Shown: positions 1-64,000 of the stretch, piece after piece | How the letters are laid out: every line of letters starts with the position of its first letter | How positions within the stretch are numbered: position 1 is the first letter of the stretch | Notes under the pieces: model-generated | The model's input: only the letters and a program-made list of their open reading frames with translations | Told to the model about the DNA's origin: nothing | Database searches by the model: none | IMG/VR virus record: IMGVR_UViG_3300042009_000023 | Location: 1-64,000 of that record | Source: a virus | Lineage: Duplodnaviria > Caudoviricetes | Reading direction: 5' to 3' (one strand) | Length of the DNA stretch: 64,000 nt | Program-made: the position numbers and the translations under genes

Positions 1-411
1 TCTCCAATACTCCTGAGAGTTCTCCTTCTTATATTCAACTTTAATTGTGTCTGGTACACGACCGAATGCAGGTTTTTGTTTTACCTCTTTTACATAGGGT
101 ATGCACTTACCGTTATCATCAAAGCCCATCTTAGTCATGCCGTAACGTTCAAGTATGGATTCAAACTTCTCAATACTAAATCTATCTTTTGGGAAATCGA
201 ACCACTCACCTAGTACCCTGAACTCATCAAAGAGTTTGTGTAGGGCTCGTTCTACTGTTGTGGGTTTGTCTTTCGTTTTATAATAGGCAAGACAGGATAG
301 CTGATAACCAGAACCTGTCCTCAGGGTGTTCATCCTTTTCTCTACGTCATTACTCACTCCGATCTTATATAGACCTGATTCACTGTAAAGCAGATATACA
401 TATTTACTCAT
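1..411 (-). CDS. GIY-YIG (T5orf172/MUG113-like) endonuclease, partial, runs off the window edge
   Basis: Manual translation from ATG at 411: MSKYVYLLYSESGLYKIGVSNDVEKRMNTLRTGS...VERALHKLFDEFRVLGEWF. The YxY, KIG, R..L.TG and GEWF motifs are typical of this family. Not in the ORF track because it is truncated. Confidence 0.75.
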   Translation of the reverse strand, partial: MSKYVYLLYSESGLYKIGVSNDVEKRMNTLRTGSGYQLSCLAYYKTKDKPTTVERALHKLFDEFRVLGEWFDFPKDRFSIEKFESILERYGMTKMGFDDNGKCIPYVKEVKQKPAFGRVPDTIKVEYKKENSQEYWR

Positions 412-968
412 CAACTCTCCACAAATTTAATCAATCGTTGTTTATCATTTTCATTGTACAAATTAAAACAAGGGACATTGTGCTTCTTAGCCAATTCCCA
501 AGCAGTAGCCGTACCACCCTTAATCTTACCATGCTTATCCACTTGTGCCCAACAAATAAGAAAGCTTGAAGGCTTATTAAGGTTTGGTCCTAGTATCTGA
601 AACGTATTACGTGCATGTAGTGCCTTAGCTCCTTTAGAACACTTATCCCAAGCTGGGTGTATCTCAGATGCTAGCTGATATGCTTCTTCTTTCTTGGTCA
701 TACGGTCGAGTACTCGATACCAGTCTTTGTAATACTCATCTACTGTAACGAAACCATTCCAAGGAATATATAACTGTGCAAGGACTACACGTTCATCAAT
801 CTGTTCAGCATAAGCTTTAGCTCCGTTCTCAAATGCTGTGTCAGCACCTCCTGCCGCACCAGAACGTAGTATGTATCCTTTCTGTGCAAGCTTGAATGCA
901 ATATCTTCCATCAAACTCAATATGTCTTTAGGTGTCTGCCTTGATCCAATCCCCGTGTAATACTTCAT
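411..968 (-). CDS. SLOG-superfamily (DprA/YspA-like) nucleotide-binding protein
   Basis: Motifs YTGIGSRQTP, LRSGAAGGADTAFE, HARN, GGTATA. Confidence 0.7.
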   Translation of the reverse strand: MKYYTGIGSRQTPKDILSLMEDIAFKLAQKGYILRSGAAGGADTAFENGAKAYAEQIDERVVLAQLYIPWNGFVTVDEYYKDWYRVLDRMTKKEEAYQLASEIHPAWDKCSKGAKALHARNTFQILGPNLNKPSSFLICWAQVDKHGKIKGGTATAWELAKKHNVPCFNLYNENDKQRLIKFVES

Positions 969-1135
969 TCAGACCACTCCACGGTAATGAATAAGAACCC
1001 CTCTTCAATATAAAGAGACTGTTCATCTTGAAAGGCAATAGCATCTTCAACATTATCAAATACTGCCAAAATATCCCATCGCTCATCGTCATAGTCTTTA
1101 CGATAGCAGTGTGTAACTTGATATTGAATATTCAT
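965..1135 (-). CDS. small hypothetical protein (56 aa)
   Basis: Manual ORF MNIQYQVTHC...; AGGAGA RBS upstream; coupled to both neighbours. Confidence 0.6.
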   Translation of the reverse strand: MNIQYQVTHCYRKDYDDERWDILAVFDNVEDAIAFQDEQSLYIEEGFLFITVEWSE

Positions 1136-1272
1136 CGGTGTTTCTCCTTAATCGGCAATTCTTCCAAATACTCTAAATCATTTTCATAGAATAACTTATT
1201 TTCCATAAAATCTTGTTCCTCCCAGCAATACCAAGTGTCATCTTCGTCCTCATCAATCTCTTCTTGTGTCAC
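1132..1272 (-). CDS. acidic microprotein (46 aa)
   Basis: GTG start after GGAGG; MTQEEIDEDEDDTWYCWEEQDFMENKLFYENDLEYLEELPIKEKHR. Confidence 0.55.
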   Translation of the reverse strand: MTQEEIDEDEDDTWYCWEEQDFMENKLFYENDLEYLEELPIKEKHR

Positions 1273-1275
1273 ACC

Positions 1276-2673
1276 CTATCCTCCCAATTTTGACTCATAG
1301 TCAAGCACCCAATTATCATAAGCCTCTACAGGGCTTGCTCCTACACCAGTTGCAGCATATAGCCACCATTCTCTATCAGATGCTCCGTCTTCTGGTTCAT
1401 TCTCAATTGGGATTTCACAGACATAAAGTCCTTCTGGTGTTTTAATGATTGTTGGTTTCATGGATACCTCTCACACTCTACTTTCACCACTTCATTTTCA
1501 ATCAAAGAAGCGTTCACATGGTTAACTCGTGCGATGTAGAAGTCAATCAGTTCTTTAGCCTCTTGTTCAGAATGATAAATACTCTCTTTACTTCTAACCC
1601 AATCACAGCAAATAGACCGAGGTTCACCAACAGGTGCCATCATATCATCAAACTGATACCACCAAAATCCCCATTTGTATTCAGCCGTATATTTTACAGA
1701 ACCGTTTGCTTTTGTTGTTTTCTTAATTCGTGTCTTACGGATTTTCATTCTGCCACTCCTTTAGTTCTTTCCACATCTTGAGTTCATCAAATTTACTTAC
1801 GACAATCTTGTTCTTACCCGTGTACTCTTCTCCACACACCATTCGATATTCAGAAAGACTGCTGAATAATCTTAAACTACCACATCCCGGATTATCTGGA
1901 TTTCCTGAAGACATTAGTCCCACACCAATTGCAGCAAACCCAAGTAATAGAATTTTCATTTCCCATCCTCAACACCAAGGCGAACATTTCCTACAAGGAC
2001 AACTCAGTCCCATAGGCTTATAACGATCTTCTACAGGAATACTGTCCCAAATACATTTAGTCTCAGGAATATTCCCAATAGCTCCACTACGGAACTTACT
2101 AATATCACCACTTGTAAAAGGATACTGACTCTGCTTGTATCGTGCAAGAGCTTCTTCCACTTCTTTCCTAATCTCTTTAAGTTGGTCTTCTACAGCTTGC
2201 ATTCTATCTTCAATTGTTTGGTTCATGATATTTCCTCACTCTAATAATCTGATACCTAATCCCAACCATGTGAATAAAGTTAGGGTGGAGTTTATCTAGC
2301 TCCCGTGCTCTTTGTTTAGTTTGTTCGAATTGAGTCACATCAATTTCTCCAGTCTCTCAATTTCCAATAGACAAGCATCCACCTGTCCTTGATTACCTCT
2401 GTCTTGTCCATCCAATAGGACAGCTTTAATTTCCCTGATCTGCTGTTCGTACCAAGTTTCCTTCTTTGGTATTGGAGTAATCAGCAGTTGATACGTCTCC
2501 CACAGTTGTTCCTCTGTGCAATCTCCAAAAGAATGGTTCCAGTTCCACCGGTCATTGTGCCCACCTGAATAATAACCTTTAGACTTAATCAACGGATGAT
2601 CCATAATCTCATAGGCTGGATCACAACCCTTGATTAGTGCAGACAGCATCTCCTTATCCATTTCAACTAGCAT
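1276..2673 (-). CDS. run of small hypothetical early genes (1276-1461, 1458-1748, 1735-1959, 1969-2226, 2335-2673)
   Basis: Co-oriented, abutting or overlapping ORFs with purine-rich RBSs; no recognisable domain. Confidence 0.7.
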
Positions 2674-3029
2674 TCTTACTCTCCTCTTTCAATTCCTTCA
2701 CGCACATCTTGCCATAACCGTGAGTAGATTCTTTGCTACACTTATTCTTCTCCCTAGCTCCACATGAGCAGCGTTCAGAGTTTGTCATTTGATCACACTC
2801 TTCTTGTCAATACAAATCTCTCTTTCCCCTCTAGCATGGTAAAGAACACCACCTTTCTTCTCACAATCTGTGTAACCCTTCTCCACTTGTGCAATATTCC
2901 AAGGCAGCCAAATACAAAATAGAATTACACAAAGTATAATCAGCAGAACTTTCACAGTACTTCCTCCAGTTTAATCCACTCACAACAACCACCATCCTTA
3001 ATATCTGTAAGTCTATACCACACACTGCC

Positions 3030-3058
3030 ATCATCAAGTATTGCGGTCTGAATGTCAA
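3030..3058 (-). promoter_or_regulatory. sigma70-type promoter
   Basis: TTGACA-17 nt-GATGAT on the minus strand. Confidence 0.5.
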
Positions 3059-3240
3059 TTGTTATTGTTGAGATATTTCGTTTAGGGAAATGTAGGATGT
3101 TGGTCATTTCCCATATCCCAAACTATCTTGCCAATCCAAATAGGCATAGTAATTATCAAACCACATCCACATATCAAAGCAATACACTGGATATTTAGGC
3201 TCTTGTTTGATTTCTATTTGTAAACTTATAACAGTTTGCA

Positions 3241-4148
3241 TTAGCGACTCCTAGGTGGTGATGGCGGGCTTGGACGATTACTGAACCACTCTTTAACTTT
3301 AAGATTTACACTCTCTTTAGAAGAACAGCAATCTCCACAAGAGTACACCCAAGGACGATTAAATTGCATCTGAAATCTAAACCCATTCTCACGCCTAAAG
3401 TCTTTATTACAAAACCAACACTGTTGCCAGAAGATTAGACCGTAGTGTTTGTAAATATCTCCACCTACTACGTTGCTATATTCTATGTGTTCACGTTTCA
3501 TCAATAACCTCCAATACCAACAAACCCATCTTCGTATTCAACAATATGTTTCAGTGGGTCGATATCTACAAAAAGAAGGTTTCCCTTCCTGTCGTAATCA
3601 GCCACATTAACTTCAACATCTTCTGGGAAGTTTTGTAGAGCTTCTATCAGTTCTTTAATTGTCATAATTTCTCTCCTATTTGAATTTCCTACTATAACTT
3701 TTCTTCTTGAATCTCGCAAGGTTTTTCTCAGCTTCCCTCTCAACCTTCTCAGCATATTTCATATAAGCCTCATAAAGAATCTCCCTGTTTGGAAGGTCGT
3801 TTGGGAGATTGTGTGCAAGCTTTCGGAAGTAAGGAGGGATAGGGCTTACTTTGATATCACGCTTGCTCAAGATTTATCCTTAGTATCCAGCCAAGTTCTA
3901 TAAACATTAATGTCCACCAAGACATCCATATCGTCAGGAATACCCTCTACAAGCTTTTTATAGTCAGTAAAGTAAGTGCTGTATTCGTGCCAAACAGTCT
4001 CGCCTGTGTAGATGTTAATCTTATAGGCATTGTCTTTTGAGAACACAAACTCGAAATCGTCAAGATTGTTCATATCTTCTGGTGCTAACTGAAAATAACG
4101 ATAAGATTTAATCTCCCGTATTTGTTTTGCCTTCATACTGACTTGCAT
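3241..4148 (-). CDS. run of small hypothetical genes (3241-3504 Cys-rich, 3501-3755, 3676-3870, 3867-4148)
   Basis: Co-oriented coupled ORFs. The true start of 3501-3755 is probably the internal MTIKELIE after an AGGAGA RBS. Confidence 0.65.
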
Positions 4149-4153
4149 TATTA

Positions 4154-4990
4154 TTATTTCTCCAAGAATTCGTTAATAACAGGAACAACTTCTACCGTAC
4201 TGGTCAAAAGGAAAAGATGACCTTCGGTTGGCAACACATGCAAACTAGAGTTAGGAATAAGATTGTTCATAATCTTCATATTGATTAGTGGGATGATTGG
4301 GTCGTCACCAGCTCCCATCAGAAGTGTAGGTTGTTTAATACAAGGAAGCATCCAAATTGAGGACCACCAACAAATAGCAAGCTGTTGAAACTTATAGCCT
4401 GTACTATTACCTTTATTCTCAGACTTATCTTCTTGCATCTTTGCAGCATACTTAATTGCTAGCTCAGGATCTGTTCGGAATTTCCCACCGTAGATCATTG
4501 GTGCTATCTCGGCCATGTAGCTAGGATCGGAGTATCTACGAGGAGATGCCATTAGAGAAAGCACTTTCATACTTGGTGGAATACTGGTAACGCCTGTTGC
4601 TGTAGCACATAGGATTAGTTTCTTACAGCGTTGTGGGTGATCATATGCAAACTGGGTTGCCAAAAATCCACCCCATGATAGGCCAAGGACATTAACTTGT
4701 GCGTAGTTCAAATAATCAAGCATGTGGCTTACTGTTTTAGCCAAGCCGCTAAAGCGATATGGCAGCGAAGGAGTAGAACTACCACCACATCCAGGTACAT
4801 CAAAAGTAATAATCTCAATATCAGGGTTCGATTCGTGCATAGCTTCAACAAATGGTGCCAGTAAAGTTGTATTCGCTCCAATACCATTCATAATCAGTAG
4901 AGGAACTGTCCCAACCTTCCCCGGCTTAATGGAAACGTAGATTGATTGGTTCCCCAACGTAATTGTTTGATTTTGCATTTTAATATTCAC
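4154..4990 (-). CDS. phaZ: poly(3-hydroxyalkanoate) depolymerase, Pseudomonas intracellular mcl-PHA PhaZ type
   Basis: Alpha/beta hydrolase with NGIGAN oxyanion loop, FDVPGCGGSSTP, lipase box GLSWGG, MASPRRY, GDDPIIPLINM (Asp) and GHLFL (His). These follow the Pseudomonas PhaZ sequence as recalled. Confidence 0.9.
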   Translation of the reverse strand: MNIKMQNQTITLGNQSIYVSIKPGKVGTVPLLIMNGIGANTTLLAPFVEAMHESNPDIEIITFDVPGCGGSSTPSLPYRFSGLAKTVSHMLDYLNYAQVNVLGLSWGGFLATQFAYDHPQRCKKLILCATATGVTSIPPSMKVLSLMASPRRYSDPSYMAEIAPMIYGGKFRTDPELAIKYAAKMQEDKSENKGNSTGYKFQQLAICWWSSIWMLPCIKQPTLLMGAGDDPIIPLINMKIMNNLIPNSSLHVLPTEGHLFLLTSTVEVVPVINEFLEK

Positions 4991-6491
4991 AATATTCTCC
5001 CCTTAAGTCCATCACCCCAACCCATAGAATACGCTTTAAAGAATAACTGATAAGCACCACAAGTGTGTACATCATTAAAATACTGATCAAGTGTGGGGTG
5101 AGGACTAACGTCCAATCCTTGCTCTTTGGCAAGAGGTATGAATAAGTCGTACATTGTTTTTAGTGAGCTAATCATTTTATTCTCCTTTGTTGTAGCGTTT
5201 ACTGCAAGACATCTTGTGACCAACGCTTTCTGTGTTGCCGCATTCTACACAAGAGTTACTTCCGTGCCAAGGGCAGTCACTGACGGTAATACGTCTACCA
5301 AAATACATAGGATCTTCGTTGTCCCTCTTTGGACAGGTGCAGCCTTTGATATGCTTCCAATAGCGGTGATAATTCCTATCTTGAGGAAACCCCCAAAGTC
5401 TTTGTAAATTATATTCCCTCTTCTCCACTTCTGCTACAGGATCTGTATAAAGCTCTGGATCTGCAAGTACAGAAGATAAGAAATTATATTCATCTTCTAA
5501 TAGGGCTTCGGTTTCCTTGTTTATACCTTGTTTCTTAAGTAGTGCTTCATTCAATTTCACGGCTTATTCTCCGAAAGGACAATCATTACAATTCCTGCGG
5601 GCAACGTTATCGGCCAGATAACACACAGAAGTATATCCTCTTTCCAAGGATAAGACTTGCCTTTCACATAGCAACTGTGTGCATGGATGTATGAAACGAT
5701 GAGTGATACGATAAAATACTGTATAAAGAACATGGTATAACTCCTAAGAGCCACTACCGGGCCCTGTTAATGATGAAACGGCTAGAATGTGTGAAAACTA
5801 CACCAAACAATCGGTTTAGATGCCATCTACAGCCCCTCTTTGAACTCTAGAACCAATCCTACCATGCTTAGTGCCGTAAATCTACTGTTATTCTCAACTA
5901 ATTGATTTAAATTACTAAACCCTGTACTACTCAGGAAGTCACTTACCTCAATCCCAAGCTTCTTACAAGCTCTACGAATATATTTCACCTCACTAGAGGG
6001 AATCCACCAACCCGGAAGGCGTATTCCATATTTTGAAGCTGTGTCTGCCCAGTAGCTGTGATCCATGTATTCTGTTTTAAGGTGATGTCTTGCATATTCT
6101 TGATCGGCCACACGTTTAAGTTTAATTGCTTCCCTTTGTTCTTCTGTCATTGGTGCTAGGTGTTTCATTTTCTTCTCCTAATTTATAAAATAAATCATAT
6201 AACTATGCCAGCATTCATAGAACATTTATTAACTAAATAACTATGAATATTAATAACATCTGATTCTGTAAACACCATCCCTTCCTTGGACTTCTTGACT
6301 ACCAACTCCACTGTGACTTCAGCAGCTTTAATAGAACACACCTCAAGAACATCTTTCTGCCACTTACTGTACATTGTACCAGACCCAACTATCACCGTAT
6401 ACTTTGGGTGAGTGGTGCAGCCTGTGATAATACAAGTAAAGCTTAAAACAAGAATACTGCTCATAAAAGTGGTGTTTACAGAAATCTTCAT
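4987..6491 (-). CDS. run of small hypothetical genes (4987-5223, 5177-5560 Cys-rich, 5557-5754 membrane, 5827-6168, 6195-6491 possible lipoprotein)
   Basis: Co-oriented ORFs with RBSs; hydrophobic segments in 5557-5754 and 6195-6491 (ITGC lipobox-like). Confidence 0.65.
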
Positions 6492-6576
6492 GTTATTCTC
6501 CTGTCCCTAAAAGACTATATACAGCCTATTGGGGGTTAAAGTAGGATTTGATGGGTTAATAGTTATATTTTGGTTA

Positions 6577-6933
6577 TTACTGATCATTTTCTTTGTCCTT
6601 TGGTTCTACTGGCGTAGGAGCCCACAATTTGGCAAATTTCAACACATTAGGAACATCATCACTCTGAACAGGTATCACCACAAGACAACTAGGCTCACCA
6701 TTCAAAGTTGTATTCTCCCATCCATTCCAGCACAGCAGTGTAGTTTGTATTTTAGCAAACTCTTTACTGTTGACTCTCAATACTACCTTCTTAAAAGAGT
6801 TCTGTAACCAATCTTGATATACAGGCTCATCTTCAAAGAATCTGTGGGCATTGATCACAGAGTGTGCTACGAGGGTAGGCACCATGAAATCGTTTACTTG
6901 GTCGAGTACGGCAATGTACATTTTGCTAGTCAT
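6577..6933 (-). CDS. peptidyl-tRNA hydrolase Pth2-like protein
   Basis: KMYIAV...LVAH, W....FKKVVLRV and H/W.E motifs; size matches phage Pth2-like proteins. Confidence 0.65.
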   Translation of the reverse strand: MTSKMYIAVLDQVNDFMVPTLVAHSVINAHRFFEDEPVYQDWLQNSFKKVVLRVNSKEFAKIQTTLLCWNGWENTTLNGEPSCLVVIPVQSDDVPNVLKFAKLWAPTPVEPKDKENDQ

Positions 6934-6946
6934 TTTCTTTGTCCTT
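6584..6946. repeat. 17-bp direct repeat TCATTTTCTTTGTCCTT at 6584-6600 and 6930-6946
   Basis: Identical 17-mers at both ends of the Pth2-like gene; both neighbouring proteins end in KDKEND. Confidence 0.85.
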
Positions 6947-7120
6947 CAGTTCTTTGATATACTCCAGAATGTCTGCTGCTTGCTCCATAGCATAAGTTAT
7001 CAACTCGTTAGGTTCTATGTCACAGGATTTAGAGATACGGTTGCATCTGTTGTTCGCACGGTTCAGGTCAGAATGCAGTAACTCCAACTGACGGGTAAGT
7101 TTTTCTTTATTCAATTCCAA
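6926..7120 (-). CDS. hypothetical protein
   Basis: 64-aa ORF coupled to both neighbours. Confidence 0.6.
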   Translation of the reverse strand: MELNKEKLTRQLELLHSDLNRANNRCNRISKSCDIEPNELITYAMEQAADILEYIKELKDKEND

Positions 7121-7637
7121 GCTCCTTCTTAGCTTTCTCTACAATACTCTTAGCTTGTGCATACAGAGTAGCATTACCTTCAGTCAACACCTCCAACAAC
7201 AACTCTTTCTCCTTGATGTAGATCTTTGCAAAGTCTTTATCGTGTTCACAGATTGACTTACTGTTTGAGATAAGGTCTGCAAGTTTGATTGTCTTAGCAC
7301 TTGGAGAGGCTTGTGCTGTGTGTTGACGATCAATCTCTTTACGTATGGCGCGATTGCCGTCTTCTGGCTTAGATACATCTGAAAGCCAACCAACAAGCTC
7401 AGCAACTTCTTTCCCAAACTCTTTCTCAATCAATTCATTTGCAATATTACAGTCCTCCTGTACATCGTGAAGGTATGCTGCTGCAATCATATCATCTGTA
7501 CCATACACAGAGTAGACGGTCATTGCCACCTCTGCTGGATGGTGATAGTAAGACTCTCCAGTGTATTTTCTCTTCTGTTGCATGGCTTCGTGGGCTGCTA
7601 TCGAAAAGATTCTGGCTTTTGCTGTTACTGAGTTCAT
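7107..7637 (-). CDS. HD-domain RelA/SpoT-type small alarmone hydrolase ((p)ppGpp hydrolase-like)
   Basis: QKRKYTGESYYHHP, YLHDVQED, FGKEVAELV..LSD and IKLADLISN match the Mesh1/SpoT hydrolase motifs. Confidence 0.85.
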   Translation of the reverse strand: MNSVTAKARIFSIAAHEAMQQKRKYTGESYYHHPAEVAMTVYSVYGTDDMIAAAYLHDVQEDCNIANELIEKEFGKEVAELVGWLSDVSKPEDGNRAIRKEIDRQHTAQASPSAKTIKLADLISNSKSICEHDKDFAKIYIKEKELLLEVLTEGNATLYAQAKSIVEKAKKELGIE

Positions 7638-7668
7638 TCTGTGAACCTCCTATTTAATTTGTGAACCT

Positions 7669-7711
7669 ATAATAAAACAAAAGGCCCTCAAGCGCAATGC
7701 CTAAGAGCCTT
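7669..7711 (-). terminator. Rho-independent terminator overlapping a sigma70 promoter
   Basis: Minus-strand hairpin AAGGCTCTTAG...CTTGAGGGCCTT followed by a U tract; TTGCGC-17 nt-TATTAT is embedded in it. Confidence 0.65.
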
Positions 7712-7714
7712 GAA

Positions 7715-8356
7715 TTAGAATATATTTTCAGCGTTCTCATCAAAATAATCTTTCAACATCTCAGTAATCTCCTTACCAGAGAAACCTCTTGCAAATACAA
7801 CTTCGTGGTACTTACCCTTCTCCGCATGAAACTTAGGGTTGTACTCACAGCCATAAAGCCAGCTAGAATCACTGAACAGGTACGCTATTTGTCTGTCCAC
7901 AGTATTCTCCTAAAGATGCTTCATGTCAAGAAACCCTTCATACTCCTGATGTACAAAGGAGACAATGTTACTTGAAGCTTTGATGTAACCTGTTTTCTTG
8001 TTTATCTGTAAATTACAAATAGTCACAAGCTTCCCTGCCTTCGCCTTGCGGATCTTATAGGTGCTAAATCGAAATGGGGGTTTAAAATAATCACTGTGGT
8101 ATATGTCGCAGTAATAGCCATTGTGAAGTTTCACCATCGTGTGGAATGCAATAACTTCTTTACCTTTATTCCCGTAGAAATCATTAGAAAAGAATGATCT
8201 AGCAATTGGGTAGAATAGGTCATACCCCAAACCTTTGGCAAACTCTGTCAAGGATTTAAATTGGATTCTGGTGGTGTCCATCATTTCTTCCGGTTGAATC
8301 CATTTATTTGAAGCTCTCTTAGCTTCTTGTTCTTCTTGGTTAATTAGGTATGGCAT
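7715..8356 (-). CDS. two hypothetical proteins (7715-7900; 7910-8356, probable start MPYLINQ)
   Basis: AAGGAGA RBS precedes ATG 8356, shortening the tracked 7910-8452 ORF. Confidence 0.6.
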
Positions 8357-8693
8357 TTTGTTCTCCTTTAGATTTGTAAAGTTCTTCAATAAAATAGCTG
8401 GCTGAATGTTGTACACGTAGTGGATATTCATCATAGGAGATGTTATACCCACTTCCGGCTGACAACATCTCCTTAGTCACTAAGTGCTTGTGTTCGTGTT
8501 CAAGTGAGTCATAATTATCTAGCATCCACTTACACATGGCATCAAAAGCTGTATCAGACATCAACGATTGATACAAAATATAGTAGCAATATGATGAACT
8601 CAAAAAGAAACTGATGCAAGAGTTTTTGTTCTTCTTGAAACATGCTCTCACCACACCATCAAAAGATCCATTCTCTGGTTTAAGTCGGTTCAT
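8340..8693 (-). CDS. small protein resembling the N-terminal NAD-binding subdomain of NAD-dependent DNA ligases
   Basis: SYCYYILYQSLMSDTAFDAMC resembles the Y.YY......D..YD motif; no ligase catalytic core follows. Confidence 0.45.
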   Translation of the reverse strand: MNRLKPENGSFDGVVRACFKKNKNSCISFFLSSSYCYYILYQSLMSDTAFDAMCKWMLDNYDSLEHEHKHLVTKEMLSAGSGYNISYDEYPLRVQHSASYFIEELYKSKGEQNAIPN

Positions 8694-9138
8694 GTTGTTC
8701 TACAATTACCTTATACTTTTTCAAGTAATCCAAGCCTTCACTTTTACGATAACTCTCAAGATAAACTACACGCTTAACCTTAGCACGTACAAGCAGCTTA
8801 GCACAATCCAAACATGGTGACAAGCTCACGTAGACGGTAGAATCTTTTGCACTAACACCTTGCTCCAACATTTTACCTAGCGCTTGAAGTTCTGCATGAA
8901 CTACTTCTGGATTTCCATCCTCTGTGTAAGGCCAATCATTCAACCCTCCTTCAGCCATACCGTTCAAGCCTGTTGCAACCATCTGAGATTCCGTGACGAT
9001 TGCACAGCCTACTTGTTTTCTTGGGCAATGACTTTCCTTACTTACCCGTAAGGCAATGTCCATATACATGGAATCATACTTTCGGACTTTATGAGGGATA
9101 CAATTCCTATCATCATAAACCATTGTGTAATTCTTCAC
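8680..9138 (-). CDS. dCMP deaminase
   Basis: S.CPRKQVGCAI, HAE and SPCLDC zinc motifs. Confidence 0.9.
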   Translation of the reverse strand: MKNYTMVYDDRNCIPHKVRKYDSMYMDIALRVSKESHCPRKQVGCAIVTESQMVATGLNGMAEGGLNDWPYTEDGNPEVVHAELQALGKMLEQGVSAKDSTVYVSLSPCLDCAKLLVRAKVKRVVYLESYRKSEGLDYLKKYKVIVEQHEPT

Positions 9139-10045
9139 GGAGTCACCGATAGTATCAACTGGTCTAGATGCCCCAAAGGATGTTCACCTTTCTTCCAAAA
9201 ATCTTTCCTGTACAAACTAAACCCACCGTCAGTATAAAGCTCTAAAACAAATGAATGTGTCTTGTTAGACAACTCTTCAAGCTCCTTACAAATCTCAAGA
9301 CCCTGTTCGATTGATAGACCGTTTACTTCACAGGCTTTGTGATGATTATACTCGTACGTTGTGTTTAGGACAAATTGTGCAAACGAGAATGACATTTTGT
9401 TCTCCTTACTCCCAGAACTTCCACCAAGGCTTATTTGTATAGGTGCGTTTGAATGTGTCTAAAACTTCTTGTTGTCGTTGTGAAGCTTTAATTTCCCGCA
9501 TCTTATCATATGCTCCCCTAAACTGCCAACCTTGTTCTGTACTAAAAACAGCTTCAGCACTGCTATACTTCCATACTTCTGTAATAGGTCCACCACTTGT
9601 TGCTGTCCAGTATTCTACACCTTTATTCCGGTCTGTTACTGTGTAAGTTCCAACCTTCCAACGGCTATGATCTTCCACCATTGACTTACAAATCATGTCT
9701 ACTGTTTCTTGCATAAACTTAAATTCTTTCATGTTGTTCTCCTAATTAACTTGGTCGCAGGTTTGCAGCGAAACCCTTGCGACTATTATTTCCATAAGCA
9801 CTATATCCACCATCTTCTCTACTTGATTTTGTCTTCTGGATTTTGGAGGTCTTGACGGTGTAAAACCCAACGCCGTACAAATCATTGCAAACTCGTTGAG
9901 CCTCTGCTCTGTCTGAAGTATGAAAGTAGACATACTGTTGACTTGCGTTCAAGATAAACCAAGTTGCAACATCAACATAGTTATAGTCAGCGTACTCTTC
10001 ATAAGAGACGTAACTTATTTTAATCTCTTTCTTCTTCTCAGCCAT
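9135..10045 (-). CDS. three hypothetical proteins (9135-9395, 9406-9732, 9746-10045)
   Basis: Co-oriented ORFs with AGGAGA or GGGGAAG RBSs. Confidence 0.7.
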
Positions 10046-10055
10046 AAACTTCCCC

Positions 10056-10184
10056 TTAGTTTTCGTAATAACCTAGCTCATCTTCTGGATACGGTCCGTC
10101 CCATTCTTCTGGTTCAGCCTCCCAGTCTTCCGTGTCTTCATCTTCAGGCATATCTTTATCTAACCAGCGATCATATGCAGTCAT
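10056..10184 (-). CDS. acidic microprotein (42 aa)
   Basis: Manual ORF MTAYDRWLDKDMPEDEDTEDWEAEPEEWDGPYPEDELGYYEN; GAGG RBS; fills the gap between the MTase and the 9746-10045 gene. Confidence 0.65.
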   Translation of the reverse strand: MTAYDRWLDKDMPEDEDTEDWEAEPEEWDGPYPEDELGYYEN

Positions 10185-11235
10185 GGCCAAGTGCCTCTAC
10201 AACTGCTGAATAAATATCCTCTCCAAGCATATGACTAGCCCCTACTGCATCATGGTCAATCCAATTACCAATTGTTGAAGTTTCTTCTTGCTCATCATTA
10301 GTATATTCTACAAATTGATTCAAGTTAATCTCCTTAAGACCTTTAAAAATATGTACGATAACATCCGCAGTCCACCCATTCCCCAAGACAGCACAAGCTT
10401 GATTGTAACTTAGGCAGCTAGTATATCCAATTGGAACAGTTTGTGCGGCTTCTAGTTCTCGTTGAGTTAAGAATCTACAAAAATCCTCGTACTCGACCAA
10501 TCCACTATTGGGGCAACGATCTTGCTTTGTTGTGAGGCAATAAACTTTATCTGCATTGGTGACATTAGCACAAGACTGAACACCATTATTTCCCTTACCT
10601 TCCCCCCACATACGAAGCCTAGAGGGAGTTGGATTAAGTTTGTACTTACTCAAATCCCCACTCTCTTTATAATCTTGGAAAGAAATTCCTTTATCTTCCG
10701 GTACAACTACTAGTAAGTTTGTCCAATAGTATCTTGCACGTTTTTGAAAACTAACTAAGTCAGAGTTGATGTAGATACCCTCTACACCTAAATAATTATC
10801 AAGTTGCTCCTTACTTTCTCTTTTCATCTTAACATTTTCAAGTAGGAACTTCAATCTTGGATTACCTAACTCTATTTCCTTTTTAATGCGAAGATAATGG
10901 TAGAACAAACCGCTCTTTGTACCTTCCAAGCCTTGGGGTGTTGTGCCGTGCTGACCGAAAGCTTTAGCCGTGCTGAAATCCTGGCAGGGACTTCCTCCAA
11001 TCAGCAAGTCAATACGACCCACTTCAAAATCCCCATTCTCTGTGTACAAGATACCATCAGAGTAACTTACTTTAGTTACGTCTCCAATATGAGTAACGTC
11101 ATCCCAGTTTACCTTGCTAACTTTGATTGCGTGCTTATCAATTTCAGAGGCTAGGTATTGTGAAGGGGTGATGCCCAACTTCTGTAAAGCAATACGTCCC
11201 ACAGACATACCATCAAACAAGCTAAGTACTTTCAA
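10171..11235 (-). CDS. DNA (cytosine-5)-methyltransferase
   Basis: Motifs LFDGMSVG, EID, GGSPCQDFS, ENV, and GNGW near the C-terminus. Confidence 0.92.
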   Translation of the reverse strand: MKVLSLFDGMSVGRIALQKLGITPSQYLASEIDKHAIKVSKVNWDDVTHIGDVTKVSYSDGILYTENGDFEVGRIDLLIGGSPCQDFSTAKAFGQHGTTPQGLEGTKSGLFYHYLRIKKEIELGNPRLKFLLENVKMKRESKEQLDNYLGVEGIYINSDLVSFQKRARYYWTNLLVVVPEDKGISFQDYKESGDLSKYKLNPTPSRLRMWGEGKGNNGVQSCANVTNADKVYCLTTKQDRCPNSGLVEYEDFCRFLTQRELEAAQTVPIGYTSCLSYNQACAVLGNGWTADVIVHIFKGLKEINLNQFVEYTNDEQEETSTIGNWIDHDAVGASHMLGEDIYSAVVEALGHDCI

Positions 11236-11259
11236 ACTTTTTCTCCTAATTAAACTATG

Positions 11260-12103
11260 TTATTCTACGCTATTCTCTTCAACATAAAAAGAAATCCCAC
11301 AAAGATTACCACTATCGAACATCTCAACAACACTTGAACTTATAAATGCTTGTGCTTTCTCAGATGTGCTGAAAACACCTACGTTTGATCTGTGACCAAA
11401 GGATGATGAAAAATCATCAACTTTAATTACTGTAAATACGCTCATAATGTTTCTCCCATTAATCGATAAAGTTTGACAACAAGTCTTGCTCTAGCCACCA
11501 CTCAGGTTCAATATCCAAGTTGTGTTCTTGGATATTTAGAAAGTCTTCATGGTGATCTTCTAGTTCAAGTAGTGAGTCAAAGATGTTCATTACTCCTCCT
11601 CAGAAGTTTCACCAGCAGCTTTCTCAAGTTCTTCTTGATATTCTTGTGTTAGTTCTGCAATTTCATCATAACTCAGCATGGTATTTCTCCTTATCGTTCA
11701 ATACTAAAGCGTGCACCATCTTTGCACTTAATTATGTAGTTTGAAACATCTACCCTTGCAGTATCAATGCCCTTATTGGCTGAGCATGTTTCGTTAAGAA
11801 CTTTAACTGTTTGATTTGCATCAAGAGTAAAGATCGTTGACATAACAGTTGCAAATACAGCGAACACAATTAGAAATATATAATCCATAACATTCTCCTT
11901 TAAATTAAATAATTGCCTTTAGGAATATCCAAACCACGTTCTTTGTATTCTTGGCAGATTTCTTTGTATGTTGCTTGACAAGCATAACGAGGTTTAGTTT
12001 CAGCTTTATAACTGTCTCCTTCGGCACTATTGAAGTAGCTCAAGCTTGCAGCAGTGTCATGGTAGACAAGTTCAAGGTCTTTTATAGTGAGTTGTGAATA
12101 CAT
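11260..12103 (-). CDS. small genes 11260-11445, 11459-11590 (acidic, 43 aa), 11590-11679 (acidic, 29 aa), 11691-11888 (membrane), 11900-12103
   Basis: ORF track plus manual translation of the two sub-60-aa ORFs, which are joined by a TAATG overlap and preceded by GGAG RBSs. Confidence 0.6.
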
Positions 12104-12122
12104 TTTAATCTCTCCTTTGTTT

Positions 12123-12161
12123 ATGTGCTGTCAGTGTAGACCAGCACATGGTGGGTGTCAA
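12123..12161 (-). promoter_or_regulatory. sigma70 promoter with an inverted repeat straddling the -10 box
   Basis: TTGACA-17 nt-TACACT; ATGTGCTG (12123-12130) and CAGCACAT (12142-12149). Confidence 0.7.
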
Positions 12162-12164
12162 TGA

Positions 12165-12920
12165 TTATTCAGTTTTCTCTACAATTTTCTTTGAAGCTTT
12201 AGCTGATTTTGCAGCGGATGCTTTCATTTTCTTATCATATGCAACCAAAGCAGCGTCAACTTTTTCTTGGATGAGGAGTTCTAAGTCGAATTCTTCAATA
12301 TCTTCGAAATCATCTGATGGCACTCCACACTCTGTACAACCTTCCTTACCACAACCTCGTTCCTGACGTGCCTCAAACATTACATCCAATCGTTCACCAA
12401 TTTCCACATGGTTCAACCAAATTTCGCGGCCATGTTTCAAATCTTCCAAGTCTTTTGGAGAGAGGAAGTCCCGGTACACATCATCCATAATGGATTCTGC
12501 ATGCTTACCAACAAAGTCTACATGGTCCCGGACATTTTGTACAGAGCCCCCGCTACCGAACGCTGCGGAATGGCACATCATGGTTGCATAAGGTTTAACT
12601 TCAATAGCCGGACAACTTAGAGCGATCAAAGAGGCTGCTGAATATGCCTCAGCTTCAATAATAGCAATGACATCAGCTTGACAATTTTCAATACAATTTT
12701 TGAAGATTGAGGCTGAGTTCATATTGCCTCCCGGTGATGAGATGTAGATTCGCACCAAATCACCTTGCTGAGCACTACGCAGTACTTGAAAAGCTTGTCG
12801 ATAATAGGTAGGATCTTTAATTTCTTCGTCCAGATAAATATCAAAAGCATTGTAAGTTGTACTTGATTGGCTTACTTCACATTGATCTTTGAACATCGGA
12901 ATCAGGCTATCATTACTCAT
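12165..12920 (-). CDS. ClpP-like serine protease with a Cys/acidic/basic C-terminal tail
   Basis: IYISSPGG, AYSAASLI (catalytic Ser) and MMCHS (His) motifs. Confidence 0.8.
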   Translation of the reverse strand: MSNDSLIPMFKDQCEVSQSSTTYNAFDIYLDEEIKDPTYYRQAFQVLRSAQQGDLVRIYISSPGGNMNSASIFKNCIENCQADVIAIIEAEAYSAASLIALSCPAIEVKPYATMMCHSAAFGSGGSVQNVRDHVDFVGKHAESIMDDVYRDFLSPKDLEDLKHGREIWLNHVEIGERLDVMFEARQERGCGKEGCTECGVPSDDFEDIEEFDLELLIQEKVDAALVAYDKKMKASAAKSAKASKKIVEKTE

Positions 12921-12923
12921 AAG

Positions 12924-13748
12924 TTACTCCTTGGTGAATCCATAAAGTTCAATTTCGGCTTGTTCTCTGGCTTTGCAAGCATCTTCGAAAGAAGGTCCAT
13001 AATAAACAATAGTTTTCTTATCGTCTTTTGAAATCCTTGCCTCCCATACACCCCTTTCTTCACGCCATCTAACACCCGTCCTACCTGATGTGTTTGTACT
13101 TTTCATTCGCTGGTCAAAGCTTTGAACTGAATAAGTAGCCCACTCGCAAGTTTCTGGGGAATAAATCTTTGATCCGTTAATCCTATTTAAACTTGTTCCC
13201 TCTGGACGCTCTCCCATGTCTTCAAAGAAGTTATCAAAGCTTCCACCTTTCCGAGTATCCCAACTATCACAGACACTTACATCCCCATGCCACTCATAGT
13301 ACTCTTCGTATCTGGTGCGGTCTTGCATCTTACGCCAAGATTGATGCGTTGGTGTTCCGCTATATGGGTGGCCGTCTAGTAGACATCCGCAGCTTTGAAT
13401 GTGGCCGAAATTAAAGTTCCCAATAGTTACTTTAGTAGTCTGGCCACATTCACATAAGCATTCCCAATAAAAATCACCATTCGGACTCTTTTCTAGACTT
13501 CTTACTGCTGTAAGTCTGCCAGAGACATTCCCAGTAATGTCTTTAGGAGTTCCTTTCCATTTTTCACACCCGCAACTCTTAGTGTTCCCGTTTCTAAGAT
13601 AAATAATCTTCTTAACGGTTGTATTTCCACATTCACAAAGAAGTTCAGCTTGACGATAGTTAATATTATTGTGACGTAGAACTTCAACCTCACGAATAAC
13701 GGTCAACTTACCAAACTTATCTCCTTCTGTAATAGTAACTTTGGACAA
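12924..13748 (-). CDS. HNH homing endonuclease with AP2-like C-terminal domain
   Basis: Two FG.L...C.C.CG...SCGC repeats, RPEGTSLNRIN.....YSPETCEWAT (degenerate HNH), and NTSGRTGVRW AP2-like tail. Confidence 0.8.
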   Translation of the reverse strand: MSKVTITEGDKFGKLTVIREVEVLRHNNINYRQAELLCECGNTTVKKIIYLRNGNTKSCGCEKWKGTPKDITGNVSGRLTAVRSLEKSPNGDFYWECLCECGQTTKVTIGNFNFGHIQSCGCLLDGHPYSGTPTHQSWRKMQDRTRYEEYYEWHGDVSVCDSWDTRKGGSFDNFFEDMGERPEGTSLNRINGSKIYSPETCEWATYSVQSFDQRMKSTNTSGRTGVRWREERGVWEARISKDDKKTIVYYGPSFEDACKAREQAEIELYGFTKE

Positions 13749-13750
13749 AA

Positions 13751-14548
13751 CTATTCTCCTTTCTCTTCCTTACGATATGCGATGATCCAGTCTTTACACT
13801 GTTTACTCCTCACAATATCGTTAATGTTATCAAAATCCACAAAACCAACATCTAGGTGCGGGTGTTTCTGCACCATATCTGTCAAGTGTCGCAGACCACT
13901 ACGCTCATTTAGCTCGCTCTGACCAACATCACCGGCAAGAATAAGTTTGCAGTTTTTCCCTTGGCGAGTTACCAATTTCTTGGCTTCGTCCCGAGAAACG
14001 TCTTCTGCTTCATCTACAATAAACCAGCAATTCTCGGCACTGAATCCTTTGATGGTTTCGAGCGGGAGGAACACAATTTGCCCGTGTTTCAAAGCAATCT
14101 CAAGTGCAGCTACACCAATACGCTCATTCAGGATAGACAGAACAGGGGCAAGCCAATTTGCCATCTTCTCTTCAGCAGAACCTTTGAACATACCCAATGA
14201 TTTACTGTTAGAAATGTTTGGGCGACTAAAAATGATACGGTCGATCTTACCCAAGCGGAACAAATCACAGGCCATCATAGTTGGAATGAAGGTCTTCGAT
14301 GTGCCCGGAAGTCCAGTGGCTATTACCATATCCTTTTCAATAAGCAACCGAATGTACTCAGCTTGCTTTTCATTCATCGGCTTAAGTGGTGACAACTTCT
14401 GAACGTGTTCCCGCTCCTCTTTAAACTTTGTGGTGCTGACTGTTGCTTCTGGTTTCCCACCCTGCCTTGTGCGACGAGTCTTTTTACGGGGCTGAATCAC
14501 TTCAACACCATCTACTACTTCGATGAAACCGCGAGCATGACCACCCAT
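13751..14548 (-). CDS. phoH: PhoH-family ATPase
   Basis: P.NEKQ, GLPGTSKT (Walker A variant), IVDEAED, GDVGQSEL. Confidence 0.9.
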   Translation of the reverse strand: MGGHARGFIEVVDGVEVIQPRKKTRRTRQGGKPEATVSTTKFKEEREHVQKLSPLKPMNEKQAEYIRLLIEKDMVIATGLPGTSKTFIPTMMACDLFRLGKIDRIIFSRPNISNSKSLGMFKGSAEEKMANWLAPVLSILNERIGVAALEIALKHGQIVFLPLETIKGFSAENCWFIVDEAEDVSRDEAKKLVTRQGKNCKLILAGDVGQSELNERSGLRHLTDMVQKHPHLDVGFVDFDNINDIVRSKQCKDWIIAYRKEEKGE

Positions 14549-14661
14549 ATTTGTATTTCCTTTCGTTATTTAATATTAACAACCCTTTCTCTACCACCCT
14601 TCACATCCCAACAACCCTAGCATCCCACACTTCAATCACGTTTGCAAGCTTTTCTAAACAA

Positions 14662-15279
14662 TTATTCAGTCTCCCCATTAAACACATTAAACTCCTCATA
14701 TACCACCCAAGCTCCCTCATCTACAGGCCCGTCGCTGTCAATACAATAAGCTCCGGCTTTAAAATACATAAGATATTGCTGCCAAGCATCATCCACTTTC
14801 ACAGTATAATACGCACCATTGAGTAGAACATGCAACACTCCAGACTCATCCACCTCAACACTGTACCAGAACGATTGTCCTAGACTGCAAGGAATCGACA
14901 ACACTTTACTTGCGTTGCCAGAAGGCGTAGCCCTAACATCAACCCTAGCATACCCATTCCACCACGTCACCATTAAGAATGGAACTGATGTACCGTGAAT
15001 CTGTCCTACAATAACCTTACCACTACTTGGTGCCAATTCTACACGAACAGCTCCTGACATGCTATGGCTAGCAGTACCAACTAACCAATTATAAGGTTCA
15101 CCAGAATTAGGCCATGTTTCCCTACCTTCTGTACGAGGGCTTGAGCTAGTTCCAGAAGTATCCCCTTGGACAGAACACCAATAGTTTGTATGTCCTTTTG
15201 GATCTACCCACACTAGATTGCTAGGTGGTTTCTCGGGGTACTTGTAAACAATCCCATGTGCTGTAATACTACCGAACAT
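14662..15279 (-). CDS. polysaccharide lyase family 7 (alginate lyase)
   Basis: All three PL7 signature regions are present: PRTEGRE, VGQIH and YFKAGAY. Confidence 0.85.
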   Translation of the reverse strand: MFGSITAHGIVYKYPEKPPSNLVWVDPKGHTNYWCSVQGDTSGTSSSPRTEGRETWPNSGEPYNWLVGTASHSMSGAVRVELAPSSGKVIVGQIHGTSVPFLMVTWWNGYARVDVRATPSGNASKVLSIPCSLGQSFWYSVEVDESGVLHVLLNGAYYTVKVDDAWQQYLMYFKAGAYCIDSDGPVDEGAWVVYEEFNVFNGETE

Positions 15280-17469
15280 CTATTTCTTCTCCCTGTCCAA
15301 CTCGTCCAAACTATTACTCATCCCAATATTCAATGTCTCCTTCTCAGGATCAGTTGTAGCAATGATTGCACGAAGCTTATGCATATAACCCATTAGAGGA
15401 CTTTCATGATGCACATACTCAAGGCGTTCATGAATCCATTTTAGAAAATCTCTGTCTTTCATTTACCCTCCTTTACAACTTTCAAAGTATTCTCAGCAGC
15501 TTTCAACGCTTCCTTAGCTTTAGCTACAGACTCTTTTGCTGCGATTTCTTCTTTTGATGGCTTATGTACAAGAATTACCTCCTGAAGTTGGTACTCATAG
15601 ACAAAAGCTGCACTGTTCGGCCAATAGTGGCCTTGTGTGATACTCTCACTAATAACATAGTACAACTTTTCTTCTTCTCCGATTTTAATTTTAACCGGAT
15701 TAGCTTGACTATTGTTATGATAATTAAGCCGGGTAAGCGTACTGTAAGACATTCCTAGTTGTTTCATTTCTTCTCCTCCAATTCCAAACACTCATTAAGT
15801 TCCTTCAGCATACTCTTCCCCTTCAAAACGTTCTGCATCTTACCACACACCCTCTCATAGTATCCACGTTCTTCCAAAGTTTTATTCAACAAATAATACA
15901 ATACATCTGCATAATGTGCTTGGTTGATGTTAGGGTCTAGTAATACTGACTGGATAGTACCAGAGAGCCCTTCAGGATCAAGCTGTCGTAATTTGTTCTT
16001 CTCGGCCTCTTTCATGCTTTATCTGCTCTTGCACTAGCTTTTACATTATGAATTAAAGAATCATAATGGACTAGCGTACAGAATTCACTGTTTATGAACA
16101 CCTCAAAGCCTTCCGTATCCACCCAGTGAGCTTCATTACCGTCCACTACAAGGTGTGTATTTTTAATCTCGTGTTTCCTATCACCATAGGTGTCTTGGTT
16201 TTTGATCTTTACACCAAATGCATCAAGGAACCTAAACAGTGGAGCCGCATCTACCCAGTGCTTATTGAAAACAGCAATACCAACCCTCATACCAGATCAC
16301 TCCCAGCAATCACAGATTTCTTAAGCTCTTTAGTAGAGCTTACCCCATCAAAGCTGGCTGTCAAGATAAATCCTAATCCCGGCTCACCATAATTCGTGCC
16401 GTAACCACTTTCAAACTGTGTAGCCTCTGCGCTCGCAGTATATTTATCAAACACAACCCTCAATTCAGCTAAAAAGTTATTCATGACAGCTTGCTGTTCC
16501 TCCTGATTGGCTTGTTCAATAGCTGCGTTAGCCCATTCCATAACATCAACCAAGTAACTGTGGGCATCATCAAGGATTCCACCTTGTGTATTTTGTGGAT
16601 CTGCAAAAAGGGCTAATTCTTCCAGAGTAGCAACTGCTGACATGGCAGTAACTGCTTGATCCTTTACGTCTTGAAACTTCTGCTTGTCAATCATGACTCT
16701 CTCCTTTTGATTTATCTTCTATTTTGTAGCACACGTATTCTTTCCCGTCAGGACTCATTAGTGTAATCCTTGTGACGTTCCCATTGGTGATGAGGTATTT
16801 CAGTTGCTTTCTTATGCTGCGTTTGTAAAAGTAGGCTTTTATTCTTGTTAGCATGGCTAGAATCTCCTAAAAGCTGCCCTGTGTACTGATAGGGTCAGTA
16901 TAGCTCCTTAGAATCGTTCCGTAAAGCTCTTTTCATGCGTAAAATGTGATGCTCTCAGCGTGATTAGCTTGTAGGGAGTGTGGTAGTGACGGGTAAGCCT
17001 CAATCATCCCCACAATATCCCTCAAATTCCCCATCTCCAATAACATCCACATATGGCTCTGGATAGTGGTCCAGAAGATACAGTTCGTCAATGTGTAATT
17101 TCAAATCATCGTAGGCTTGTTGAGCTGTCTCGTATGGTCCCATGATTATTTCTAGGTTATCGAAGATGTAATATTGTTTCATTTGATGAAATCAATACTC
17201 TGTCTAGCCGCACAAGGCCCACTATGACCTTCTTCCCTAGAGCACACCCAACCATCGGGAGGAACTTTACAAGTATTCTCTAGCATATTCAAGAGACACA
17301 GTAAATCTTCTTTTGTGAGGATAGTTTCTTCTATAGGCCCAGCATATTCAATGTGAAGCTTACCTGAGTCTGTCCAGACAGCATGGATGTCTCTGTCGTA
17401 CATTTGGTGGTAGGTCATTTGTCTTCCTCCTTTGTTTAATTTATGTGACCATCTTACCGCAAGGATCAA
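15280..17469 (-). CDS. run of hypothetical genes (15280-15462, 15459-~15765, 15764-16015, 16012-16290, 16287-16694, 17000-17182, 17179-17469)
   Basis: Co-oriented coupled ORFs without a recognisable domain. Confidence 0.65.
16884..16925 (-). promoter_or_regulatory. sigma70-like promoter with inverted repeat TACTGA-N5-TCAGTA overlapping the -10 box
   Basis: TTTACG-17 nt-TATACT on the minus strand. Confidence 0.55.
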
Positions 17470-17525
17470 AGGAAATCAAGAGCTATTTAGATTTTGTTGG
17501 AATAGAGGATGTTTCTGATTGGGGG

Positions 17526-17555
17526 TTGACAGTATGCTGATGTAGGGTGTACTCT
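17526..17555 (+). promoter_or_regulatory. sigma70-type promoter at the strand-switch point
   Basis: TTGACA-18 nt-TACTCT upstream of gene 17720. Confidence 0.55.
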
Positions 17556-17616
17556 TGTGGGAATGAATTAGGTACGAAATAGAGAAAGTACCGAGTAGAA
17601 TGAGGACAAACCCTTA

Positions 17617-17634
17617 TAAACCGTGGCCTGTAGA
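17617..17634 (+). repeat. 18-bp motif TAAACCGTGGCCTGTAGA; second copy (17/18) on the minus strand at 51608-51625
   Basis: The reverse complement of 51608-51625 is TAAACCGTGGCTTGTAGA. Confidence 0.8.
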
Positions 17635-17719
17635 GGAGAACATGTAATACAATACATCTACCTACTACTAACCTCTATCTCTAATACTATCTACAACCAA
17701 TCATAAGGAGAACAAGTGA

Positions 17720-19081
17720 TTGATCTATGAATTAAGTAACATGACAGAACATCAGACTTACTCTGTTAACCTTGGGTGTGTAAGAAGCTATATCTATTAC
17801 CATGAATCTAAATACTATAAGAAGATAGTAGATCAAGTGATGGAGCATACCAACTATAAATGGGAAGATGCAGTGAGATGGTGGGTGTCTAACTCTGCTC
17901 GTGCTGTCAAGAAGAATGCTAAAGGCATTGTCTTCAGTCTTGACATGCATGCGTACACTAAGTCAAAGCAAGGTATTGGATACAGGAAAGTTAAATCTCT
18001 TGTTGACTTCCTTGAATCTAAGGGTTATATTGATCTTTATAAAGGCTATGTAAAGTCTTGGAAGATGAATAAGGGAGTTCTGGTTCCAGATGAATCTGTG
18101 CCTTCGTGTATGATATTTAAAAAGAGGACAGAAGAGATGTGGATGAGTGTTAATACGTCCTACAATCTATGGAGAGAGCTTGAAGATAACGATCTAGCTA
18201 TCATCCGTGATCGTGAAACAAAAGAAATGATGCCTACACGAGGTCATAAAGGATTTAAAGATATTAAGAGTGAGGTTAAGAGTATGAATGATATGTTGGC
18301 TGGTGCAGCAATCACTTTTGATGGTCGTCCGATTGCTGATGTTGCATACCGTCGAATCTTTAGTGGTGATCTGGAAAGTGGTGGTCGTCTCTACACACTA
18401 GGTGGTGGTGTTCAGCTACTACCCCAACACATCAGAGCATCTTCTTTAAGGATTGATGGTGAACCAGTTGTGGAATTGGATTACTCATCTATCCACCCAA
18501 GTATCTGCTACCAGATGATGTATAATACAGATGGGTTTAGTATCTTTGACGTAATGGGAGAAGATTTCTCTCCCTACGGTGCAGACCTTTCATTCATCAA
18601 GGTTGATGGTCGTATGAAAGAACAATGGGAGTCTGTTACAGGTAAGGTTCATAATCCTGTACGTCAGTTAGCTAAGTTAGCTATTCTAATCGGTATGAAT
18701 TCTAATGACAAGAATAGTGCAGCTTGGACATTAGGCAATAAAGTCAAGATTGATCGTGCTCAGAATAGTATTGAAGATCAAGAGTTTTACGCAATGGTCG
18801 GTAATATTGATTATTCATCTGTACTTGAAGCTGTACAAAGCCATAATGATTTCATTGCAGAGCACTTCTTTTCAGATGCCGGTATCACGCTACAAAACAT
18901 TGACAGTAAGATTATGATGCGTATTGTTGGTGCAATGGGGGCTAAGGGACATACCGTATTAGCTTATCACGATAGTTGTTTGGTTAAAGCTTCTGCTGAA
19001 GATGATTTGCGAGAAGCTATGTTTAGCGCGTGGAAAACCGTATTAGGTGATACAACATTTTGTAAGGTGGATAAGAAATAA
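17720..19081 (+). CDS. divergent PolA/T7-RNAP-superfamily polymerase-like protein
   Basis: RRIF.....GGRLY, ELDYSSIHP (motif A-like), RQLAKLAI (motif B-like), LQNIDSKI and AYHDS (motif C-like); much shorter than T7 RNAP. Confidence 0.6.
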   Translation: MIYELSNMTEHQTYSVNLGCVRSYIYYHESKYYKKIVDQVMEHTNYKWEDAVRWWVSNSARAVKKNAKGIVFSLDMHAYTKSKQGIGYRKVKSLVDFLESKGYIDLYKGYVKSWKMNKGVLVPDESVPSCMIFKKRTEEMWMSVNTSYNLWRELEDNDLAIIRDRETKEMMPTRGHKGFKDIKSEVKSMNDMLAGAAITFDGRPIADVAYRRIFSGDLESGGRLYTLGGGVQLLPQHIRASSLRIDGEPVVELDYSSIHPSICYQMMYNTDGFSIFDVMGEDFSPYGADLSFIKVDGRMKEQWESVTGKVHNPVRQLAKLAILIGMNSNDKNSAAWTLGNKVKIDRAQNSIEDQEFYAMVGNIDYSSVLEAVQSHNDFIAEHFFSDAGITLQNIDSKIMMRIVGAMGAKGHTVLAYHDSCLVKASAEDDLREAMFSAWKTVLGDTTFCKVDKK

Positions 19082-19100
19082 TATTTATTTTCTTCCTCTA

Positions 19101-19130
19101 TTGACAAACAGCAACTAACTAGTTCATACT
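19101..19130 (+). promoter_or_regulatory. sigma70-type promoter
   Basis: TTGACA-18 nt-CATACT. Confidence 0.55.
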
Positions 19131-19189
19131 AGATTTTCAACTTAAGGAATCAAGAGAGGATTCCTAATAAATAATTTAGGAATCCAATC

Positions 19190-19399
19190 ATGAGCACACG
19201 GTGTAAAGCTTGTAACTCAAGCCTCAGTAAATTTGATTTTACAGTTAATAAAAGCGACACACTACCAGAGCCCGAAGACCTTTGTTCAGTATGTCGTGGA
19301 GTTTCATATAATGATGAATACATGGTTGTCCGAGAATACCAGCATGAGTATTTGACAGAGAATTGGGTTAATTTCGCATTGTATGAAGAAAACAGTTGA
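19190..19399 (+). CDS. small zinc-finger protein
   Basis: CKAC...CSVC pairs. Confidence 0.65.
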   Translation: MSTRCKACNSSLSKFDFTVNKSDTLPEPEDLCSVCRGVSYNDEYMVVREYQHEYLTENWVNFALYEENS

Positions 19400-19424
19400 A
19401 TTGTATACAATACTAGTGTATAAT
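19396..19424 (+). promoter_or_regulatory. strong sigma70 promoter for the tRNA/ncRNA region
   Basis: TTGAAT-17 nt-TATAAT; no ORF follows for about 490 nt. Confidence 0.75.
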
Positions 19425-19574
19425 TATCACATAGCCATGCTCAGTATGGTTTTGGATTAAAAGATGTTCGGCCTTTGAGCACCTAAAAATAGGATGACGA
19501 TCCTTAAAGTCTTCGTAGAATTAAACACGCCTCTTAACAATGCTCAAATCTGTTTACACGGAGCAATGAATTTA

Positions 19575-19648
19575 GCCCTTATAGTATAGTGATATTACAG
19601 TAGATTTGTAACCTACATACGTTGGTTTGATTCCATCTAGGGGCACCA
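19575..19648 (+). tRNA. tRNA-Thr(UGU) with non-canonical features
   Basis: Acceptor stem GCCCTTA/TAGGGGC plus ACCA; anticodon loop TT-TGT-AA; T loop TTTGATT. Confidence 0.8.
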
Positions 19649-19657
19649 GTTTCACCC

Positions 19658-19894
19658 GACATCATCCAAGTCTAAATTCTTTTAAGATTGATGTCTTCTC
19701 CCGCTGTCTTTTCTCTCCTCTTCTCGACAGCAACTTAAGACCGTCCATTCCCTCTCCTGTGGACTGGTCTTGTGACCTTGATAGCGTGTAACGTACCTCT
19801 CCTTACGGTATAGGCTTAGTACAAGGTCAATTCTTAATCATTTTGTTATCCATTGATATTATTGCAAGTAGTCTTGCCAGAATGATTAAGAATT
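19658..19894 (+). ncRNA. candidate multi-hairpin RNA with three CTCTCCT loop motifs
   Basis: Five consecutive stem-loops; CTCTCCT at 19713, 19752 and 19797, each inside a hairpin. Confidence 0.55.
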
Positions 19895-19909
19895 CATTAT
19901 TTTAAATAG

Positions 19910-20341
19910 GTGCATACAATGGCTACCAAAAAACCTCAGACTCCAGCCCAGAAGGCAACCCGCTTCGACGGTGAAAAATCTAATAGAAACAAATCTGGTA
20001 ATTCCAGTACTCGCATCAATAAAAGTAAAATCAGTAAACTCCTTGACCAGCTCATGGAGCGTAAAGAACTCGCATTTGAAATCATTGATGACATCCTTGC
20101 AAATAAGGGTGATCGCACAGCAGACCAAAAGTCTACAGCTCAGTGGTTGGTAAACAGCATTGTTTCGGTAAGTAAAGCATGTACAGCTGAAGAACTTGGA
20201 TCTTTCAACGCCCGTCTTAAAGGGAAAAGGGATGATGAGCCCGAAGAACAAACTCCGGCTGAGATTGCTAAAGAGTTTAAGCCACGTTTGGTTCTAACTT
20301 ATAAAGATCCAAATGCTGTTCCAGAAGATGAAGATGAGTAA
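19910..20341 (+). CDS. probable terminase small subunit
   Basis: RFDGEKSNRNKSGN N-terminal motif, helical middle and acidic tail; first sizeable gene upstream of the terL block. Probable start is ATG 19919. Confidence 0.5.
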   Translation: MHTMATKKPQTPAQKATRFDGEKSNRNKSGNSSTRINKSKISKLLDQLMERKELAFEIIDDILANKGDRTADQKSTAQWLVNSIVSVSKACTAEELGSFNARLKGKRDDEPEEQTPAEIAKEFKPRLVLTYKDPNAVPEDEDE

Positions 20342-20399
20342 CAAGAAACCTGCACGAAATCACTACTGCTGATAGCGTGTTGAATTTATGTTATTGGAA

Positions 20400-20812
20400 A
20401 GAATTTGAGGTTGGATAGTAGGTCCGTATTAATTGTTAGCTTACGTTACTTATTACCAAATCCTCAAACCTAACGTATGCCTCGGCCTGCGTATCTGAGA
20501 ACTTTGCCTAGTTCATTCAGAAAGCTAATCTGGCGGTTAGCTGCAATATCTTATGTCTGCGTAAGAAACAGACCGGTTGACCCTCGTTACTGTGTCGTGT
20601 GGTGAAGCCCTTTGAAATCTTTGCAGAGGGAGAGCTTAGTTTCCGGGTAGCGTGGGAGAACTAACACCTATTTTATACACAATTATATTTCTTAGTACAA
20701 TAGAAATTGATTGAGCTGAGTGGTACGAATTACCTACCACGTATACAATTTCCCTTTGTAACAATAACAATAAGGTTCTTCTAATGAAAGAGCCATCTCT
20801 TTAAAGGGAGAT
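20400..20812 (+). ncRNA. ORF-free, densely structured region (candidate ncRNA or long 5' leader)
   Basis: At least eight inverted repeats, for example TTTGAGG..CCTCAAA, TCTGA-GAACT..AGTTC-TCAGA, AGCTAA..TTAGCT, GTCTG..CAGAC, CCCTTTG..CAGAGGG, GTGGTA..TACCAC. Confidence 0.45.
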
Positions 20813-20818
20813 AGCAAT

Positions 20819-21898
20819 ATGGCGATAACAAGAGTAGATGTTGTAGTACCAAAAGGAGTTTGGACAAACCTCTACACAGCTTCTGGTATTACTGTCGGTA
20901 CACAAGTAGAAGTGCATAACAAAAGCACTTCATTCTGTAAAATTGCTACCTCAGCATTAGCTCCAACAACAGTGGATGGTTATCACCTCTCTGCATTTCC
21001 TGAGGCAGATCCACTAGAAATTGCCCCCGGTGAGGTTGGGTTGTGGGCTTACTCTCCTAACTCTACTGCAACTCTTTTAGTCCAAGAGAAAGCCCTCGAA
21101 AAGAGTAGCAATGGCTCCCTGTGGACTACAAACGTTCACCCTAAAGGCATGGATTTTTATACAGCTGTGGGATTGGGTCTTGTCCCCGGTGTTCGTAGGG
21201 TCACTGGTCTAGGTAGCAACCCGGATGTTGACCAAGCTTCACTACCGGAAGATGTGTGGTCTGTTGGCGGGCTTTATCCATGGATGACAGCAGCTACGAG
21301 TCTTGAAGTAGTATCCACCAGTACTAGTGACGCAGCAGCCGGTGTAGGCGCTAGAACAATCACTATCTTTGGTCTTGATATCAACTATGTCGAAGTTAAC
21401 CAAAGCATTACACTGAATGGCACAACGCCTGTTGCAGTTCCTCTTCAGTTGTTTCGAATTAATTCGATACTAATTATGAGTGCAGGCACTACCAAGGTTA
21501 ACGTAGGGGATATCAACGTTCGTGACGCTGGTGGTGGTACAATCAGAGGACAGATTCCAGCAGGGTTTGGATTGGCAAGGCAGGCTATTTATACAGTTCC
21601 AGCAGGGCACACCCTAAGCGTCCACTCAATACTATTCGCCCAGACAAGATCAGGCGGTGTGGATAGGACTGTTACTATGGCTACGGTCTTCCAGTCCCCA
21701 CTAGGTTTCTATAGAATACCTCTTGAAGTTGCTGTTAGTCAGGTCACACCTTACCGACATGAGGGAGACCCCGGAATTATCGTGGCAGAGAAAACAGATT
21801 TTGCTATTAGGGTGTTGTCTGCATCAACTAACGACACCAGCGTTACGGCAGCCTTTCTTGGCACGATGTATTCTGCTGCAACATTAGCGTTAGTTTGA
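20819..21898 (+). CDS. two-domain beta-rich putative virion accessory protein
   Basis: N-terminal ~90 aa is paralogous to the next two ORFs; the C-terminal domain is Thr/Val/Gly-rich. Confidence 0.6.
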   Translation: MAITRVDVVVPKGVWTNLYTASGITVGTQVEVHNKSTSFCKIATSALAPTTVDGYHLSAFPEADPLEIAPGEVGLWAYSPNSTATLLVQEKALEKSSNGSLWTTNVHPKGMDFYTAVGLGLVPGVRRVTGLGSNPDVDQASLPEDVWSVGGLYPWMTAATSLEVVSTSTSDAAAGVGARTITIFGLDINYVEVNQSITLNGTTPVAVPLQLFRINSILIMSAGTTKVNVGDINVRDAGGGTIRGQIPAGFGLARQAIYTVPAGHTLSVHSILFAQTRSGGVDRTVTMATVFQSPLGFYRIPLEVAVSQVTPYRHEGDPGIIVAEKTDFAIRVLSASTNDTSVTAAFLGTMYSAATLALV

Positions 21899-21899
21899 G

Positions 21900-22190
21900 G
21901 TGTCTATGGAAAATGTAATAGTAATTTCTGGGGATACAAAAGAAGACGTAATTCTTTCCGGATTGGAGTGGGAGAATGCCTATGAGCTTTCAGCCATTAC
22001 TCCCGGTACTGCGATCACTATTCAAAACAAAACTACAGACTATCTCTATGTGTTTGTTAAGTCTGAAAAACCTCCGGTTGAAATTAGTGATGGTATTAAG
22101 ATAGCAGTCGGGCAGTCTGCTCAAGTAGCAGCATCCCAATCAGGATGTTGGCTGAGTGGATATGGTAGAGTGAATATTAGAGTTACGTAG
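21900..22190 (+). CDS. single-domain paralogue of the 20819 N-terminus
   Basis: W.NAY.LSAI.PGT.ITIQNK. Confidence 0.65.
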   Translation: MSMENVIVISGDTKEDVILSGLEWENAYELSAITPGTAITIQNKTTDYLYVFVKSEKPPVEISDGIKIAVGQSAQVAASQSGCWLSGYGRVNIRVT

Positions 22191-22254
22191 TTGCTTTATA
22201 GATAACTCTCACTGGAGTTGTTGATATATTTAAATCTAGATGGGAGAAACACTA

Positions 22255-22521
22255 ATGGCTGATACAATTAATGATGTAGTTTTGGCTGGTGCAGATTGGC
22301 AAGATGGTTATGCCCTTTCTGGTATTGCTGGTGGTACTAGTGTTCAAATTCAGAATAAGACTTCTGGAAGAGTGTTTATCTATTTCAAAGCTACCAAACC
22401 AACTGCTGATTTTGGTAATGGGTTGGTTCTAGACAGCTATGGTCTTTACACTGTTCCAGCAAGTGTAAGTGGTCTGTGGTTGTTTGGTGATGGTCCTGTC
22501 CATATCCGTAACCCAGCGTAA
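22255..22521 (+). CDS. single-domain paralogue of the 20819 N-terminus
   Basis: W.DGY.LSGI.GGT.VQIQNK; GGGAGA RBS before ATG 22255. Confidence 0.65.
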   Translation: MADTINDVVLAGADWQDGYALSGIAGGTSVQIQNKTSGRVFIYFKATKPTADFGNGLVLDSYGLYTVPASVSGLWLFGDGPVHIRNPA

Positions 22522-22532
22522 GTTGTTTTACA

Positions 22533-22631
22533 AAGCCACTTTGAAATATAAGTGGCTTCAATAAGACAATTGAAAATAGTTTAAATTAATTATCCAAACA
22601 CTTGACAAATAGCGCTCCTATAGCGTAATAT
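22533..22631 (+). terminator. terminator-like hairpin (22533-22558) followed by a sigma70 promoter (22602-22631)
   Basis: AAGCCACTT..AAGTGGCTT; TTGACA-18 nt-TAATAT. Confidence 0.55.
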
Positions 22632-22661
22632 CTCTTTTATGAACTTAGGAGAGAAACCAAA

Positions 22662-22994
22662 TTGAATAAATATAAGCTGTTGATTACGAGTCAAGACTTC
22701 CATGGCGTTAACTTCATTGAGAATATTGCAAAGTATTCTATGAAGGGTGCTGTGATTGATAAGACTGTCCATTTGTTTAATGATTACCCACATAGCTGCG
22801 TGATGCTTATTGAGACTGAAGAGTTTCTTAAGAGCGAGCCTAGTGTTGAAGTGGTGATTGTTAAGGAAGAGTGGACGAAGGAATCTCTTGAGGCGATGGA
22901 TTGGGATACTCTGAGAGCCACTTGTAAGACTCGTGGGATTACTGGTAGGGATCGTGATCAGATTATTCGTAAGTTTTTGGAAGTAGAAGTTTAA
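22662..22994 (+). CDS. hypothetical protein with a C-terminal HeH/Rho-N-like helical motif
   Basis: WTKESLEAMDWDTLRATCKTRGITGRDRDQII. Confidence 0.55.
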   Translation: MNKYKLLITSQDFHGVNFIENIAKYSMKGAVIDKTVHLFNDYPHSCVMLIETEEFLKSEPSVEVVIVKEEWTKESLEAMDWDTLRATCKTRGITGRDRDQIIRKFLEVEV

Positions 22995-23004
22995 GTAACA
23001 CAAT

Positions 23005-23087
23005 GAGAGCGAAAAGGCTGGCCAGCCCTGACGATTGCCGATACAATCGTATAGCTTTCACCTAATTAAATCTTATCGGAGATACGA
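23005..23087 (+). promoter_or_regulatory. structured 5' leader with a possible pseudoknot covering the RBS
   Basis: Stems GAGAGC/GCTTTC, GGCT/AGCC and ACGATTG/CAATCGT; loop CCGATA is complementary to TATCGG at 23074-23079, which overlaps GGAG. Confidence 0.5.
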
Positions 23088-23093
23088 AGTTAT

Positions 23094-24605
23094 ATGGCTC
23101 GCATTAGAAAAATTTTAGATCTAATTGGTACTCGCGTTGGTAGGTTGGTCGTAGTTAATGCGGCTCCAGATAGGGTCCGTGTAAGAAAAGATAGCTCTAA
23201 TTCTATAAGAGCTTATTGGAACTGCTTGTGCGACTGTGGAAATTCCATTGAAGTAAGGCAGGATGCTATCCTATCTGCAAAAAGCAATAGCTGTGGATGT
23301 CTTCGTGATGAACGAGCTAAGACAAACATTAAGGCGGCACTAGCTAACTATAAGCCAAAACCAGCTCAGGACTTGACTGGTAAGAAGTTCGGAAGACTTA
23401 CTGCAATCAATGAAGCGGAGAGAAGTGTAACTCCAAAAGGTAGAACACTAATCCGTTGGAATTGTTTATGTACTTGCGGAGTAGTTAGAGATTATCAATC
23501 GGACCAATTGCGTGCAGGCAAGTCAACATCTTGTGGGTGCATTCTTCCAGAATTTGTAAACTCTCTTTTCAACTCACAAGGTGAGATTTTTAAATACAAA
23601 GCTTCTTTAGTTCACGGGGATAAATATGATTATCAACTGGTTGAGTATAAGCACAGCCAAGAAGATATCTATATTGTTTGCAGAGACCACGGGAGCTTTA
23701 GACAAAATCCATCCAACCATTTACAAGGTCACGGATGCCCCCGTTGTTCTGGTGTGAGGGGTAATGACTACGATTTAACTTTGACGAAGTTAATTTGTGA
23801 TATCCACCAAGAGGAATTCTACTCCAGCTCAAAATGTAGTAAATGCATAGAAGCAAAGTTGGAATATGAGAATAAGAGTTTTGCTGAAAAGGCAATAGAA
23901 GTACACGGATTAAAATACGATTACAGTAATAGTGTATTTACTGGATACTGTAGTGATATTACAATTCTGTGCCATGAACATGGGGAATTTACACAGAAAG
24001 CAAATTTGCACCTCAATGGGAATAATTGCCTAAAATGTAGTATTGAAGACCGCAAACTTGGATACGATGGTTTTGTAGAAAAATCTGTATTAAAACATGG
24101 AGACAGGTATGACTATTCTAAAGCTGTTTATAGCCATATAAATATACCTGTTGAAATAATTTGTGCCTCTCATGGATCATTTTGGCAAAAACCTAGTGTA
24201 CATTTTAATGGATCTAATTGTCCAAAATGTTCAATAGAAGTTAGGTCAGAAAAACAACATTGGAATTATCTTGAAAGGTGTAGATTAAACCCTGAAATGG
24301 GAGAAGCTATTGGGTGCATTTACTTATTAAAAATGACTCATGAAGACGAATCTTTTCTTAAGCTAGGTATCAGCTCTAGTCATAAAAAGAGATTAGCCAG
24401 ATACCGAGAAGAAAATATTGATTTTGAAGTTATCACACTAAAAGAGATGAAAAACGTAGCGGCAGCTATACTCGAAAGAGATATATTAGCAGCTATTAAA
24501 CAGGCCGGACTTAAATACCTACCTCAAGTTGAGTTTAAAGGTTATACCGAGTGTTCGACACTAGAAGCCGAGGACTTTATTTTAGAAAGGATTTATGATG
24601 GCTGA
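23094..24605 (+). CDS. large modular homing-endonuclease-like protein (CxCxCG repeats, DUF723-like repeats, C-terminal GIY-YIG-like domain)
   Basis: 2x GRL...WNCLC.CG...SCGC; 3x HG.KYDY...C..HG.F.Q....H..G..C..C; then CIYLLK...FLKLGIS...RLARY. Confidence 0.7.
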   Translation: MARIRKILDLIGTRVGRLVVVNAAPDRVRVRKDSSNSIRAYWNCLCDCGNSIEVRQDAILSAKSNSCGCLRDERAKTNIKAALANYKPKPAQDLTGKKFGRLTAINEAERSVTPKGRTLIRWNCLCTCGVVRDYQSDQLRAGKSTSCGCILPEFVNSLFNSQGEIFKYKASLVHGDKYDYQLVEYKHSQEDIYIVCRDHGSFRQNPSNHLQGHGCPRCSGVRGNDYDLTLTKLICDIHQEEFYSSSKCSKCIEAKLEYENKSFAEKAIEVHGLKYDYSNSVFTGYCSDITILCHEHGEFTQKANLHLNGNNCLKCSIEDRKLGYDGFVEKSVLKHGDRYDYSKAVYSHINIPVEIICASHGSFWQKPSVHFNGSNCPKCSIEVRSEKQHWNYLERCRLNPEMGEAIGCIYLLKMTHEDESFLKLGISSSHKKRLARYREENIDFEVITLKEMKNVAAAILERDILAAIKQAGLKYLPQVEFKGYTECSTLEAEDFILERIYDG

Positions 24606-26031
24606 AGAAAAAGGAAAATCCCTGCCGGGGCCGATTAGTGAACGTCAACATATGTACGTCACAGCCCCGGTGGACGTGACCCTCTATGGCGGGGCAGCAG
24701 GTTCTGGTAAATCGGAAATCGGCGTAATTGATTTCTTGAAGTATACAGACATTCCAAATTTTATTGGGGTAATGACCAGACGGAATACCCCACAGCTCAC
24801 CGGCCCCGGTGGCCTACTAACTAAGTGTAAGCGGATATTTGCTCAAGCATATGGTCCTGATGAATTCACTTGGAGAGCGAAGGACGGAAAGTTTTTGTTC
24901 CACAAGAGCGGAGCTGAAATTTATTTAAAACACTTTGAAAATGATCAAAGTGATGTCTCATGGCAAGGTGCCGAGGCAAATCTTTTCTACGTAGACGAAG
25001 GTACGCAGTTCACACAACACATGATCCAATACATCATGTCTCGTATGCGTAACCCATCTTGCCCAGAAGTAAAACCCCACCTAAAGATTACTTGCAACCC
25101 AGACGCAGATCATTTTTTGAGGAAATGGGTAGAGCCTTACTTGCATGAAGATGGTACTCCAGATCGAAGTAGGGATGGTGTTGTAAGATATTTCTCCTTC
25201 CAAGATGGTGACTTTGTTTGGGGAGACTCGATTGAGGCTCTTGTTGAGAACCACGGTATAGCGGAAGAGGATGCTCTGTCATTCACTTTTATTAGTGCTA
25301 ACGTAGATGATAATCCAATTGTAAAGCGAGTTAACCCAAAGTATGTTTCGTGGCTTAAGGGTCTCAAAGGCACTGAAAAAGCCAGATTGCTTTTTGGGAA
25401 CTGGTATGTACGAGATTCTGGTAGCGGGTTCTTCAAGCGCGACTGGCTGATCCCGGTGAAAATGTTTGAACAAGAGATTGTATCCCGTTGTAGGGCGTGG
25501 GATATCGCTGGCACTATGCCATCAGATGCTAACCCAAATCCTGACGCCACTTGCGGAGTTTTAATTGCTAAGACTAAACAAGGGCAATACATCATTGAAG
25601 ATGTTATAAAATTTAGGGCTCGGTATGGTGAGGTTATGAAGACTATCATCAAGACAGCTCAGACAGATCCAGAAGAGACTCAGATTATACTACCTCAAGA
25701 GCCCGGTCAAGCCGGAATTGCAGCCGGTAAGATGATGATCAAAGAGTTGATTGAGGAAGGTTTTAGCGCCCGCATGAGACCAACTAACAAATCTAAGGTG
25801 GTTCGTTTTCAGCCTTTTGCTGCTGCTGCTGAAGCTGGTCTTGTTTCTTATGTTGAAGGTCCGTGGAACGAAGCTTATTTCCATGAGCTAGAGGCTTTTG
25901 ATGGTAGTCGTAATGTAAAAGATGACCAAGTGGATAGTACTTCGGACTCTTTCATAACCTTAGCCCAGAAACTCAATATCCCTCTATTCTCCATGCCCAG
26001 CATGACAAAATCCAACGAATTCAGCTTTTAA
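24598..26031 (+). CDS. terL: terminase large subunit
   Basis: YGGAAGSGKS (Walker A), FYVDEGT (Walker B), RAWDIA and DDQVD nuclease motifs. Confidence 0.95.
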   Translation: MAEEKGKSLPGPISERQHMYVTAPVDVTLYGGAAGSGKSEIGVIDFLKYTDIPNFIGVMTRRNTPQLTGPGGLLTKCKRIFAQAYGPDEFTWRAKDGKFLFHKSGAEIYLKHFENDQSDVSWQGAEANLFYVDEGTQFTQHMIQYIMSRMRNPSCPEVKPHLKITCNPDADHFLRKWVEPYLHEDGTPDRSRDGVVRYFSFQDGDFVWGDSIEALVENHGIAEEDALSFTFISANVDDNPIVKRVNPKYVSWLKGLKGTEKARLLFGNWYVRDSGSGFFKRDWLIPVKMFEQEIVSRCRAWDIAGTMPSDANPNPDATCGVLIAKTKQGQYIIEDVIKFRARYGEVMKTIIKTAQTDPEETQIILPQEPGQAGIAAGKMMIKELIEEGFSARMRPTNKSKVVRFQPFAAAAEAGLVSYVEGPWNEAYFHELEAFDGSRNVKDDQVDSTSDSFITLAQKLNIPLFSMPSMTKSNEFSF

Positions 26032-26054
26032 ACAATTAAGCCTTAAGGAATAAC

Positions 26055-27530
26055 ATGGCAGAAAATGACAATTTAAATCTCTCTGCCGGTGATAACCCTG
26101 CCTTAAGAATTAAGATGGGAGAAACTGGCTGGGTTGGTTTGCGTGAGTTCGATGGCATCATTCTTGAAGAGATGCGAAAGGATTTGCAATGGCCTCGTGC
26201 CAACCGCACCTACCAAGAAATGGGCGAAGATGCAACAATTGCTTCTGCTCTCTCCTTGTTCTCTATGATGATTAGCCGAGTTAAATGGAAAGTAGTTCCT
26301 CCAGTTGATGCTACTGAAGATGACCTAAAGAAAGTTAAGTTCCTCGAACAATGTATGGATGATATGGATCATAGTTGGTTCTCCTTTATTAAGGAAGTGA
26401 CCAGTATGTTCACATACGGATATGCGATTCAAGAAAAGATTTATCGTCGTCGTCGTCCAAGTACAGGAAGTCGCTTTGATGATGGCTTGGTTGGTATTGC
26501 TAAACTAGCCACTCGCTCTCAGACCACTATTTATCGTTGGTTGTTTGATGATTCTGGTCGTAACCTTAATGGTGTTGTACAGGATACAAGCTTCCTAGTT
26601 GATGGTTATCGCTTAGCCAACAGTAAAGAGTACGGTGGACAGATTGACATTGAACGTAAGAAGTTTCTTCTTTTCCGAACAGATGTTAGTCGAGATAACC
26701 CACAAGGTCGCTCCCCTCTAAGTAAAGTTTATAAAGCATGGCGCTATCGTAAGCAGATTGAAGAATCAGAAGCTGTTGGTATCACTCGTGGTTTGGGCGG
26801 TATCCCTCGTTTTGATATTCCTGCTGACTACCTTAAGTCTGATGCTACAGCAGATCAACTTGCAACTGTAGAAGCCTTTAAGAATATTGGTCGTAACCTT
26901 CAAAACAACGAACAAGCTTGCATCATCATGCCTAAGTTTTATGATGATCAAAACAATAGCTTGTTTGACTTTGAATTGATTGGCCCACCTAACGCCTCCC
27001 AATACGATACTGATAAAGCAATCACTCGTTGGGATAACAAGATTCTTCAAGCATTGTTTGCCGATATCTTGCAGATGGGCAACTCTAAAGGTGGCTCTTT
27101 CAACCTTGCAGACTCTAAGTCCTCTATTGTACATATGGCAGTTGAAAGTTATCTGAAAGAGATTCAAGACCCTCTTAACAATGATCTTATCCCACAACTG
27201 TTTTTGCTAAATGGCTGGTCGTTAGATCGTCTTCCTAAGTTTGAATATGATCAGATTAAAGAAGAAGATTTGGATGTTCTTTCTAAGTACTTACAACGCG
27301 CTGCATCGGTTGGTTTGATTGCGGTTACTCCTGAAAACATTAACCAAGTTGCTGATTGGGTTGGCTTGCCTACACGTCACGATTCTGGAATGGATACTGA
27401 GGAACTTCGTACTAAGCTAACTGGATATGAATCTGGCGCTGCTGAAGGAATGACCTCAGCAGGTGAAGGGACAAGTAAAAGCCCAATGGGATCAGACGAT
27501 GCTTCAGTAGGGAATTCGGAGAATACATGA
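26055..27530 (+). CDS. portal protein
   Basis: Directly after terL, 491 aa; NPQGRSPL..VY..W and GGSFNLAD motifs. Confidence 0.9.
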   Translation: MAENDNLNLSAGDNPALRIKMGETGWVGLREFDGIILEEMRKDLQWPRANRTYQEMGEDATIASALSLFSMMISRVKWKVVPPVDATEDDLKKVKFLEQCMDDMDHSWFSFIKEVTSMFTYGYAIQEKIYRRRRPSTGSRFDDGLVGIAKLATRSQTTIYRWLFDDSGRNLNGVVQDTSFLVDGYRLANSKEYGGQIDIERKKFLLFRTDVSRDNPQGRSPLSKVYKAWRYRKQIEESEAVGITRGLGGIPRFDIPADYLKSDATADQLATVEAFKNIGRNLQNNEQACIIMPKFYDDQNNSLFDFELIGPPNASQYDTDKAITRWDNKILQALFADILQMGNSKGGSFNLADSKSSIVHMAVESYLKEIQDPLNNDLIPQLFLLNGWSLDRLPKFEYDQIKEEDLDVLSKYLQRAASVGLIAVTPENINQVADWVGLPTRHDSGMDTEELRTKLTGYESGAAEGMTSAGEGTSKSPMGSDDASVGNSENT

Positions 27531-28036
27531 GTATTGAAACAGAAGAAGTTAAGAAAAGTATTCTTGAAGGGTTCTCTGAATTCATTGAGAAATACTTTGG
27601 AGCCACTACTGATAGTGCTCCTGTAGTTGAAGAACTAGATGAAGAGATGGTGTCCTACGAAGTTGTCTATGAGCCTCTGATTAAAGATGCTCATGGGGAA
27701 TGGATGTCTGAATCTACTATAGCTGAAGCTTGTGATAACTTCAATCAGAACCTTGAGAAAGGGGTTGTTACTCCTAACCTTTTCCACATGGAAGAAACCG
27801 ATGCATTCACCATTGAGTCCACTTGGGTTCAAAAGGAATTGGATGTAAAAGTTATTCAAACTGGTGAAGTTATTAAGGCTGGCACTTGGGTCGCTAAGAT
27901 TAAATACCACAGTGAGGATCTTTGGAACCTCAAGAAATCTGGTGTTATTGGTGGCGTTTCCATTGGTGGACGTGGGGTTATTAACCAAAAGACTGGTGAA
28001 ATTACTAACGTCACCTTTGATGGAGAAGACAATTGA
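27527..28036 (+). CDS. prohead protease (XkdF-like)
   Basis: VYEP..KDAHGEW, NLFH, ESTW, GVSIGG. Confidence 0.8.
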   Translation: MSIETEEVKKSILEGFSEFIEKYFGATTDSAPVVEELDEEMVSYEVVYEPLIKDAHGEWMSESTIAEACDNFNQNLEKGVVTPNLFHMEETDAFTIESTWVQKELDVKVIQTGEVIKAGTWVAKIKYHSEDLWNLKKSGVIGGVSIGGRGVINQKTGEITNVTFDGEDN

Positions 28037-28956
28037 CAGACACTAAAAAGAAAAAGCCCCATCTTGCTTTGACACACAAAGCTTTGCAAGGTGGTAGTGC
28101 TAATGGACGTAATGTATCTCTACTCATGAAAAGTGATGTTGAGATTACCGAAGAAATTACCAAGTCTCTTGAAGCTCTTGGGATTAATAAATCAATGTTC
28201 GCATCCAAAGTTAATGAATTGCTGAATGGTGCAATTCGTGAAGCATATGGTGATGATGATCATTGGCTTTATGTAGAAGATTATGATGATTCTATTGTTC
28301 TCTTCTGTAAAGAGGAAGGTTTGTTCTCTGTAACCTATTCTCTCGTAGATGGACAAGTTACCCTAAGTGACTTAGCCAAACCTGTTTCACGGGTAATTAC
28401 TTATGAACCTGTGACTGGGGATATGCTTCTGTCTGAAGACGCGGAAGATAAACTAGAAGAAGGAATCTATAGCCTTGTAACTAAAGCCCTTCAAAATAAA
28501 TCCACAAAAGAACATCTTGTTGAGATGTTTAAAGCACAAGAACTTAAAAAGTCTGAGGTAGAAATTTTGGAACAAGAAATTAAGAAAGCAGTTGATGCTG
28601 CTGAAGCAATTCTCAAAGCCCAGCTTGTAGAAAAAGAAGCTGACCTGACTAAAGCACTTGAAGAAGTTGCTGTATTCAAAGCTGAGAAACTTGAAGTAGT
28701 TGCTAAAGCTCGTAAAGAGAAACTGGCTGCTCTTGGTAGTGATGAAGAAGCTGAAGCTCTGTACAAAGCAACTGAGTCGCTAGCTGATGAAGCATTTGAA
28801 GTAATGCTGAAAGCTCTGGGTGCTAAATCCAAAGTAGAGAAAGAATCCGATCTCTTCAAAGAGAAAGGCGTAAGCGGTGAAGGTGAACCGAAGAAACAAG
28901 AAGAAGCTGGTCTGAATCTTGTTGGTGAACTTATTAACAAAAGTAAAAAACAATAA
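28033..28956 (+). CDS. scaffolding protein
   Basis: Long Glu/Lys/Ala coiled coil between protease and capsid genes. Confidence 0.7.
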   Translation: MTDTKKKKPHLALTHKALQGGSANGRNVSLLMKSDVEITEEITKSLEALGINKSMFASKVNELLNGAIREAYGDDDHWLYVEDYDDSIVLFCKEEGLFSVTYSLVDGQVTLSDLAKPVSRVITYEPVTGDMLLSEDAEDKLEEGIYSLVTKALQNKSTKEHLVEMFKAQELKKSEVEILEQEIKKAVDAAEAILKAQLVEKEADLTKALEEVAVFKAEKLEVVAKARKEKLAALGSDEEAEALYKATESLADEAFEVMLKALGAKSKVEKESDLFKEKGVSGEGEPKKQEEAGLNLVGELINKSKKQ

Positions 28957-28998
28957 TATTGTTTATCAATAAAATCCTAGCTAGGAGTTTCAAATAAT

Positions 28999-29397
28999 AT
29001 GGCTGCAATTGACACTCGCTCTACTCGCCTCGGCGCTGTACTGCAATATGAAGAACATCCAGAATACGGCTACTGCCGCAAGGTTGTTACCGTTACCGAA
29101 GCTTCGGAAGTTGTGTATGAAATCGGTCGCGTAATTGGCGATGATCTCGACACCTTCCAAGATACTGATAACTTTGTTGGTATTTACATCGGTAGCCCTA
29201 CTGGCGACAACAAGCAAACTATCGCTGCTGCAACCGCAACTGATGTAGTTGTTCTGTTCCGTGGCCCGGCTGGTGTAGGTAAAGCAAATCTGGTCTTTGG
29301 TTCAACTGTAAACGACGCACCAAAGCTTGCTACTGCACATGCTGCAATCGAAGCTGCTGGTATTCAGCTGATTGACCAACCTGAACAATTCGCGTAA
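28999..29397 (+). CDS. head decoration protein
   Basis: Immediately upstream of the major capsid gene; VVVLFRGPA motif. Confidence 0.7.
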   Translation: MAAIDTRSTRLGAVLQYEEHPEYGYCRKVVTVTEASEVVYEIGRVIGDDLDTFQDTDNFVGIYIGSPTGDNKQTIAAATATDVVVLFRGPAGVGKANLVFGSTVNDAPKLATAHAAIEAAGIQLIDQPEQFA

Positions 29398-29410
29398 GGA
29401 ATAATAAATA

Positions 29411-30454
29411 ATGGCAACTGTTCGCAGCTATGGTAATGGCTTTCAACTTACCGAATGGACCGAAGAAATCAACAACATCGACAATCAAGCTGGTTTGATT
29501 GGCGGTATGAATCTGTTCCGTACTCAGGGTACTTCGCAAACTGCTATTGTCTTTGACAAGAGCATGAACGACACCACTCTGCTCCCACAAGTATCCCGTC
29601 GCAGCCGTGAGACCACTAAAGGCAATGACCGTCAAGTAGAGACTTTCTCTCTGCCTTTGGCTTACTTCAAGCACAGCGACTACATCACCCCTGAAGATAT
29701 TCAAGGCTGGCGTATGCCGGGCACCCCAGACGCTCCTGAGCAACTGGCCCGTGTTCGTGTACAAAAACTCACCGACATGAAAGCCCAAGTAGAGCAATCG
29801 CTTGAGTACATGAAGCTTCAAGCAGCTAAAGGGATCATGAAGACCCCAGACGGTGCTGTAATTGCCAACATGTTCACCGAGTTTGGTGTTACTCAGGAAG
29901 TGATTGACTTTGATCTTGGTGATGCAACTACCGATATCAACGCTAAAATCTCCCAACTGAAGCGCTTTCTGCAAACCAACCTGAAAACTGGTTCCGCTAT
30001 TGGTGGTGGTATTCGTGTTGTTGTAGATGGTAGCTTCTTCGACAAACTGGTTAGTCACCCACAGATTCGCCAAGCCTATCTGTACTACTCTTCGCAAGTA
30101 GAGATTAACCGTAACAGCACCAACCAGTTCATGGCTTGGGGCTCTGTTGATCAGTTCACCTACAAAGGTGTTACTTTCATCACTTACGATCACATCTTTA
30201 AACTGCCTAACGATACCACCGAAGTAGCCGTTGCTGCTGACACTGGCCACGTGATCCCAGTTGTGAATGATCTGTTCCGTGGTTACTACGGCCCAAGCAA
30301 CAAGCTTGGTGGTGCAAACAGCGTAGGTCGTGAAATGTTCGCCTATGAGTTCACCGATCCTAAAGACGAGTTCCACGAAATGCAAGTTGAGACTTCTCCT
30401 CTGTACTTCGTAACTCAGCCACAAGTACTGGTGAAATTGATTTCTTCGACTTAA
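29411..30454 (+). CDS. major capsid protein (lambda gpE-like)
   Basis: 347 aa, strong codon bias, position, terminal ETSPL...QPQVLVK motif. Confidence 0.9.
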   Translation: MATVRSYGNGFQLTEWTEEINNIDNQAGLIGGMNLFRTQGTSQTAIVFDKSMNDTTLLPQVSRRSRETTKGNDRQVETFSLPLAYFKHSDYITPEDIQGWRMPGTPDAPEQLARVRVQKLTDMKAQVEQSLEYMKLQAAKGIMKTPDGAVIANMFTEFGVTQEVIDFDLGDATTDINAKISQLKRFLQTNLKTGSAIGGGIRVVVDGSFFDKLVSHPQIRQAYLYYSSQVEINRNSTNQFMAWGSVDQFTYKGVTFITYDHIFKLPNDTTEVAVAADTGHVIPVVNDLFRGYYGPSNKLGGANSVGREMFAYEFTDPKDEFHEMQVETSPLYFVTQPQVLVKLISST

Positions 30455-30467
30455 TAGTCAATAGAAA

Positions 30468-30495
30468 GGGGTTCTGAAAGGAACCCCATACAATT
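30468..30495 (+). terminator. hairpin terminator after the capsid gene
   Basis: GGGGTTC-TGAAAG-GAACCCC. Confidence 0.65.
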
Positions 30496-30515
30496 TTACA
30501 GATTAGGAGTATAAA

Positions 30516-30860
30516 ATGGCTATTACAAAAACAAGTATCCAAGAGCGTGCTTGGGGCGATGTGTTTGACGTTATTGATCGTGTAGCAACAGAAATTGATG
30601 CAGGTGGTGCTTCGGTACAAGCTGCTGATATTACTGACTCTACTGCTATTGGTCGCACTGTTCTTACCGCTGCTGATGCAAGTGCTGTACGTACCGCTAT
30701 TGGTACTGTTGCTGCAACTACCGCAGTAGCTGGTATTGTAAAGCAAATTACTTTCACTGCCCAACAGACCCCAGATTTTGCGGATTTGGCAGCAGTTACT
30801 GTAGCTTACAATGCTTTGCTTACCAAGTTCATCACTGCTGGCTTGATGCCCGCTGCTTAA
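30516..30860 (+). CDS. head fibre / capsid accessory protein
   Basis: ITDSTAIGRTVLTAADASAVRTAIG and AYNALLTK motifs; Ala/Thr-rich. Confidence 0.6.
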   Translation: MAITKTSIQERAWGDVFDVIDRVATEIDAGGASVQAADITDSTAIGRTVLTAADASAVRTAIGTVAATTAVAGIVKQITFTAQQTPDFADLAAVTVAYNALLTKFITAGLMPAA

Positions 30861-30864
30861 AATT

Positions 30865-30895
30865 AGGGCAGCTTGTCTGCCCTCCTTTACTTTAT
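30865..30895 (+). terminator. Rho-independent terminator
   Basis: AGGGCAG-CTTGT-CTGCCCT followed by T-rich tail. Confidence 0.7.
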
Positions 30896-30906
30896 AAGGA
30901 GGCTGC

Positions 30907-32803
30907 ATGGCGCTTACGCCCGTAGAAACTGTAAAGATTATCGTTGGTGACGTAGTGGGCAACCCTCTCTATCCAATTCTTGACGATGATACTTATGACT
31001 ATCTATTAGAAACAACTAATGGTGATATTTGGCAAGCTGCAATCAAAGCTGCGATTATCATTTCATTACGAATTGCAAGTTACCCTACTCGTGAAAAGGC
31101 GGGGAATTATGAAGTATGGAACACTTACTCAACTTCGTATCTAGCAGCACTTACAAACATCATCAAGACTCCAGCAAGTCTTCTCTCTACCAAGATTATC
31201 CCATATGCGGGTGGTATTAGTAAGCAAGACATGTTCTTGAATGATAGCAACCAAGACAACAACATCCAGACCATCTATCAAGGATTTGATAAAGGTCAAA
31301 AACCTTATAATCATGGTAACTCCACAAGAGACGCCTCCACCTTCTTCGGCATTGACTCAGCTATACAGTTTGTAGGTTGGGACTTGGATGAGTTTGAAGA
31401 TGTTTAAGCTTAAGGTTGATAAGTCAGCTTGGGTTAAAATGAAGAGGGATCTTCTCAAGGGAAACCAAGAAGAGCTTAGAGTGGGTATTGTTGAACCAAC
31501 ATATTATGGTTCTGATAATGACAACCTCTCTGTAGCTCAGGTTTGGCAGTGGAACGAGGAAGGTCAACCAGCTAATAACATTCCCACTCGACCTGCTATC
31601 AGGGTTGGTTTTATGGCTCCAATTAAAAAAGGACTTTACGACTCTTATTTTGTTGAAAGTATTCAGCGAATTGCTGAGGGGAAAAGCACCTTCAAACAAG
31701 AGTACACGAGACTTGGTGCCATTGCTAAGGTTGACTTGAAAGAGGCTGTTGAGCAGTGGGATTCCCCACGAAATGCTCCAATGACGGTTGAACTTAAGGG
31801 CTTTGACAACCCACTGATTGATACAGGTCTTCTGTATGATTCCATTGACTTTAAAGTAGAAAAGAAAGGAGCTAACTAATGTCTATTGCACAATTCTCGT
31901 TAGTTAAGAAAGTTCCTGTAACTATCCTACGTCATGCAGCAGGTTCGTATGTAGAAGGTGAATGGACAGAGGGTGCCGAAACATCTGTGGGCATCCAAGC
32001 TAACGTCCAACCCTTCTCCGACTATCAAGTAAGTATTATGCCTGAATCTGACAGAACTAAAAGCTGGGTGTGGTTGTTCACATCGTCAGAAGTTCGTCAG
32101 AAGAAAGAGGGAACTAGTGGATACGGCGGCGATAGATTTGTGTGGGAAGGTGATTTGTACGAAGTCATGAAAGTCCAAACCTACACCATGACTGTCCAAG
32201 ATCACAGAGAATGCAAATGTGCTCGTATAGAATTAACCCCAAACTAAGGAGTACATTAAGCCTATGTCAGTGTACTCAGATGTAAGGGCTGGTATCCGTA
32301 AAGGTGCCTTAGCAGCCCTTTCAGAATTTACAGATCCTATCGTGATTTTCAGTCATAATAATGGCACAGAACCTGCTGAGAGTTATGTTGTTGTGAATGT
32401 TCTTAGTATTGAACAACAAGGGCATCATAGTACTTCTACTCTCTTGAATGAAACTACTGAAACACAAACTATTCAGGCAAGCTATGAAGTGTTTGTGCAG
32501 TTTAGTTTTGTAGGAAGTCTTAGTGGAGATATGTCCCAAAGCTTTACTCAAAGAATTAATAACAACTGCTTTGTCTTTGAAGAGCTTGGGAGAAACAAAC
32601 TAGGAGTTATGAGGAAGAGTCAGATTCGTCGGGCTCCTCAGAAAAGAGACACTCAGTGGGTTGAGTATCACAACATGGACGCTTATTTCTCATACACAGT
32701 AGTTACAACACAAGAAATAGATTTGATTGAGGCCGTTATCGTTGAGAATCAAACTGAGCCGAGTGTCTTTAGAGTTCCAGAAGGTCCAATCCCTGAGTAT
32801 TAA
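30907..32803 (+). CDS. neck/head-tail joining genes: adaptor 30907-31407, HK97 gp10-like 31388-31879, head closure 31879-32247, tail terminator 32264-32803
   Basis: Position between capsid and sheath; PYAGGIS motif (adaptor); PLIDTG motif (gp10-like). Confidence 0.7.
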
Positions 32804-32889
32804 GTAACAGAAGGCATTCGTATGCCGCAATATAAATAAAGTCTAATTAAGGATTAACGAATGTCTTTTCAAACAAGTGAGGTAGCCGC

Positions 32890-34176
32890 ATGAGCGAGCT
32901 TGACCAAATAATTTCTATCACGCTGACCCGTGAATCAACTCCAGTTGCTGTTGCGAGTTTCCAGATTCCTCTGGTCCTTGCAGCCTTCACTAATTTCTCA
33001 GAACGTACTCGCACCTATACAGATTTTAGTGCAGTGACTGACGATTTCAATTCTGGTAGTTCAGTTTATACAATTGCCCAAAAGCTGTTTGGTCAGTCCA
33101 CTGTTGGTGCTGTTCCTCCAAGCATTGTGGTTGGTCGTCGTCAAGTAGACGAAGTAACACTCACCCCGGTTGTGGCAAACAGCACAGCGTACAATGTAAC
33201 AATTGACGGTGTACTCTACACCTATACCTCTGACGCAAGCGCTACAGCAGCAGAGATTACTGCCGGTTTGGATACTGCAATTGGTAGCCCAACAGGCATC
33301 ACTGTTACGGATAACACCGGTACACTGACTGTAGAAGTTACCACTCCCGGCACTGCTTGGAGCATCTTGGTTTCCTCCAATCTTACTCAAGTGAATACTG
33401 CACCAACTGAAACTTGGGCAGACGCTCTTGATGCAGTCAGCGATGACAATGATGTTTGGTATGCTCTGGTTGCAGAAACCCATACCTCTGCTGATGTGCA
33501 AGCACTGAGTGCAGCTATCCAAGCACGTCGTAAGATCTTTGGCACTTCTAGTCAAGACACTGTTGTTCCTACAACTGGCACCACTGATATTGCGTACATT
33601 CTGGACTCGATCAGTGCTGGCCGTACTTATGGTGTTTACCTTCCTACAGCAGATGCTGAATATCCAGAAGCTGTTTGGATGGGTAGTCAACTTGCATACA
33701 CTCCGGGTTCCAATGACTGGGACTTCAAACGTGGTGTTGGTGCAACTGTAAGTAAGCTTAATGATACTGCTCGTGTAAATCTTCGTGCCAAAAACATGAA
33801 TATGTACACCACTGTCGGCGGTGTGAACGTATTCCAAGACGGCAATATGTTTGATGGTACTCCGATTGACCAAGTGATTGTAGAAGACTGGCTTTATGCA
33901 CGACTTCAGGAACAAATTTATTTCCGTCTAGTTAACACTTTGAAAGTACCAATGACTAATGCTGGTTTGGTTATCATTGAAAACGAAATTCGTTCCGTAC
34001 TCTCTCAAGCTGAAGCTAATGGTGCAATTGACCGGGGCTGGAGCGTTACAGTTCCTGATGTATTGGATATCCCAGTTACCCTTCGCGCTCTCCGTACTGC
34101 TGGTGTATTCCAGTTCCGTGTACGTTTGGCAGGAAGTATCCGCAAAGTTATCATCAACGGGTTCTTAGCTGTGTAG
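32890..34176 (+). CDS. tail sheath protein (DUF3383-like)
   Basis: MSELDQIISI..TRE, WYAL, PGSNDWDFK, WLYARLQE, LAGSIRKV.I.G motifs; indicates a contractile tail. Confidence 0.9.
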   Translation: MSELDQIISITLTRESTPVAVASFQIPLVLAAFTNFSERTRTYTDFSAVTDDFNSGSSVYTIAQKLFGQSTVGAVPPSIVVGRRQVDEVTLTPVVANSTAYNVTIDGVLYTYTSDASATAAEITAGLDTAIGSPTGITVTDNTGTLTVEVTTPGTAWSILVSSNLTQVNTAPTETWADALDAVSDDNDVWYALVAETHTSADVQALSAAIQARRKIFGTSSQDTVVPTTGTTDIAYILDSISAGRTYGVYLPTADAEYPEAVWMGSQLAYTPGSNDWDFKRGVGATVSKLNDTARVNLRAKNMNMYTTVGGVNVFQDGNMFDGTPIDQVIVEDWLYARLQEQIYFRLVNTLKVPMTNAGLVIIENEIRSVLSQAEANGAIDRGWSVTVPDVLDIPVTLRALRTAGVFQFRVRLAGSIRKVIINGFLAV

Positions 34177-34199
34177 TAATAAAAGAGTCTCTTACAGTA

Positions 34200-34258
34200 T
34201 TGACAAATCAAACACCTCCGTGATAGAATTTACGTTCATCAATTAAAGGGGTGTTTGA
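34200..34258 (+). promoter_or_regulatory. sigma70 promoter plus an RBS-sequestering inverted repeat
   Basis: TTGACA-18 nt-TAGAAT with extended -10 TG; TCAAACACCTC (34208-34218) pairs with GGGGTGTTTGA (34248-34258). Confidence 0.7.
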
Positions 34259-34259
34259 A

Positions 34260-35180
34260 ATGAATATAGATTGTGAAGTATCTATTGGACAGAGATTCAA
34301 TCGTTGGAAGGTTACGTCTGATATCTACTATAAGACTTTTTCTGGCGGATCTAAAGCTAAGTTCGTAGACTGCATTTGTGAGTGTGGAACTGAAAAGTCT
34401 TTAAGGTTAGGAGCTTTGACTAGCCCAACCTCTCCCAGTTTCTCCTGTGGTTGCTACCAGCGTGAGATGACAAAACTTAAAAACACCGGCGCTCTTAATA
34501 TTGGAGACACTTACGGCAGGTTGGAAGTTTTGGAAAATCTTGGGATGTTCTATGATGAAGGTAAAGCTGCAAGAAACATGACTCTTGTTTTGTGTTCTTG
34601 TGGAGAGTCAAACCCTTTCCAAGTAAGACAACAAGCGCTAGTTTCAGGAAATACAAAGTCTTGTGGGTGTTTGCAAAAAGAAATTGTATCTGATTACGCG
34701 AAGACACACGGAATGTCCAATACGTCGGCATATGGATCTTGGCAAAAACTTCGTTACCGTTGTGATAGTCCCAAAGATCCTAGGTGGGATCGATACGGAG
34801 GTCGTGGTATTTCTTACCCTGTGGAATGGAATACATTTCAGGCATTTTGGGAAGATATGTCCGAAGGTTGGTTTGAGGGTGCGGATATTGATCGTATAGA
34901 TTTTGATGGTAACTACTGTAAAGAAAATTGCCGGTGGGTTAACCGAGACATTGGTAACCATAATAAATCTAAACCTCAAGATTGTACATCCCTCTATAAA
35001 GGAGTTTATTACGACAAGGCTCGTGATAAGTGGGTGGCCCGTATTAATCGAAATAGCATTGTATACCTTCAAAAAAGATTTGAAACAGAACTAGAAGCTG
35101 CACTTGCTTATGATAATGTTTCTGAAGAGATTTATGGGGATCGTCCCAATAGTACACTAAGGGAGCAATCCCGTAATTAA
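34260..35180 (+). CDS. HNH-AP2 homing endonuclease inserted between sheath and tube genes
   Basis: C.CECG...SCGC repeats, YGGRGIS, IDRIDFDGNYCKENCRW, TSLYKGVYYDK; probable ATG at 34260. Confidence 0.85.
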   Translation: MNIDCEVSIGQRFNRWKVTSDIYYKTFSGGSKAKFVDCICECGTEKSLRLGALTSPTSPSFSCGCYQREMTKLKNTGALNIGDTYGRLEVLENLGMFYDEGKAARNMTLVLCSCGESNPFQVRQQALVSGNTKSCGCLQKEIVSDYAKTHGMSNTSAYGSWQKLRYRCDSPKDPRWDRYGGRGISYPVEWNTFQAFWEDMSEGWFEGADIDRIDFDGNYCKENCRWVNRDIGNHNKSKPQDCTSLYKGVYYDKARDKWVARINRNSIVYLQKRFETELEAALAYDNVSEEIYGDRPNSTLREQSRN

Positions 35181-35191
35181 AGGTAAATTAT

Positions 35192-36766
35192 ATGGCAGAT
35201 GCTCTGCTTGGCAACTATTCTCCAGAATCAGTTGTTGTTGTATTAAGTAAAGGCGACTTCTTACACACAATTCAAGGTTATGCTGATGGCACTTTCCTGA
35301 ATATTAGCCGTATTACCCCAGCCTCCGAACTTTATGTCGGAAGTGACTTGTCAGCCGGGAGGGTTAAACGTCGTAATAAAGCTTCAACCATTGCACTAAC
35401 ACTCCATCAGTTCAGTCCATCAAACTCTGTACTGCAAGCCCTTCAGCGAGCAGATGAAGAAGACGATTCAGACCGTTGGGTGGTAGCTATGACAATCAAG
35501 GATAACAGCGGCACAACCCTGTTCTCCAGTAATCAGGCTTTTATTGCAACTATTCCAGATACAAGCCTCTCAAGCACTACTGAAACTCGTGACTGGACAT
35601 TCCAAGCGGTTAGCCTCAACTCCAATGTTGGTAGTAATACCCGCTTTGACCAAGCTGAAGTTGCAGCAATGGAAGCTCTTGGTGCTGAAGTACCTACTCG
35701 TTGGCAGTTGTAAGTAATAATATTGAGGGTAATGAACTTACCCTCTTTCCACCAAGGAATATTAAATGACTCAATTAGCTACTTATATTCCAGAGGAAGT
35801 TAACGTTCTGATTGGTGGGTTGCTTCCAATATCTGGTTTTGTAGATGGAACTTTCTTAGAAGTTCGTAAAGATATTATTCCCTTCACTTCTACCAGAACA
35901 CCAGATGGAACTGTTGCACGACTCTATAATAATGACCAAACCTATACAATTACACTAACGCTTTATAGTGGTAGTGATTCAAATGATGTACTAACTAAAT
36001 TCTGGCAGTTAGATGAGATTACCCAGCGTGGTAAATTTCCTCTCATGATACGTGATTCTAGTGGTAGTGACATGTTCTTCTCAACCACCACATGGATTGA
36101 ATCCCCAGCTTCTATTGTTAAAAGTAATAACTTTGACAGTCGTACTTGGGTGTTAAGATCCTCACAAGCAGTTATCAACATCGGTGGTAACGGGGATGCA
36201 GCTTCTATTCTCGGAAGCTTGGTTAATCTTGCAATCTCAGCAATCCCAACTATTGAGGGTATTATCTAATGGCTAATACCTTTGACGTGAAGACGTATAG
36301 TCCTTCCGAAGTCCAGTTGGTTATTGGTGGGTATCAAGTTACTGGCTGGCAATCAATTAGTATTACCAGATCAGTTAAAGGGTTCACCGTAGTTCGTGGT
36401 ATCCGTGGTAAGAACACTCGTGTACCCAATCGTGATACATCAGCAACACTTACTTTTCCTATTCTTCAGTCCTCACAAAGTAATGATGTATTGTCTTACA
36501 TTCATGAGCTTGACTTAGAAGAAGGGACTGCAAGGATTGCACTAACACTTAAAGACAACTCTGGTCGTTCCGTATTTAACTCCAACGAAGCTTTTATTAT
36601 TGGCTACCCTTCGGCCACCTTCTCTGGACAGTTTGAATATAGAAACTGGGAAATCTTTTGTCAAACAACCGATACGTTCAAGGTTTATGGGAACTCCCGG
36701 CCCAGTACTTCGTTGTTTGACGGTGCTTTGAATGAAGCTACTAGCTTTGTTGAAGGTTTGTTTTAA
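35192..36766 (+). CDS. three paralogous tail-tube-like proteins (35192-35713, 35766-36269, 36269-36766)
   Basis: Shared NYSPESV/TYIPEEV/TYSPSEV starts and S.SN.VL motif. Confidence 0.75.
35725..35750 (+). terminator. terminator after the first tube gene
   Basis: GAGGGTAA-TGAAC-TTACCCTC-TTT. Confidence 0.65.
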
Positions 36767-36787
36767 TTTAATTCTGAGATAAAATAA

Positions 36788-37362
36788 ATGGCAGCTCCAA
36801 AATTTGAAGTACTTGAACAAACAACTATTACAGTTGACGATATTGATTACCTTGTAACAGCAATGCCTGCAACTAAAGGTTTGATGTTTATTGAAAAGCA
36901 TCAGGCAGCTATTGATGAAGGTAAGGCTGACCTTAGTCAGATGAAACAAATCATCTGCAACTATGTCTCCAAAGAGAATATGCAAATCACTGAAAAGTCT
37001 TTTGATGTATTCTTCTCCCGGAAGTATGCACACCTCAATAAGCTTTACAAAGAGGTGCTGAATTTTAACTTCGAAGAACTTTTTCAGGCACCCGGTACAG
37101 AAGAGTAATTGATAAGTCTGTGTCGGGAGGAACAACAGTTCCAACACCGTTAGAAAAAGAAATTGATAAGACTTTCTCTCAGCACTGGAGCATCTACAGG
37201 ATTGCCATGCATGAGAAAGGTGGTCTTGAGTTAGCTGTTGAGATGGAGTGGAAATATTCTACACGGCAAATGCTGAAACTCCTTGAATTCCTTGATGTGT
37301 ACGATGCTTTAAGTAAGCAAGCATTTGATAAAGCTAAAGCTGATAAAAATAAACCGAAATGA
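36788..37362 (+). CDS. tail assembly chaperone pair (36788-37108 and -1 frame 37069-37362), probable frameshift product
   Basis: Directly upstream of the tape measure gene; the second frame is -1 and open across CTTTTTC at 37079-37085. Confidence 0.65.
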
Positions 37363-37376
37363 CGGAGTAAAATAGT

Positions 37377-39182
37377 TTGGAAATTAGTAAATATTTTGCT
37401 TCGTTTTCCATGGATATCAATCAGGCTTCCATTAAGAAGGTTGATGAGACTTTAGACTTATTTGAGGCTCGACTTAAGAATTTCGGTAACTTCTCTGTCA
37501 ACCAGAGAAAGATGAATACAGCTTTAGGTAATGCGTTGGATATGGCAAGTGATAAACTTGTCTTTGAGATAAGCAGATTCTCTGTGAATCAAGCCGCACT
37601 AAATCGTGATGTTTCTAACGCAATGCTGCGTGCTAGCAATTCAACTTCGTTGAGAGTTAACCCATTAGTTCCACACGGCGGTGTTCCCTCGGGAGGACTA
37701 GCACGTTCTGCTGGTGCTGCTATTGGTGGTGGTTTAATTGGTCGCGGTGTTTCTGGATTGTATGGTCCAGCACTAGCATTAGGTTTAGGTGGTTATGGTC
37801 TAAGTGCTCTTAACCGACGTAACCAAGAAGTAGTTAGTGCCCAACTTCAAAGTTCTGCTGTTGTTCAGCAAGCTGGGGGTACGGCACAACAAGGAGCAGA
37901 GTCTTTTCAGTACTTGAGGTCCGAAGGGCAAAGAATTGGCTTCAACTACCTCGACTCTTCTGGGGATTATAATAAACTGATTGGGGGTCTTACAGGCTCC
38001 GGTATTGGTTTAAAAGAAAGTCAAAAAGTGTTTAGTGGATTTGCTGAACTTGCCCGTGTAAACAAACTTGATAAGACAACCCAGAACCGTTTGTTCCGAG
38101 CATTGTCTCAAGTGGCGGGTAAAGGTAAGTTGATGTCTGAGGAACTTACAGGCCAAATTGCAGAGGCACTTCCCGGTGGTACAGCACTTTTTGCACAAGC
38201 TTACCAAGCAAAAATTGGTGGTAATAAAACTGGAACTGAGGCTATTCAACAGCTTTTAGCTGACATGAAGAAAGGTAAAGTAACCAGCGATATCCTTACT
38301 TACGCAGGAGCAAGGGCCAGCGAGCAAGCGAATAAAGGCGGTGCATTAGGTACTGCATCTCAAGCATCTCAAGCTGAACAAGCTCGGTATCAAAACGCTG
38401 TGAACGATATGGCAGTGCTTGCTTCAGGTGCTGGCGTAGAAGAGGGTTTTGCCCGTATCTTTCGTACACTAAACGCGGGTTTGAGTGAGAGCGGTGACCT
38501 AGTAAGGATTCTATCCGAAGGCTTTAATGAAGCCACAAAATGGGCGGACGACTTACTCTTGTTTCCGCAATCTTTTGTAAGGGCTCTGGAAGGCAAGGAT
38601 AGCTTGGTTGGTGATTGGTTGGGCATAGATGGCTCAGGTCAACTAGTAGCGGATTGGAAGGAGATTAAGGTTCTGTGGGAACAAATTTCTGCGATCAAAC
38701 CTTCTGATCTGTTTGGTAACTTCTTACCTACTGTTGAGGCAACTGCAAGAGAAATTGCAGGTATTATGAACGCTGTTGCTGCATTTAAAACTTGGAACGA
38801 CAATGCGTCATCTGCCGCTGATATCGTCCAAGCTGATTCTGCTAGTCGTGGTGATGGTCCTATTTCAAGTGGCCTCGCTAGTCTATGGGGTAGTATAGCA
38901 GGAGCAAGTGCATATATCTCTACACCCTTTAGTGTTGACGAATCTAATCAGTATAAAGACCAAGTAGCTAATGATTACTCTCGCGGCGCACAAGCAATAG
39001 CTGATCAAGAGCAATTGAAAGCAGTGTCCCAGAATTTTGAGTTTCAAATTAATTTGAATATTGACCCCGTTACAATGGCTCAAATGGATGTTGCTGGTCA
39101 AGCTGATGCATTGGCTAACGAGTTTAAAGGGTTGGTTGCAGGCATGTTTGAACAAGCAAGTGTAAGCTTCCCAACAAAATAA
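37377..39182 (+). CDS. tape measure protein
   Basis: 601 aa, Ala/Gly-rich; ALSQVAGKGKLMSEELTGQIAE tape-measure domain motif. Confidence 0.9.
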   Translation: MEISKYFASFSMDINQASIKKVDETLDLFEARLKNFGNFSVNQRKMNTALGNALDMASDKLVFEISRFSVNQAALNRDVSNAMLRASNSTSLRVNPLVPHGGVPSGGLARSAGAAIGGGLIGRGVSGLYGPALALGLGGYGLSALNRRNQEVVSAQLQSSAVVQQAGGTAQQGAESFQYLRSEGQRIGFNYLDSSGDYNKLIGGLTGSGIGLKESQKVFSGFAELARVNKLDKTTQNRLFRALSQVAGKGKLMSEELTGQIAEALPGGTALFAQAYQAKIGGNKTGTEAIQQLLADMKKGKVTSDILTYAGARASEQANKGGALGTASQASQAEQARYQNAVNDMAVLASGAGVEEGFARIFRTLNAGLSESGDLVRILSEGFNEATKWADDLLLFPQSFVRALEGKDSLVGDWLGIDGSGQLVADWKEIKVLWEQISAIKPSDLFGNFLPTVEATAREIAGIMNAVAAFKTWNDNASSAADIVQADSASRGDGPISSGLASLWGSIAGASAYISTPFSVDESNQYKDQVANDYSRGAQAIADQEQLKAVSQNFEFQINLNIDPVTMAQMDVAGQADALANEFKGLVAGMFEQASVSFPTK

Positions 39183-39194
39183 TAAGGAGGCTCT

Positions 39195-42100
39195 ATGAGC
39201 TTGGCAATCGAGTGGGGCGACTCCTCTATTCAAAACGGAGGCTTCATCTATTGTGATGCAGTCTCTAGCTATACCCAAAATTATAAAGGTCAAGTCAGCA
39301 AACATCCCATCGACGCTGGCGGAAACATCACAGACCACTACATAAAAAGTAACCCAATCTTCACAATCGGTGCTGTAATTACTGGTGTTGATATTTCAAC
39401 TGGTACTTACTTGATTCAAGATCTGGATGGTAACTCACCTTACAACAGCAACGAAGCTCCTAATGCTGTCAGCGTAAACTCCACAGACCAAAGCGTTCTG
39501 AAGAAGTTTATTCCTGACAGCATTGGACAGTTTCTATCAGATAGTACTCCTGAAGTTATTGTAGATACAAGACGTGCTGATCTTCTTGAACAAATTAGGC
39601 AAGCTCTGATTGATCTTACTGCTGGTGTTGTCTTCAACGATAAGACTGGTCAATTCGATCCAAGTATTCAGCTTGTGCGTCTGTTTGAATATGATAACAC
39701 CCTTCTTCGTAAAGTCATTAACAACCTTGTAATGACAAATATCACTTTTAAAGAAGATCCTAACACTGGATATGGTTTGTACTGTGACATCACTTTTGAA
39801 CAAGTTACCTTTGCTTTCTTGAAGAAGACTGTTATCCCAAAAGATGTACAAGACTCTCTTAAAAAGAAAGCTTCAAGTAAGGCATCTAAAGGCAAACAAG
39901 ATAGTACACCACAAGATGTCGGTACTGGTGATTCTCCTAAAGACACTGACCCACTAAGACAGGCAAGGGAAAATGGCTGATAAATATATAGCAATGCCTT
40001 TGTTTAGTGATGCATATTACACTTACACAATGGCCTTTCAAGGTGACTCCTATATCTTTGAGTTTATCTATAATGAAAGGGCTAAGTTATACTTCATCAA
40101 TCTTTATGATGCTGATAACAATCCAATTGTTTTAGGTGAAGCCTTAGTTCCCGGTTACCCTTTGTTCTTAGATTATGCGATCTTTCCTCTCACCGGTTTT
40201 ATTTGGATGGAAGAGAAAGCAGATATCATTAGTGAGCCATATAAAGCTTATCCTGATTCTATTGATCAGTACTATAATTTGTTTTACATCTATACGGAAG
40301 AGTAATCGATGGATCTAATTCAGCGCAACAGAGTCTTTCAGTTAATCATTGGAGACTTTCAAACTGGCAATGGATTAGAAATCACTGATCTTCAAGTCAC
40401 TTTTGATATCTCTAAGTCAACAGACAACAAAAAGAAAACAAATAGTGCAGCTATAGAAGTTTATAATTTATCAACGGAACACATAAAGATACTCGACACA
40501 GACTATCCAGCAGCAGTCTTCAGTGCTGGATACTTAGATACTGGTGGTCCTAAAAGGCTGTTCTCTGGACAAGTGACTCACGTAACTACTCGCAAATCAG
40601 GTACGGACAGAATCACCCAGATTACTTTGGGAACTGGATACCAAGAACTGAACCATCAGATACTCTCAGAGTTTGTTCCTGAAGGTCAAAATCCTAAAGA
40701 TGCAGCAAACCGACTGATCAAAGCTATTGGTGCTGATCGTGGTGTATTCAACGGCACTAACTTGAATAATCCTCTTATCTATGGATACCCACTAAGTGGC
40801 ACACCAAAAGAGATGCTTGATGAGTTGTGTGAAAAGTATGCATGTAACTGGCAACTAGATGATGGTGTTGTTTATATACACGATAACGATAGAGCCAACA
40901 CAGAAAACTTTGAACAAGCTTATGTTATTTCTAAGTACACAGGCTTGATTGAAACCCCTTATCGTGTGTCTGGTGATCGTCGTAGGTCTAAGAAAGACAA
41001 AGCTAAGAAGCCCGGTATTCAAATGAAGATTCTTCTTAATCCAGATATTAAAGCTGGAGATATTATTTACCTAGAAGACACATTGATCACTGGCTGGCTT
41101 AAAGTTGATTCTTTGAGACACACAGGTGGTTGGCGTTCGTCAGGGTGGTATACGGAGATTCGTGCATCCAGCCTAGAGAAGGTTGTCAAGTCTTGAAAGG
41201 ATTAAACTCATGAGTGCAGAAGCTGTTGCCGCTATTCAAAGCACTATGATGAGTGCTTTCGATAGTCAAATGAATAACGTTTATACCATAATCCCATGTA
41301 TCGTAGTTGCTGTGAGAGATGGCCTTAATGGTCAGATGGTTGATATTCAACCCGCTATCAATCAGAAAGCTCAAGACGGCACTGTAAAAGAGTACCCCAC
41401 TATTGGTGGTGTTCCAGTAAGCTTCCAAGTATCCAAGAAAGCCGGTTTTACATTCCCTATTGAAGTTGGTGATACTGGTACAGCAATGTTCTCCATGAGA
41501 AACATGGATGGTTGGAAAGGTGGGAACGGTAGGCCATCAAGTCCTATGAACTTTGCCAAGATGGATAAAGGAGATGCTATCTTTCTTCCGGGTATTCAAC
41601 CCCCCGGTGTTGCTGTAAACAATCCAGCAAAGCATGTTCTTACTCACGATACTAAGGACACCGTGATGTTTGGTAACTTGGGTAGTGTAGAGGCTGAAGT
41701 AAGGATTAAGCTAGATGGCAGCATTGAGATTAACACTTCCAATCAGCCAGTGATTATTAACTGCTCTGAAGCTACAATCAACGCTACCACAAGTGTAGAT
41801 ATTAACACTCCTTTATTTAATGTGACAGCGGATCAAACCAACTGGATTGGAAATATTGATCTACAAGGTTCTTTGGTTCAAACTGGCGGCTATACCCAGA
41901 CTGGTGTTGCTACTTTCAACGGGATAATTTTCTCTACCCATGATCATATTCCCGGTCCCGGACCTTCTAATCCTTGAGGAGTTATCTTGGATCTATTATT
42001 GAATGTTGATACAAACGATGCAGTGTGGGTGAACGGCCCACTCACTAAAGAATTCACTACTCAGCCTTTTACTCAAACAGTTGAACAAAGGTTAAGGATT

Positions 42101-42361
42101 AGACTTCAGACTTTTTTGGAAGAATACTTCTGGGACACCACTTACGGAATTCCCTATTTTCAACGCCTGCTGGGCAAGAAGCAAACCAGTAAAGCTGCTG
42201 CTGATCTAATTTTTCAAACCAATATCCTAGCAGAAGTTGGAGTCAAAGAGATTGTTTCTTTCGATTCAACTTTTGTAAATCGTGTCTACTCATTAACTTT
42301 CAGAGTTAAAGTAGTTGATGGGACTATTTCCAGTCCAATAGTAATTAACAATATAAATTAA
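39195..42361 (+). CDS. baseplate genes: 39195-39980 (Dit-like), 39973-40305, 40309-41196 (hub), ~41210-41977 (spike), 41987-42361 (gp25/gpW-like wedge)
   Basis: Order after the tape measure; VSKHPID; GDTG..MFSMR; terminal F.THDH spike motif; RLQTFLEEYFWD..YGIPY. Confidence 0.75.
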
Positions 42362-42370
42362 GGAATCACT

Positions 42371-43810
42371 ATGGCTGGAGTAACAGATGCTGGCTTTGTT
42401 ATTAAAAGACTTACTGAAATCTACGGAAGCAAAGCCGCTCTAGCTGTACAGTTGTTTCAGGATCTTGTGGCTGTCGGTGATATCGTAGATACGGGTCCAA
42501 GTTCTATTATCGGACGATTGATTGCTTTAGATTCCCCAAGCGAAGCAGACCTCTGGGAAGCCGCCCAAGAAGTCTATGCAGCCTTTGACCCAAACTCTGC
42601 AACAGGTATTGCTCTCGACAACCTTGTAGCTTATGCGGGCATTACCCGCAAAGAACAAACATTTACAACTTCCTCTATTCTTGTAGCTGGCGACACTAAC
42701 ACACTAATCCCTGTAGGACAGACTGTAAGTAGCTCTACAACAGGGGAGCAATTCACTACAGTTGGCGCTATTTCTCTATCTCCAAGCAACGCTAGCGGCA
42801 TCACCGTATCAGTAGTCACCTTACAGAATAGCACAGCTTACACCATCACTTATGCCAACACAACCACCACTAACACCATCACATATACATCTGATGCTAG
42901 TGCTACTGTTGCTGAAATCTTGGCTGGGTTGCAAAGTGTTATTGCTGGTGCTCATCCTAGCCTAGTATCCTCTGTTGTTGGCACAACCCTTATAATTGAT
43001 CGTGTTGATATCTTCCAAACTGTAAACTTCACTACTTCAGTTAACCTTGGCATTAACAAAGTAAGAACAGTTGGTGAAGTAGTTGCTATAGAATCCGGTA
43101 TTATTGAACAGCCTGCAAACACCATTGATACCATCCTCACACCAATGCTTGGTTGGGATAGTGTAATCAACCCAATTGCAGCCACTCCCGGTGAAGATCG
43201 AGAGACAGACGAACAGCTTCGTCTTAGGTTTCGCAATGGTAAGTTTGACCGTGCAACTAACACACTAGATGCTATTTACTCTGCTCTTATCAATCTTGAT
43301 AACGTCAGTGAAGTGACTATCTATGAGAATGACACAAGTGTCGTAGACGGTAATGGTGTTCCTGCACACAGCTTCCTCCCAATTGTTTCTGGTGGTTTGT
43401 CTACAGACATTGCTAATGCAATTTGGGATAACAAGCCTGTTGGTATTTTGAGTTATGGGAACACTACAGTAAGCATCTCTGATATCCAAGGTTTCCCTCA
43501 CGATGTTAGTTTCTCTAGGGCAGACCCTGTAGTTGTTTATATTAGTATGGACATTACAACAGATGTTAACTTCCCGGCAAATGGGAACGATGCCATCAAA
43601 TCGGCACTACTGGATTACTTCACTGTGAACTTTGGTACTGGCGATGATGTAATTTACAGCCGTCTGTATACGCCTATCAATAGCATTCCGGGCCACGAAG
43701 TTAACAGTCTATATATTGGAACTTCTCCTAGTCCTACTGGAGTTGTTAATATTCCAATCAGCTTCGATAGCATAGCCAGTCTCAACACCAGTAACATCAC
43801 CATCACCTAA
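42371..43810 (+). CDS. baseplate J-like wedge protein with an inserted domain
   Basis: DPNSATGIALD, GEDRETDEQLR.R, PAHS, IWDNKPVGI. Confidence 0.85.
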   Translation: MAGVTDAGFVIKRLTEIYGSKAALAVQLFQDLVAVGDIVDTGPSSIIGRLIALDSPSEADLWEAAQEVYAAFDPNSATGIALDNLVAYAGITRKEQTFTTSSILVAGDTNTLIPVGQTVSSSTTGEQFTTVGAISLSPSNASGITVSVVTLQNSTAYTITYANTTTTNTITYTSDASATVAEILAGLQSVIAGAHPSLVSSVVGTTLIIDRVDIFQTVNFTTSVNLGINKVRTVGEVVAIESGIIEQPANTIDTILTPMLGWDSVINPIAATPGEDRETDEQLRLRFRNGKFDRATNTLDAIYSALINLDNVSEVTIYENDTSVVDGNGVPAHSFLPIVSGGLSTDIANAIWDNKPVGILSYGNTTVSISDIQGFPHDVSFSRADPVVVYISMDITTDVNFPANGNDAIKSALLDYFTVNFGTGDDVIYSRLYTPINSIPGHEVNSLYIGTSPSPTGVVNIPISFDSIASLNTSNITIT

Positions 43811-43821
43811 AGGAGAAATAA

Positions 43822-44712
43822 ATGTCTGAGATTTCTCCTTTTGAGATTCAAGATTATCTAGAAGTTGCCCGCTCACGAGTGACGGAGCAGTTCAAAGATA
43901 AACAGGTCTTTGATTTTTATCTCCAACTCCTCCTCGGCGGAAAGATTGAACTTCAAGAAGTCTTCCGTCAACTTATGCAAGAGCGCTCTATTGACACTGC
44001 TGTTGGCGCTCAGTTAGATATTGTTGGTGAGATTGTTGGTCAACCAAGAGAGCTTATTGATACAGCTCTCTTAACATACTTTGCTTATCTTGGTTATCCA
44101 AATGCTCAATCTTTCGGTGACTTGGATAACTCAAGTGTCGGTGGATATTACAGAGGAGTTGATGATCCTCTTGCTGGTAATACACTTTTAAACGATGAGC
44201 AATACAGGCTTTTTATCAAAGCCAAGATTATCAAGAATAATACAAACGCTACACCTAACCAGATACTTGATTTTATTAAGTTCGTATTTGGTAGTGATGT
44301 TAACCAACTCGTTGAAGAAGGTGATGCAGCTTACACTTTGCTTATTGGTAAAGAACTTACTGATTTTGAGAAAGTGCTACTGACGTATGTGAGCTATTCA
44401 AGTGGTTATCCTTCTAGATTTGTTCCAAAACCTATTGGTGTAAGAGTTAATTACGGGACATTTATCTCTGGGGGTGCTTTTGCATTCCAAGGGGTTCCGG
44501 GTGCTAAAGGGTATGGTGATCTTCTCTCAGGTACGTTTGGATATGGCTTAGGTTATGGGATGTCTTACGGTGATAGCGATTATGGGTTGGGTATCCCTAC
44601 TTGGTCTTACACCTATGATGGCTCAACTTTGTATGACGGTATTTTCGATTACATTTCAATCCCCACATATGACGGAAGTTTTGATGGTGGTAGATATGCC
44701 TCTTTGCTCTAA
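43822..44712 (+). CDS. baseplate wedge protein (DUF2612-like) with a YG/YDG-rich tail
   Basis: AVGAQLDIVGEIVG, LNDEQYR.FIKAKI. Confidence 0.75.
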   Translation: MSEISPFEIQDYLEVARSRVTEQFKDKQVFDFYLQLLLGGKIELQEVFRQLMQERSIDTAVGAQLDIVGEIVGQPRELIDTALLTYFAYLGYPNAQSFGDLDNSSVGGYYRGVDDPLAGNTLLNDEQYRLFIKAKIIKNNTNATPNQILDFIKFVFGSDVNQLVEEGDAAYTLLIGKELTDFEKVLLTYVSYSSGYPSRFVPKPIGVRVNYGTFISGGAFAFQGVPGAKGYGDLLSGTFGYGLGYGMSYGDSDYGLGIPTWSYTYDGSTLYDGIFDYISIPTYDGSFDGGRYASLL

Positions 44713-44736
44713 AAGGATCTGTCCAAGGACAACACA

Positions 44737-46032
44737 ATGACAAATTTAATTGAAACTCCGCTGTATGAGCCGGGTATCTTCCAGATAGAGACGACCACTC
44801 CAGTGAATGGTGGACAACCTGCTATTGTTGATGGAAGTCCTGTAGCTGGGCATTCTAATGCTCAAGCTTTGCAGTTGGCTAATCGTACGGGTTATTTGAA
44901 GGAACAAGTTGATGGATTGGCTGTAGAAGTGAGTTCAAAGAGGTTTGAAGGTACGGCATCTGATGATTCTGGTACACCTGATGCAGTTTTCAAAGTTGTA
45001 AGAACTCACAGTCTCGCCACATCTCCTCATGGGTTTAGAGATCAAACCACCTTTAATCCGTCAGCGCCTGCTGTGGCAGCAGCCTGCTTTGATGCTGCAC
45101 TGGAATCTATCGGGTCTCAGAATATTGACCACACTATTGGATTTCAAGCGAGACTGACACACTCAGGTTCCGGTACAATTACAAACCTGTATGGTGGTGG
45201 GTCTTTCAACATCATAAATGGTCCTGTTTCGAACGCTTACGCATACTACGCACAAGATCGTGCGAATGTGGCCGTAGGTCTTATGAACGGAGCCTATTTC
45301 CGTCCAGCAATCTTTGCCAACGTCACAAATGCGTATGGGTTTGTGCATGCGCCAGCTATTAACTCTGGAACCGTCACAAACAGTATTGGTTTCAGGGTAG
45401 AGACGGCTGACGGGGCAGGTTCTCTTACAAATGAATATGGCCTTTATATTAAGGCGCTTACCAAGGGGACAAACAAGCATCCGCTTTATATTGAGACTAC
45501 TTCAGGCGATAATTACATTGGGACTAAGACCCAACACGATGCCTTGTTTCAAGTTGGTGGTAGCGCTAGACTCTCCGTAGGTGGTGCTACAGGCTCTGCC
45601 TTCCCACAAATAACCTATAACTATGATCCCGTTCTTAATCAGTACATTGCCACTACGGAAGCTTCCGGTTTCTTGTGGTCAGGGACGAACTTTTCTTTTC
45701 GCCACGCCTTATCTGGTACAGCCGGAACTACTCCGACGTTCTCTACACTTCTAAACATCAGAACAACGAACGATGCAAACTACAAAGCTGTTTTTGCTGG
45801 AGCAGATAATGCCCAACAGCTTGGGTTGTCAACAGTAAGATGGGCTCAGACATATTCTAGAGAATTTAGACCGGGGAGCGGTGCCCCAATTTGGACATCC
45901 GGTGTAGGTACACCGGAAGGTGTAGTAACGGCGCCGATAGGGTCTATGTTCACGAGAACAGATGGTGGTGCAAACACAACTCTCTACGTCAAAGAGTCTG
46001 GCGCTAGTAATACGGGGTGGGTTGCTAAGTGA
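44737..46032 (+). CDS. tail fibre / receptor-binding protein 1
   Basis: SNAQALQLANRT anchor; C-terminal GTPEGVVTAPIGS...DGGANTTLYVKESG..NTGW.AK. Confidence 0.75.
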   Translation: MTNLIETPLYEPGIFQIETTTPVNGGQPAIVDGSPVAGHSNAQALQLANRTGYLKEQVDGLAVEVSSKRFEGTASDDSGTPDAVFKVVRTHSLATSPHGFRDQTTFNPSAPAVAAACFDAALESIGSQNIDHTIGFQARLTHSGSGTITNLYGGGSFNIINGPVSNAYAYYAQDRANVAVGLMNGAYFRPAIFANVTNAYGFVHAPAINSGTVTNSIGFRVETADGAGSLTNEYGLYIKALTKGTNKHPLYIETTSGDNYIGTKTQHDALFQVGGSARLSVGGATGSAFPQITYNYDPVLNQYIATTEASGFLWSGTNFSFRHALSGTAGTTPTFSTLLNIRTTNDANYKAVFAGADNAQQLGLSTVRWAQTYSREFRPGSGAPIWTSGVGTPEGVVTAPIGSMFTRTDGGANTTLYVKESGASNTGWVAK

Positions 46033-46066
46033 CCGACTACTTAAAAGAATTTAAGGAATAAAAATA

Positions 46067-48106
46067 ATGGCCTCAGAATTATCCCCGTTCGTAGAAGCAA
46101 ACTACGGCTGGCCTTTTGGTAGTAGCGGCTGGAATTTGGATATGGATCAGAACTTGGTTAAGTTCTCCTATCTCCATGACCGTAACATCGATGCTATCGT
46201 TTCAAGCCTCCCAGCTATTGCAGATGGTACAGCTTATTTTAATACTGCTGATAACCGTCTTTACTTTGATGCTGAAGGTGTAAGGTATTCGTCTCCGACT
46301 CCCAAGTGGTTCATTGTTACTTTGAGGAGTACAGGGACTCCTTATCAGTTTGATGGTACAAACCTCACGACCACTATTGTTGATATGGTATCTTCTGTTG
46401 CGGGCCAGTCTGGTGTAGTTACTCTGACTAAATCAGATGTTGGCCTAAGTAACGTAGATAACACAAGTGATATCAACAAGCCTGTGAGCACAGCTCAACA
46501 GACAGCACTAAACCTGAAGACGAATATCTCAGATTTGGCTGATTCCTCAGACTCACTAAAGGGTAATGGGTTGGTTGGATTCCTCCCAGCAGGTACAGGT
46601 GCCGTTGGGCGTACTGCCTTGTCTAAGAGCAGGGAGCGCGTCACAGTCTTTGATTTCATGTCTGCATCGATGATTGCGGATAGCCAAACCGGCACACCAA
46701 CTCTAGACCACATGCCTGCATTCCTCCTTGCCCGTACATATGCATTGGCCGTTGGAGCTAAATTAATTGTCCCGACCGGGTACTACCGTTGGGATGGTTC
46801 AACTACTTTTGAAGTAGATCTGGGTAAGTTTAGTTTCGAGGGCGAGGGTAAAGTAACTATCGATTGTACCAACTTCACTGGCACTAACGCGATTCAAGTG
46901 TACTCTTCCTTAACCTATCCAAGTGCAGCTTATTACAATGATATTCACCGCTTCTCTGGTATGTTCTTCAAAGGGGCACTGGTGTCAGGTCGGCATGGAA
47001 TGCTCACTGGTCATGCCACCAACGGCTACAATGGACAATGTTCAATCTGGAACGTGACGTTCGCAAAGTTTGATCGTAACCTGCACTGCACCACCAACAG
47101 TTGGCGCTATTCATTTTGGAACTGTAACTTTACTGACGCACTGACTAGGATTTGGCATGTCCCTGCTGGCTTAGCTAACTCCGGAGAAGTGTTTGATTTC
47201 TACCACTGCCAACTGTTTGATGGTGCTGGTGATATAGAAATTGCGTGCAACTCATTCACAGTTAACTTCCACGGGTGTTCAATTCTAAACACTATCCTAC
47301 TTATTAGTGGGCAAGGGGTTAAGGTTGATTTCTTTGGCGGTAATTTGGAGAATCCGGGTGCCGGAGCTTTCTACGAATATATCAATATCACTGGAAATAC
47401 TTGTCACGTAATTCTTCACGGGACCACTATCCCAATGAATCAGGCAACACTGTTCACCGACTGTCCATTCAAAGTTGCAGCTAATAGTGTGCTTGACTTC
47501 ATCGGTGTGAGATTTCCTGATGGAAGCTTCGCTTTTGATACCTCGGGTGGGTCCTTCAGCTTCTGTTCGGGGGCTGGTGTTGTAAGGGCTACTGATTGCT
47601 CTTTCCAACCACTCTCAGGTGGCAACAAGCCAAACTTAGGTTTCCCTGCACAGCAACTTGCTAACGGTGATTTTGAAACTGGCACTACTGCTGGGTGGAC
47701 TACAACTACTACAGGAGGTGGTGGTACAGCCACGGTTAATGCTGGTGCGGCTCAAAGTGGCAGTTTTGGTCTGCACTTGGTTGCAAACGCAGCATCAAGC
47801 GGAATCACTTTAGCACAGACTTATCCAGTGAGCGCTGGTCAGATGTGCATGTTTGGGGCTGCTGTTAAATGCGATGTTGTTGCAACATCAGGTAATGCTT
47901 TACAGTTTTCCTTCACTTTTAAAGATTTAGTTGGGACCACCTTGCTTTCTGGGGCTAGTAACGTAACTGGTTTGACTTCCTACATCACCATAGGTAAATC
48001 TTTGACTAGGTATGCCCCGAGAGGCACTGCAACTGTTACTGTCCAAGTAACTGCATCCAACGGAGCTGACGTTTCGGTAGACAATGTAATTTTCAATACC
48101 CTATAA
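46067..48106 (+). CDS. tailspike / putative depolymerase (beta-helix plus C-terminal CBM-like domain)
   Basis: LSNVDNTSD..KP stalk; L.VPTGYY beta-helix entry; LANGDFETG..AGW CBM-like start. Confidence 0.7.
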   Translation: MASELSPFVEANYGWPFGSSGWNLDMDQNLVKFSYLHDRNIDAIVSSLPAIADGTAYFNTADNRLYFDAEGVRYSSPTPKWFIVTLRSTGTPYQFDGTNLTTTIVDMVSSVAGQSGVVTLTKSDVGLSNVDNTSDINKPVSTAQQTALNLKTNISDLADSSDSLKGNGLVGFLPAGTGAVGRTALSKSRERVTVFDFMSASMIADSQTGTPTLDHMPAFLLARTYALAVGAKLIVPTGYYRWDGSTTFEVDLGKFSFEGEGKVTIDCTNFTGTNAIQVYSSLTYPSAAYYNDIHRFSGMFFKGALVSGRHGMLTGHATNGYNGQCSIWNVTFAKFDRNLHCTTNSWRYSFWNCNFTDALTRIWHVPAGLANSGEVFDFYHCQLFDGAGDIEIACNSFTVNFHGCSILNTILLISGQGVKVDFFGGNLENPGAGAFYEYINITGNTCHVILHGTTIPMNQATLFTDCPFKVAANSVLDFIGVRFPDGSFAFDTSGGSFSFCSGAGVVRATDCSFQPLSGGNKPNLGFPAQQLANGDFETGTTAGWTTTTTGGGGTATVNAGAAQSGSFGLHLVANAASSGITLAQTYPVSAGQMCMFGAAVKCDVVATSGNALQFSFTFKDLVGTTLLSGASNVTGLTSYITIGKSLTRYAPRGTATVTVQVTASNGADVSVDNVIFNTL

Positions 48107-48119
48107 GGTGGCCATTTAA

Positions 48120-49238
48120 ATGTCCGAGATTTCAAAACCTGACTACACATACCTGTGGTCCTCTGGGGGCTCTATCGTAGCCCCCAGTAATGTAAAAGTA
48201 CAAACAGGGTGGACTGCTGAAGTCCCTCCTTTCCAATGGGAAAACTGGAGTCAGAATCGTCAAGATACTGCCATTGCTCATATTCTTCAAAAGGGTGTGA
48301 GTGTTTGGTCATCCACTGGTGAGTATTACTTCACAACTTCTGGTGAACGTTCCTATGTTCAAGGAAGTGATGGTAATATTTATGTAGCTGTAGCTGATAA
48401 TGTTGGTCAAGATCCTACTACCGATTCTACAGATACTTATTGGAAGATTGCTTTCATTGATCAAACTGCCCTCACTACTGCATTGAATGCCAATGGTCCT
48501 GTAGTGGCATCTATGCGTAACGACAGAATGTCTGTTCCTACAGCGGCTGCTACAGCTACCTTCACTGCTGATGAAGTGGTAGTTAAAAGTGCTTTGGGTG
48601 GGCTGGTTAAAACCCTTCCAAGTTTCTCTGCCTCTATCAACTTGGCAACCACTGGTGCTGGAGGCATGAACTCAGGTACTGCTCCTGTCAATGGTTTTGT
48701 AGCCTTGTACGCTATTTATAATCCTACAACTAGTACAGCAGCAATGTTGGCTGTAAATGCTACTGCCCTTGCAGCAACATCTATTGCTAGTCCTTTGGCA
48801 ATGCCTGCTGGCTATACAATGTCTGCCTTGGTTAGTACTTGGGCTACAGATGGTTCTAGCTTGTTTAAGGTAGGTTTTCAAGCTAATAGATTTGTTAGTA
48901 TTCTTAGCACTACAGCCATCAGCACTACTACAGCGAATGCTTCATTCACATCCCTCAGTATCTCTAGTATTGTTCCTTTGAATGCTGTTGGTGTGAAATG
49001 TCGGGCTAACATTGCAGCCACCGATACTAACGTTACAGCAACAGCAGCTCTTGCAGGATCGAGTAGCGGTGTTGGTAGTTCAACTACACAGATTACTTCT
49101 AGCTCTGGTGGTAGTGGTATCACTGCTGAAATGGGGATTATTCCTATCATTACAGCACAAACTATCTACTACCTAGATGTGGTGGGCTCTGGTACTGTTG
49201 CTGCATTTAGCATCACAGTTTCTGGTTATGAACTTTAA
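48120..49238 (+). CDS. tail fibre protein 2
   Basis: W.SGG...K.QTGW...PP.QWENW.QNRQD N-terminus. Confidence 0.75.
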   Translation: MSEISKPDYTYLWSSGGSIVAPSNVKVQTGWTAEVPPFQWENWSQNRQDTAIAHILQKGVSVWSSTGEYYFTTSGERSYVQGSDGNIYVAVADNVGQDPTTDSTDTYWKIAFIDQTALTTALNANGPVVASMRNDRMSVPTAAATATFTADEVVVKSALGGLVKTLPSFSASINLATTGAGGMNSGTAPVNGFVALYAIYNPTTSTAAMLAVNATALAATSIASPLAMPAGYTMSALVSTWATDGSSLFKVGFQANRFVSILSTTAISTTTANASFTSLSISSIVPLNAVGVKCRANIAATDTNVTATAALAGSSSGVGSSTTQITSSSGGSGITAEMGIIPIITAQTIYYLDVVGSGTVAAFSITVSGYEL

Positions 49239-49260
49239 GGAGGCTGGCTAAAGCCATAAC

Positions 49261-49431
49261 ATGTCTAATATGAAAATTGTTCAATTCTCTAGTAGTGCTA
49301 AGACTAAGATTGTAGCTGTGTTTAGTTCCCCTCAAGATTCTGTTATCTATAGTCATCTTGGGGAAGTTGAGGCTACAGATGCTCGTTATGTAACTTTCAT
49401 GGCTAGTTTTCAGTCCTTTGTTGTTGTGTAG
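49261..49431 (+). CDS. small tail-fibre-associated protein (56 aa)
   Basis: Manual ORF MSNMKIVQFSSSAKTKIVAVFSSPQD...GEVEATDARY. Confidence 0.55.
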   Translation: MSNMKIVQFSSSAKTKIVAVFSSPQDSVIYSHLGEVEATDARYVTFMASFQSFVVV

Positions 49432-49441
49432 AGAATAAGTT

Positions 49442-49984
49442 ATGTCAGCCAACTCTAATTTGTATAAAAAGCTTCTTGGGGTTGGTCTGGGCACTGCGTT
49501 AGCCCTTTCTGGCTCCTTCCTTGTTATTCCACAAGAAGGTTCTGTCAAAAAGGGTGACACTCATGTTACCTACATTGACGCTGTTGGTATTCCAACTTTA
49601 TGTTATGGTCAAACTGGTAAAGATATTAAACTAGGTCGCACAGCCACTGAAGAAGAATGTCTTAAAATGCTTTCTGAAGAACTTGTTAAAATTGATAAAC
49701 AACTAGACAAGACTTTTAAAGTGCAATACCAGAATGACTATCAACATGCTGCTATGGTGAGCTTTGCTTACAATGTTGGAACTTATAATGTTCAGACATC
49801 AAGTCTTACAAAGCTATTCAATGAAGGTAAATACCAACAAGCCTGTAATCAATTAAGCAAGTGGGTGTATGCCAAAAAGAAATTGCTTAAAGGCTTGGTG
49901 ACAAGACGTGAAGTAGAACGTCAATGGTGCCTTGGTAATCCACCTAAAGAAGTAAAGGAGATTGTGAATGAAAGTAATCAATGA
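49442..49984 (+). CDS. SAR endolysin (GH24 lysozyme)
   Basis: N-terminal Gly/Ala-rich TM after KK; E...D-AVGIP-T-LCYGQT; FAYNVG; GLVTRREVE. Confidence 0.9.
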   Translation: MSANSNLYKKLLGVGLGTALALSGSFLVIPQEGSVKKGDTHVTYIDAVGIPTLCYGQTGKDIKLGRTATEEECLKMLSEELVKIDKQLDKTFKVQYQNDYQHAAMVSFAYNVGTYNVQTSSLTKLFNEGKYQQACNQLSKWVYAKKKLLKGLVTRREVERQWCLGNPPKEVKEIVNESNQ

Positions 49985-50189
49985 TTGGAAGAAACATCTA
50001 AAGTCCTACTCCTTTATTTCTCTTGCGGGAGTACTCCTAAGTGCAATCTCTGTTACTGGACTGTCTGCACTTGGTGTTCTGGGTGCTGGGTTGTCTATGC
50101 CAGTGTTGGCTACCCTTGTAATCATCTTTGCTGTCTTGGGTGGAATTGGTAGGTTCATTGACCAGACAGATGATAATATGGAGGGGTGA
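49968..50189 (+). CDS. holin / pinholin candidate
   Basis: 73 aa, two hydrophobic segments, next to the endolysin. Confidence 0.65.
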   Translation: MKVINDWKKHLKSYSFISLAGVLLSAISVTGLSALGVLGAGLSMPVLATLVIIFAVLGGIGRFIDQTDDNMEG

Positions 50190-50629
50190 TGTTCAATAGC
50201 ATAACGTTCTACATCATCCTTGGACTGTCCCTCTCTACCCTATCTTTTGGCTACCTTTCGTACTCCTTATCGAACGATAAAGCTGTGGCTGTATATGCAC
50301 TCAAAGAAGCTCAGGAAACGATTGCAGAGAGGGAAAAGTCCCTCAACTTGAAGTATTTGAGTTGTGAACAAGATGACAAAGACACAGCGGATGTGGAAGT
50401 AGACAAGAAAGCCTTAAAAGATAAAGTTGATGAGCTTACAGCTCAAATATCTAAATTGAAATCTGGCATCAAACATCCAGTTTCACAAAATACAAATAAT
50501 CCAGAGGCACCTAAAAATGCTGAAGCAAATACTATTTTGGTTGGGACTGAGCTTCTGTCTGATGACCTCAAGCGCATGCTCACAGAATCCTATTGTCTCG
50601 TCGAAACCACAGCTTGTGTATCCTCCTGA
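50186..50629 (+). CDS. i-spanin (Rz-like)
   Basis: N-terminal TM followed by coiled coil; overlapped by a lipoprotein gene. Confidence 0.75.
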   Translation: MMFNSITFYIILGLSLSTLSFGYLSYSLSNDKAVAVYALKEAQETIAEREKSLNLKYLSCEQDDKDTADVEVDKKALKDKVDELTAQISKLKSGIKHPVSQNTNNPEAPKNAEANTILVGTELLSDDLKRMLTESYCLVETTACVSS

Positions 50630-50795
50630 TAGTTTAATGACAGACCCCTGCAAGGCTGTTCCTGCTGGTGAAAGTCTTATCGAACTTGCGGTTGCTTATA
50701 ATCGGAATACTGGCTGTATTGGTCTTTACAAGAAGCAGATGCAAAAGCTTCGTGATAACAAACGTGACAAGGAACTTCTTTATAATGTCAAATGA
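50517..50795 (+). CDS. o-spanin (Rz1-like lipoprotein)
   Basis: Signal peptide with lipobox SSAC; Pro-rich mature part; overlaps the Rz 3' end in another frame. Confidence 0.8.
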   Translation: MLKQILFWLGLSFCLMTSSACSQNPIVSSKPQLVYPPDSLMTDPCKAVPAGESLIELAVAYNRNTGCIGLYKKQMQKLRDNKRDKELLYNVK

Positions 50796-51463
50796 TGCCA
50801 ATGCAAGAATTAATGCTGTTTGGGAGCGTGTTGCCCTCGGTCTACTAAGCTTCATTGTAGCTGGTTTGTTTGTCTTTTACCAAGGCATTCGCACAGACTA
50901 CAAAGGGCTTGAAGAGAAAGTTCTTATCATGCAGACAACCAAAGTCTCCAAAGAAGATCTTCGCGAGGTGGAAAACCGTCTTAATAATAAGATTGATGCT
51001 AGTATCTCAGACCTTATTGCAAGAAGCGCAGCAGACAAACAAGAAATCATTCGTACCATTGAACTCTACTTTGTAGGTGTTAAAAACAAGCGGTAGAGAG
51101 GGGCTCCCAATGATATGGACGATACTTGAAAGGATTATTCACCTTCTAACTTTTGTCTTGTTAGTGCTAATGATGACTGTCATTCTAACTAATAGTAAAA
51201 GTGCAGAAGATGTTGGTAACTTCGGATTGAAGTTGGACATTGCAAAGCAAGAATCTTTGAATGCTATTAAGAACAATGTTGAATACTTTGAGAGAAGGAT
51301 CAATGGTTTAGCAGAGAAACAAGATAGTTATCAAGTTGGGACAGATCAAAGAGTTTACGTTCTTGAAATGAGAATGAAAGAGTTACAGGCTGATAAGAAG
51401 AACAGTCAGAAGATAATCAACAATAACAATTCTAATGCTGTTGTTTATCAGAAAGAACAATAA
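50785..51463 (+). CDS. two membrane-anchored coiled-coil proteins (50785-51096, 51110-51463)
   Basis: Each has one N-terminal TM helix and a coiled-coil tail. Confidence 0.6.
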
Positions 51464-51526
51464 TAAATCGAACTTCCATAGAAGACACATTGACTACGCC
51501 ATTAGTCAAATCTCAGACACACCTTC

Positions 51527-51556
51527 AGCTCCCTTCCTTACGGTCGGGAGCTTTTT
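51527..51556 (+). terminator. terminator at the end of the late operon
   Basis: AGCTCCC...GGGAGCT followed by a T tract. Confidence 0.8.
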
Positions 51557-51607
51557 GTTGCTTAAAATAAAGCAAAAGTAAAGGTCTTTCTATTTATAGG
51601 ATTCAAT

Positions 51608-51639
51608 TCTACAAGCCACGGTTTACGTGGCCTCCAGAG
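51608..51639. repeat. inverted repeat GCCACG-N5-CGTGGC containing the second copy of the 17617 motif
   Basis: TCTACAAGCCACGGTTTACGTGGCCTCCAGA. Confidence 0.75.
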
Positions 51640-51668
51640 GTTCACTGTGGCAAGTAAGTCAACAGTAA

Positions 51669-52907
51669 TTAATTACCATCTAACCAATTGCACAATAACC
51701 TTTTCATCCTGTCACTCATAATACACAATGATACAGGTTCATCCTTACGGATACAAGTCCTGAATACCCACTGTACCAACTCAGATAGTGCAAAGCTGTC
51801 ATCGTCAGGAGGTGTACCGTAGTCTTGCAGATAAGCTTTAATAGCTGTATTAACATACCGATTGTAAGCATGTACAGCTACTGTTTTGTGTGCCCAAATG
51901 TTAGTTGCTTTAGTACCACAATAGATCCAATCTAAATCTTTAGGTAAATTCTTGTGTAGGATGTGTCTTGTTACTCTTTCCTTCTTAATGTAATCGTAAC
52001 AGGCTAACGGTTTAGGGGCAGTAAAGATAAAATCTTCTTTGCTATTATATTTTCTGTACAAAGAAAGTAAAGCATTCTTTATCTTTACTAAGTCTGCTAC
52101 AGAAGCATTTTTAGCGTACCAAGTAGAAGACATAGACAACTTAGATACTGCTCTACTAGATGGTGTATCAATAAAAGTGATTAAACTCTTAGCTCTATCC
52201 AATACATCCTTTGTATTCTTAACTAACTGAACTTCCGTGAACGGTACTACTTCCATCCCCTTCAACTTCATAAAGGATTCCATCACACTACCTTTAAAAA
52301 GATAAGTAAGAAGAATAACACGTCTTGAAGACTGTACTAACTCGATTGGTAAGTGTACAACCATAATTCGTCTATCCCGCTTGGCACAGTACAACATACC
52401 TAGATCAGACATCCTCTTTAGTTTGCTGTAGGCTGTATCTCCCATATCTTCATCATTGTACCATTGCCAGATTACCCTACCAAGATCCTCTTCATCAATC
52501 CTAATATGGTTTGCCTTCTCTAGTGACAAGATATCGTCACGTTTGTAGTTACCAGTGTATGCTTCTATGAAGGCGACTTCTTCATCCACAATCAGAATGT
52601 ATTCATGTTTCTTGATTAGTGCAAGGTGTTGCTTTGTTAGATCAGTGAATAGGGAATGTGTAAAGGAAACGTTACAACCCTCTTGCAGCAGAGCAAGTAA
52701 ATGTTGTCCTTTAGTTTTATATTCTTCCGTGCAAGGGTATACAAACTCAAGTGCTTGGCAAGCTGTAGGAATACGTTCTTCTACTTCTGTTAGCATTGGG
52801 CTAACGTATAAGTATTTGTTTTGAGGATTGTTCAGCATCCATTTAATAATCCCTTCGGTTTTACCCGCTGACATAATTGCATCTAGCAGTTCAATTTTAG
52901 TTGGCAC
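51669..52907 (-). CDS. SF2 helicase-like ATPase
   Basis: DAIMSAGKT (Walker A-like), YVSP, LIVDEE (Walker B), QWVFRTCIR (motif VI-like). Confidence 0.65.
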   Translation of the reverse strand: MPTKIELLDAIMSAGKTEGIIKWMLNNPQNKYLYVSPMLTEVEERIPTACQALEFVYPCTEEYKTKGQHLLALLQEGCNVSFTHSLFTDLTKQHLALIKKHEYILIVDEEVAFIEAYTGNYKRDDILSLEKANHIRIDEEDLGRVIWQWYNDEDMGDTAYSKLKRMSDLGMLYCAKRDRRIMVVHLPIELVQSSRRVILLTYLFKGSVMESFMKLKGMEVVPFTEVQLVKNTKDVLDRAKSLITFIDTPSSRAVSKLSMSSTWYAKNASVADLVKIKNALLSLYRKYNSKEDFIFTAPKPLACYDYIKKERVTRHILHKNLPKDLDWIYCGTKATNIWAHKTVAVHAYNRYVNTAIKAYLQDYGTPPDDDSFALSELVQWVFRTCIRKDEPVSLCIMSDRMKRLLCNWLDGN

Positions 52908-52911
52908 TTGT

Positions 52912-53588
52912 TCACTCCGTTCGTTTTTGAATACGCTCGAACAAAGTCTTCTCAGCCTGAGTATGCAACCCCTTCTTTACAACTTCTGCTGGAATCCCAT
53001 CCTTTAAGGATTGTTCGATCTTCTTAGTCTGTGAGTCTAGGTAGTAGAAACCCCCGGTACAAATTGTTGCTAGGAGAAGCAAGCCAGCACAGGCATCAGT
53101 TAGTAGATACTTTTTCATAATCACCACCACAAATTAGTCCAATTTTTGAATGTGAGTTCAAGACCTTCCTGAACCTTTATTTTATGTGCATCCAGATCAG
53201 CATAGTATCGAAGCTTCTCTTCCTCATTATCACACTCTATTTTAAATGACTTGCCATATTTTGGCTCGTATGACTTTGTAGTTTCATCCTCGTATGGAAC
53301 AGTAGTCAGTTTAAAATTGTAGTCTCTTATATCAGGCTCGTTATTCTCAAAAGCATACATCATTTTCTTGATGTCGTCTAGCCAATCTTGTACGTCTGAA
53401 TCTGTCACCCACTCAGATTCATCTTTCATGTATTCATTAGGGACTCCTAGACACCCTCCTTCTTTGTTACGTTTCTCCAATACTTCGTGGAACTTTGACA
53501 ATCCTGCGTAGATGATTGGGGATAGGGTGTAGTCTAGGGAGTATGTGTCCCTGTAGGATGCGATCCATTTACCTTTTGTGTATCTCAT
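52912..53588 (-). CDS. two hypothetical proteins (52912-53130 membrane; 53121-53588)
   Basis: ORF track; co-oriented. Confidence 0.6.
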
Positions 53589-53639
53589 TTAAATTCTCCT
53601 AAAAGAAAGCCCACCGACCATTTCTGATCTGATGGGCTA

Positions 53640-53667
53640 AGGATAGCAGATTATTTTATTGTGTCAA
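53640..53667 (-). promoter_or_regulatory. sigma70-type promoter next to a hairpin
   Basis: TTGACA-16 nt-TATCCT. Confidence 0.5.
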
Positions 53668-53671
53668 GCAC

Positions 53672-55405
53672 TCATTGGCACATTTCGCATACCTCTACAC
53701 GAGAAATATCACCAGCCCCCCGCATAGAATAAATGTAATACAGAGAAAGAATACCCTCATCCTCCATTGCTAGCTTGTGAATCCGACTAATATATTCCTC
53801 ACTATCATTTGAAGTGAAATACAAGTTAATCGACTGAGCCTGATCGATGTACTTCTGACGCTGGGAACACAGACGAAGATAATCTTCAGCAGGAACTTCA
53901 AACCCTGTTCGGAACACAGCTTTCTCTTCTTCTGTCAACCAACTAACTTTCTGTACACTACCTTTATCATTAATAATCTCTTGTACTGTCTCGTCTGAGT
54001 AAGCACCTTTCTCCTTCATCAACTCAAGAAGAACTTTGTTCAGCCGGAAGAACTCACCACCAGCAGATTGTTTAGTAAACGCCATTGCAATATCTAAACC
54101 AATACCTTCAGAAGCACCAGCCATAATCTCAGCACTTGACTTAGTTGGCGGCATCATCAATCGTGTAGCATTACGAATACCAAGTCCTGTACAACCAAGG
54201 GGTTCACCAAGCACACCGGCAAGCCATTGCGTTGCTTTCTTTGACTCTTCATCTAAACCTTTAAAGATTTTAGTGTTAAGGAACATACATTCCAAACTAC
54301 TAACACTCAGACGTTCTTTCTGCATCAGTGTGTGCCACCCCAGTACGCCACTACCAAGCGAGCGGAACTCTCTAGTGAATCGGTAGATTTTATGCATCGC
54401 CTGTTTATCAAGATCAGTCATATCGTCCATCGTTTCAAGGTATTCACTAATATTGCAGTCGCTCATTACTTGACCAATAAAGACGAGATGTTCAGGCCAT
54501 TCACGATAAAGCTCTAGGTTGTAGTTCAAAATCACACAACTAAAAGTGTAGTTTTCATCCGATGGCAGACAAGTCTCTTGGCAGAGGTTACTAGCTTTGA
54601 CAGTCATACCTTTACGACGAAACGCTTCCGCCAAGTGTCGGTTCATCTTTGAGATAAATGTAAAGTAGCCTTTGCCCCGTGGAAGCTTGACACCAAGCAT
54701 CCGTTGAAACTTCCGGTGTGCCTCCTCGTCTTTATCATCCATCAAACGAATGAAATCATCATCAATCAAATAGCCAACATTGTTTGATTCTGTACGAGCA
54801 TAGAGGTGCTTTACAACCTCATCAAAATCCTTATGTTGAGGGCGAATACTGTACGCCAAACTGCCTCGACGACTACCCTGAGTTACCTCCTCCATTACAG
54901 CAATAAAGTCCCGAATGACCGGCATAACACCGAGACTTCGACCACCTCGCCGCAGCTCTGCACCCTCATGAGGCCAATGGTCAATGGAATAACTTGTACC
55001 ATGACTATGTTTAGTTAGGATAGCTGCTTCAGTGATTGCGTTGTAACGATCAAAGAGGTTATTACCTACATAGCCGCCAGCACAACTAACTGTAGTACCC
55101 CGTTTACGCAAACCACCATTAGCCAACAAGGGTGTTGAGCAACTGATATAACCATCCCACATTGTTGCAAAGAAAGCATCTTCCCAAGTCTTACCGACTG
55201 TATAAGGATCAGTATCCCACCATTCAGGATAAACTTTAGGTGCATGTTTAGCCATTGCTTTAGCTACACCTTTGAAGCGGCTCTTTACTGACTCACCCTT
55301 GTAAGCATACTTATTGTGAAACAGTTGCAAACCGCCAGTAGTAAACCACTCAGGTACTTCACCTTCCGCTTGTTGTGTCTTTCGCATTTCTGAATAGTTA
55401 ATCAT
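53672..55405 (-). CDS. nrdA: ribonucleotide reductase class Ia alpha subunit (no ATP cone)
   Basis: STPLLAN, TVSC, TQGSRRGS, SNLCQE, MPPTKSS, KYIDQAQSINL, LYY, C-terminal CEMC; probable ATG at 55405. Confidence 0.92.
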   Translation of the reverse strand: MINYSEMRKTQQAEGEVPEWFTTGGLQLFHNKYAYKGESVKSRFKGVAKAMAKHAPKVYPEWWDTDPYTVGKTWEDAFFATMWDGYISCSTPLLANGGLRKRGTTVSCAGGYVGNNLFDRYNAITEAAILTKHSHGTSYSIDHWPHEGAELRRGGRSLGVMPVIRDFIAVMEEVTQGSRRGSLAYSIRPQHKDFDEVVKHLYARTESNNVGYLIDDDFIRLMDDKDEEAHRKFQRMLGVKLPRGKGYFTFISKMNRHLAEAFRRKGMTVKASNLCQETCLPSDENYTFSCVILNYNLELYREWPEHLVFIGQVMSDCNISEYLETMDDMTDLDKQAMHKIYRFTREFRSLGSGVLGWHTLMQKERLSVSSLECMFLNTKIFKGLDEESKKATQWLAGVLGEPLGCTGLGIRNATRLMMPPTKSSAEIMAGASEGIGLDIAMAFTKQSAGGEFFRLNKVLLELMKEKGAYSDETVQEIINDKGSVQKVSWLTEEEKAVFRTGFEVPAEDYLRLCSQRQKYIDQAQSINLYFTSNDSEEYISRIHKLAMEDEGILSLYYIYSMRGAGDISRVEVCEMCQ

Positions 55406-56409
55406 TAGCCCTCCCAAGCAGACGTAAATTTCTTTTCGTTCCAACCACTCTCATATTCCATACCTAAGCCAGCAGAGAAGAAGTCAATCACTTTATAAGC
55501 ATATGTATTTTGTTCAAACCAGTCTGCAATCTTAGATGTAAGGTCTGGGAATGCAGGATCAAGACCAATACGTTCAAGGAAGATGTTTAGTCGTCGTTGT
55601 ACAAAGATTTTGTAGTCTTCTTTACTCTGACCATTAAAAGTATCTTTCAAGATTGCAAGATCAATGATGCGGCACTCATGTTCAAAGGCATAATTTACAG
55701 CTTCGTAAATCTTTCCGACTCGTTTAGTATCTTGTTTCAACTCAACACCAAGTTCTTTGTACCGAGTGTTGATAATCTCTGCTGCAATCTGCCCGTGCAA
55801 ATCTTCATCGATGGCTGACTGATTGGTCCCCCGTGCAATGACTGGAATCAAGTTGTACCCATTAGATTGGAAGCTCTTCAGGATAGCAAAGCTTGAAAAC
55901 AACAAGGCCGTCTCAGTCATACCAAAGATGATTGTTGCAAGAAGTTTATCTTCACCACTAAGAATCTCTTCAAGCCATTCTACGCGAGCTTTTAGTTCTG
56001 GGTCATTGGTATAAGCTAGGTAATCTTCATCTTTATCCAACCCCAATTGGACGTTAATTTGATTGTAAAACTCAGCATGAATCGCCAACTCGGTCATCCC
56101 TACGACGCTAGCTGCAAGCTTAACTTCTGGCCTTGGAAACTCTTTAATTACCAAAGCATTCCAGAACTCTTCCCCAACAATCAGCTCATAGCGAAGGAAC
56201 AATTGTAATACTGTCTTAACGGCGTGTAGTTGCTCTGGTGTTAGTTCATAGAGAAGCTGCATCTTATCAAGCTCTACAGTCATCTCAGAACTAAACCAAA
56301 GCTGTTCTTCTAGTTGCTTATTAGCCATCTCAACAAGCTTTGGATAGTGTCGTGCGTAACTTAGTGTTGGTGTTTGAATCTGTGTTTTCTTATCAAAATC
56401 AATTGTCAC
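55405..56409 (-). CDS. nrdB: ribonucleotide reductase beta subunit
   Basis: W...E, ELAIHAEFY, ETALLFSSF, DEDLHG, DFF. Confidence 0.92.
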   Translation of the reverse strand: MTIDFDKKTQIQTPTLSYARHYPKLVEMANKQLEEQLWFSSEMTVELDKMQLLYELTPEQLHAVKTVLQLFLRYELIVGEEFWNALVIKEFPRPEVKLAASVVGMTELAIHAEFYNQINVQLGLDKDEDYLAYTNDPELKARVEWLEEILSGEDKLLATIIFGMTETALLFSSFAILKSFQSNGYNLIPVIARGTNQSAIDEDLHGQIAAEIINTRYKELGVELKQDTKRVGKIYEAVNYAFEHECRIIDLAILKDTFNGQSKEDYKIFVQRRLNIFLERIGLDPAFPDLTSKIADWFEQNTYAYKVIDFFSAGLGMEYESGWNEKKFTSAWEG

Positions 56410-56418
56410 AACAGCTCC

Positions 56419-57151
56419 TTAATTACTATGTCGTTCTAGTTCAGAAATAATATGACCAGAATTATTGTATGATTTACCCATCGTCTTAAGAGCAATACGA
56501 AGATCTAGATCACAGTTTTCTACGATATTCGACCAACTTGCAGCCCCACTACTCAACCACTCTTTGCAGTCTCGCTCGTGGCCTTGATACATTAGGCAAT
56601 CAACAACTTGTCCCCGAAGATTACGATGCTTACATACTACCTCATCAATTTCTTGACTGGTATCCATCCCGTTCTGTTCTAGAAACTTATTGATTGCTTC
56701 TTTATTATCTTCTCCGAATGCCTGAGCAAACCCTTGAACTAGCAGCAAGTCACTGAGACTCAAATTAAATCCTACACTCATACAATTTCCCCAAATTCTT
56801 CTACGTCTTTATAATTAATATTGAAGCCCAAGAAGGTAAAGGCATCATGAAAGGCTGAGCTTAGTTCTGAAGATTCAAAACAAGCACCTTCATTATTTAT
56901 GAACACTCGATAGAATCCCTCAACACCATCATCTACGCATTCAACTTCAATATTCATACATCTACCCCATCTTTAAGTTCGTCTTGGAAAAATTCAAATG
57001 CTGAAATGTCTTGCATGACTGCTGCCTCGATGTCTTCGATTACATCAACAATGTAGCGTGATGATTCGCTAACACTCATCCCCAAACGAATCATCAGAAG
57101 GTTTTGATATTCTTTAATAAAGTCCGAGAACTTATAATCTACATTAATCAT
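56419..57151 (-). CDS. hypothetical proteins (56419-56781, 56778-56957, 56954-57151)
   Basis: ORF track plus a manual 59-aa ORF. Confidence 0.6.
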
Positions 57152-57152
57152 T

Positions 57153-57830
57153 TTATTTCTCCATCAATTCTTCAAGGAACGGGAAGTGCTCAATGATAAC
57201 AGGTTTAATCTTTCGTGCAAGGTCTACGTGTTCTTTTTGTGTAACACCCAAGTCATCACGAACCTTTAGATATGTAATCCATTGCCGCACTGTACCATTT
57301 GCATATATGTAGCTCATTGTATTACCTTCAGGAAGGCTTACACGAGCACACTCTTTAGCGATACCACTATCAATAGCCCAATTGTAGTTAATCTTTACTA
57401 GATCAATAACTTCCTTCTGTCGTCGTTCCCATTCAACCATCAGATCAAAATCAAGTTGATTAGTTAGGTCAAGGTCAATGCTGTTCTGCCGATTCTTTGT
57501 ATCTTGTCTACGTGTCTCACGAATAACAAAATTCTGAGCTACTGCGTATCTTTGTGAGAACTCTTGGAATTTGATTGACTGGTGACGCAAGACCTGCCTT
57601 GCAATATCTCGTGGTGCTTCAATCTCCACAACAATGTTGGACATATCAAAGACAGACCAATGACCCACCCGCATACAGTATTTCAAAAGACCTGCTGCTG
57701 TATCAAAGTTCTTTTGATTATCTGGATTACTTACCCGAGCACAGAAAGCCGGAAGATCCTCTGCTGTTGGGATAAAATCTACAGTTGGTGTTGTTACTCC
57801 AATTACTTGTGCCTTAATGAAATCAAACAA
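57153..57830 (-). CDS. thyX: flavin-dependent thymidylate synthase
   Basis: GHWSVF, RQVLRHQSIKFQEFSQRY, ARVSLP. Confidence 0.95.
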   Translation of the reverse strand: MFDFIKAQVIGVTTPTVDFIPTAEDLPAFCARVSNPDNQKNFDTAAGLLKYCMRVGHWSVFDMSNIVVEIEAPRDIARQVLRHQSIKFQEFSQRYAVAQNFVIRETRRQDTKNRQNSIDLDLTNQLDFDLMVEWERRQKEVIDLVKINYNWAIDSGIAKECARVSLPEGNTMSYIYANGTVRQWITYLKVRDDLGVTQKEHVDLARKIKPVIIEHFPFLEELMEK

Positions 57831-58004
57831 CTTCTTTCTCCTTATTCAACAAATACTCTTTAAACTCTTCTTCACTAGGAAATGAATCAAACAAAACATA
57901 AGCCATCCCCGTTGAAACAATACCCTTATAAGCTTCAAGGGTGCTGATCATGTCTTGCCACTTCATCTTAACACGTTCTGTTGGCACTGTCACAATTAAT
58001 GTCA

Positions 58005-58499
58005 TCACTGCACTTCCTTTGGAATAAACTTATCCAACTCTACAGCTACAAAGCCTACAGGTTTAGCAATCTTCCCATCTTCTCTACGAACTGTATAAAA
58101 AGAAAGATTATTTAGAACAGAAGTTTCAATATAGTACTCTTTATCGTCACGTTCTTCAAGCTTTTCTTTAGCTTCACAAGCTTCGTAGAAAGAGTTGAAA
58201 ATCTTATTCTGATTGTTGTCAATGATTTGTTGGATACCACCTTCAACATCAAAGCCAGCTTTCTCAAGCATATCAAACAACTTAGAAAGAATCACGAATG
58301 TGTCAACTGCTCCATCCAACAACTCCTTCATATCACCTACAGCCATTGCATCAACAGTTTCAGTTGACTCCTCCACAAGCAACTTACTTTGTAGCTCTAC
58401 TGCTCGCTCCCAATCAAGTGTGCTGAACTCATGATCTTTAACACCAGCCTTCTTGTTCCAATCAATGATTTGATTGTAGTAACCTTGCAAATCTTTCAC
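58005..58499 (-). CDS. MazG-like nucleotide pyrophosphohydrolase
   Basis: LLVEES.E, ELLDGAVD, NN..K, GKIAKP. Confidence 0.75.
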   Translation of the reverse strand: MKDLQGYYNQIIDWNKKAGVKDHEFSTLDWERAVELQSKLLVEESTETVDAMAVGDMKELLDGAVDTFVILSKLFDMLEKAGFDVEGGIQQIIDNNQNKIFNSFYEACEAKEKLEERDDKEYYIETSVLNNLSFYTVRREDGKIAKPVGFVAVELDKFIPKEVQ

Positions 58500-59032
58500 A
58501 ACTTCTCCTCAATTAATAGACTTCGAATGTCAGACCAATCACAAACACCACTAAAGAATTTACCAATACTTTCATCTTGTGTGTATGGTGTTCGCATTTT
58601 GATTAGCTTAACATCATTTGGTTGCTGATTCAAATACTTATTCCTGTCATCCACAAAGTGTGTACAACGAGTAAACCCTTTCTCCTTTGTACAGTGGATG
58701 AAATCACGGAAAGGAAACCACTGATTTACCCAATCACACTTAGAAGCGAAGTGTCCTTTCTTTGCATAACTAACAAAGCCGACGTTCCAACCTTGTTCAT
58801 GCAACTCTTTCAATACTTCAACACAATCTTTCTTAGGCTTAACTTTCCAATAAAGGTAATCATCAGACCAAAAACTTATTGCTGCTTTACCGAAGATTTG
58901 TGTTAGATCATAGTTGTAATCAACGTCTTCAGCGGTGAGGTTTTTGTTGAAGCTAAGGTTACACCAGTTCAGCCACATAGGCCACATATCTACACAAGTT
59001 TCATCGATATCCACAGCAATAATTTTATTCAT
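58496..59032 (-). CDS. 5'(3')-deoxyribonucleotidase (HAD, NT5C-like)
   Basis: IAVDIDET and FVDDR motifs. Confidence 0.8.
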   Translation of the reverse strand: MNKIIAVDIDETCVDMWPMWLNWCNLSFNKNLTAEDVDYNYDLTQIFGKAAISFWSDDYLYWKVKPKKDCVEVLKELHEQGWNVGFVSYAKKGHFASKCDWVNQWFPFRDFIHCTKEKGFTRCTHFVDDRNKYLNQQPNDVKLIKMRTPYTQDESIGKFFSGVCDWSDIRSLLIEEKL

Positions 59033-59544
59033 CGCTTAGCTCGCTCTTTGATCCGATTAGATGAATACTGAATCTTATTCTGTTCGTAGTCTACATCATT
59101 ACCTTCTTTACCGGCACCATTCTGAGCACCAAAAGAACGAACCAAAGCTTTCTGAATATTGGCGTAGTCAAAGTCGGATTTAAACAAGACTTCAATCAAT
59201 TCTTCTGTCTTGATAAAAGCTTTACCTTTATTATCTGCACGATCTACAATTAGTTGAACAAACCAATGAGGAAGCTCAATATCGTAGTAAGATGAACTAC
59301 CCCCATCTGACTTAATTGGTGCCACTTCTTTAGCCTCTGTCTTAGCCAATTCAAAATACTTAGAGTAGTAAATAGCTCTAGCCCCTTTAAGGGATATTGA
59401 ACTACCATTATCATACAAACCAGTAACTTCATAAGCTTCATCTTCTTCAAAGCCAAAACTATAAAGTTCGTGACTAAAGCCTTCCCAAGCCTTTTCTTTT
59501 ACTTTAACACTGTCGCCAATTGCGAAGCTATTTTCCGCTGCCAT
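59029..59544 (-). CDS. hypothetical protein with a divergent DUF3310-like C-terminus
   Basis: KSDGGSSSYY, DF..ANI.KA..R, K.GND..Y..NKI.Y. Confidence 0.45.
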   Translation of the reverse strand: MAAENSFAIGDSVKVKEKAWEGFSHELYSFGFEEDEAYEVTGLYDNGSSISLKGARAIYYSKYFELAKTEAKEVAPIKSDGGSSSYYDIELPHWFVQLIVDRADNKGKAFIKTEELIEVLFKSDFDYANIQKALVRSFGAQNGAGKEGNDVDYEQNKIQYSSNRIKERAKR

Positions 59545-59686
59545 CACTCATTTTTTCTCCTTGAGTTTCTTTATTTGGTCTAGCATGTCTGATTGCTGTT
59601 GACGTAAAGTATGAACTTGTTTACTTAAGCTGTCAACAGCATCTTCAAGATTTTCTACTGTTCGAAGTAATTTATAATTCTCGATT

Positions 59687-60196
59687 TTAGTTCTCCTTAA
59701 TGCCGCGCTTTGAAAGAGCACCCAATTGTGAATTCCTCCAGTGTGGTAGCCAGCGCATATTCGCTAGGTTATACCCTAAAGAAGAATCTTCGCGGTCTAC
59801 AGAAGGTGCAAGTCTCATATCATAATCTGATTCTTGGTACTCGTCAAACAAAGAATTGAAAGTCTCATCATTTATAGACCACTCGTAAAATTCTTCTTTA
59901 CTTAGAATATCAAGACCTTCGTATAAATGAGCTTTCTTACTTTGAACTCCCGTGACTCTTGATAGCATGTTACGATAAGAGCGCATTAGATAACCACCCT
60001 TAGTTTTCTCGTAACGCTTTGTACTAGAATCACCGTTCTTCTTCCTGTCTTCTCGCTGTTTGGCGTTACTACATTCCTTGCAGCGACCACCATAACCGTT
60101 CCTACTTTCGGTAGATTTAACAAATAAAGACAAATCTTTTTCAGTATTGCAGGTTTTACATAGTTTTAGCACCGATCCAATCCCCATTTTTATCAA
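59687..60196 (-). CDS. putative homing endonuclease (zinc finger plus HNH-like)
   Basis: CKTC...CKEC; PSVDRED...GY...NMRW. Confidence 0.65.
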   Translation of the reverse strand: MIKMGIGSVLKLCKTCNTEKDLSLFVKSTESRNGYGGRCKECSNAKQREDRKKNGDSSTKRYEKTKGGYLMRSYRNMLSRVTGVQSKKAHLYEGLDILSKEEFYEWSINDETFNSLFDEYQESDYDMRLAPSVDREDSSLGYNLANMRWLPHWRNSQLGALSKRGIKEN

Positions 60197-61049
60197 GAAT
60201 CATGGCTTCCAAGATTGGAACACCATCAATAATCAAACCAGTGCCAATGACAGGGCGCTGAATGTTTACATTGTTATAACTAAACGCCAAACTAGAATCA
60301 TCTACCAAGCAACCACATTGCATACCAAAGTACAAGCCCGTTGGGTTGCCCCAGTAATCTACTTTAAAAGTGTTGTGGTAATGTCCTTGGACACTATGCA
60401 TTCCCATTTGCTGACCAAGCTTTACAACATCACTTGACTTGCCGTGGTGAACATAACACTTCTGACCATTTGGCAAAGTAATAGTTAAATCAAAACTCCA
60501 TTTCCAACCATCATCAACACCAAGTACGTCGTTGTACGTTCTAATATAGTGTTTTGGGATACCGTTTGTTTTAGCTTTACGCCACACCAAAGAGCCGTGG
60601 TTAGATTCAATAATATCCATAACAGGGAACAACTCAAACACTTCTTTAATTACAGGAAGTGCCCGACGAATCTCATCCCCAGCGTTTGGTAGGTCTGGGT
60701 CGCTGTCATGGAAGCTCAAAGAGTGCTGGTCAAGTTCATCACCTAAACAGATTACTCGTGTTGGGTTGTACTTTGCTTTCAAGTGTTTAAGAAAAGGAAT
60801 CAAATCTTTATGGTGATATGGGATGTGCATATCAGAAATAAACAAGATTCGGGAGTTATCTTCAACACCATCAACTTTACGAACAACATGAGCATCTTTA
60901 CCTTCAACAGCACGATCATTATTAAAGTGTTTGCGAAGGTAATCCCCAACTGTCGAACGAGCAATACCAAGTTCTTTACTGACTGCACGCCAAGACAACC
61001 CACTTACAGCGAGACTGATTGCTTGTTGTTTCCATTCTACTTCACTCAA
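60156..61049 (-). CDS. metallophosphoesterase with an N-terminal HTH
   Basis: SWRAVSKELGIARSTV (HTH); ISDMHIP, LGDE.D, SNH, HHG, GHYH. Confidence 0.85.
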   Translation of the reverse strand: MSEVEWKQQAISLAVSGLSWRAVSKELGIARSTVGDYLRKHFNNDRAVEGKDAHVVRKVDGVEDNSRILFISDMHIPYHHKDLIPFLKHLKAKYNPTRVICLGDELDQHSLSFHDSDPDLPNAGDEIRRALPVIKEVFELFPVMDIIESNHGSLVWRKAKTNGIPKHYIRTYNDVLGVDDGWKWSFDLTITLPNGQKCYVHHGKSSDVVKLGQQMGMHSVQGHYHNTFKVDYWGNPTGLYFGMQCGCLVDDSSLAFSYNNVNIQRPVIGTGLIIDGVPILEAMILDKNGDWIGAKTM

Positions 61050-61479
61050 TGTATCTCTCCTTTCATTTTAAGTTTCTCTTTAAGCTCCAACACTAGCTCA
61101 TAAAGATCATTCGAAATATTTAACACAATATCCAATGTCTCTTGCTTCTGGTATATCGAATTCTTATGAAACTCATCACTAATGACTTTATTCCTCTCTT
61201 TCCAATATTCAAGTAAGAACTCTTTTGAAACTACTTCTGCGCTTATTGTGATTGGCTTATTCTTAAATAAATTAATTACATTCTCATTGGACATATCTAA
61301 CCCCTACTTTCATAGTAGCTTTGGAACATGGGAGCTATGATATTAATTCCTCCCATCACTACTGCTACCCAGAATAGGAAACCACTAGCGAGCATTGCTG
61401 CCAATATAGACCAAAGTACTGCAACTATTTCATAACCTATAGATTTAGTCATGACATCACCCCAATGCAGTTTAACCAT
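61046..61479 (-). CDS. two hypothetical proteins (61046-61294; 61297-61479 membrane)
   Basis: ORF track. Confidence 0.55.
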
Positions 61480-61883
61480 GTGAATAGGAATACATAGAAT
61501 TGTAAGAGTAGATTGTCGTATTCAATGTTTTGTGAGAGGTCGTAGAGGAACATATTCATTTAGGTTCAATCTCCCAATCTTCATAAGAAAGTTGTTTATC
61601 ACCGATTGCAGGTTCAGCTTCTTGTGGCTTCATAGCCAACTCAAGCAACTTATCTACTTTTGCGGATAGGATAGCAATCTGGATGGAAAGCTCAGTGTAA
61701 GCAACACTACCAATTTTAAGTTTCTTGTCGGTCATTTAATTACTCCCTACGCACATAATTTCAGGTTTAGGAATTCCAAGCTCTTCACAGAGACGTTCAA
61801 GTTCCAATTCGGCTTCAAAGAACTTCTTAACAATCTCTTGTGTTCGCCTCTTGTTCTCTTGCATTTGTATAACAGTAAGATCT

Positions 61884-62447
61884 TCAGGTTTGAAGTAGAA
61901 CACTATCATTCTTCATTTCCTCCTCAATTTGTGCCCGTCTAATTTTAGCATTACTACCGGGAACTATACCATGCAGTTCTAACCACTGTCTATCAGTCTT
62001 GGCTTTCATGATAGTAATAATTTCCTTATCAATTCGACTGTCTTCCATTGATAGCCCCTGTCTTTCAGAATGAGTCTTCACTTTGTGGCATGGCTTACAG
62101 CTCAACACCCACTCATCCCCAACACCACCACCACAATACCACAGAAAAGATTCCGCTGTCTCTTTTGATCTACATCCATCAGATGGTGTTTTGTGGTCAC
62201 ATTCTAGCTTACTCCCTGCAAACCATTGCTCACAATAAAAACATTGCCCAAGATTCTTTGTAGAGGGATGAAAGAGCTTACTAGCTTTCTCTTCTGGTGT
62301 GATTAATCGTAGTTGGTTAGCCTTCCATTGCTTACGTAGTGGATAATCTCCCCACAATCTACGAAGTGATCCACGCAGCCATTGCCAATACTGGGATTCA
62401 GTTTTCCATATCTTGAGCCCTTCTGGTGTTAGCCAAGGTTCTTTCAT
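61884..62447 (-). CDS. HNH endonuclease (probably a core replication/recombination nuclease)
   Basis: CFYC, ECDH, LSCKPCHKVKT. Confidence 0.75.
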   Translation of the reverse strand: MKEPWLTPEGLKIWKTESQYWQWLRGSLRRLWGDYPLRKQWKANQLRLITPEEKASKLFHPSTKNLGQCFYCEQWFAGSKLECDHKTPSDGCRSKETAESFLWYCGGGVGDEWVLSCKPCHKVKTHSERQGLSMEDSRIDKEIITIMKAKTDRQWLELHGIVPGSNAKIRRAQIEEEMKNDSVLLQT

Positions 62448-62612
62448 TCTTCAAACTTCAACTTAAGACGTTCGTACTCTTCATACTCATTCATTTGAAT
62501 TTGAAGCTTTGTACTTACATACCAATCGTTACCACGCAGCTTGTCCCAAATCTTTAAAGTATTTTCATCAGAGTTTTTAATCAGGACTTGCAGTGCATAA
62601 GCAAAATTACCG

Positions 62613-63611
62613 TCAATCATATTTTACTCCCATCTTATCCATCACGTCGTAAGCTGTGCAATTATCACCAACAAACCGCTTCATCCTAGCCATCAAAAAC
62701 ATTTCATTTAGAACATAGTGCCAACTGATGTTGATAGGCTCGTTTCTCCAGCCGATAACAGTCTTTTCCTCGGGATAAAGTAGTGTGAAAACCTCTTTAA
62801 GCTTACACCATACCTCTTGGTCAGTCTTACAATCTACAAGAGCTTTGTAGGCTGCTTTATCCCCCCACTTAGTATCAGAAAAACAATTAGCCTTGTAGTT
62901 ATCTGTCAAGTCATGACTGGCACATTGGAAGTAAAAGAACATTCTACCTTCCCCTCGGACTTTACCTTTATCATCTAAGAATAAATGTCCAAGCTTATTA
63001 CAATCTACAACACCACGTTCTTGCTGATTACGATCCCATACTTTTATACCACAGCCCCAAAAATCTTTGTCTTCAATAATTGCAAAGTTCTTTGGTTGTT
63101 TATAACAAGCCATTACCACGGCATCGTCGCACTCAATCTCTGTTACAACTTCTGCTTTAAACTTCTTTTTAAGATACTCTGTTACTTCTAGTAGTGCAAG
63201 AGGTTTAATCAGATGAGCACGATCTTTATATTGAAGAAGCGTACTCAACTCAACCCTAAAACTATCACCCTCCCCTAGATAAGCTTTAAAGTCTTTTGCA
63301 CCACTGAGTTTAAGGTCTTTCTCTACCATAACTTTTGCGGTATGTAGAACATGATCGATTGGTTCAGGACGTTGGATATCTGTGTATTCAAACTCATCCC
63401 ACATAAAAGGGCTAGTTCGTCCTTTATTGATTTCAGCTAAAGCTCCACCTTCTTTTTTACGCCAATCTCCGTACCATTCAGTACGCGTCTTATATTCTTT
63501 TTCGCGCTTGCTAGCTTTGTGTGTAACCAGAACTGAACGTGTTTCACCGGCTGCTGCTGCGTGGTATTTATAGAGGTCTAAATCTAGAACTCCTGTTGTT
63601 GGGGTTGTCAT
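62613..63611 (-). CDS. 5'-3' exonuclease (T7 gp6/PIN-like)
   Basis: LDLD..KY, FR, ECDD, EDKD, D..DNY. Confidence 0.8.
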   Translation of the reverse strand: MTTPTTGVLDLDLYKYHAAAAGETRSVLVTHKASKREKEYKTRTEWYGDWRKKEGGALAEINKGRTSPFMWDEFEYTDIQRPEPIDHVLHTAKVMVEKDLKLSGAKDFKAYLGEGDSFRVELSTLLQYKDRAHLIKPLALLEVTEYLKKKFKAEVVTEIECDDAVVMACYKQPKNFAIIEDKDFWGCGIKVWDRNQQERGVVDCNKLGHLFLDDKGKVRGEGRMFFYFQCASHDLTDNYKANCFSDTKWGDKAAYKALVDCKTDQEVWCKLKEVFTLLYPEEKTVIGWRNEPINISWHYVLNEMFLMARMKRFVGDNCTAYDVMDKMGVKYD

Positions 63612-63665
63612 CCTTACTCCTTACAAAGTAGTAAGGGGCATTGAAGCCCCTATTTGTTTCTTTAA

Positions 63666-63917
63666 TTACTTCGAATACAAATCCTGCAATTCTTGCAACT
63701 TATTATATTCATCAGCTTTGGCTTTCAAGTCATCTTGTTTAGCCTTGGCTTGTGCTGCCTTAATCAAACCTTTAACTTCAGTTTTGTCAAAGCCTTCGGT
63801 GTTATATTCTTTGTCGTAAGTAAATTCCCCAGCAAGCTCTTTCATGTCTTCCTTGTTGGTGATAGCTTCTTGTGCAAGTTGATATGCACGGTCGTACAGC
63901 GATTGACGTTCTTTCAT
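63666..63917 (-). CDS. small helical hypothetical protein
   Basis: 83 aa; AGGAGA RBS; hairpin at about 63634-63651 downstream. Confidence 0.6.
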   Translation of the reverse strand: MKERQSLYDRAYQLAQEAITNKEDMKELAGEFTYDKEYNTEGFDKTEVKGLIKAAQAKAKQDDLKAKADEYNKLQELQDLYSK

Positions 63918-64000
63918 GTATTTCTCCTTAAATAGTTTCTAGATTGTTATCTAATTGATAACGAATTTTAACAGCTTTACTATAAATTGCTTCAACAAGA

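Follow-up and report, generated by a model that had tools for sequence, protein, structure and literature searches.

A Pseudomonas-type mcl-PHA depolymerase homologue in a complete rhizosphere phage genome suggests viral use of a host carbon store

The phaZ locus and its phage genome

The DNA analysed here, hereafter the window, is a stretch of 64,000 nucleotides comprising positions 1 to 64,000 of IMG/VR virus record IMGVR_UViG_3300042009_000023 (89,356 bp, direct terminal repeats, estimated 100% complete), and a phaZ-like gene lies on its minus strand (Table 1). The ORF starts with GTG at position 4990 and stops with TAA. An earlier account of this DNA made from its letters alone (the sequence-only reading) had described a full-length PhaZ with a ribosome-binding site and a phage-like composition, and these points held on closer analysis: the motifs GLSWGG, GDDP and GHLF are all found in the 278-aa ORF on the minus strand; the Shine-Dalgarno-like sequence AAGGGGAGA stands 5 nt upstream of the start, and in most of ten homologous phage loci a GGAGA-type site is found equally far from the start; and the GC content of phaZ is 41.2%, against 40.9% for the whole phage genome.

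The position of the start codon, either ATG or GTG, is common to the ten phage homologues, and this agreement supports the assigned start of phaZ and the N-terminal residues MNIKMQNQ. The N-terminus is devoid of a hydrophobic signal-like stretch. The overlap of the start codon with the stop codon of the 78-aa ORF upstream suggests that the two ORFs are translationally coupled. Pfam and PHROG searches gave no match for this ORF or for the 93-aa ORF downstream, and the latter is absent beside phaZ in ten related loci. For comparison, Table 1 includes residue numbers of PhaZKT, the intracellular mcl-PHA depolymerase of P. putida KT2440/KT2442 (de Eugenio et al. 2007, as cited in PMC4834554).

Table 1. 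Positions in the window of the phaZ-like gene, its coding and signal features, and further features of the phage genome.
Feature	Position	Strand	Description
phaZ-like gene	4154..4990	minus	278-aa intracellular-type mcl-PHA depolymerase homologue; alpha/beta hydrolase with lid
Shine-Dalgarno-like AAGGGGAGA	4996..5004	minus	5 nt upstream of the phaZ GTG start; read from the sequence
78-aa ORF, upstream	4987..5223	minus	TGA stop overlaps the phaZ GTG start (GTGA)
93-aa ORF, downstream	3867..4148	minus	5 nt past the phaZ stop, same strand
GLSWGG motif	4667-4684		residues 103-108
Ser105 codon, nucleophile	4676..4678	minus	lipase box G-L-S-W-G; aligns with Ser102 of PhaZKT
Lid-hinge segment EDKSENKGN	4406..4432	minus	6 residues longer than in Pseudomonas PhaZ; E187 at the Ser184 position
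GDDP motif	4298-4309		residues 228-231
Asp230 codon, catalytic	4301..4303	minus	aligns with Asp221 of PhaZKT
GHLF motif	4211-4222		residues 257-260
His258 codon, catalytic	4217..4219	minus	aligns with His248 of PhaZKT
Terminator-like hairpin	7711-7681	minus	strong
PL7 alginate lyase gene	14662-15279		PF08787, 104.7 bits

Genes for terminase, portal, major capsid, tail sheath and tape-measure proteins are present in the record. Its nearest isolated relatives infect Pseudomonas: the terminase shares about 50% identity with terminases of PAK_P1-type and phiK7A1-type Pseudomonas myoviruses, and the capsid protein shares 53% with its counterpart in Pseudomonas phage vB_PsaM_M1. The carrier, an uncultured phage, resembles virulent FelixO1/PAK_P1-type myoviruses and is itself probably virulent. 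No tyrosine integrase was found in the complete 89-kb genome, so that any benefit of phaZ would fall inside lytic infection. The sequencing run containing the stretch is a DNA rhizosphere metagenome, which may be its source, and no RNA run containing the stretch is among the listed runs.

Within this genome, phaZ belongs to a leftward block of small ORFs that is divergent from the rightward structural block, and the flanking small ORFs, except for the two that adjoin phaZ, match PHROG families. Between the strong terminator-like hairpin upstream (Table 1) and phaZ no further strong one was found, so phaZ may share a transcript with upstream genes, and sigma-70-like sites occur in the block at the level of chance (48 found, compared with 46.1 expected from shuffled sequence). 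The early or middle operon of the sequence-only reading is a putative one. A stand-alone SpoT-type (p)ppGpp-hydrolase-like protein is encoded 2 kb upstream, and its gene and phaZ possibly lie in one transcription unit. A PL7 alginate lyase gene is also present.

The sequence-only reading had pointed out that no phaC or phasin genes flank phaZ, and the observation extends to the entire 89-kb genome, in which tblastn detected no homologue of phaC, phaD or phasin genes (best E 0.17). Neither phaC nor phaD occurs in 50 fetched viral loci that carry a phaZ homologue. The phage genome also contains no AMP-binding acyl-CoA ligase gene and no beta-oxidation gene, and the use of hydrolysis products would therefore depend on host enzymes. 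phaZ is a solitary metabolic gene of the cellular type, located amid viral genes in a complete viral genome. Bacterial contamination and a prophage-borne pha cluster were considered as sources of the gene and rejected, given the lack of phaC and phaD in the viral loci and the nature of the carriers, which are complete, mostly have terminal repeats and encode virion proteins.

Pseudomonas and Azotobacter produce alginate as an exopolysaccharide. Indirectly, the hosts known for the nearest cultured phages, the phylogeny of PhaZ and the PL7 alginate lyase gene point to Pseudomonas or a close relative as the probable host. Intracellular degradation of mcl-PHA is apparently specific to the genus Pseudomonas (PMC12504323). 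A search for a DNA or spacer-like link between window positions 20001-40000 and 401 Pseudomonas genomes returned no match, a blank that shows little, as it concerns a 20-kb piece only.

Family membership, catalytic residues and the lid hinge

The PhaZ-like protein scores 325.8 bits on NCBIfam TIGR02240, the equivalog family of poly(3-hydroxyalkanoate) depolymerases, which has a curated cut-off of 250.6 bits, and its second-best NCBIfam family reaches 86 bits. TIGR02240 separates PhaZ from other hydrolases well: in a P. putida genome, the true PhaZ alone passes (628 bits), with the next hydrolase at 65.7 bits, and none of 14 control genomes has a protein above the cut-off. Pfam assigns general alpha/beta-hydrolase families only (Abhydrolase_1), and PHROGs labels the relatives of the phage protein as ‘esterase/lipase’. 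When aligned, the phage protein and P. putida PhaZ are 55% identical. Taken together, the phage protein is very probably a member of the PhaZ family.

The catalytic triad of PhaZKT consists of Ser102, Asp221 and His248 (PMC12504323). The intact Ser-Asp-His triad that had been recognized from the letters alone is borne out by the alignment, in which Ser105, Asp230 and His258 of the phage protein fall on these three residues and are invariant among 53 aligned sequences. Asn35 is also conserved, and the FNGIG loop of PhaZKT reads MNGIG in the phage copy (F34 to M); PhaZKT is inactive once Asn35 is mutated or the FNGIG loop is deleted (PMC12504323). The lid of PhaZKT comprises residues 133-192 (PMC12504323). 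The phage lid is full length, with 33 of 60 positions identical to P. putida PhaZ (55%, like the core), and phage and Pseudomonas PhaZ have the lid motifs SPRRY and IYGGxFR in common. The disordered C-terminal tail of Pseudomonas PhaZ is absent from the phage copy.

An AlphaFold2 model built on 53 sequences (pLDDT 92.7, pTM 0.92) predicts an alpha/beta core, with the first beta-strand from residue 6, and a helical lid at about residues 141-206; pLDDT drops below 50 at residues 190-194 only, inside the hinge insertion. Fold searches of the PDB and the viral BFVD returned only generic lidded alpha/beta hydrolases at 25% identity or less, including a Bacillus PHB depolymerase, a Pseudomonas phospholipase A and metagenomic esterases, and the structure thus leaves the substrate unsettled. 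No solved structure was found for the PhaZ (TIGR02240) family.

The lid hinge of the phage protein is, by alignment, unlike that of every tested enzyme. The replacement of the Ser184 equivalent by Glu187, together with the insertion of six residues, leaves the substrate specificity of phage PhaZ uncertain, as the S184F substitution makes PhaZKT a better esterase and leaves it almost no PHA depolymerase activity (PMC12504323). The phage protein could accordingly be read as an esterase or lipase derived from PhaZ that acts on a new substrate, such as soluble esters, membrane lipids or acylated signals, with its likeness to PhaZ reflecting ancestry. The ‘esterase/lipase’ label given to relatives by PHROGs and by the RefSeq record of phage RP12 would fit such a change, as would the phospholipase A and the metagenomic esterases among the top fold matches. 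However, the lid is conserved like the core and retains the two motifs held in common with Pseudomonas PhaZ, the TIGR02240 score is far above that of every other hydrolase family, and PhaZKT is itself highly substrate-specific (PMC12504323). Moreover, two phage lineages of the same clade, L108 and L122, keep Ser184 and have no hinge insertion, so the clade as a whole looks PhaZ-like. A change of substrate of this kind seems unlikely, and the alignment and family evidence indicate that phage PhaZ is probably active on mcl-PHA.

Relatives and phylogeny of phage PhaZ

A protein search identified 566 relatives of phage PhaZ at E <= 1e-20; more than 100 of them are 55-91% identical to it, many are encoded on contigs of 85-92 kb, and several are named ‘poly(3-hydroxyalkanoate) depolymerase’ by the JGI automatic annotation. 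In IMG/VR, 50 loci carry a phaZ homologue, the window's own record included, and their GC content ranges from 40% to 60%. The carriers include myoviruses of about 90 kb, phages of about 48 kb and jumbo phages of 228-307 kb. Complete carrier genomes of 90.8, 228.6 and 283.6 kb, with terminal repeats, and a 307-kb record all encode PhaZ copies above the TIGR02240 cut-off, and in the sampled loci of other lineages phaZ adjoins portal, virion, baseplate and lysin genes. Among 50,697 phage records, the only cultured phages with a homologue are the Ralstonia jumbo phages RP12 and RP31, in which it is annotated as hypothetical or as ‘esterase/lipase’; a megablast of window positions 3000-6500 against the 50,697 records gave no match.

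Patterns drawn from the single sequence retrieved no cellular relatives, whereas an alignment-based scan did find some. With one genome taken per species, the nearest cellular proteins are canonical Pseudomonas PhaZ, at 53-56% identity. A maximum-likelihood PhaZ tree of 106 rows supports a relationship to Pseudomonas PhaZ: the phage copy falls into a 91-row clade (SH-aLRT 100) that brings all phage-type copies together with canonical Pseudomonas PhaZ and leaves out RP12 and the homologues of other bacteria. Canonical Pseudomonas PhaZ makes up a tight group of seven rows with 99% support. In the best tree, all 84 phage-type rows group as a single clade, though with a weak support of 69.5, and phage-type PhaZ may have arisen from one capture or from several. 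The window's PhaZ resides in the phage-type sub-clade and not among the Pseudomonas rows. No phage copy nests within the sampled Pseudomonas radiation, so none was recently captured from a sampled lineage. Of the earlier description of phaZ as a captured single gene, the solitary state stands, but a fresh capture from the host does not, as the gene belongs to an old and diverse phage-type lineage.

A second PhaZ copy on the chromosome of Pseudomonas lini is a member of the phage-type clade. It lies by polysaccharide-synthesis genes in a low-GC island (47.6%, as against 52-58% in the adjacent kilobases), and it hints at contact between the phage-type PhaZ pool and Pseudomonas. This copy was also considered as a prophage link to a host and was rejected as such, since no phage genes surround the island.

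A proposed role in infection

In the rhizosphere, carbon is plentiful and nitrogen scarce, a setting that favours PHA storage. The family, the residues and the viral context of phaZ suggest that the phage may tap the PHA store of its host during infection. In the proposed mechanism, the phaZ product would belong to the Pseudomonas-type intracellular mcl-PHA depolymerase family and work in the cytoplasm as an active serine hydrolase, and its gene would be expressed from the leftward non-structural block when a virulent myovirus infects a PHA-storing, Pseudomonas-like rhizosphere host. The enzyme would bind host PHA granules and cut the polyester into (R)-3-hydroxyalkanoic acids, which host acyl-CoA synthetase and beta-oxidation would turn into acetyl-CoA, reducing power and ATP. 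These would keep the synthesis of phage DNA and protein going in carbon-loaded, nutrient-limited cells. In this scheme, we infer what the enzyme acts on, when it is made, which host is infected and how the phage profits.

The re-activation of free acids in the PHA cycle costs ATP. In Pseudomonas, PhaZ, PhaC and acyl-CoA synthetase constitute a continuous PHA cycle (PMC4834554), and, in view of that cost, an extra PhaZ alone could raise futile cycling and not net energy. A precedent from predation is instructive on both sides: Bdellovibrio uses a depolymerase of its own to digest the mcl-PHA of P. putida prey and becomes more motile and a more efficient predator, but PHA in the prey did not raise the number of Bdellovibrio progeny (PMC4834554). 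A fuel-type benefit to the phage may be regarded as evenly poised.

Should the enzyme degrade PHA, its benefit might also be of another kind, namely the clearing of granules, the freeing of granule-bound proteins or the stopping of PHA as a sink. Bulky hydrophobic granules may crowd the cytoplasm or trap phage components, and, as a sink, PHA may draw off acyl intermediates and reducing power. All the support for depolymerase activity (TIGR02240, the clade and the alignment) serves this explanation too, the phage brings no acyl-CoA ligase or beta-oxidation gene for the products, and PHA degradation in Bdellovibrio feeding on P. putida proceeds with no rise in progeny (PMC4834554). Against it, host beta-oxidation would be enough for using the monomers, and the locus contains no phasin homologue or other sign of granule interaction, its neighbours having no known function. 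We consider a benefit other than fuel improbable, and we lean slightly towards the complete account, in which an active depolymerase would supply the phage with fuel from host PHA.

Selection, mobility and wider meaning

phaZ is dispensable among close relatives: it is missing from four complete phage genomes that encode capsid proteins 85-93% identical to that of the window. Conversely, phages with an 83% identical PhaZ have capsid proteins just 24-30% identical to the window's. These patterns indicate an accessory gene that, to judge from its distribution, moves between unrelated phages. Whole-genome comparison with one phage of each kind revealed in both cases a patchwork of genes whose identities range from about 30% to 98%, pointing to the exchange of modules among phages and suggesting shared hosts.

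The absence of phaZ from phages with near-identical capsid genes, and its position in a mosaic block with changing neighbours, would be expected of a neutral passenger in a hypervariable, recombination-prone region with no role in infection. The copies themselves argue otherwise. In ten related loci, phaZ is among the few genes always present, while most neighbours vary by locus, and it has been retained across several unrelated phage lineages. For eleven copies of the window's clade, all of which are full length and keep the triad, the pairwise dN/dS has a median of 0.138 and a maximum of 0.233, and dS lies at about 0.8-1.0 for the nearest copies and at about 2 for the most distant; dN/dS thus stays at about 0.14 though many pairs of copies have a dS above 1. 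Conservation extends to the start codon and the ribosome-binding site, and the GC content of phaZ is fully matched to that of each carrier, from 40% to 60%. phaZ is under purifying selection and is maintained in the virus by selection, not as contamination or a recent accident, and a passenger with no function is very unlikely. Least credible of all is lysogenic conversion in favour of the host, the role suggested for the PHB depolymerase of a Gloeobacter prophage, an auxiliary-gene candidate (PMC13317609): a phage-type copy does lie in a low-GC island of the P. lini chromosome, but that copy is outside any prophage, the complete phage genome has no tyrosine integrase, and the phage is like virulent FelixO1/PAK_P1-type myoviruses.

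A broader interpretation, which we regard as tentative and rather doubtful, joins phaZ with its companions in the genome. A phage-only PhaZ lineage might circulate, in the form of a mobile accessory gene, among unrelated phages of PHA-storing Pseudomonas-type bacteria, and in the present phage it might belong to a toolkit with which cells that are starved, stationary or in a biofilm are infected; in this toolkit the SpoT-type hydrolase-like protein would stop the stringent response, PhaZ would burn carbon, and a cytoplasmic PL7 enzyme would cut the alginate matrix.

Soil and rhizosphere bacteria are mostly nutrient-limited and slow-growing for most of the time, and storage polymers can amount to a large share of Pseudomonas cell mass. 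To our knowledge, phage replication in nutrient-limited, slow-growing cells is poorly understood. If the use of host PHA as fuel is true, a selectively maintained phage PhaZ lineage would provide a concrete mechanism for phage growth on stored host carbon and would add an extra term to rhizosphere carbon turnover, and natural PhaZ variants with altered lid hinges would be available for the enzymatic recycling of mcl-PHA bioplastics.

Comparison with known systems

The closest characterized counterpart, PhaZKT, resembles the phage protein in its TIGR02240 family, in 55% identity, in the catalytic triad, in Asn35 and the NGIG loop, in the lidded alpha/beta fold and in the lack of a signal peptide. 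The two differ in gene context, which is no property of the enzyme itself, the phage phaZ being solitary whereas the P. putida order is phaC1-phaZ-phaC2-phaD, and in sequence, the phage copy having F34 replaced by Met, Ser184 replaced by Glu, a 6-residue hinge insertion and no C-terminal tail. The phage copy also belongs to a separate, far more diverse sub-clade of the phage type, and its GC content of 41% contrasts with about 48-64% across the sampled P. lini locus (L009).

In logic, the proposed role is akin to that of PhaZBd (Bd3709) of Bdellovibrio bacteriovorus, an invader's own enzyme that degrades the mcl-PHA of the victim inside the victim, with a reported energetic benefit to Bdellovibrio (PMC4834554). 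PhaZBd, however, is of the extracellular type and comes from a cellular predator; extracellular-type depolymerases have no lid (PMC12504323).

The host of the Ralstonia phages RP12 and RP31 stores short-chain PHB. ORF269 of these phages, the ‘esterase/lipase’, is 45% identical to phage PhaZ over 98% of the length and is likewise solitary, but in the tree the RP12 protein is placed on a long branch with the outlying rows and not in the clade of Pseudomonas and phage copies. No discussion of ORF269 as a PHA enzyme was found in the searchable literature.

Virus-borne genes of PHA metabolism have been proposed to reprogramme host carbon storage, and phage phaZ resembles these candidates in kind (PMC12013262, PMC13317609). 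In PHA-producing mixed cultures, the viral auxiliary gene candidates include phaC, phbB and fadD, among others (PMC12013262). In contrast to phage phaZ, those of the former study are synthesis genes, and that of the latter is the short-chain PHB depolymerase gene of a Gloeobacter prophage; neither paper includes a Pseudomonas-type mcl-PHA depolymerase, and the former contains neither ‘depolymerase’ nor ‘phaZ’. The sequence-only reading had called such a function rarely discussed, which agrees with our literature searches: they yielded no paper on a phage mcl-PHA depolymerase, subscription journals being largely outside their reach.

Against this background, the window contributes a hinge insertion at the specificity-determining site of PhaZ, direct evidence that phaZ is accessory and exchanged among phages with unrelated capsid genes, and the occurrence of phaZ alongside a SpoT-type hydrolase-like gene and an alginate lyase gene in one genome. 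Phage PhaZ is best placed among these systems as a phage-specific sub-lineage of a known enzyme family, carried as an auxiliary metabolic gene.

Genes near phaZ and mosaicism of the phage genome

A gene 2 kb upstream of phaZ encodes a stand-alone HD_4 protein, and no strong terminator-like site lies between the two genes. The RelA/SpoT match of this protein is restricted to the N-terminal (p)ppGpp-hydrolase part, with TIGR00691 covered over model positions 2–127 of 687. The protein is a candidate small alarmone hydrolase. In P. putida lacking (p)ppGpp, infection increases for about half of the phages tested, and PHA-operon proteins decrease (PMC12814882). The HD_4 gene is found near phaZ in four of ten related loci, and the two genes are therefore not strictly linked.

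The whole genome was compared with those of two related phages, G406 and G411. The portal, capsid, and baseplate proteins are 82–94% identical to those of G406, against 24–62% for the same proteins of G411, whereas G411 is the closer of the pair for the terminase (73%), the ORF at 20819–21898 (98%), and several early ORFs (90–98%). The median identity across all shared ORFs is about 50% in either comparison, and the mosaicism is extreme. A PL7 alginate lyase gene, located within the non-structural block, is absent from both G406 and G411; its product offers a hint as to host identity.

Two further ORFs were observed. The homing-endonuclease-like ORF directly precedes the large terminase gene, with which it overlaps, and the 118-aa ORF product shows a weak, sub-threshold likeness to the peptidyl-tRNA hydrolase PTH2 (20.4 bits; cut-off 23).

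Features of the window and phaZ copies at other loci (window positions unless a locus is named)
Feature	Position	Strand	Length	Match or setting
118-aa ORF	6577–6933	(-)	118 aa	phrog_5822, 171 bits (strong; PHROG of unknown function)
HD_4 protein	7107–7637	(-)	176 aa	PF13328, 58.7 bits
PL7 alginate lyase	14662–15279	(-)	205 aa	PF08787, 104.7 bits
HNH/T5orf172-type homing-endonuclease-like ORF	23094–24605	(+)	503 aa	PHROGs 681, 559, 374
Second, phage-type PhaZ	L009 6004–6816			Pseudomonas lini CC269 chromosome
phaZ	L108 7983–8828			90.8-kb phage, 58% GC
phaZ	L096 7953–8786			about 48-kb phages, 52% GC

phaZ in a bacterial chromosome, in other phages and in possible plasmids

P. lini CC269 carries a canonical PhaZ (locus L083) as well as the phage-type copy, whose gene forms a low-GC island (47.6%, versus 52–58% in the adjacent kilobases) beside UDP-galactopyranose mutase, glycosyltransferase, and epimerase genes. 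Its neighbours also include genes for a PAS histidine kinase and a further alpha/beta hydrolase.

Among IMG/VR contigs, the PhaZ copies of L122–L126 (58–60% GC) form a separate group on a long branch. The elements that bear them carry genes for a ParA-like partition protein and for a "DNA transfer protein" (PHROGs 164 and 1745); instead of ordinary phages, they may represent phage-plasmids or plasmids. In the phage loci L108 and L096, phaZ lies on the strand opposite to the neighbouring virion, baseplate, and portal genes, and looks like an inserted moron cassette. Unlike these copies, the phaZ of the window is placed inside a presumed early block of genes on the same strand.

Follow-up and report, generated by a model that had tools for sequence, protein, structure and literature searches.

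A conserved, tRNA-linked structured RNA with repeated UCUCC loops in uncultured phages: a candidate anti-Shine-Dalgarno-like element

Features of the locus and predicted fold

The DNA studied here comes from an uncultured 89-kb soil phage, sampled in a rhizosphere, and the window denotes the whole stretch that was analysed (64,000 nt). An RNA element of ~245 nt with five hairpins was located at 19649–19893 (+), directly behind a tRNA gene (Table 1). All of the genes neighbouring the element are on the + strand, and it heads a ~32-kb + strand block with structural genes, the large terminase gene lying a few kb downstream. An earlier note on this DNA had reported a near-consensus promoter and a tRNA upstream of a group of hairpins; both were confirmed, the promoter as a sigma-70-like site, and comparable promoter-like sites were found 5' of the element in four of the related contigs described below (L002, L003, L006 and L025). 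The TerL relatives, at ~50% identity, suggest Pseudomonas as a possible host.

Table 1. Parts of the RNA locus in 5' to 3' order
Feature	Position	Strand	Remarks
Sigma-70-like promoter, TTGAAT-17-TATAAT	19396–19424	+	10/12 consensus positions; consensus match only; ~150 nt 5' of the tRNA
tRNA-Thr (anticodon UGU), encoded CCA	19575–19648	+	ARAGORN; Rfam tRNA 55.5 bits; 3' end abuts the RNA
Single-stranded 5' leader GUUUCACCC	19649–19657	+	Conserved; nearly invariant in homologues with or without a preceding tRNA
Hairpin H1	19658–19695	+	Outer 7-bp stem variable; apex AAG-N-AAAUUCU conserved
Pyrimidine linker UUCUCCC, single-stranded	19696–19702	+	UCUCC here not kept in all homologues
Hairpin H2	19703–19731	+	Stem GCUGUC/GACAGC; 17-nt all-pyrimidine loop with CUCUCCU
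Hairpin H3	19736–19772	+	13-bp stem with one bulge; loop UCCCUCUCCU
Hairpin H4	19773–19829	+	Long interrupted stem; loop CCUCUCCU
Hairpin H5	19830–19893	+	16-bp A/U-rich basal stem UUCUUAAUCA.../...UGAUUAAGAA; two small apical hairpins
ORF140, 140 aa	19919–20341	+	Weak SD AUAGGU (−3.7 kcal/mol); conserved in relatives

The MFE fold of 19649–19920 (+) resolved into five top-level hairpins, H1–H5, with an energy of −82.6 kcal/mol compared with −47.4±4.2 kcal/mol for dinucleotide shuffles (z = −8.46), and none of the 200 shuffles folded as well. The three consecutive CTCTCCT-loop hairpins of the earlier note (19703–19731, 19737–19771 and 19774–19828) appeared in this fold as H2–H4, and the two that it had described as flanking them as H1 and H5. 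The word starts at 19713, 19752 and 19797, one copy in the loop of each of H2, H3 and H4, and the CUCUCCU loops had an unpaired probability of ~1.0. Counted over both strands of the window, CTCTCCT occurs 11 times as against 8.9 expected, and thus three copies inside 91 nt of a single strand form a strong local cluster. UA comes directly after the loop of H4, which creates UCCUUA, a word also present in the 3' tail of 16S rRNA. The linker between H1 and H2 is possibly a fourth site.

With respect to the ends of the RNA, a candidate RNase E-type site (A-G↓U-U-U), deduced from the known preference of this enzyme, is possible at the tRNA/RNA junction, and we infer that H5 could be an RNase III-type 3' processing site. 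H5 was not called as an intrinsic terminator: its stem is A/U-rich, no terminator-like site was detected at 19830–19910, and neither H5 nor the tails of its homologues are followed by a run of U. There was no obvious Hfq module in the RNA. A coding ORF at 19627–19791 (54 aa) was rejected because the loop lengths vary by non-multiples of three and the stem substitutions are compensatory. The downstream ORF140 had no match in Pfam, PHROG or PDB, no informative match in the Atlas and no RNA-binding or terminase signature, and tblastn against cultured phages gave no match.

Homologues, covariation and strand

A single copy of the same architecture was found in each of 21 related contigs from uncultured phages. 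It consists of a 5' leader GUUUCACC, H1, two or three pyrimidine-loop hairpins and a closing three-way-junction H5, and the five-hairpin order recurred in the separate MFE folds of every homologue (z = −4.1 to −11.0, median −7.6, n = 21). The RNA begins at the base after the tRNA-CCA in the window and in L006, L025, L030, L036, L038, L040 and L041, and further homologues have tRNA genes no more than 700 nt upstream of it. The 5' GUUUCACC, the H1 apex (AAGAA..AAAUUCU) and the base of H5 are conserved blocks without an obvious pairing role. Contigs from two wastewater 'RNA-Seq' runs, which are probably DNA, contained only the tRNA-H1-H2 part of a relative, from which strand, ends and level are not readable.

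A MAFFT-only alignment of H1–H4 was poorly registered, with H5 alone recovered by RNAalifold, and covariance-model alignments were used instead. In that of H2–H4, 95.9% of the cells pair, compared with 64% in shuffles and 33–42% with slid partners, these two serving as controls for the tendency of such alignments to lean to the structure of the model. Both sides were changed in 36 of the 40 H2–H4 pairs (0/500 shuffles), namely 6/6 in H2 (helix 1, 97% paired), 11/13 in H3 (helices 2–3) and 19/21 in H4 (helices 4–6). The outer stem of H1 was 94% paired, with both-side changes in five of its seven pairs and a covariation score of 0.625 compared with 0.18 for shuffles (0/500), and H5 showed compensatory changes in 11/20 pairs of an RNAalifold consensus from 12 sequences. 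The loops, 8–19 nt long in the H2–H4-type hairpins, are almost entirely pyrimidine (C331 U278 A12 G1 over 56 loops, unpaired probability ~1); CUCC is present in all 56, UCUCC in 52, CUCUCC in 45 and CCUCC in 10. The earlier note had named covariation and loop conservation in related phages as checks on its proposal, and both were borne out.

The covariation bears on whether the conserved entity is RNA at all. The CTCTCC boxes and inverted repeats might be a DNA-level site, for pac or replication, used by the neighbouring small basic protein as a possible small terminase; the position, 5' of a small basic/acidic ORF and with the large terminase gene only a few kb further on, would suit this, and circular assembly may be all that the record's 'direct terminal repeat' reflects. 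However, binding to double-stranded DNA needs no compensatory intrastrand changes, yet 36/40 pairs have them, the excess of G·U over A·C in the helices (61 cells versus 4) is a signature of RNA, the distance to ORF140 is variable, and ORF140 has no terminase signature. We therefore regard such a site as very improbable.

The same counts fix the strand. Read on the minus strand, the 61 G·U cells would be C·A mismatches, the + strand was more stable in 13/13 homologues (totals −942 versus −839 kcal/mol), and the element abuts + strand tRNA-CCA ends among genes that are all on the + strand, which together place the RNA on the + strand. The earlier note had offered, as an alternative, a minus-strand transcript displaying AGGAGAG in its hairpin loops and sequestering CsrA/RsmA. 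The reverse complement does fold beyond chance (z = −5.43) with loops that would hold GGA, and there is a weak leftward promoter-like match (9/12) at 19925–19896; against these stand the strand evidence just given and the lack of any CsrB/RsmX/Y/Z match in Rfam on either strand at E≤10. This reading was abandoned as having hardly any likelihood.

Searches for known relatives outside the clade were negative. All 4227 Rfam families were run on 19000–20400, both strands, at E≤10; the tRNA was the sole significant match, 19649–19830 was left uncovered, and the remaining entries, among them abiF, MIR827, plastid UTRs and snoRNAs, fell far under their gathering scores. The locus had no blastn match in 50,697 phage records, and the covariance models R1 and R2 found no copy of the RNA in vB_PsaM_M1, phiK7A1 or PAK_P3; a weak model match in phiK7A1 (16.5 bits) was discarded, since shuffles of it fold about as well (z = −0.73). 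No homology was detected with sRNA1 and sRNA2 of PAK_P3 (PMC4933390), which have a similar tRNA context. Scanning 596 Gb of bacterial sequence for a pattern based on H5, a narrow test, returned 18 palindromic hairpins rich in A/T, all from unrelated MAGs and none with CU hairpins, and a genome-contig scan with the PhaZ-like protein of the phage gave no relative. A scan of control genomes for YCTCC motif clusters was too noisy to count. Mimicry of a type I-F CRISPR repeat (GUUCAC.../...CUAAGAAA compared with the leader and H5 base) was rejected since the structural contexts differ and there is no repeat hairpin, and ToxI-like tandem repeats were rejected since the hairpins are not direct sequence repeats. 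We conclude that the + strand of this locus encodes a genuine non-coding RNA, structured and conserved, which is physically joined to the 3' end of a tRNA. The family is new, and its carriers are a clade of uncultured 85–92-kb Felix-O1/PAK_P3-like phages.

The position of the RNA raises the question of whether it acts in cis, as a leader of the late or ORF140 transcript (a 5' stabilizer, an S1-recruiting enhancer, or a Rho-loading or anti-termination element). In 17 of the 21 homologues an ORF140 homologue (129–143 aa) with a weak SD (AUAGGU/AUAGGA) begins 16–300 nt 3' of H5, and the absence of an intrinsic terminator after H5 and of an obvious Hfq module, together with the place at the head of the structural block, is what a leader would have. 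By analogy, the C/U-rich G-free loops may also offer the YC dimers that Rho binds in rut sites. However, in L030, L034/L007, L040 and L046/L014 the RNA is intact with 1–3 kb, including large ORFs, between it and ORF140, suggesting that it is independent of this gene. S1 and Rho have loose sequence preferences and would not need a strictly conserved UCUCC, and rut sites are normally unstructured, whereas few parts of the region are as strongly structured as the RNA (z = −8.5); the segment that leads from the promoter to the tRNA lacks structure (z = −0.45). A leader function is thus, in our judgement, unlikely.

The loop word, ribosome-binding sites and possible function

The loop word UCUCCU is complementary to AGGAGA, which the earlier note had assigned to many early minus-strand genes as their ribosome-binding site, with AAGGAAT as that of many late genes. 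The individual sites were as it had given them: AGGAGA at the starts 8356, 9395, 9732, 11235 and 11888, AAGGAAT at portal, capsid, 35766, 42371 and 46067, and AAGGAGA as a counter-example at 43822. Genome-wide, with crude gene calls (greedy longest-ORF choice, in which an antisense ORF displaced the capsid gene), AGGAGA-type sites preceded 26/80 non-late and 4/38 late genes (p = 0.012), and AAGGAA(T)-type sites 2/80 and 5/38 respectively (p = 0.035). The pattern recurred in four further RNA-carrying genomes. Pooled over these five genomes, which are related and hence not independent, AGGAGA was found at 127/618 non-late but only 7/176 late-block ribosome-binding sites (p = 1e-8), a ~5-fold depletion. 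It is the commonest hexamer at −18 to −4 in four RNA-bearing genomes and joint-second in G001. Depletion of GGAGG from the late block was only mild (p = 0.09), and among the late-block GGAGA sites it was the full AGGAGA that was specifically rare (p = 2e-4).

The avoidance seems to extend into the genes themselves. Of the 20 hexamers with the composition A3G3, none is rarer than AGGAGA in the coding sequence of the late block (11/569, compared with 70/1726 in other genes, p = 0.018); this difference was absent in control phages, although the direct comparison of RNA-bearing with control late blocks was not significant (p = 0.16). Predicted duplexes between loop and translation-initiation region (TIR) had median energies of −10.7 and −10.1 kcal/mol in the two non-late blocks compared with −9.0 kcal/mol in the late block (p = 0.007), and in non-late genes they were stronger than SD:anti-SD duplexes by ~2 kcal/mol. 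The ordinary 16S anti-SD, too, pairs more strongly with non-late TIRs, and the loop-specific excess was only borderline (p = 0.055). Pairing of 5–6 nt with an SD is easily found for any pyrimidine-rich loop.

The cultured relatives in which no copy of the RNA was detected (vB_PsaM_M1, phiK7A1 and PAK_P3) also showed the bias, AGGAGA being present at 64/351 non-late and 8/107 late sites (p = 0.006), with an odds ratio of 2.8 compared with 6.2 in the RNA-bearing genomes. The RNA alone therefore cannot account for the bias, and weaker SDs in structural genes may be all that lies behind it. The split between early AGGAGA and late AAGGAAT held by counts in five genomes, but the AGGAGA bias was not confined to genomes in which the RNA was found, so the early-to-late switch that the earlier note put forward as possible remains an inference.

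The best reading of these data, which we advance tentatively, is that the RNA acts in trans as an anti-SD-like damper of translation. It would be transcribed with the tRNA from the upstream sigma-70-type promoter, and would be freed when the tRNA 3' end is processed, with RNase E-type cleavage at A-G↓UUU, and when a second cut is made in or after H5. The exposed UCUCC(U) loops would then pair with the GGAGA/AGGAGA purine tracts of Shine–Dalgarno sites and compete with the 16S anti-SD, lowering the translation of host and/or non-late phage mRNAs, and late-block mRNAs, largely without AGGAGA, would escape. Such an RNA would be the functional counterpart of T4 RegB, the inactivator of GGAG-type early SDs, of which no homologue is encoded in this genome. 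More doubtful is a wider version, in which a multivalent, tRNA-linked 'decoy anti-SD' would constitute a genome-wide switch: it would outcompete the ribosome at the AGGAGA sites of host, early and middle genes, late genes purged of AGGAGA in both ribosome-binding sites and coding sequence would stay translated, and ribosome-binding-site usage would have co-evolved with the RNA.

The strictness of the loop word could instead point to a protein. Titration of a host or phage RNA-binding protein by the UCUCC loops, in the manner of CsrA by CsrB and RsmZ, would fit what is seen: two or three, sometimes four, near-identical words on variable stems, the layout typical of a protein sponge, a UCUCC kept more strictly than pairing with degenerate SDs needs (with the canonical CCUCC in only 10/56 loops), and conservation of GUUUCACC, the H1 apex and the H5 base. 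The partner might be a pyrimidine-preferring protein, for example ribosomal protein S1 or one with a cold-shock or KH domain, or else a nuclease or a sensor of a defence system. We know of no bacterial protein that recognizes UCUCC, however, and the neighbouring ORF140 has no RNA-binding signature. Moreover, avoidance of AGGAGA in late genes is explained by pairing and not by titration of a protein. We consider a sponge improbable, to about the same degree as a cis-acting leader.

On the sequence evidence, a previously uncatalogued structured RNA family is well supported, and to our knowledge very few regulatory RNAs have been described from virulent phages. If the anti-SD reading is true, phages can redirect translation on a global scale by means of an RNA that mimics the sequence with which the ribosome docks mRNA, and they fit their own repertoire of ribosome-binding sites to it, and synthetic biology would gain a compact, portable translational repressor selective for ribosome-binding sites. 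Were the RNA a protein sponge, this would suggest that a pyrimidine-loop-binding factor, so far unknown, takes part in the phage–host interaction.

Comparison with known systems

In the Cuckoo/alpha-r14 sRNAs of Alphaproteobacteria (Rhodobacter CcsR1–4 and Sinorhizobium NfeR1) the loops expose a pyrimidine word resembling the anti-SD, and SD pairing, with Hfq dependence as a family trait, is assumed or shown for them. They are chromosomal, multi-copy or tandem, linked to DUF1127 genes and processed from a longer transcript, with the loop CCUCCUCCC. The phage RNA resembles them in having several hairpins, each with such a loop word. It differs in that its word is UCUCC rather than CCUCCUCCC, the perfect anti-SD core (CCUCC being found in 10/56 loops), and in being a single-copy, 245-nt molecule of five hairpins linked to a tRNA rather than to DUF1127. 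Membership of the Cuckoo/CcsR group was rejected on the absence of an Rfam match, the different loop word and the single phage-encoded copy. The C/U-rich loops of Xanthomonas sX13, staphylococcal RNAIII and RsaE, and Listeria LhrC contact G-rich SDs, often without a classical Hfq module; these RNAs are chromosomal, unrelated in sequence and use the words CCCC/UCCC, and none was matched in Rfam here. With CsrB, RsmY and RsmZ the phage RNA shares the repetition of one short word in successive hairpin loops, but their GGA binds protein, and in the phage element GGA loops would be confined to the minus strand, which the G·U/A·C test excluded.

Among phage RNAs, the c4 antisense RNA of P1 and P7 is excised, and its loops pair around the ribosome-binding site of an mRNA and block translation (PMC12197685). 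It targets its own operon (ant) with other loops, whereas the RNA described here would read a generic ribosome-binding-site word; c4 membership was rejected, as there was no C4 match in Rfam and no operon-specific target was identified. T4 RNAC and RNAD (band C/D) are small stable RNAs of unknown function that are made with the tRNAs and expressed late (PMC3014915, PMC9697503, PMC4933390). Judged by eye only, the RNAC probe sequence (PMC9697503) has no pyrimidine loops. The phage RNA and RNAC/RNAD have in common a same-strand position in or next to phage tRNA genes, and there is no likeness in sequence or structure. The function of RNAC and RNAD has been open for fifty years, and we know of no anti-SD idea having been proposed for them. 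T4 RegB selectively inactivates GGAG-type SDs, which are over-represented in early genes (PMC3014915). The outcome proposed here is the same, with an S1-aided protein nuclease as the agent in T4 and RNA pairing as the putative one in the present phages.

Structure and conservation of the RNA

The window covers the opening 64 kb of an IMG/VR record that is 89,356 bp long with terminal repeats. No credible ORF lies between the tRNA CCA and position 19893; the next gene is a 140-aa ORF (ORF140) from 19919. RNA folding of 19649–19920 (+) gave −82.6 kcal/mol compared with −47.4±4.2 kcal/mol for dinucleotide shuffles (z=−8.46), with five consecutive hairpins (H1–H5) and a UUCUCCC linker 5′ of H2. 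Over the whole window CTCTCCT was counted 11 times against 8.9 expected, three copies falling within 91 nt at the RNA, all in loops. Folding and motif counts thus bear out the hairpins with CUCUCCU loops described in the earlier note, coordinates included. A 54-aa ORF (19627–19791) was ruled out as a gene, as the loop lengths of homologues differ by non-multiples of three.

Features of the RNA locus in the window and short variants in related contigs
Feature	Position	Strand	Remarks
Sigma-70-like promoter TTGAAT-17-TATAAT	19396–19424		10/12 consensus positions
tRNA-Thr(UGU)	19575–19648	+	ARAGORN and Rfam; single tRNA found
Hairpin H1	19658–19695	+	RNA fold
Hairpin H2	19703–19731	+	RNA fold; pyrimidine-only loop with CUCUCCU
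Hairpin H3	19736–19772	+	RNA fold; pyrimidine-only loop with CUCUCCU
Hairpin H4	19773–19829	+	RNA fold; pyrimidine-only loop with CUCUCCU
Hairpin H5	19830–19893	+	RNA fold
Short RNA variant, contig L036	8466–8665		Two loop hairpins between H1 and H5
Short RNA variant, contig L043	8397–8600		Two loop hairpins between H1 and H5
Short RNA variant, contig L044	9650–9845		Two loop hairpins between H1 and H5

Relatives were gathered through the downstream 140-aa protein, the upstream 453-aa protein and covariance-model searches of whole records, and the element was found in 21 further distinct contigs. The contigs bearing it come from soil, rhizosphere, freshwater and estuary metagenomes, several being complete at 85–92 kb, with exactly one copy per complete genome. 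Independent per-sequence folds gave an identical hairpin order in every homologue, with z-scores of −4.1 to −11.0 (median −7.6). Three contigs have two pyrimidine-loop hairpins instead of three, indicating that this hairpin is a repeatable module of variable number.

A single-sequence covariance model of H2–H4 (R1) was used to align 13 homologues. Standard pairs filled 95.9% of cells, compared with 64% after shuffling and 33–42% with partners slid by 1–3 columns; alignments derived from a model are biased towards its structure, and the per-sequence folds and slid controls agree with them. Both sides had changed at 36 of 40 pairs, and the covariation score was 0.718 against 0.194 for shuffled alignments (0/500 shuffles). 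The H1 outer stem scored 0.625 against 0.18, with changes on both sides at 5/7 pairs. For H5, aligned by MAFFT alone, consensus folding with RNAalifold gave compensatory changes at 11/20 pairs. Such covariation of the RNA type contradicts a DNA pac or ori site, which we regard as very improbable.

The stems drift across homologues and the loops stay constant. All 56 pyrimidine-rich loops contain CUCC, 52 UCUCC and 45 CUCUCC, but only 10 the canonical anti-SD (anti-Shine–Dalgarno) core CCUCC; their composition is C331 U278 A12 G1, with an unpaired probability of ~1.0. Thus the covariation and loop conservation that the earlier note had proposed seeking in related phages were both found. Outside the loops, conserved blocks comprise the 5′ leader GUUUCACC, the H1 apex AAGAA..AAAUUCU, the H2 base GCUG/CAGC followed by ACUUAAGA, and the H5 base UUUCUNAA/UUNAGAAA. 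These blocks, together with a UCUCC kept more strictly than pairing needs, would suit a sponge or decoy titrating a putative UCUCC-binding protein, a reading we consider unlikely. Taken together, the results give strong support to a genuine family of structured RNAs, absent from catalogues, in uncultured phages.

Two local variations were also seen. Just 3′ of H5, four relatives (L006, at 2855–3000, L024, L025 and L029) have a further conserved word, UAUUUCUCAUGUGUU, followed by stretches with a T-loop-like GTTCGAAT that ARAGORN did not call as tRNA and that may be degenerate tRNAs or tRNA-like RNAs. In a 7.2-kb contig of a close relative, from a public run labelled single organism, the equivalent of window 19575–19727 (tRNA, H1 and H2; 153 nt) is replaced by 76 other letters with H3–H5 and the ORF kept, showing that strains have swapped the 5′ half of this locus.

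Strand, transcript and genomic setting

Helices in a 17-sequence alignment contained 518 Watson–Crick and 61 G·U cells, with just 4 A·C, and the G·U cells would be mismatches if read on the minus strand. The plus-strand fold was more stable in 13/13 homologues (total −942 compared with −839 kcal/mol). Both results contradict the minus-strand RsmA/CsrA sponge that the earlier note had offered as an alternative, leaving it scarcely credible.

The RNA starts at the base after the tRNA CCA in the window and in L006, L025, L030, L036, L038, L040 and L041; further homologues have other tRNA genes just upstream, and all neighbouring genes are on the plus strand. The junction, ..CCA-G|UUUCAC, agrees with the R-N|W-U-U sites favoured by RNase E. 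H5 lacks a U-tract, and the terminator check at the locus did not flag it; its perfect basal stem of 16–22 bp could be an RNase III-type site. A search of public RNA data sets turned up none containing the locus, and transcription, ends and abundance of the RNA are inferred.

The RNA heads a plus-strand block of ~32 kb with terminase, portal, capsid and tail genes. An ORF140 homologue with a weak SD (AUAGGU/AUAGGA) begins 16–300 nt after H5 in 17/21 homologues. This proximity and the missing terminator after H5 would suit a cis-acting leader, whether a stabiliser, an S1-recruiting enhancer or a Rho/antitermination element, but in L030, L034/L007, L040 and L046/L014 insertions of 1–3 kb, including large ORFs, separate an intact RNA from ORF140, so that it is not strictly the 5′ UTR of this gene. 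With the strict loop word also against it, we hold the leader reading to be doubtful.

ORF140 (19919–20341) is itself conserved, with a basic N-terminal half, an acidic tail and an invariant RFxGEKSNRN..GNS..RINKSK; searches of Pfam, PHROG and PDB gave no match, and cultured phages yielded no homologue. A 'small terminase' label given to it earlier is tentative. The 477-nt ORF-free gap before the next gene (20342–20818; MFE −134.8, z=−3.9 against shuffles) folds into many hairpins and could encode another structured RNA, or a leader. At the strand-switch point, the 453-aa protein (17720–19081; phrog_4756, function unassigned, no Pfam domain) has homologues of 26–33% identity in Aeromonas, Vibrio, Rheinheimera and Pseudoalteromonas phages and one Pseudomonas phage, annotated as 'DNA polymerase' only in vB_PsaM_M1. 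With this protein 31% identical to that counterpart (Ounavirinae), and TerL ~50% identical to those of phiK7A1 and PAK_P3-like phages, the phage is, by protein comparison, a distant relative of Pseudomonas phages. A 503-aa HNH/endonuclease-like ORF (23094–24605) overlapping the start of the large terminase gene (24595–26031) by 11 nt may be a homing-endonuclease insertion beside terL.

Shine–Dalgarno usage and a candidate role for the loops

UCUCCU and AGGAGA are exactly complementary. By a crude gene caller, whose errors include a capsid gene displaced by an antisense ORF, AGGAGA occurred in 26/80 minus-strand (non-late) RBSs of this genome against 4/38 in the late block (P=0.012), and AAGGAA showed the opposite trend (2/80 against 5/38; P=0.035). 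The 351-aa antisense ORF (29330–30385, −), which spans the whole major capsid gene (29411–30454, +; 347 aa, Phage_cap_E) and misled the length-based caller, is almost certainly not a gene. At −18 to −4 in five complete genomes with the RNA (carriers), AGGAGA was the commonest hexamer in four and joint-second in G001. Pooled over these genomes, which are related so that counts are not independent, AGGAGA was found in 127/618 non-late and 7/176 late RBSs (P=1e-8), GGAGG was mildly depleted in late ones (70/618 against 12/176; P=0.09), and AAGGAA and AGGAAT were enriched in late ones (P=5e-4 and 4e-4).

Within late-block coding sequence AGGAGA was the rarest of 20 A3G3 hexamers (11/569) compared with eighth lowest in the remaining genes (70/1726; P=0.018). 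GAGAGA, complementary to the UCUCUC of many loops, was next in rarity. On the sense strand of whole late blocks (G000, G001, G004, G005 and G007; window ~19.9–51.6 kb) AGGAGA was again rarest or near-rarest, with 19 copies in ~159 kb pooled against a median of ~40, and GAGAGA next. Predicted duplexes of loops with regions around gene starts (TIRs) had medians of −10.7 and −10.1 kcal/mol for non-late and −9.0 kcal/mol for late genes (P=0.007), and beat the SD:anti-SD duplex by ~2 kcal/mol.

As a control, three cultured relatives without a model-detected copy showed the AGGAGA bias in the same direction (64/351 against 8/107; P=0.006), with an odds ratio of 2.8 against 6.2 in carriers, and one of the phages in which the model found no copy, vB_PsaM_M1, also had the late AAGGAA enrichment. 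The ordinary anti-SD likewise paired better with non-late TIRs (P=0.02), the loop-specific excess being borderline (P=0.055). Coding-sequence depletion of AGGAGA was absent in controls (15/420 against 46/1298), but the comparison with control late blocks was not significant (P=0.16). Thus the contrast of early AGGAGA and late AAGGAAT RBSs claimed in the earlier note holds as a bias in this genome and the pooled carriers, but is not exclusive to carriers; it is consistent with a switch, somewhat more strongly in carriers, and is not diagnostic.

Our best reading, a tentative one, is that the RNA would be co-transcribed with the tRNA, processed and act in trans, its multivalent UCUCC(U) loops pairing with GGAGA/AGGAGA SD tracts. 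Such pairing would reduce translation from host mRNAs, phage non-late mRNAs or both, and late messages, poor in AGGAGA, would escape. This translational brake is attractive and testable, but unproven.

Comparison with known systems

The proposed action resembles that of cuckoo/CcsR/NfeR1, Xanthomonas sX13 and staphylococcal RNAIII/RsaE, which are anti-SD-loop sRNAs. In position the RNA resembles T4 RNAC/RNAD, stable RNAs of the tRNA region with function unassigned (PMC3014915, PMC9697503, PMC4933390), and it recalls the P1/P7 c4 RNA, which pairs through its loops at an RBS (PMC12197685). It differs from these systems in its loop word, its phage-borne single copy and its distinct five-hairpin architecture and, as an Rfam search of both strands of the locus gave no match to it, belongs to none of them; no matching phage RNA emerged from our literature search. 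T4 RegB cleaves early mRNAs at their GGAG SDs (PMC3014915), and no RegB homologue is encoded in this phage genome; if the trans-acting reading is true, the RNA would be a counterpart of RegB made of RNA.
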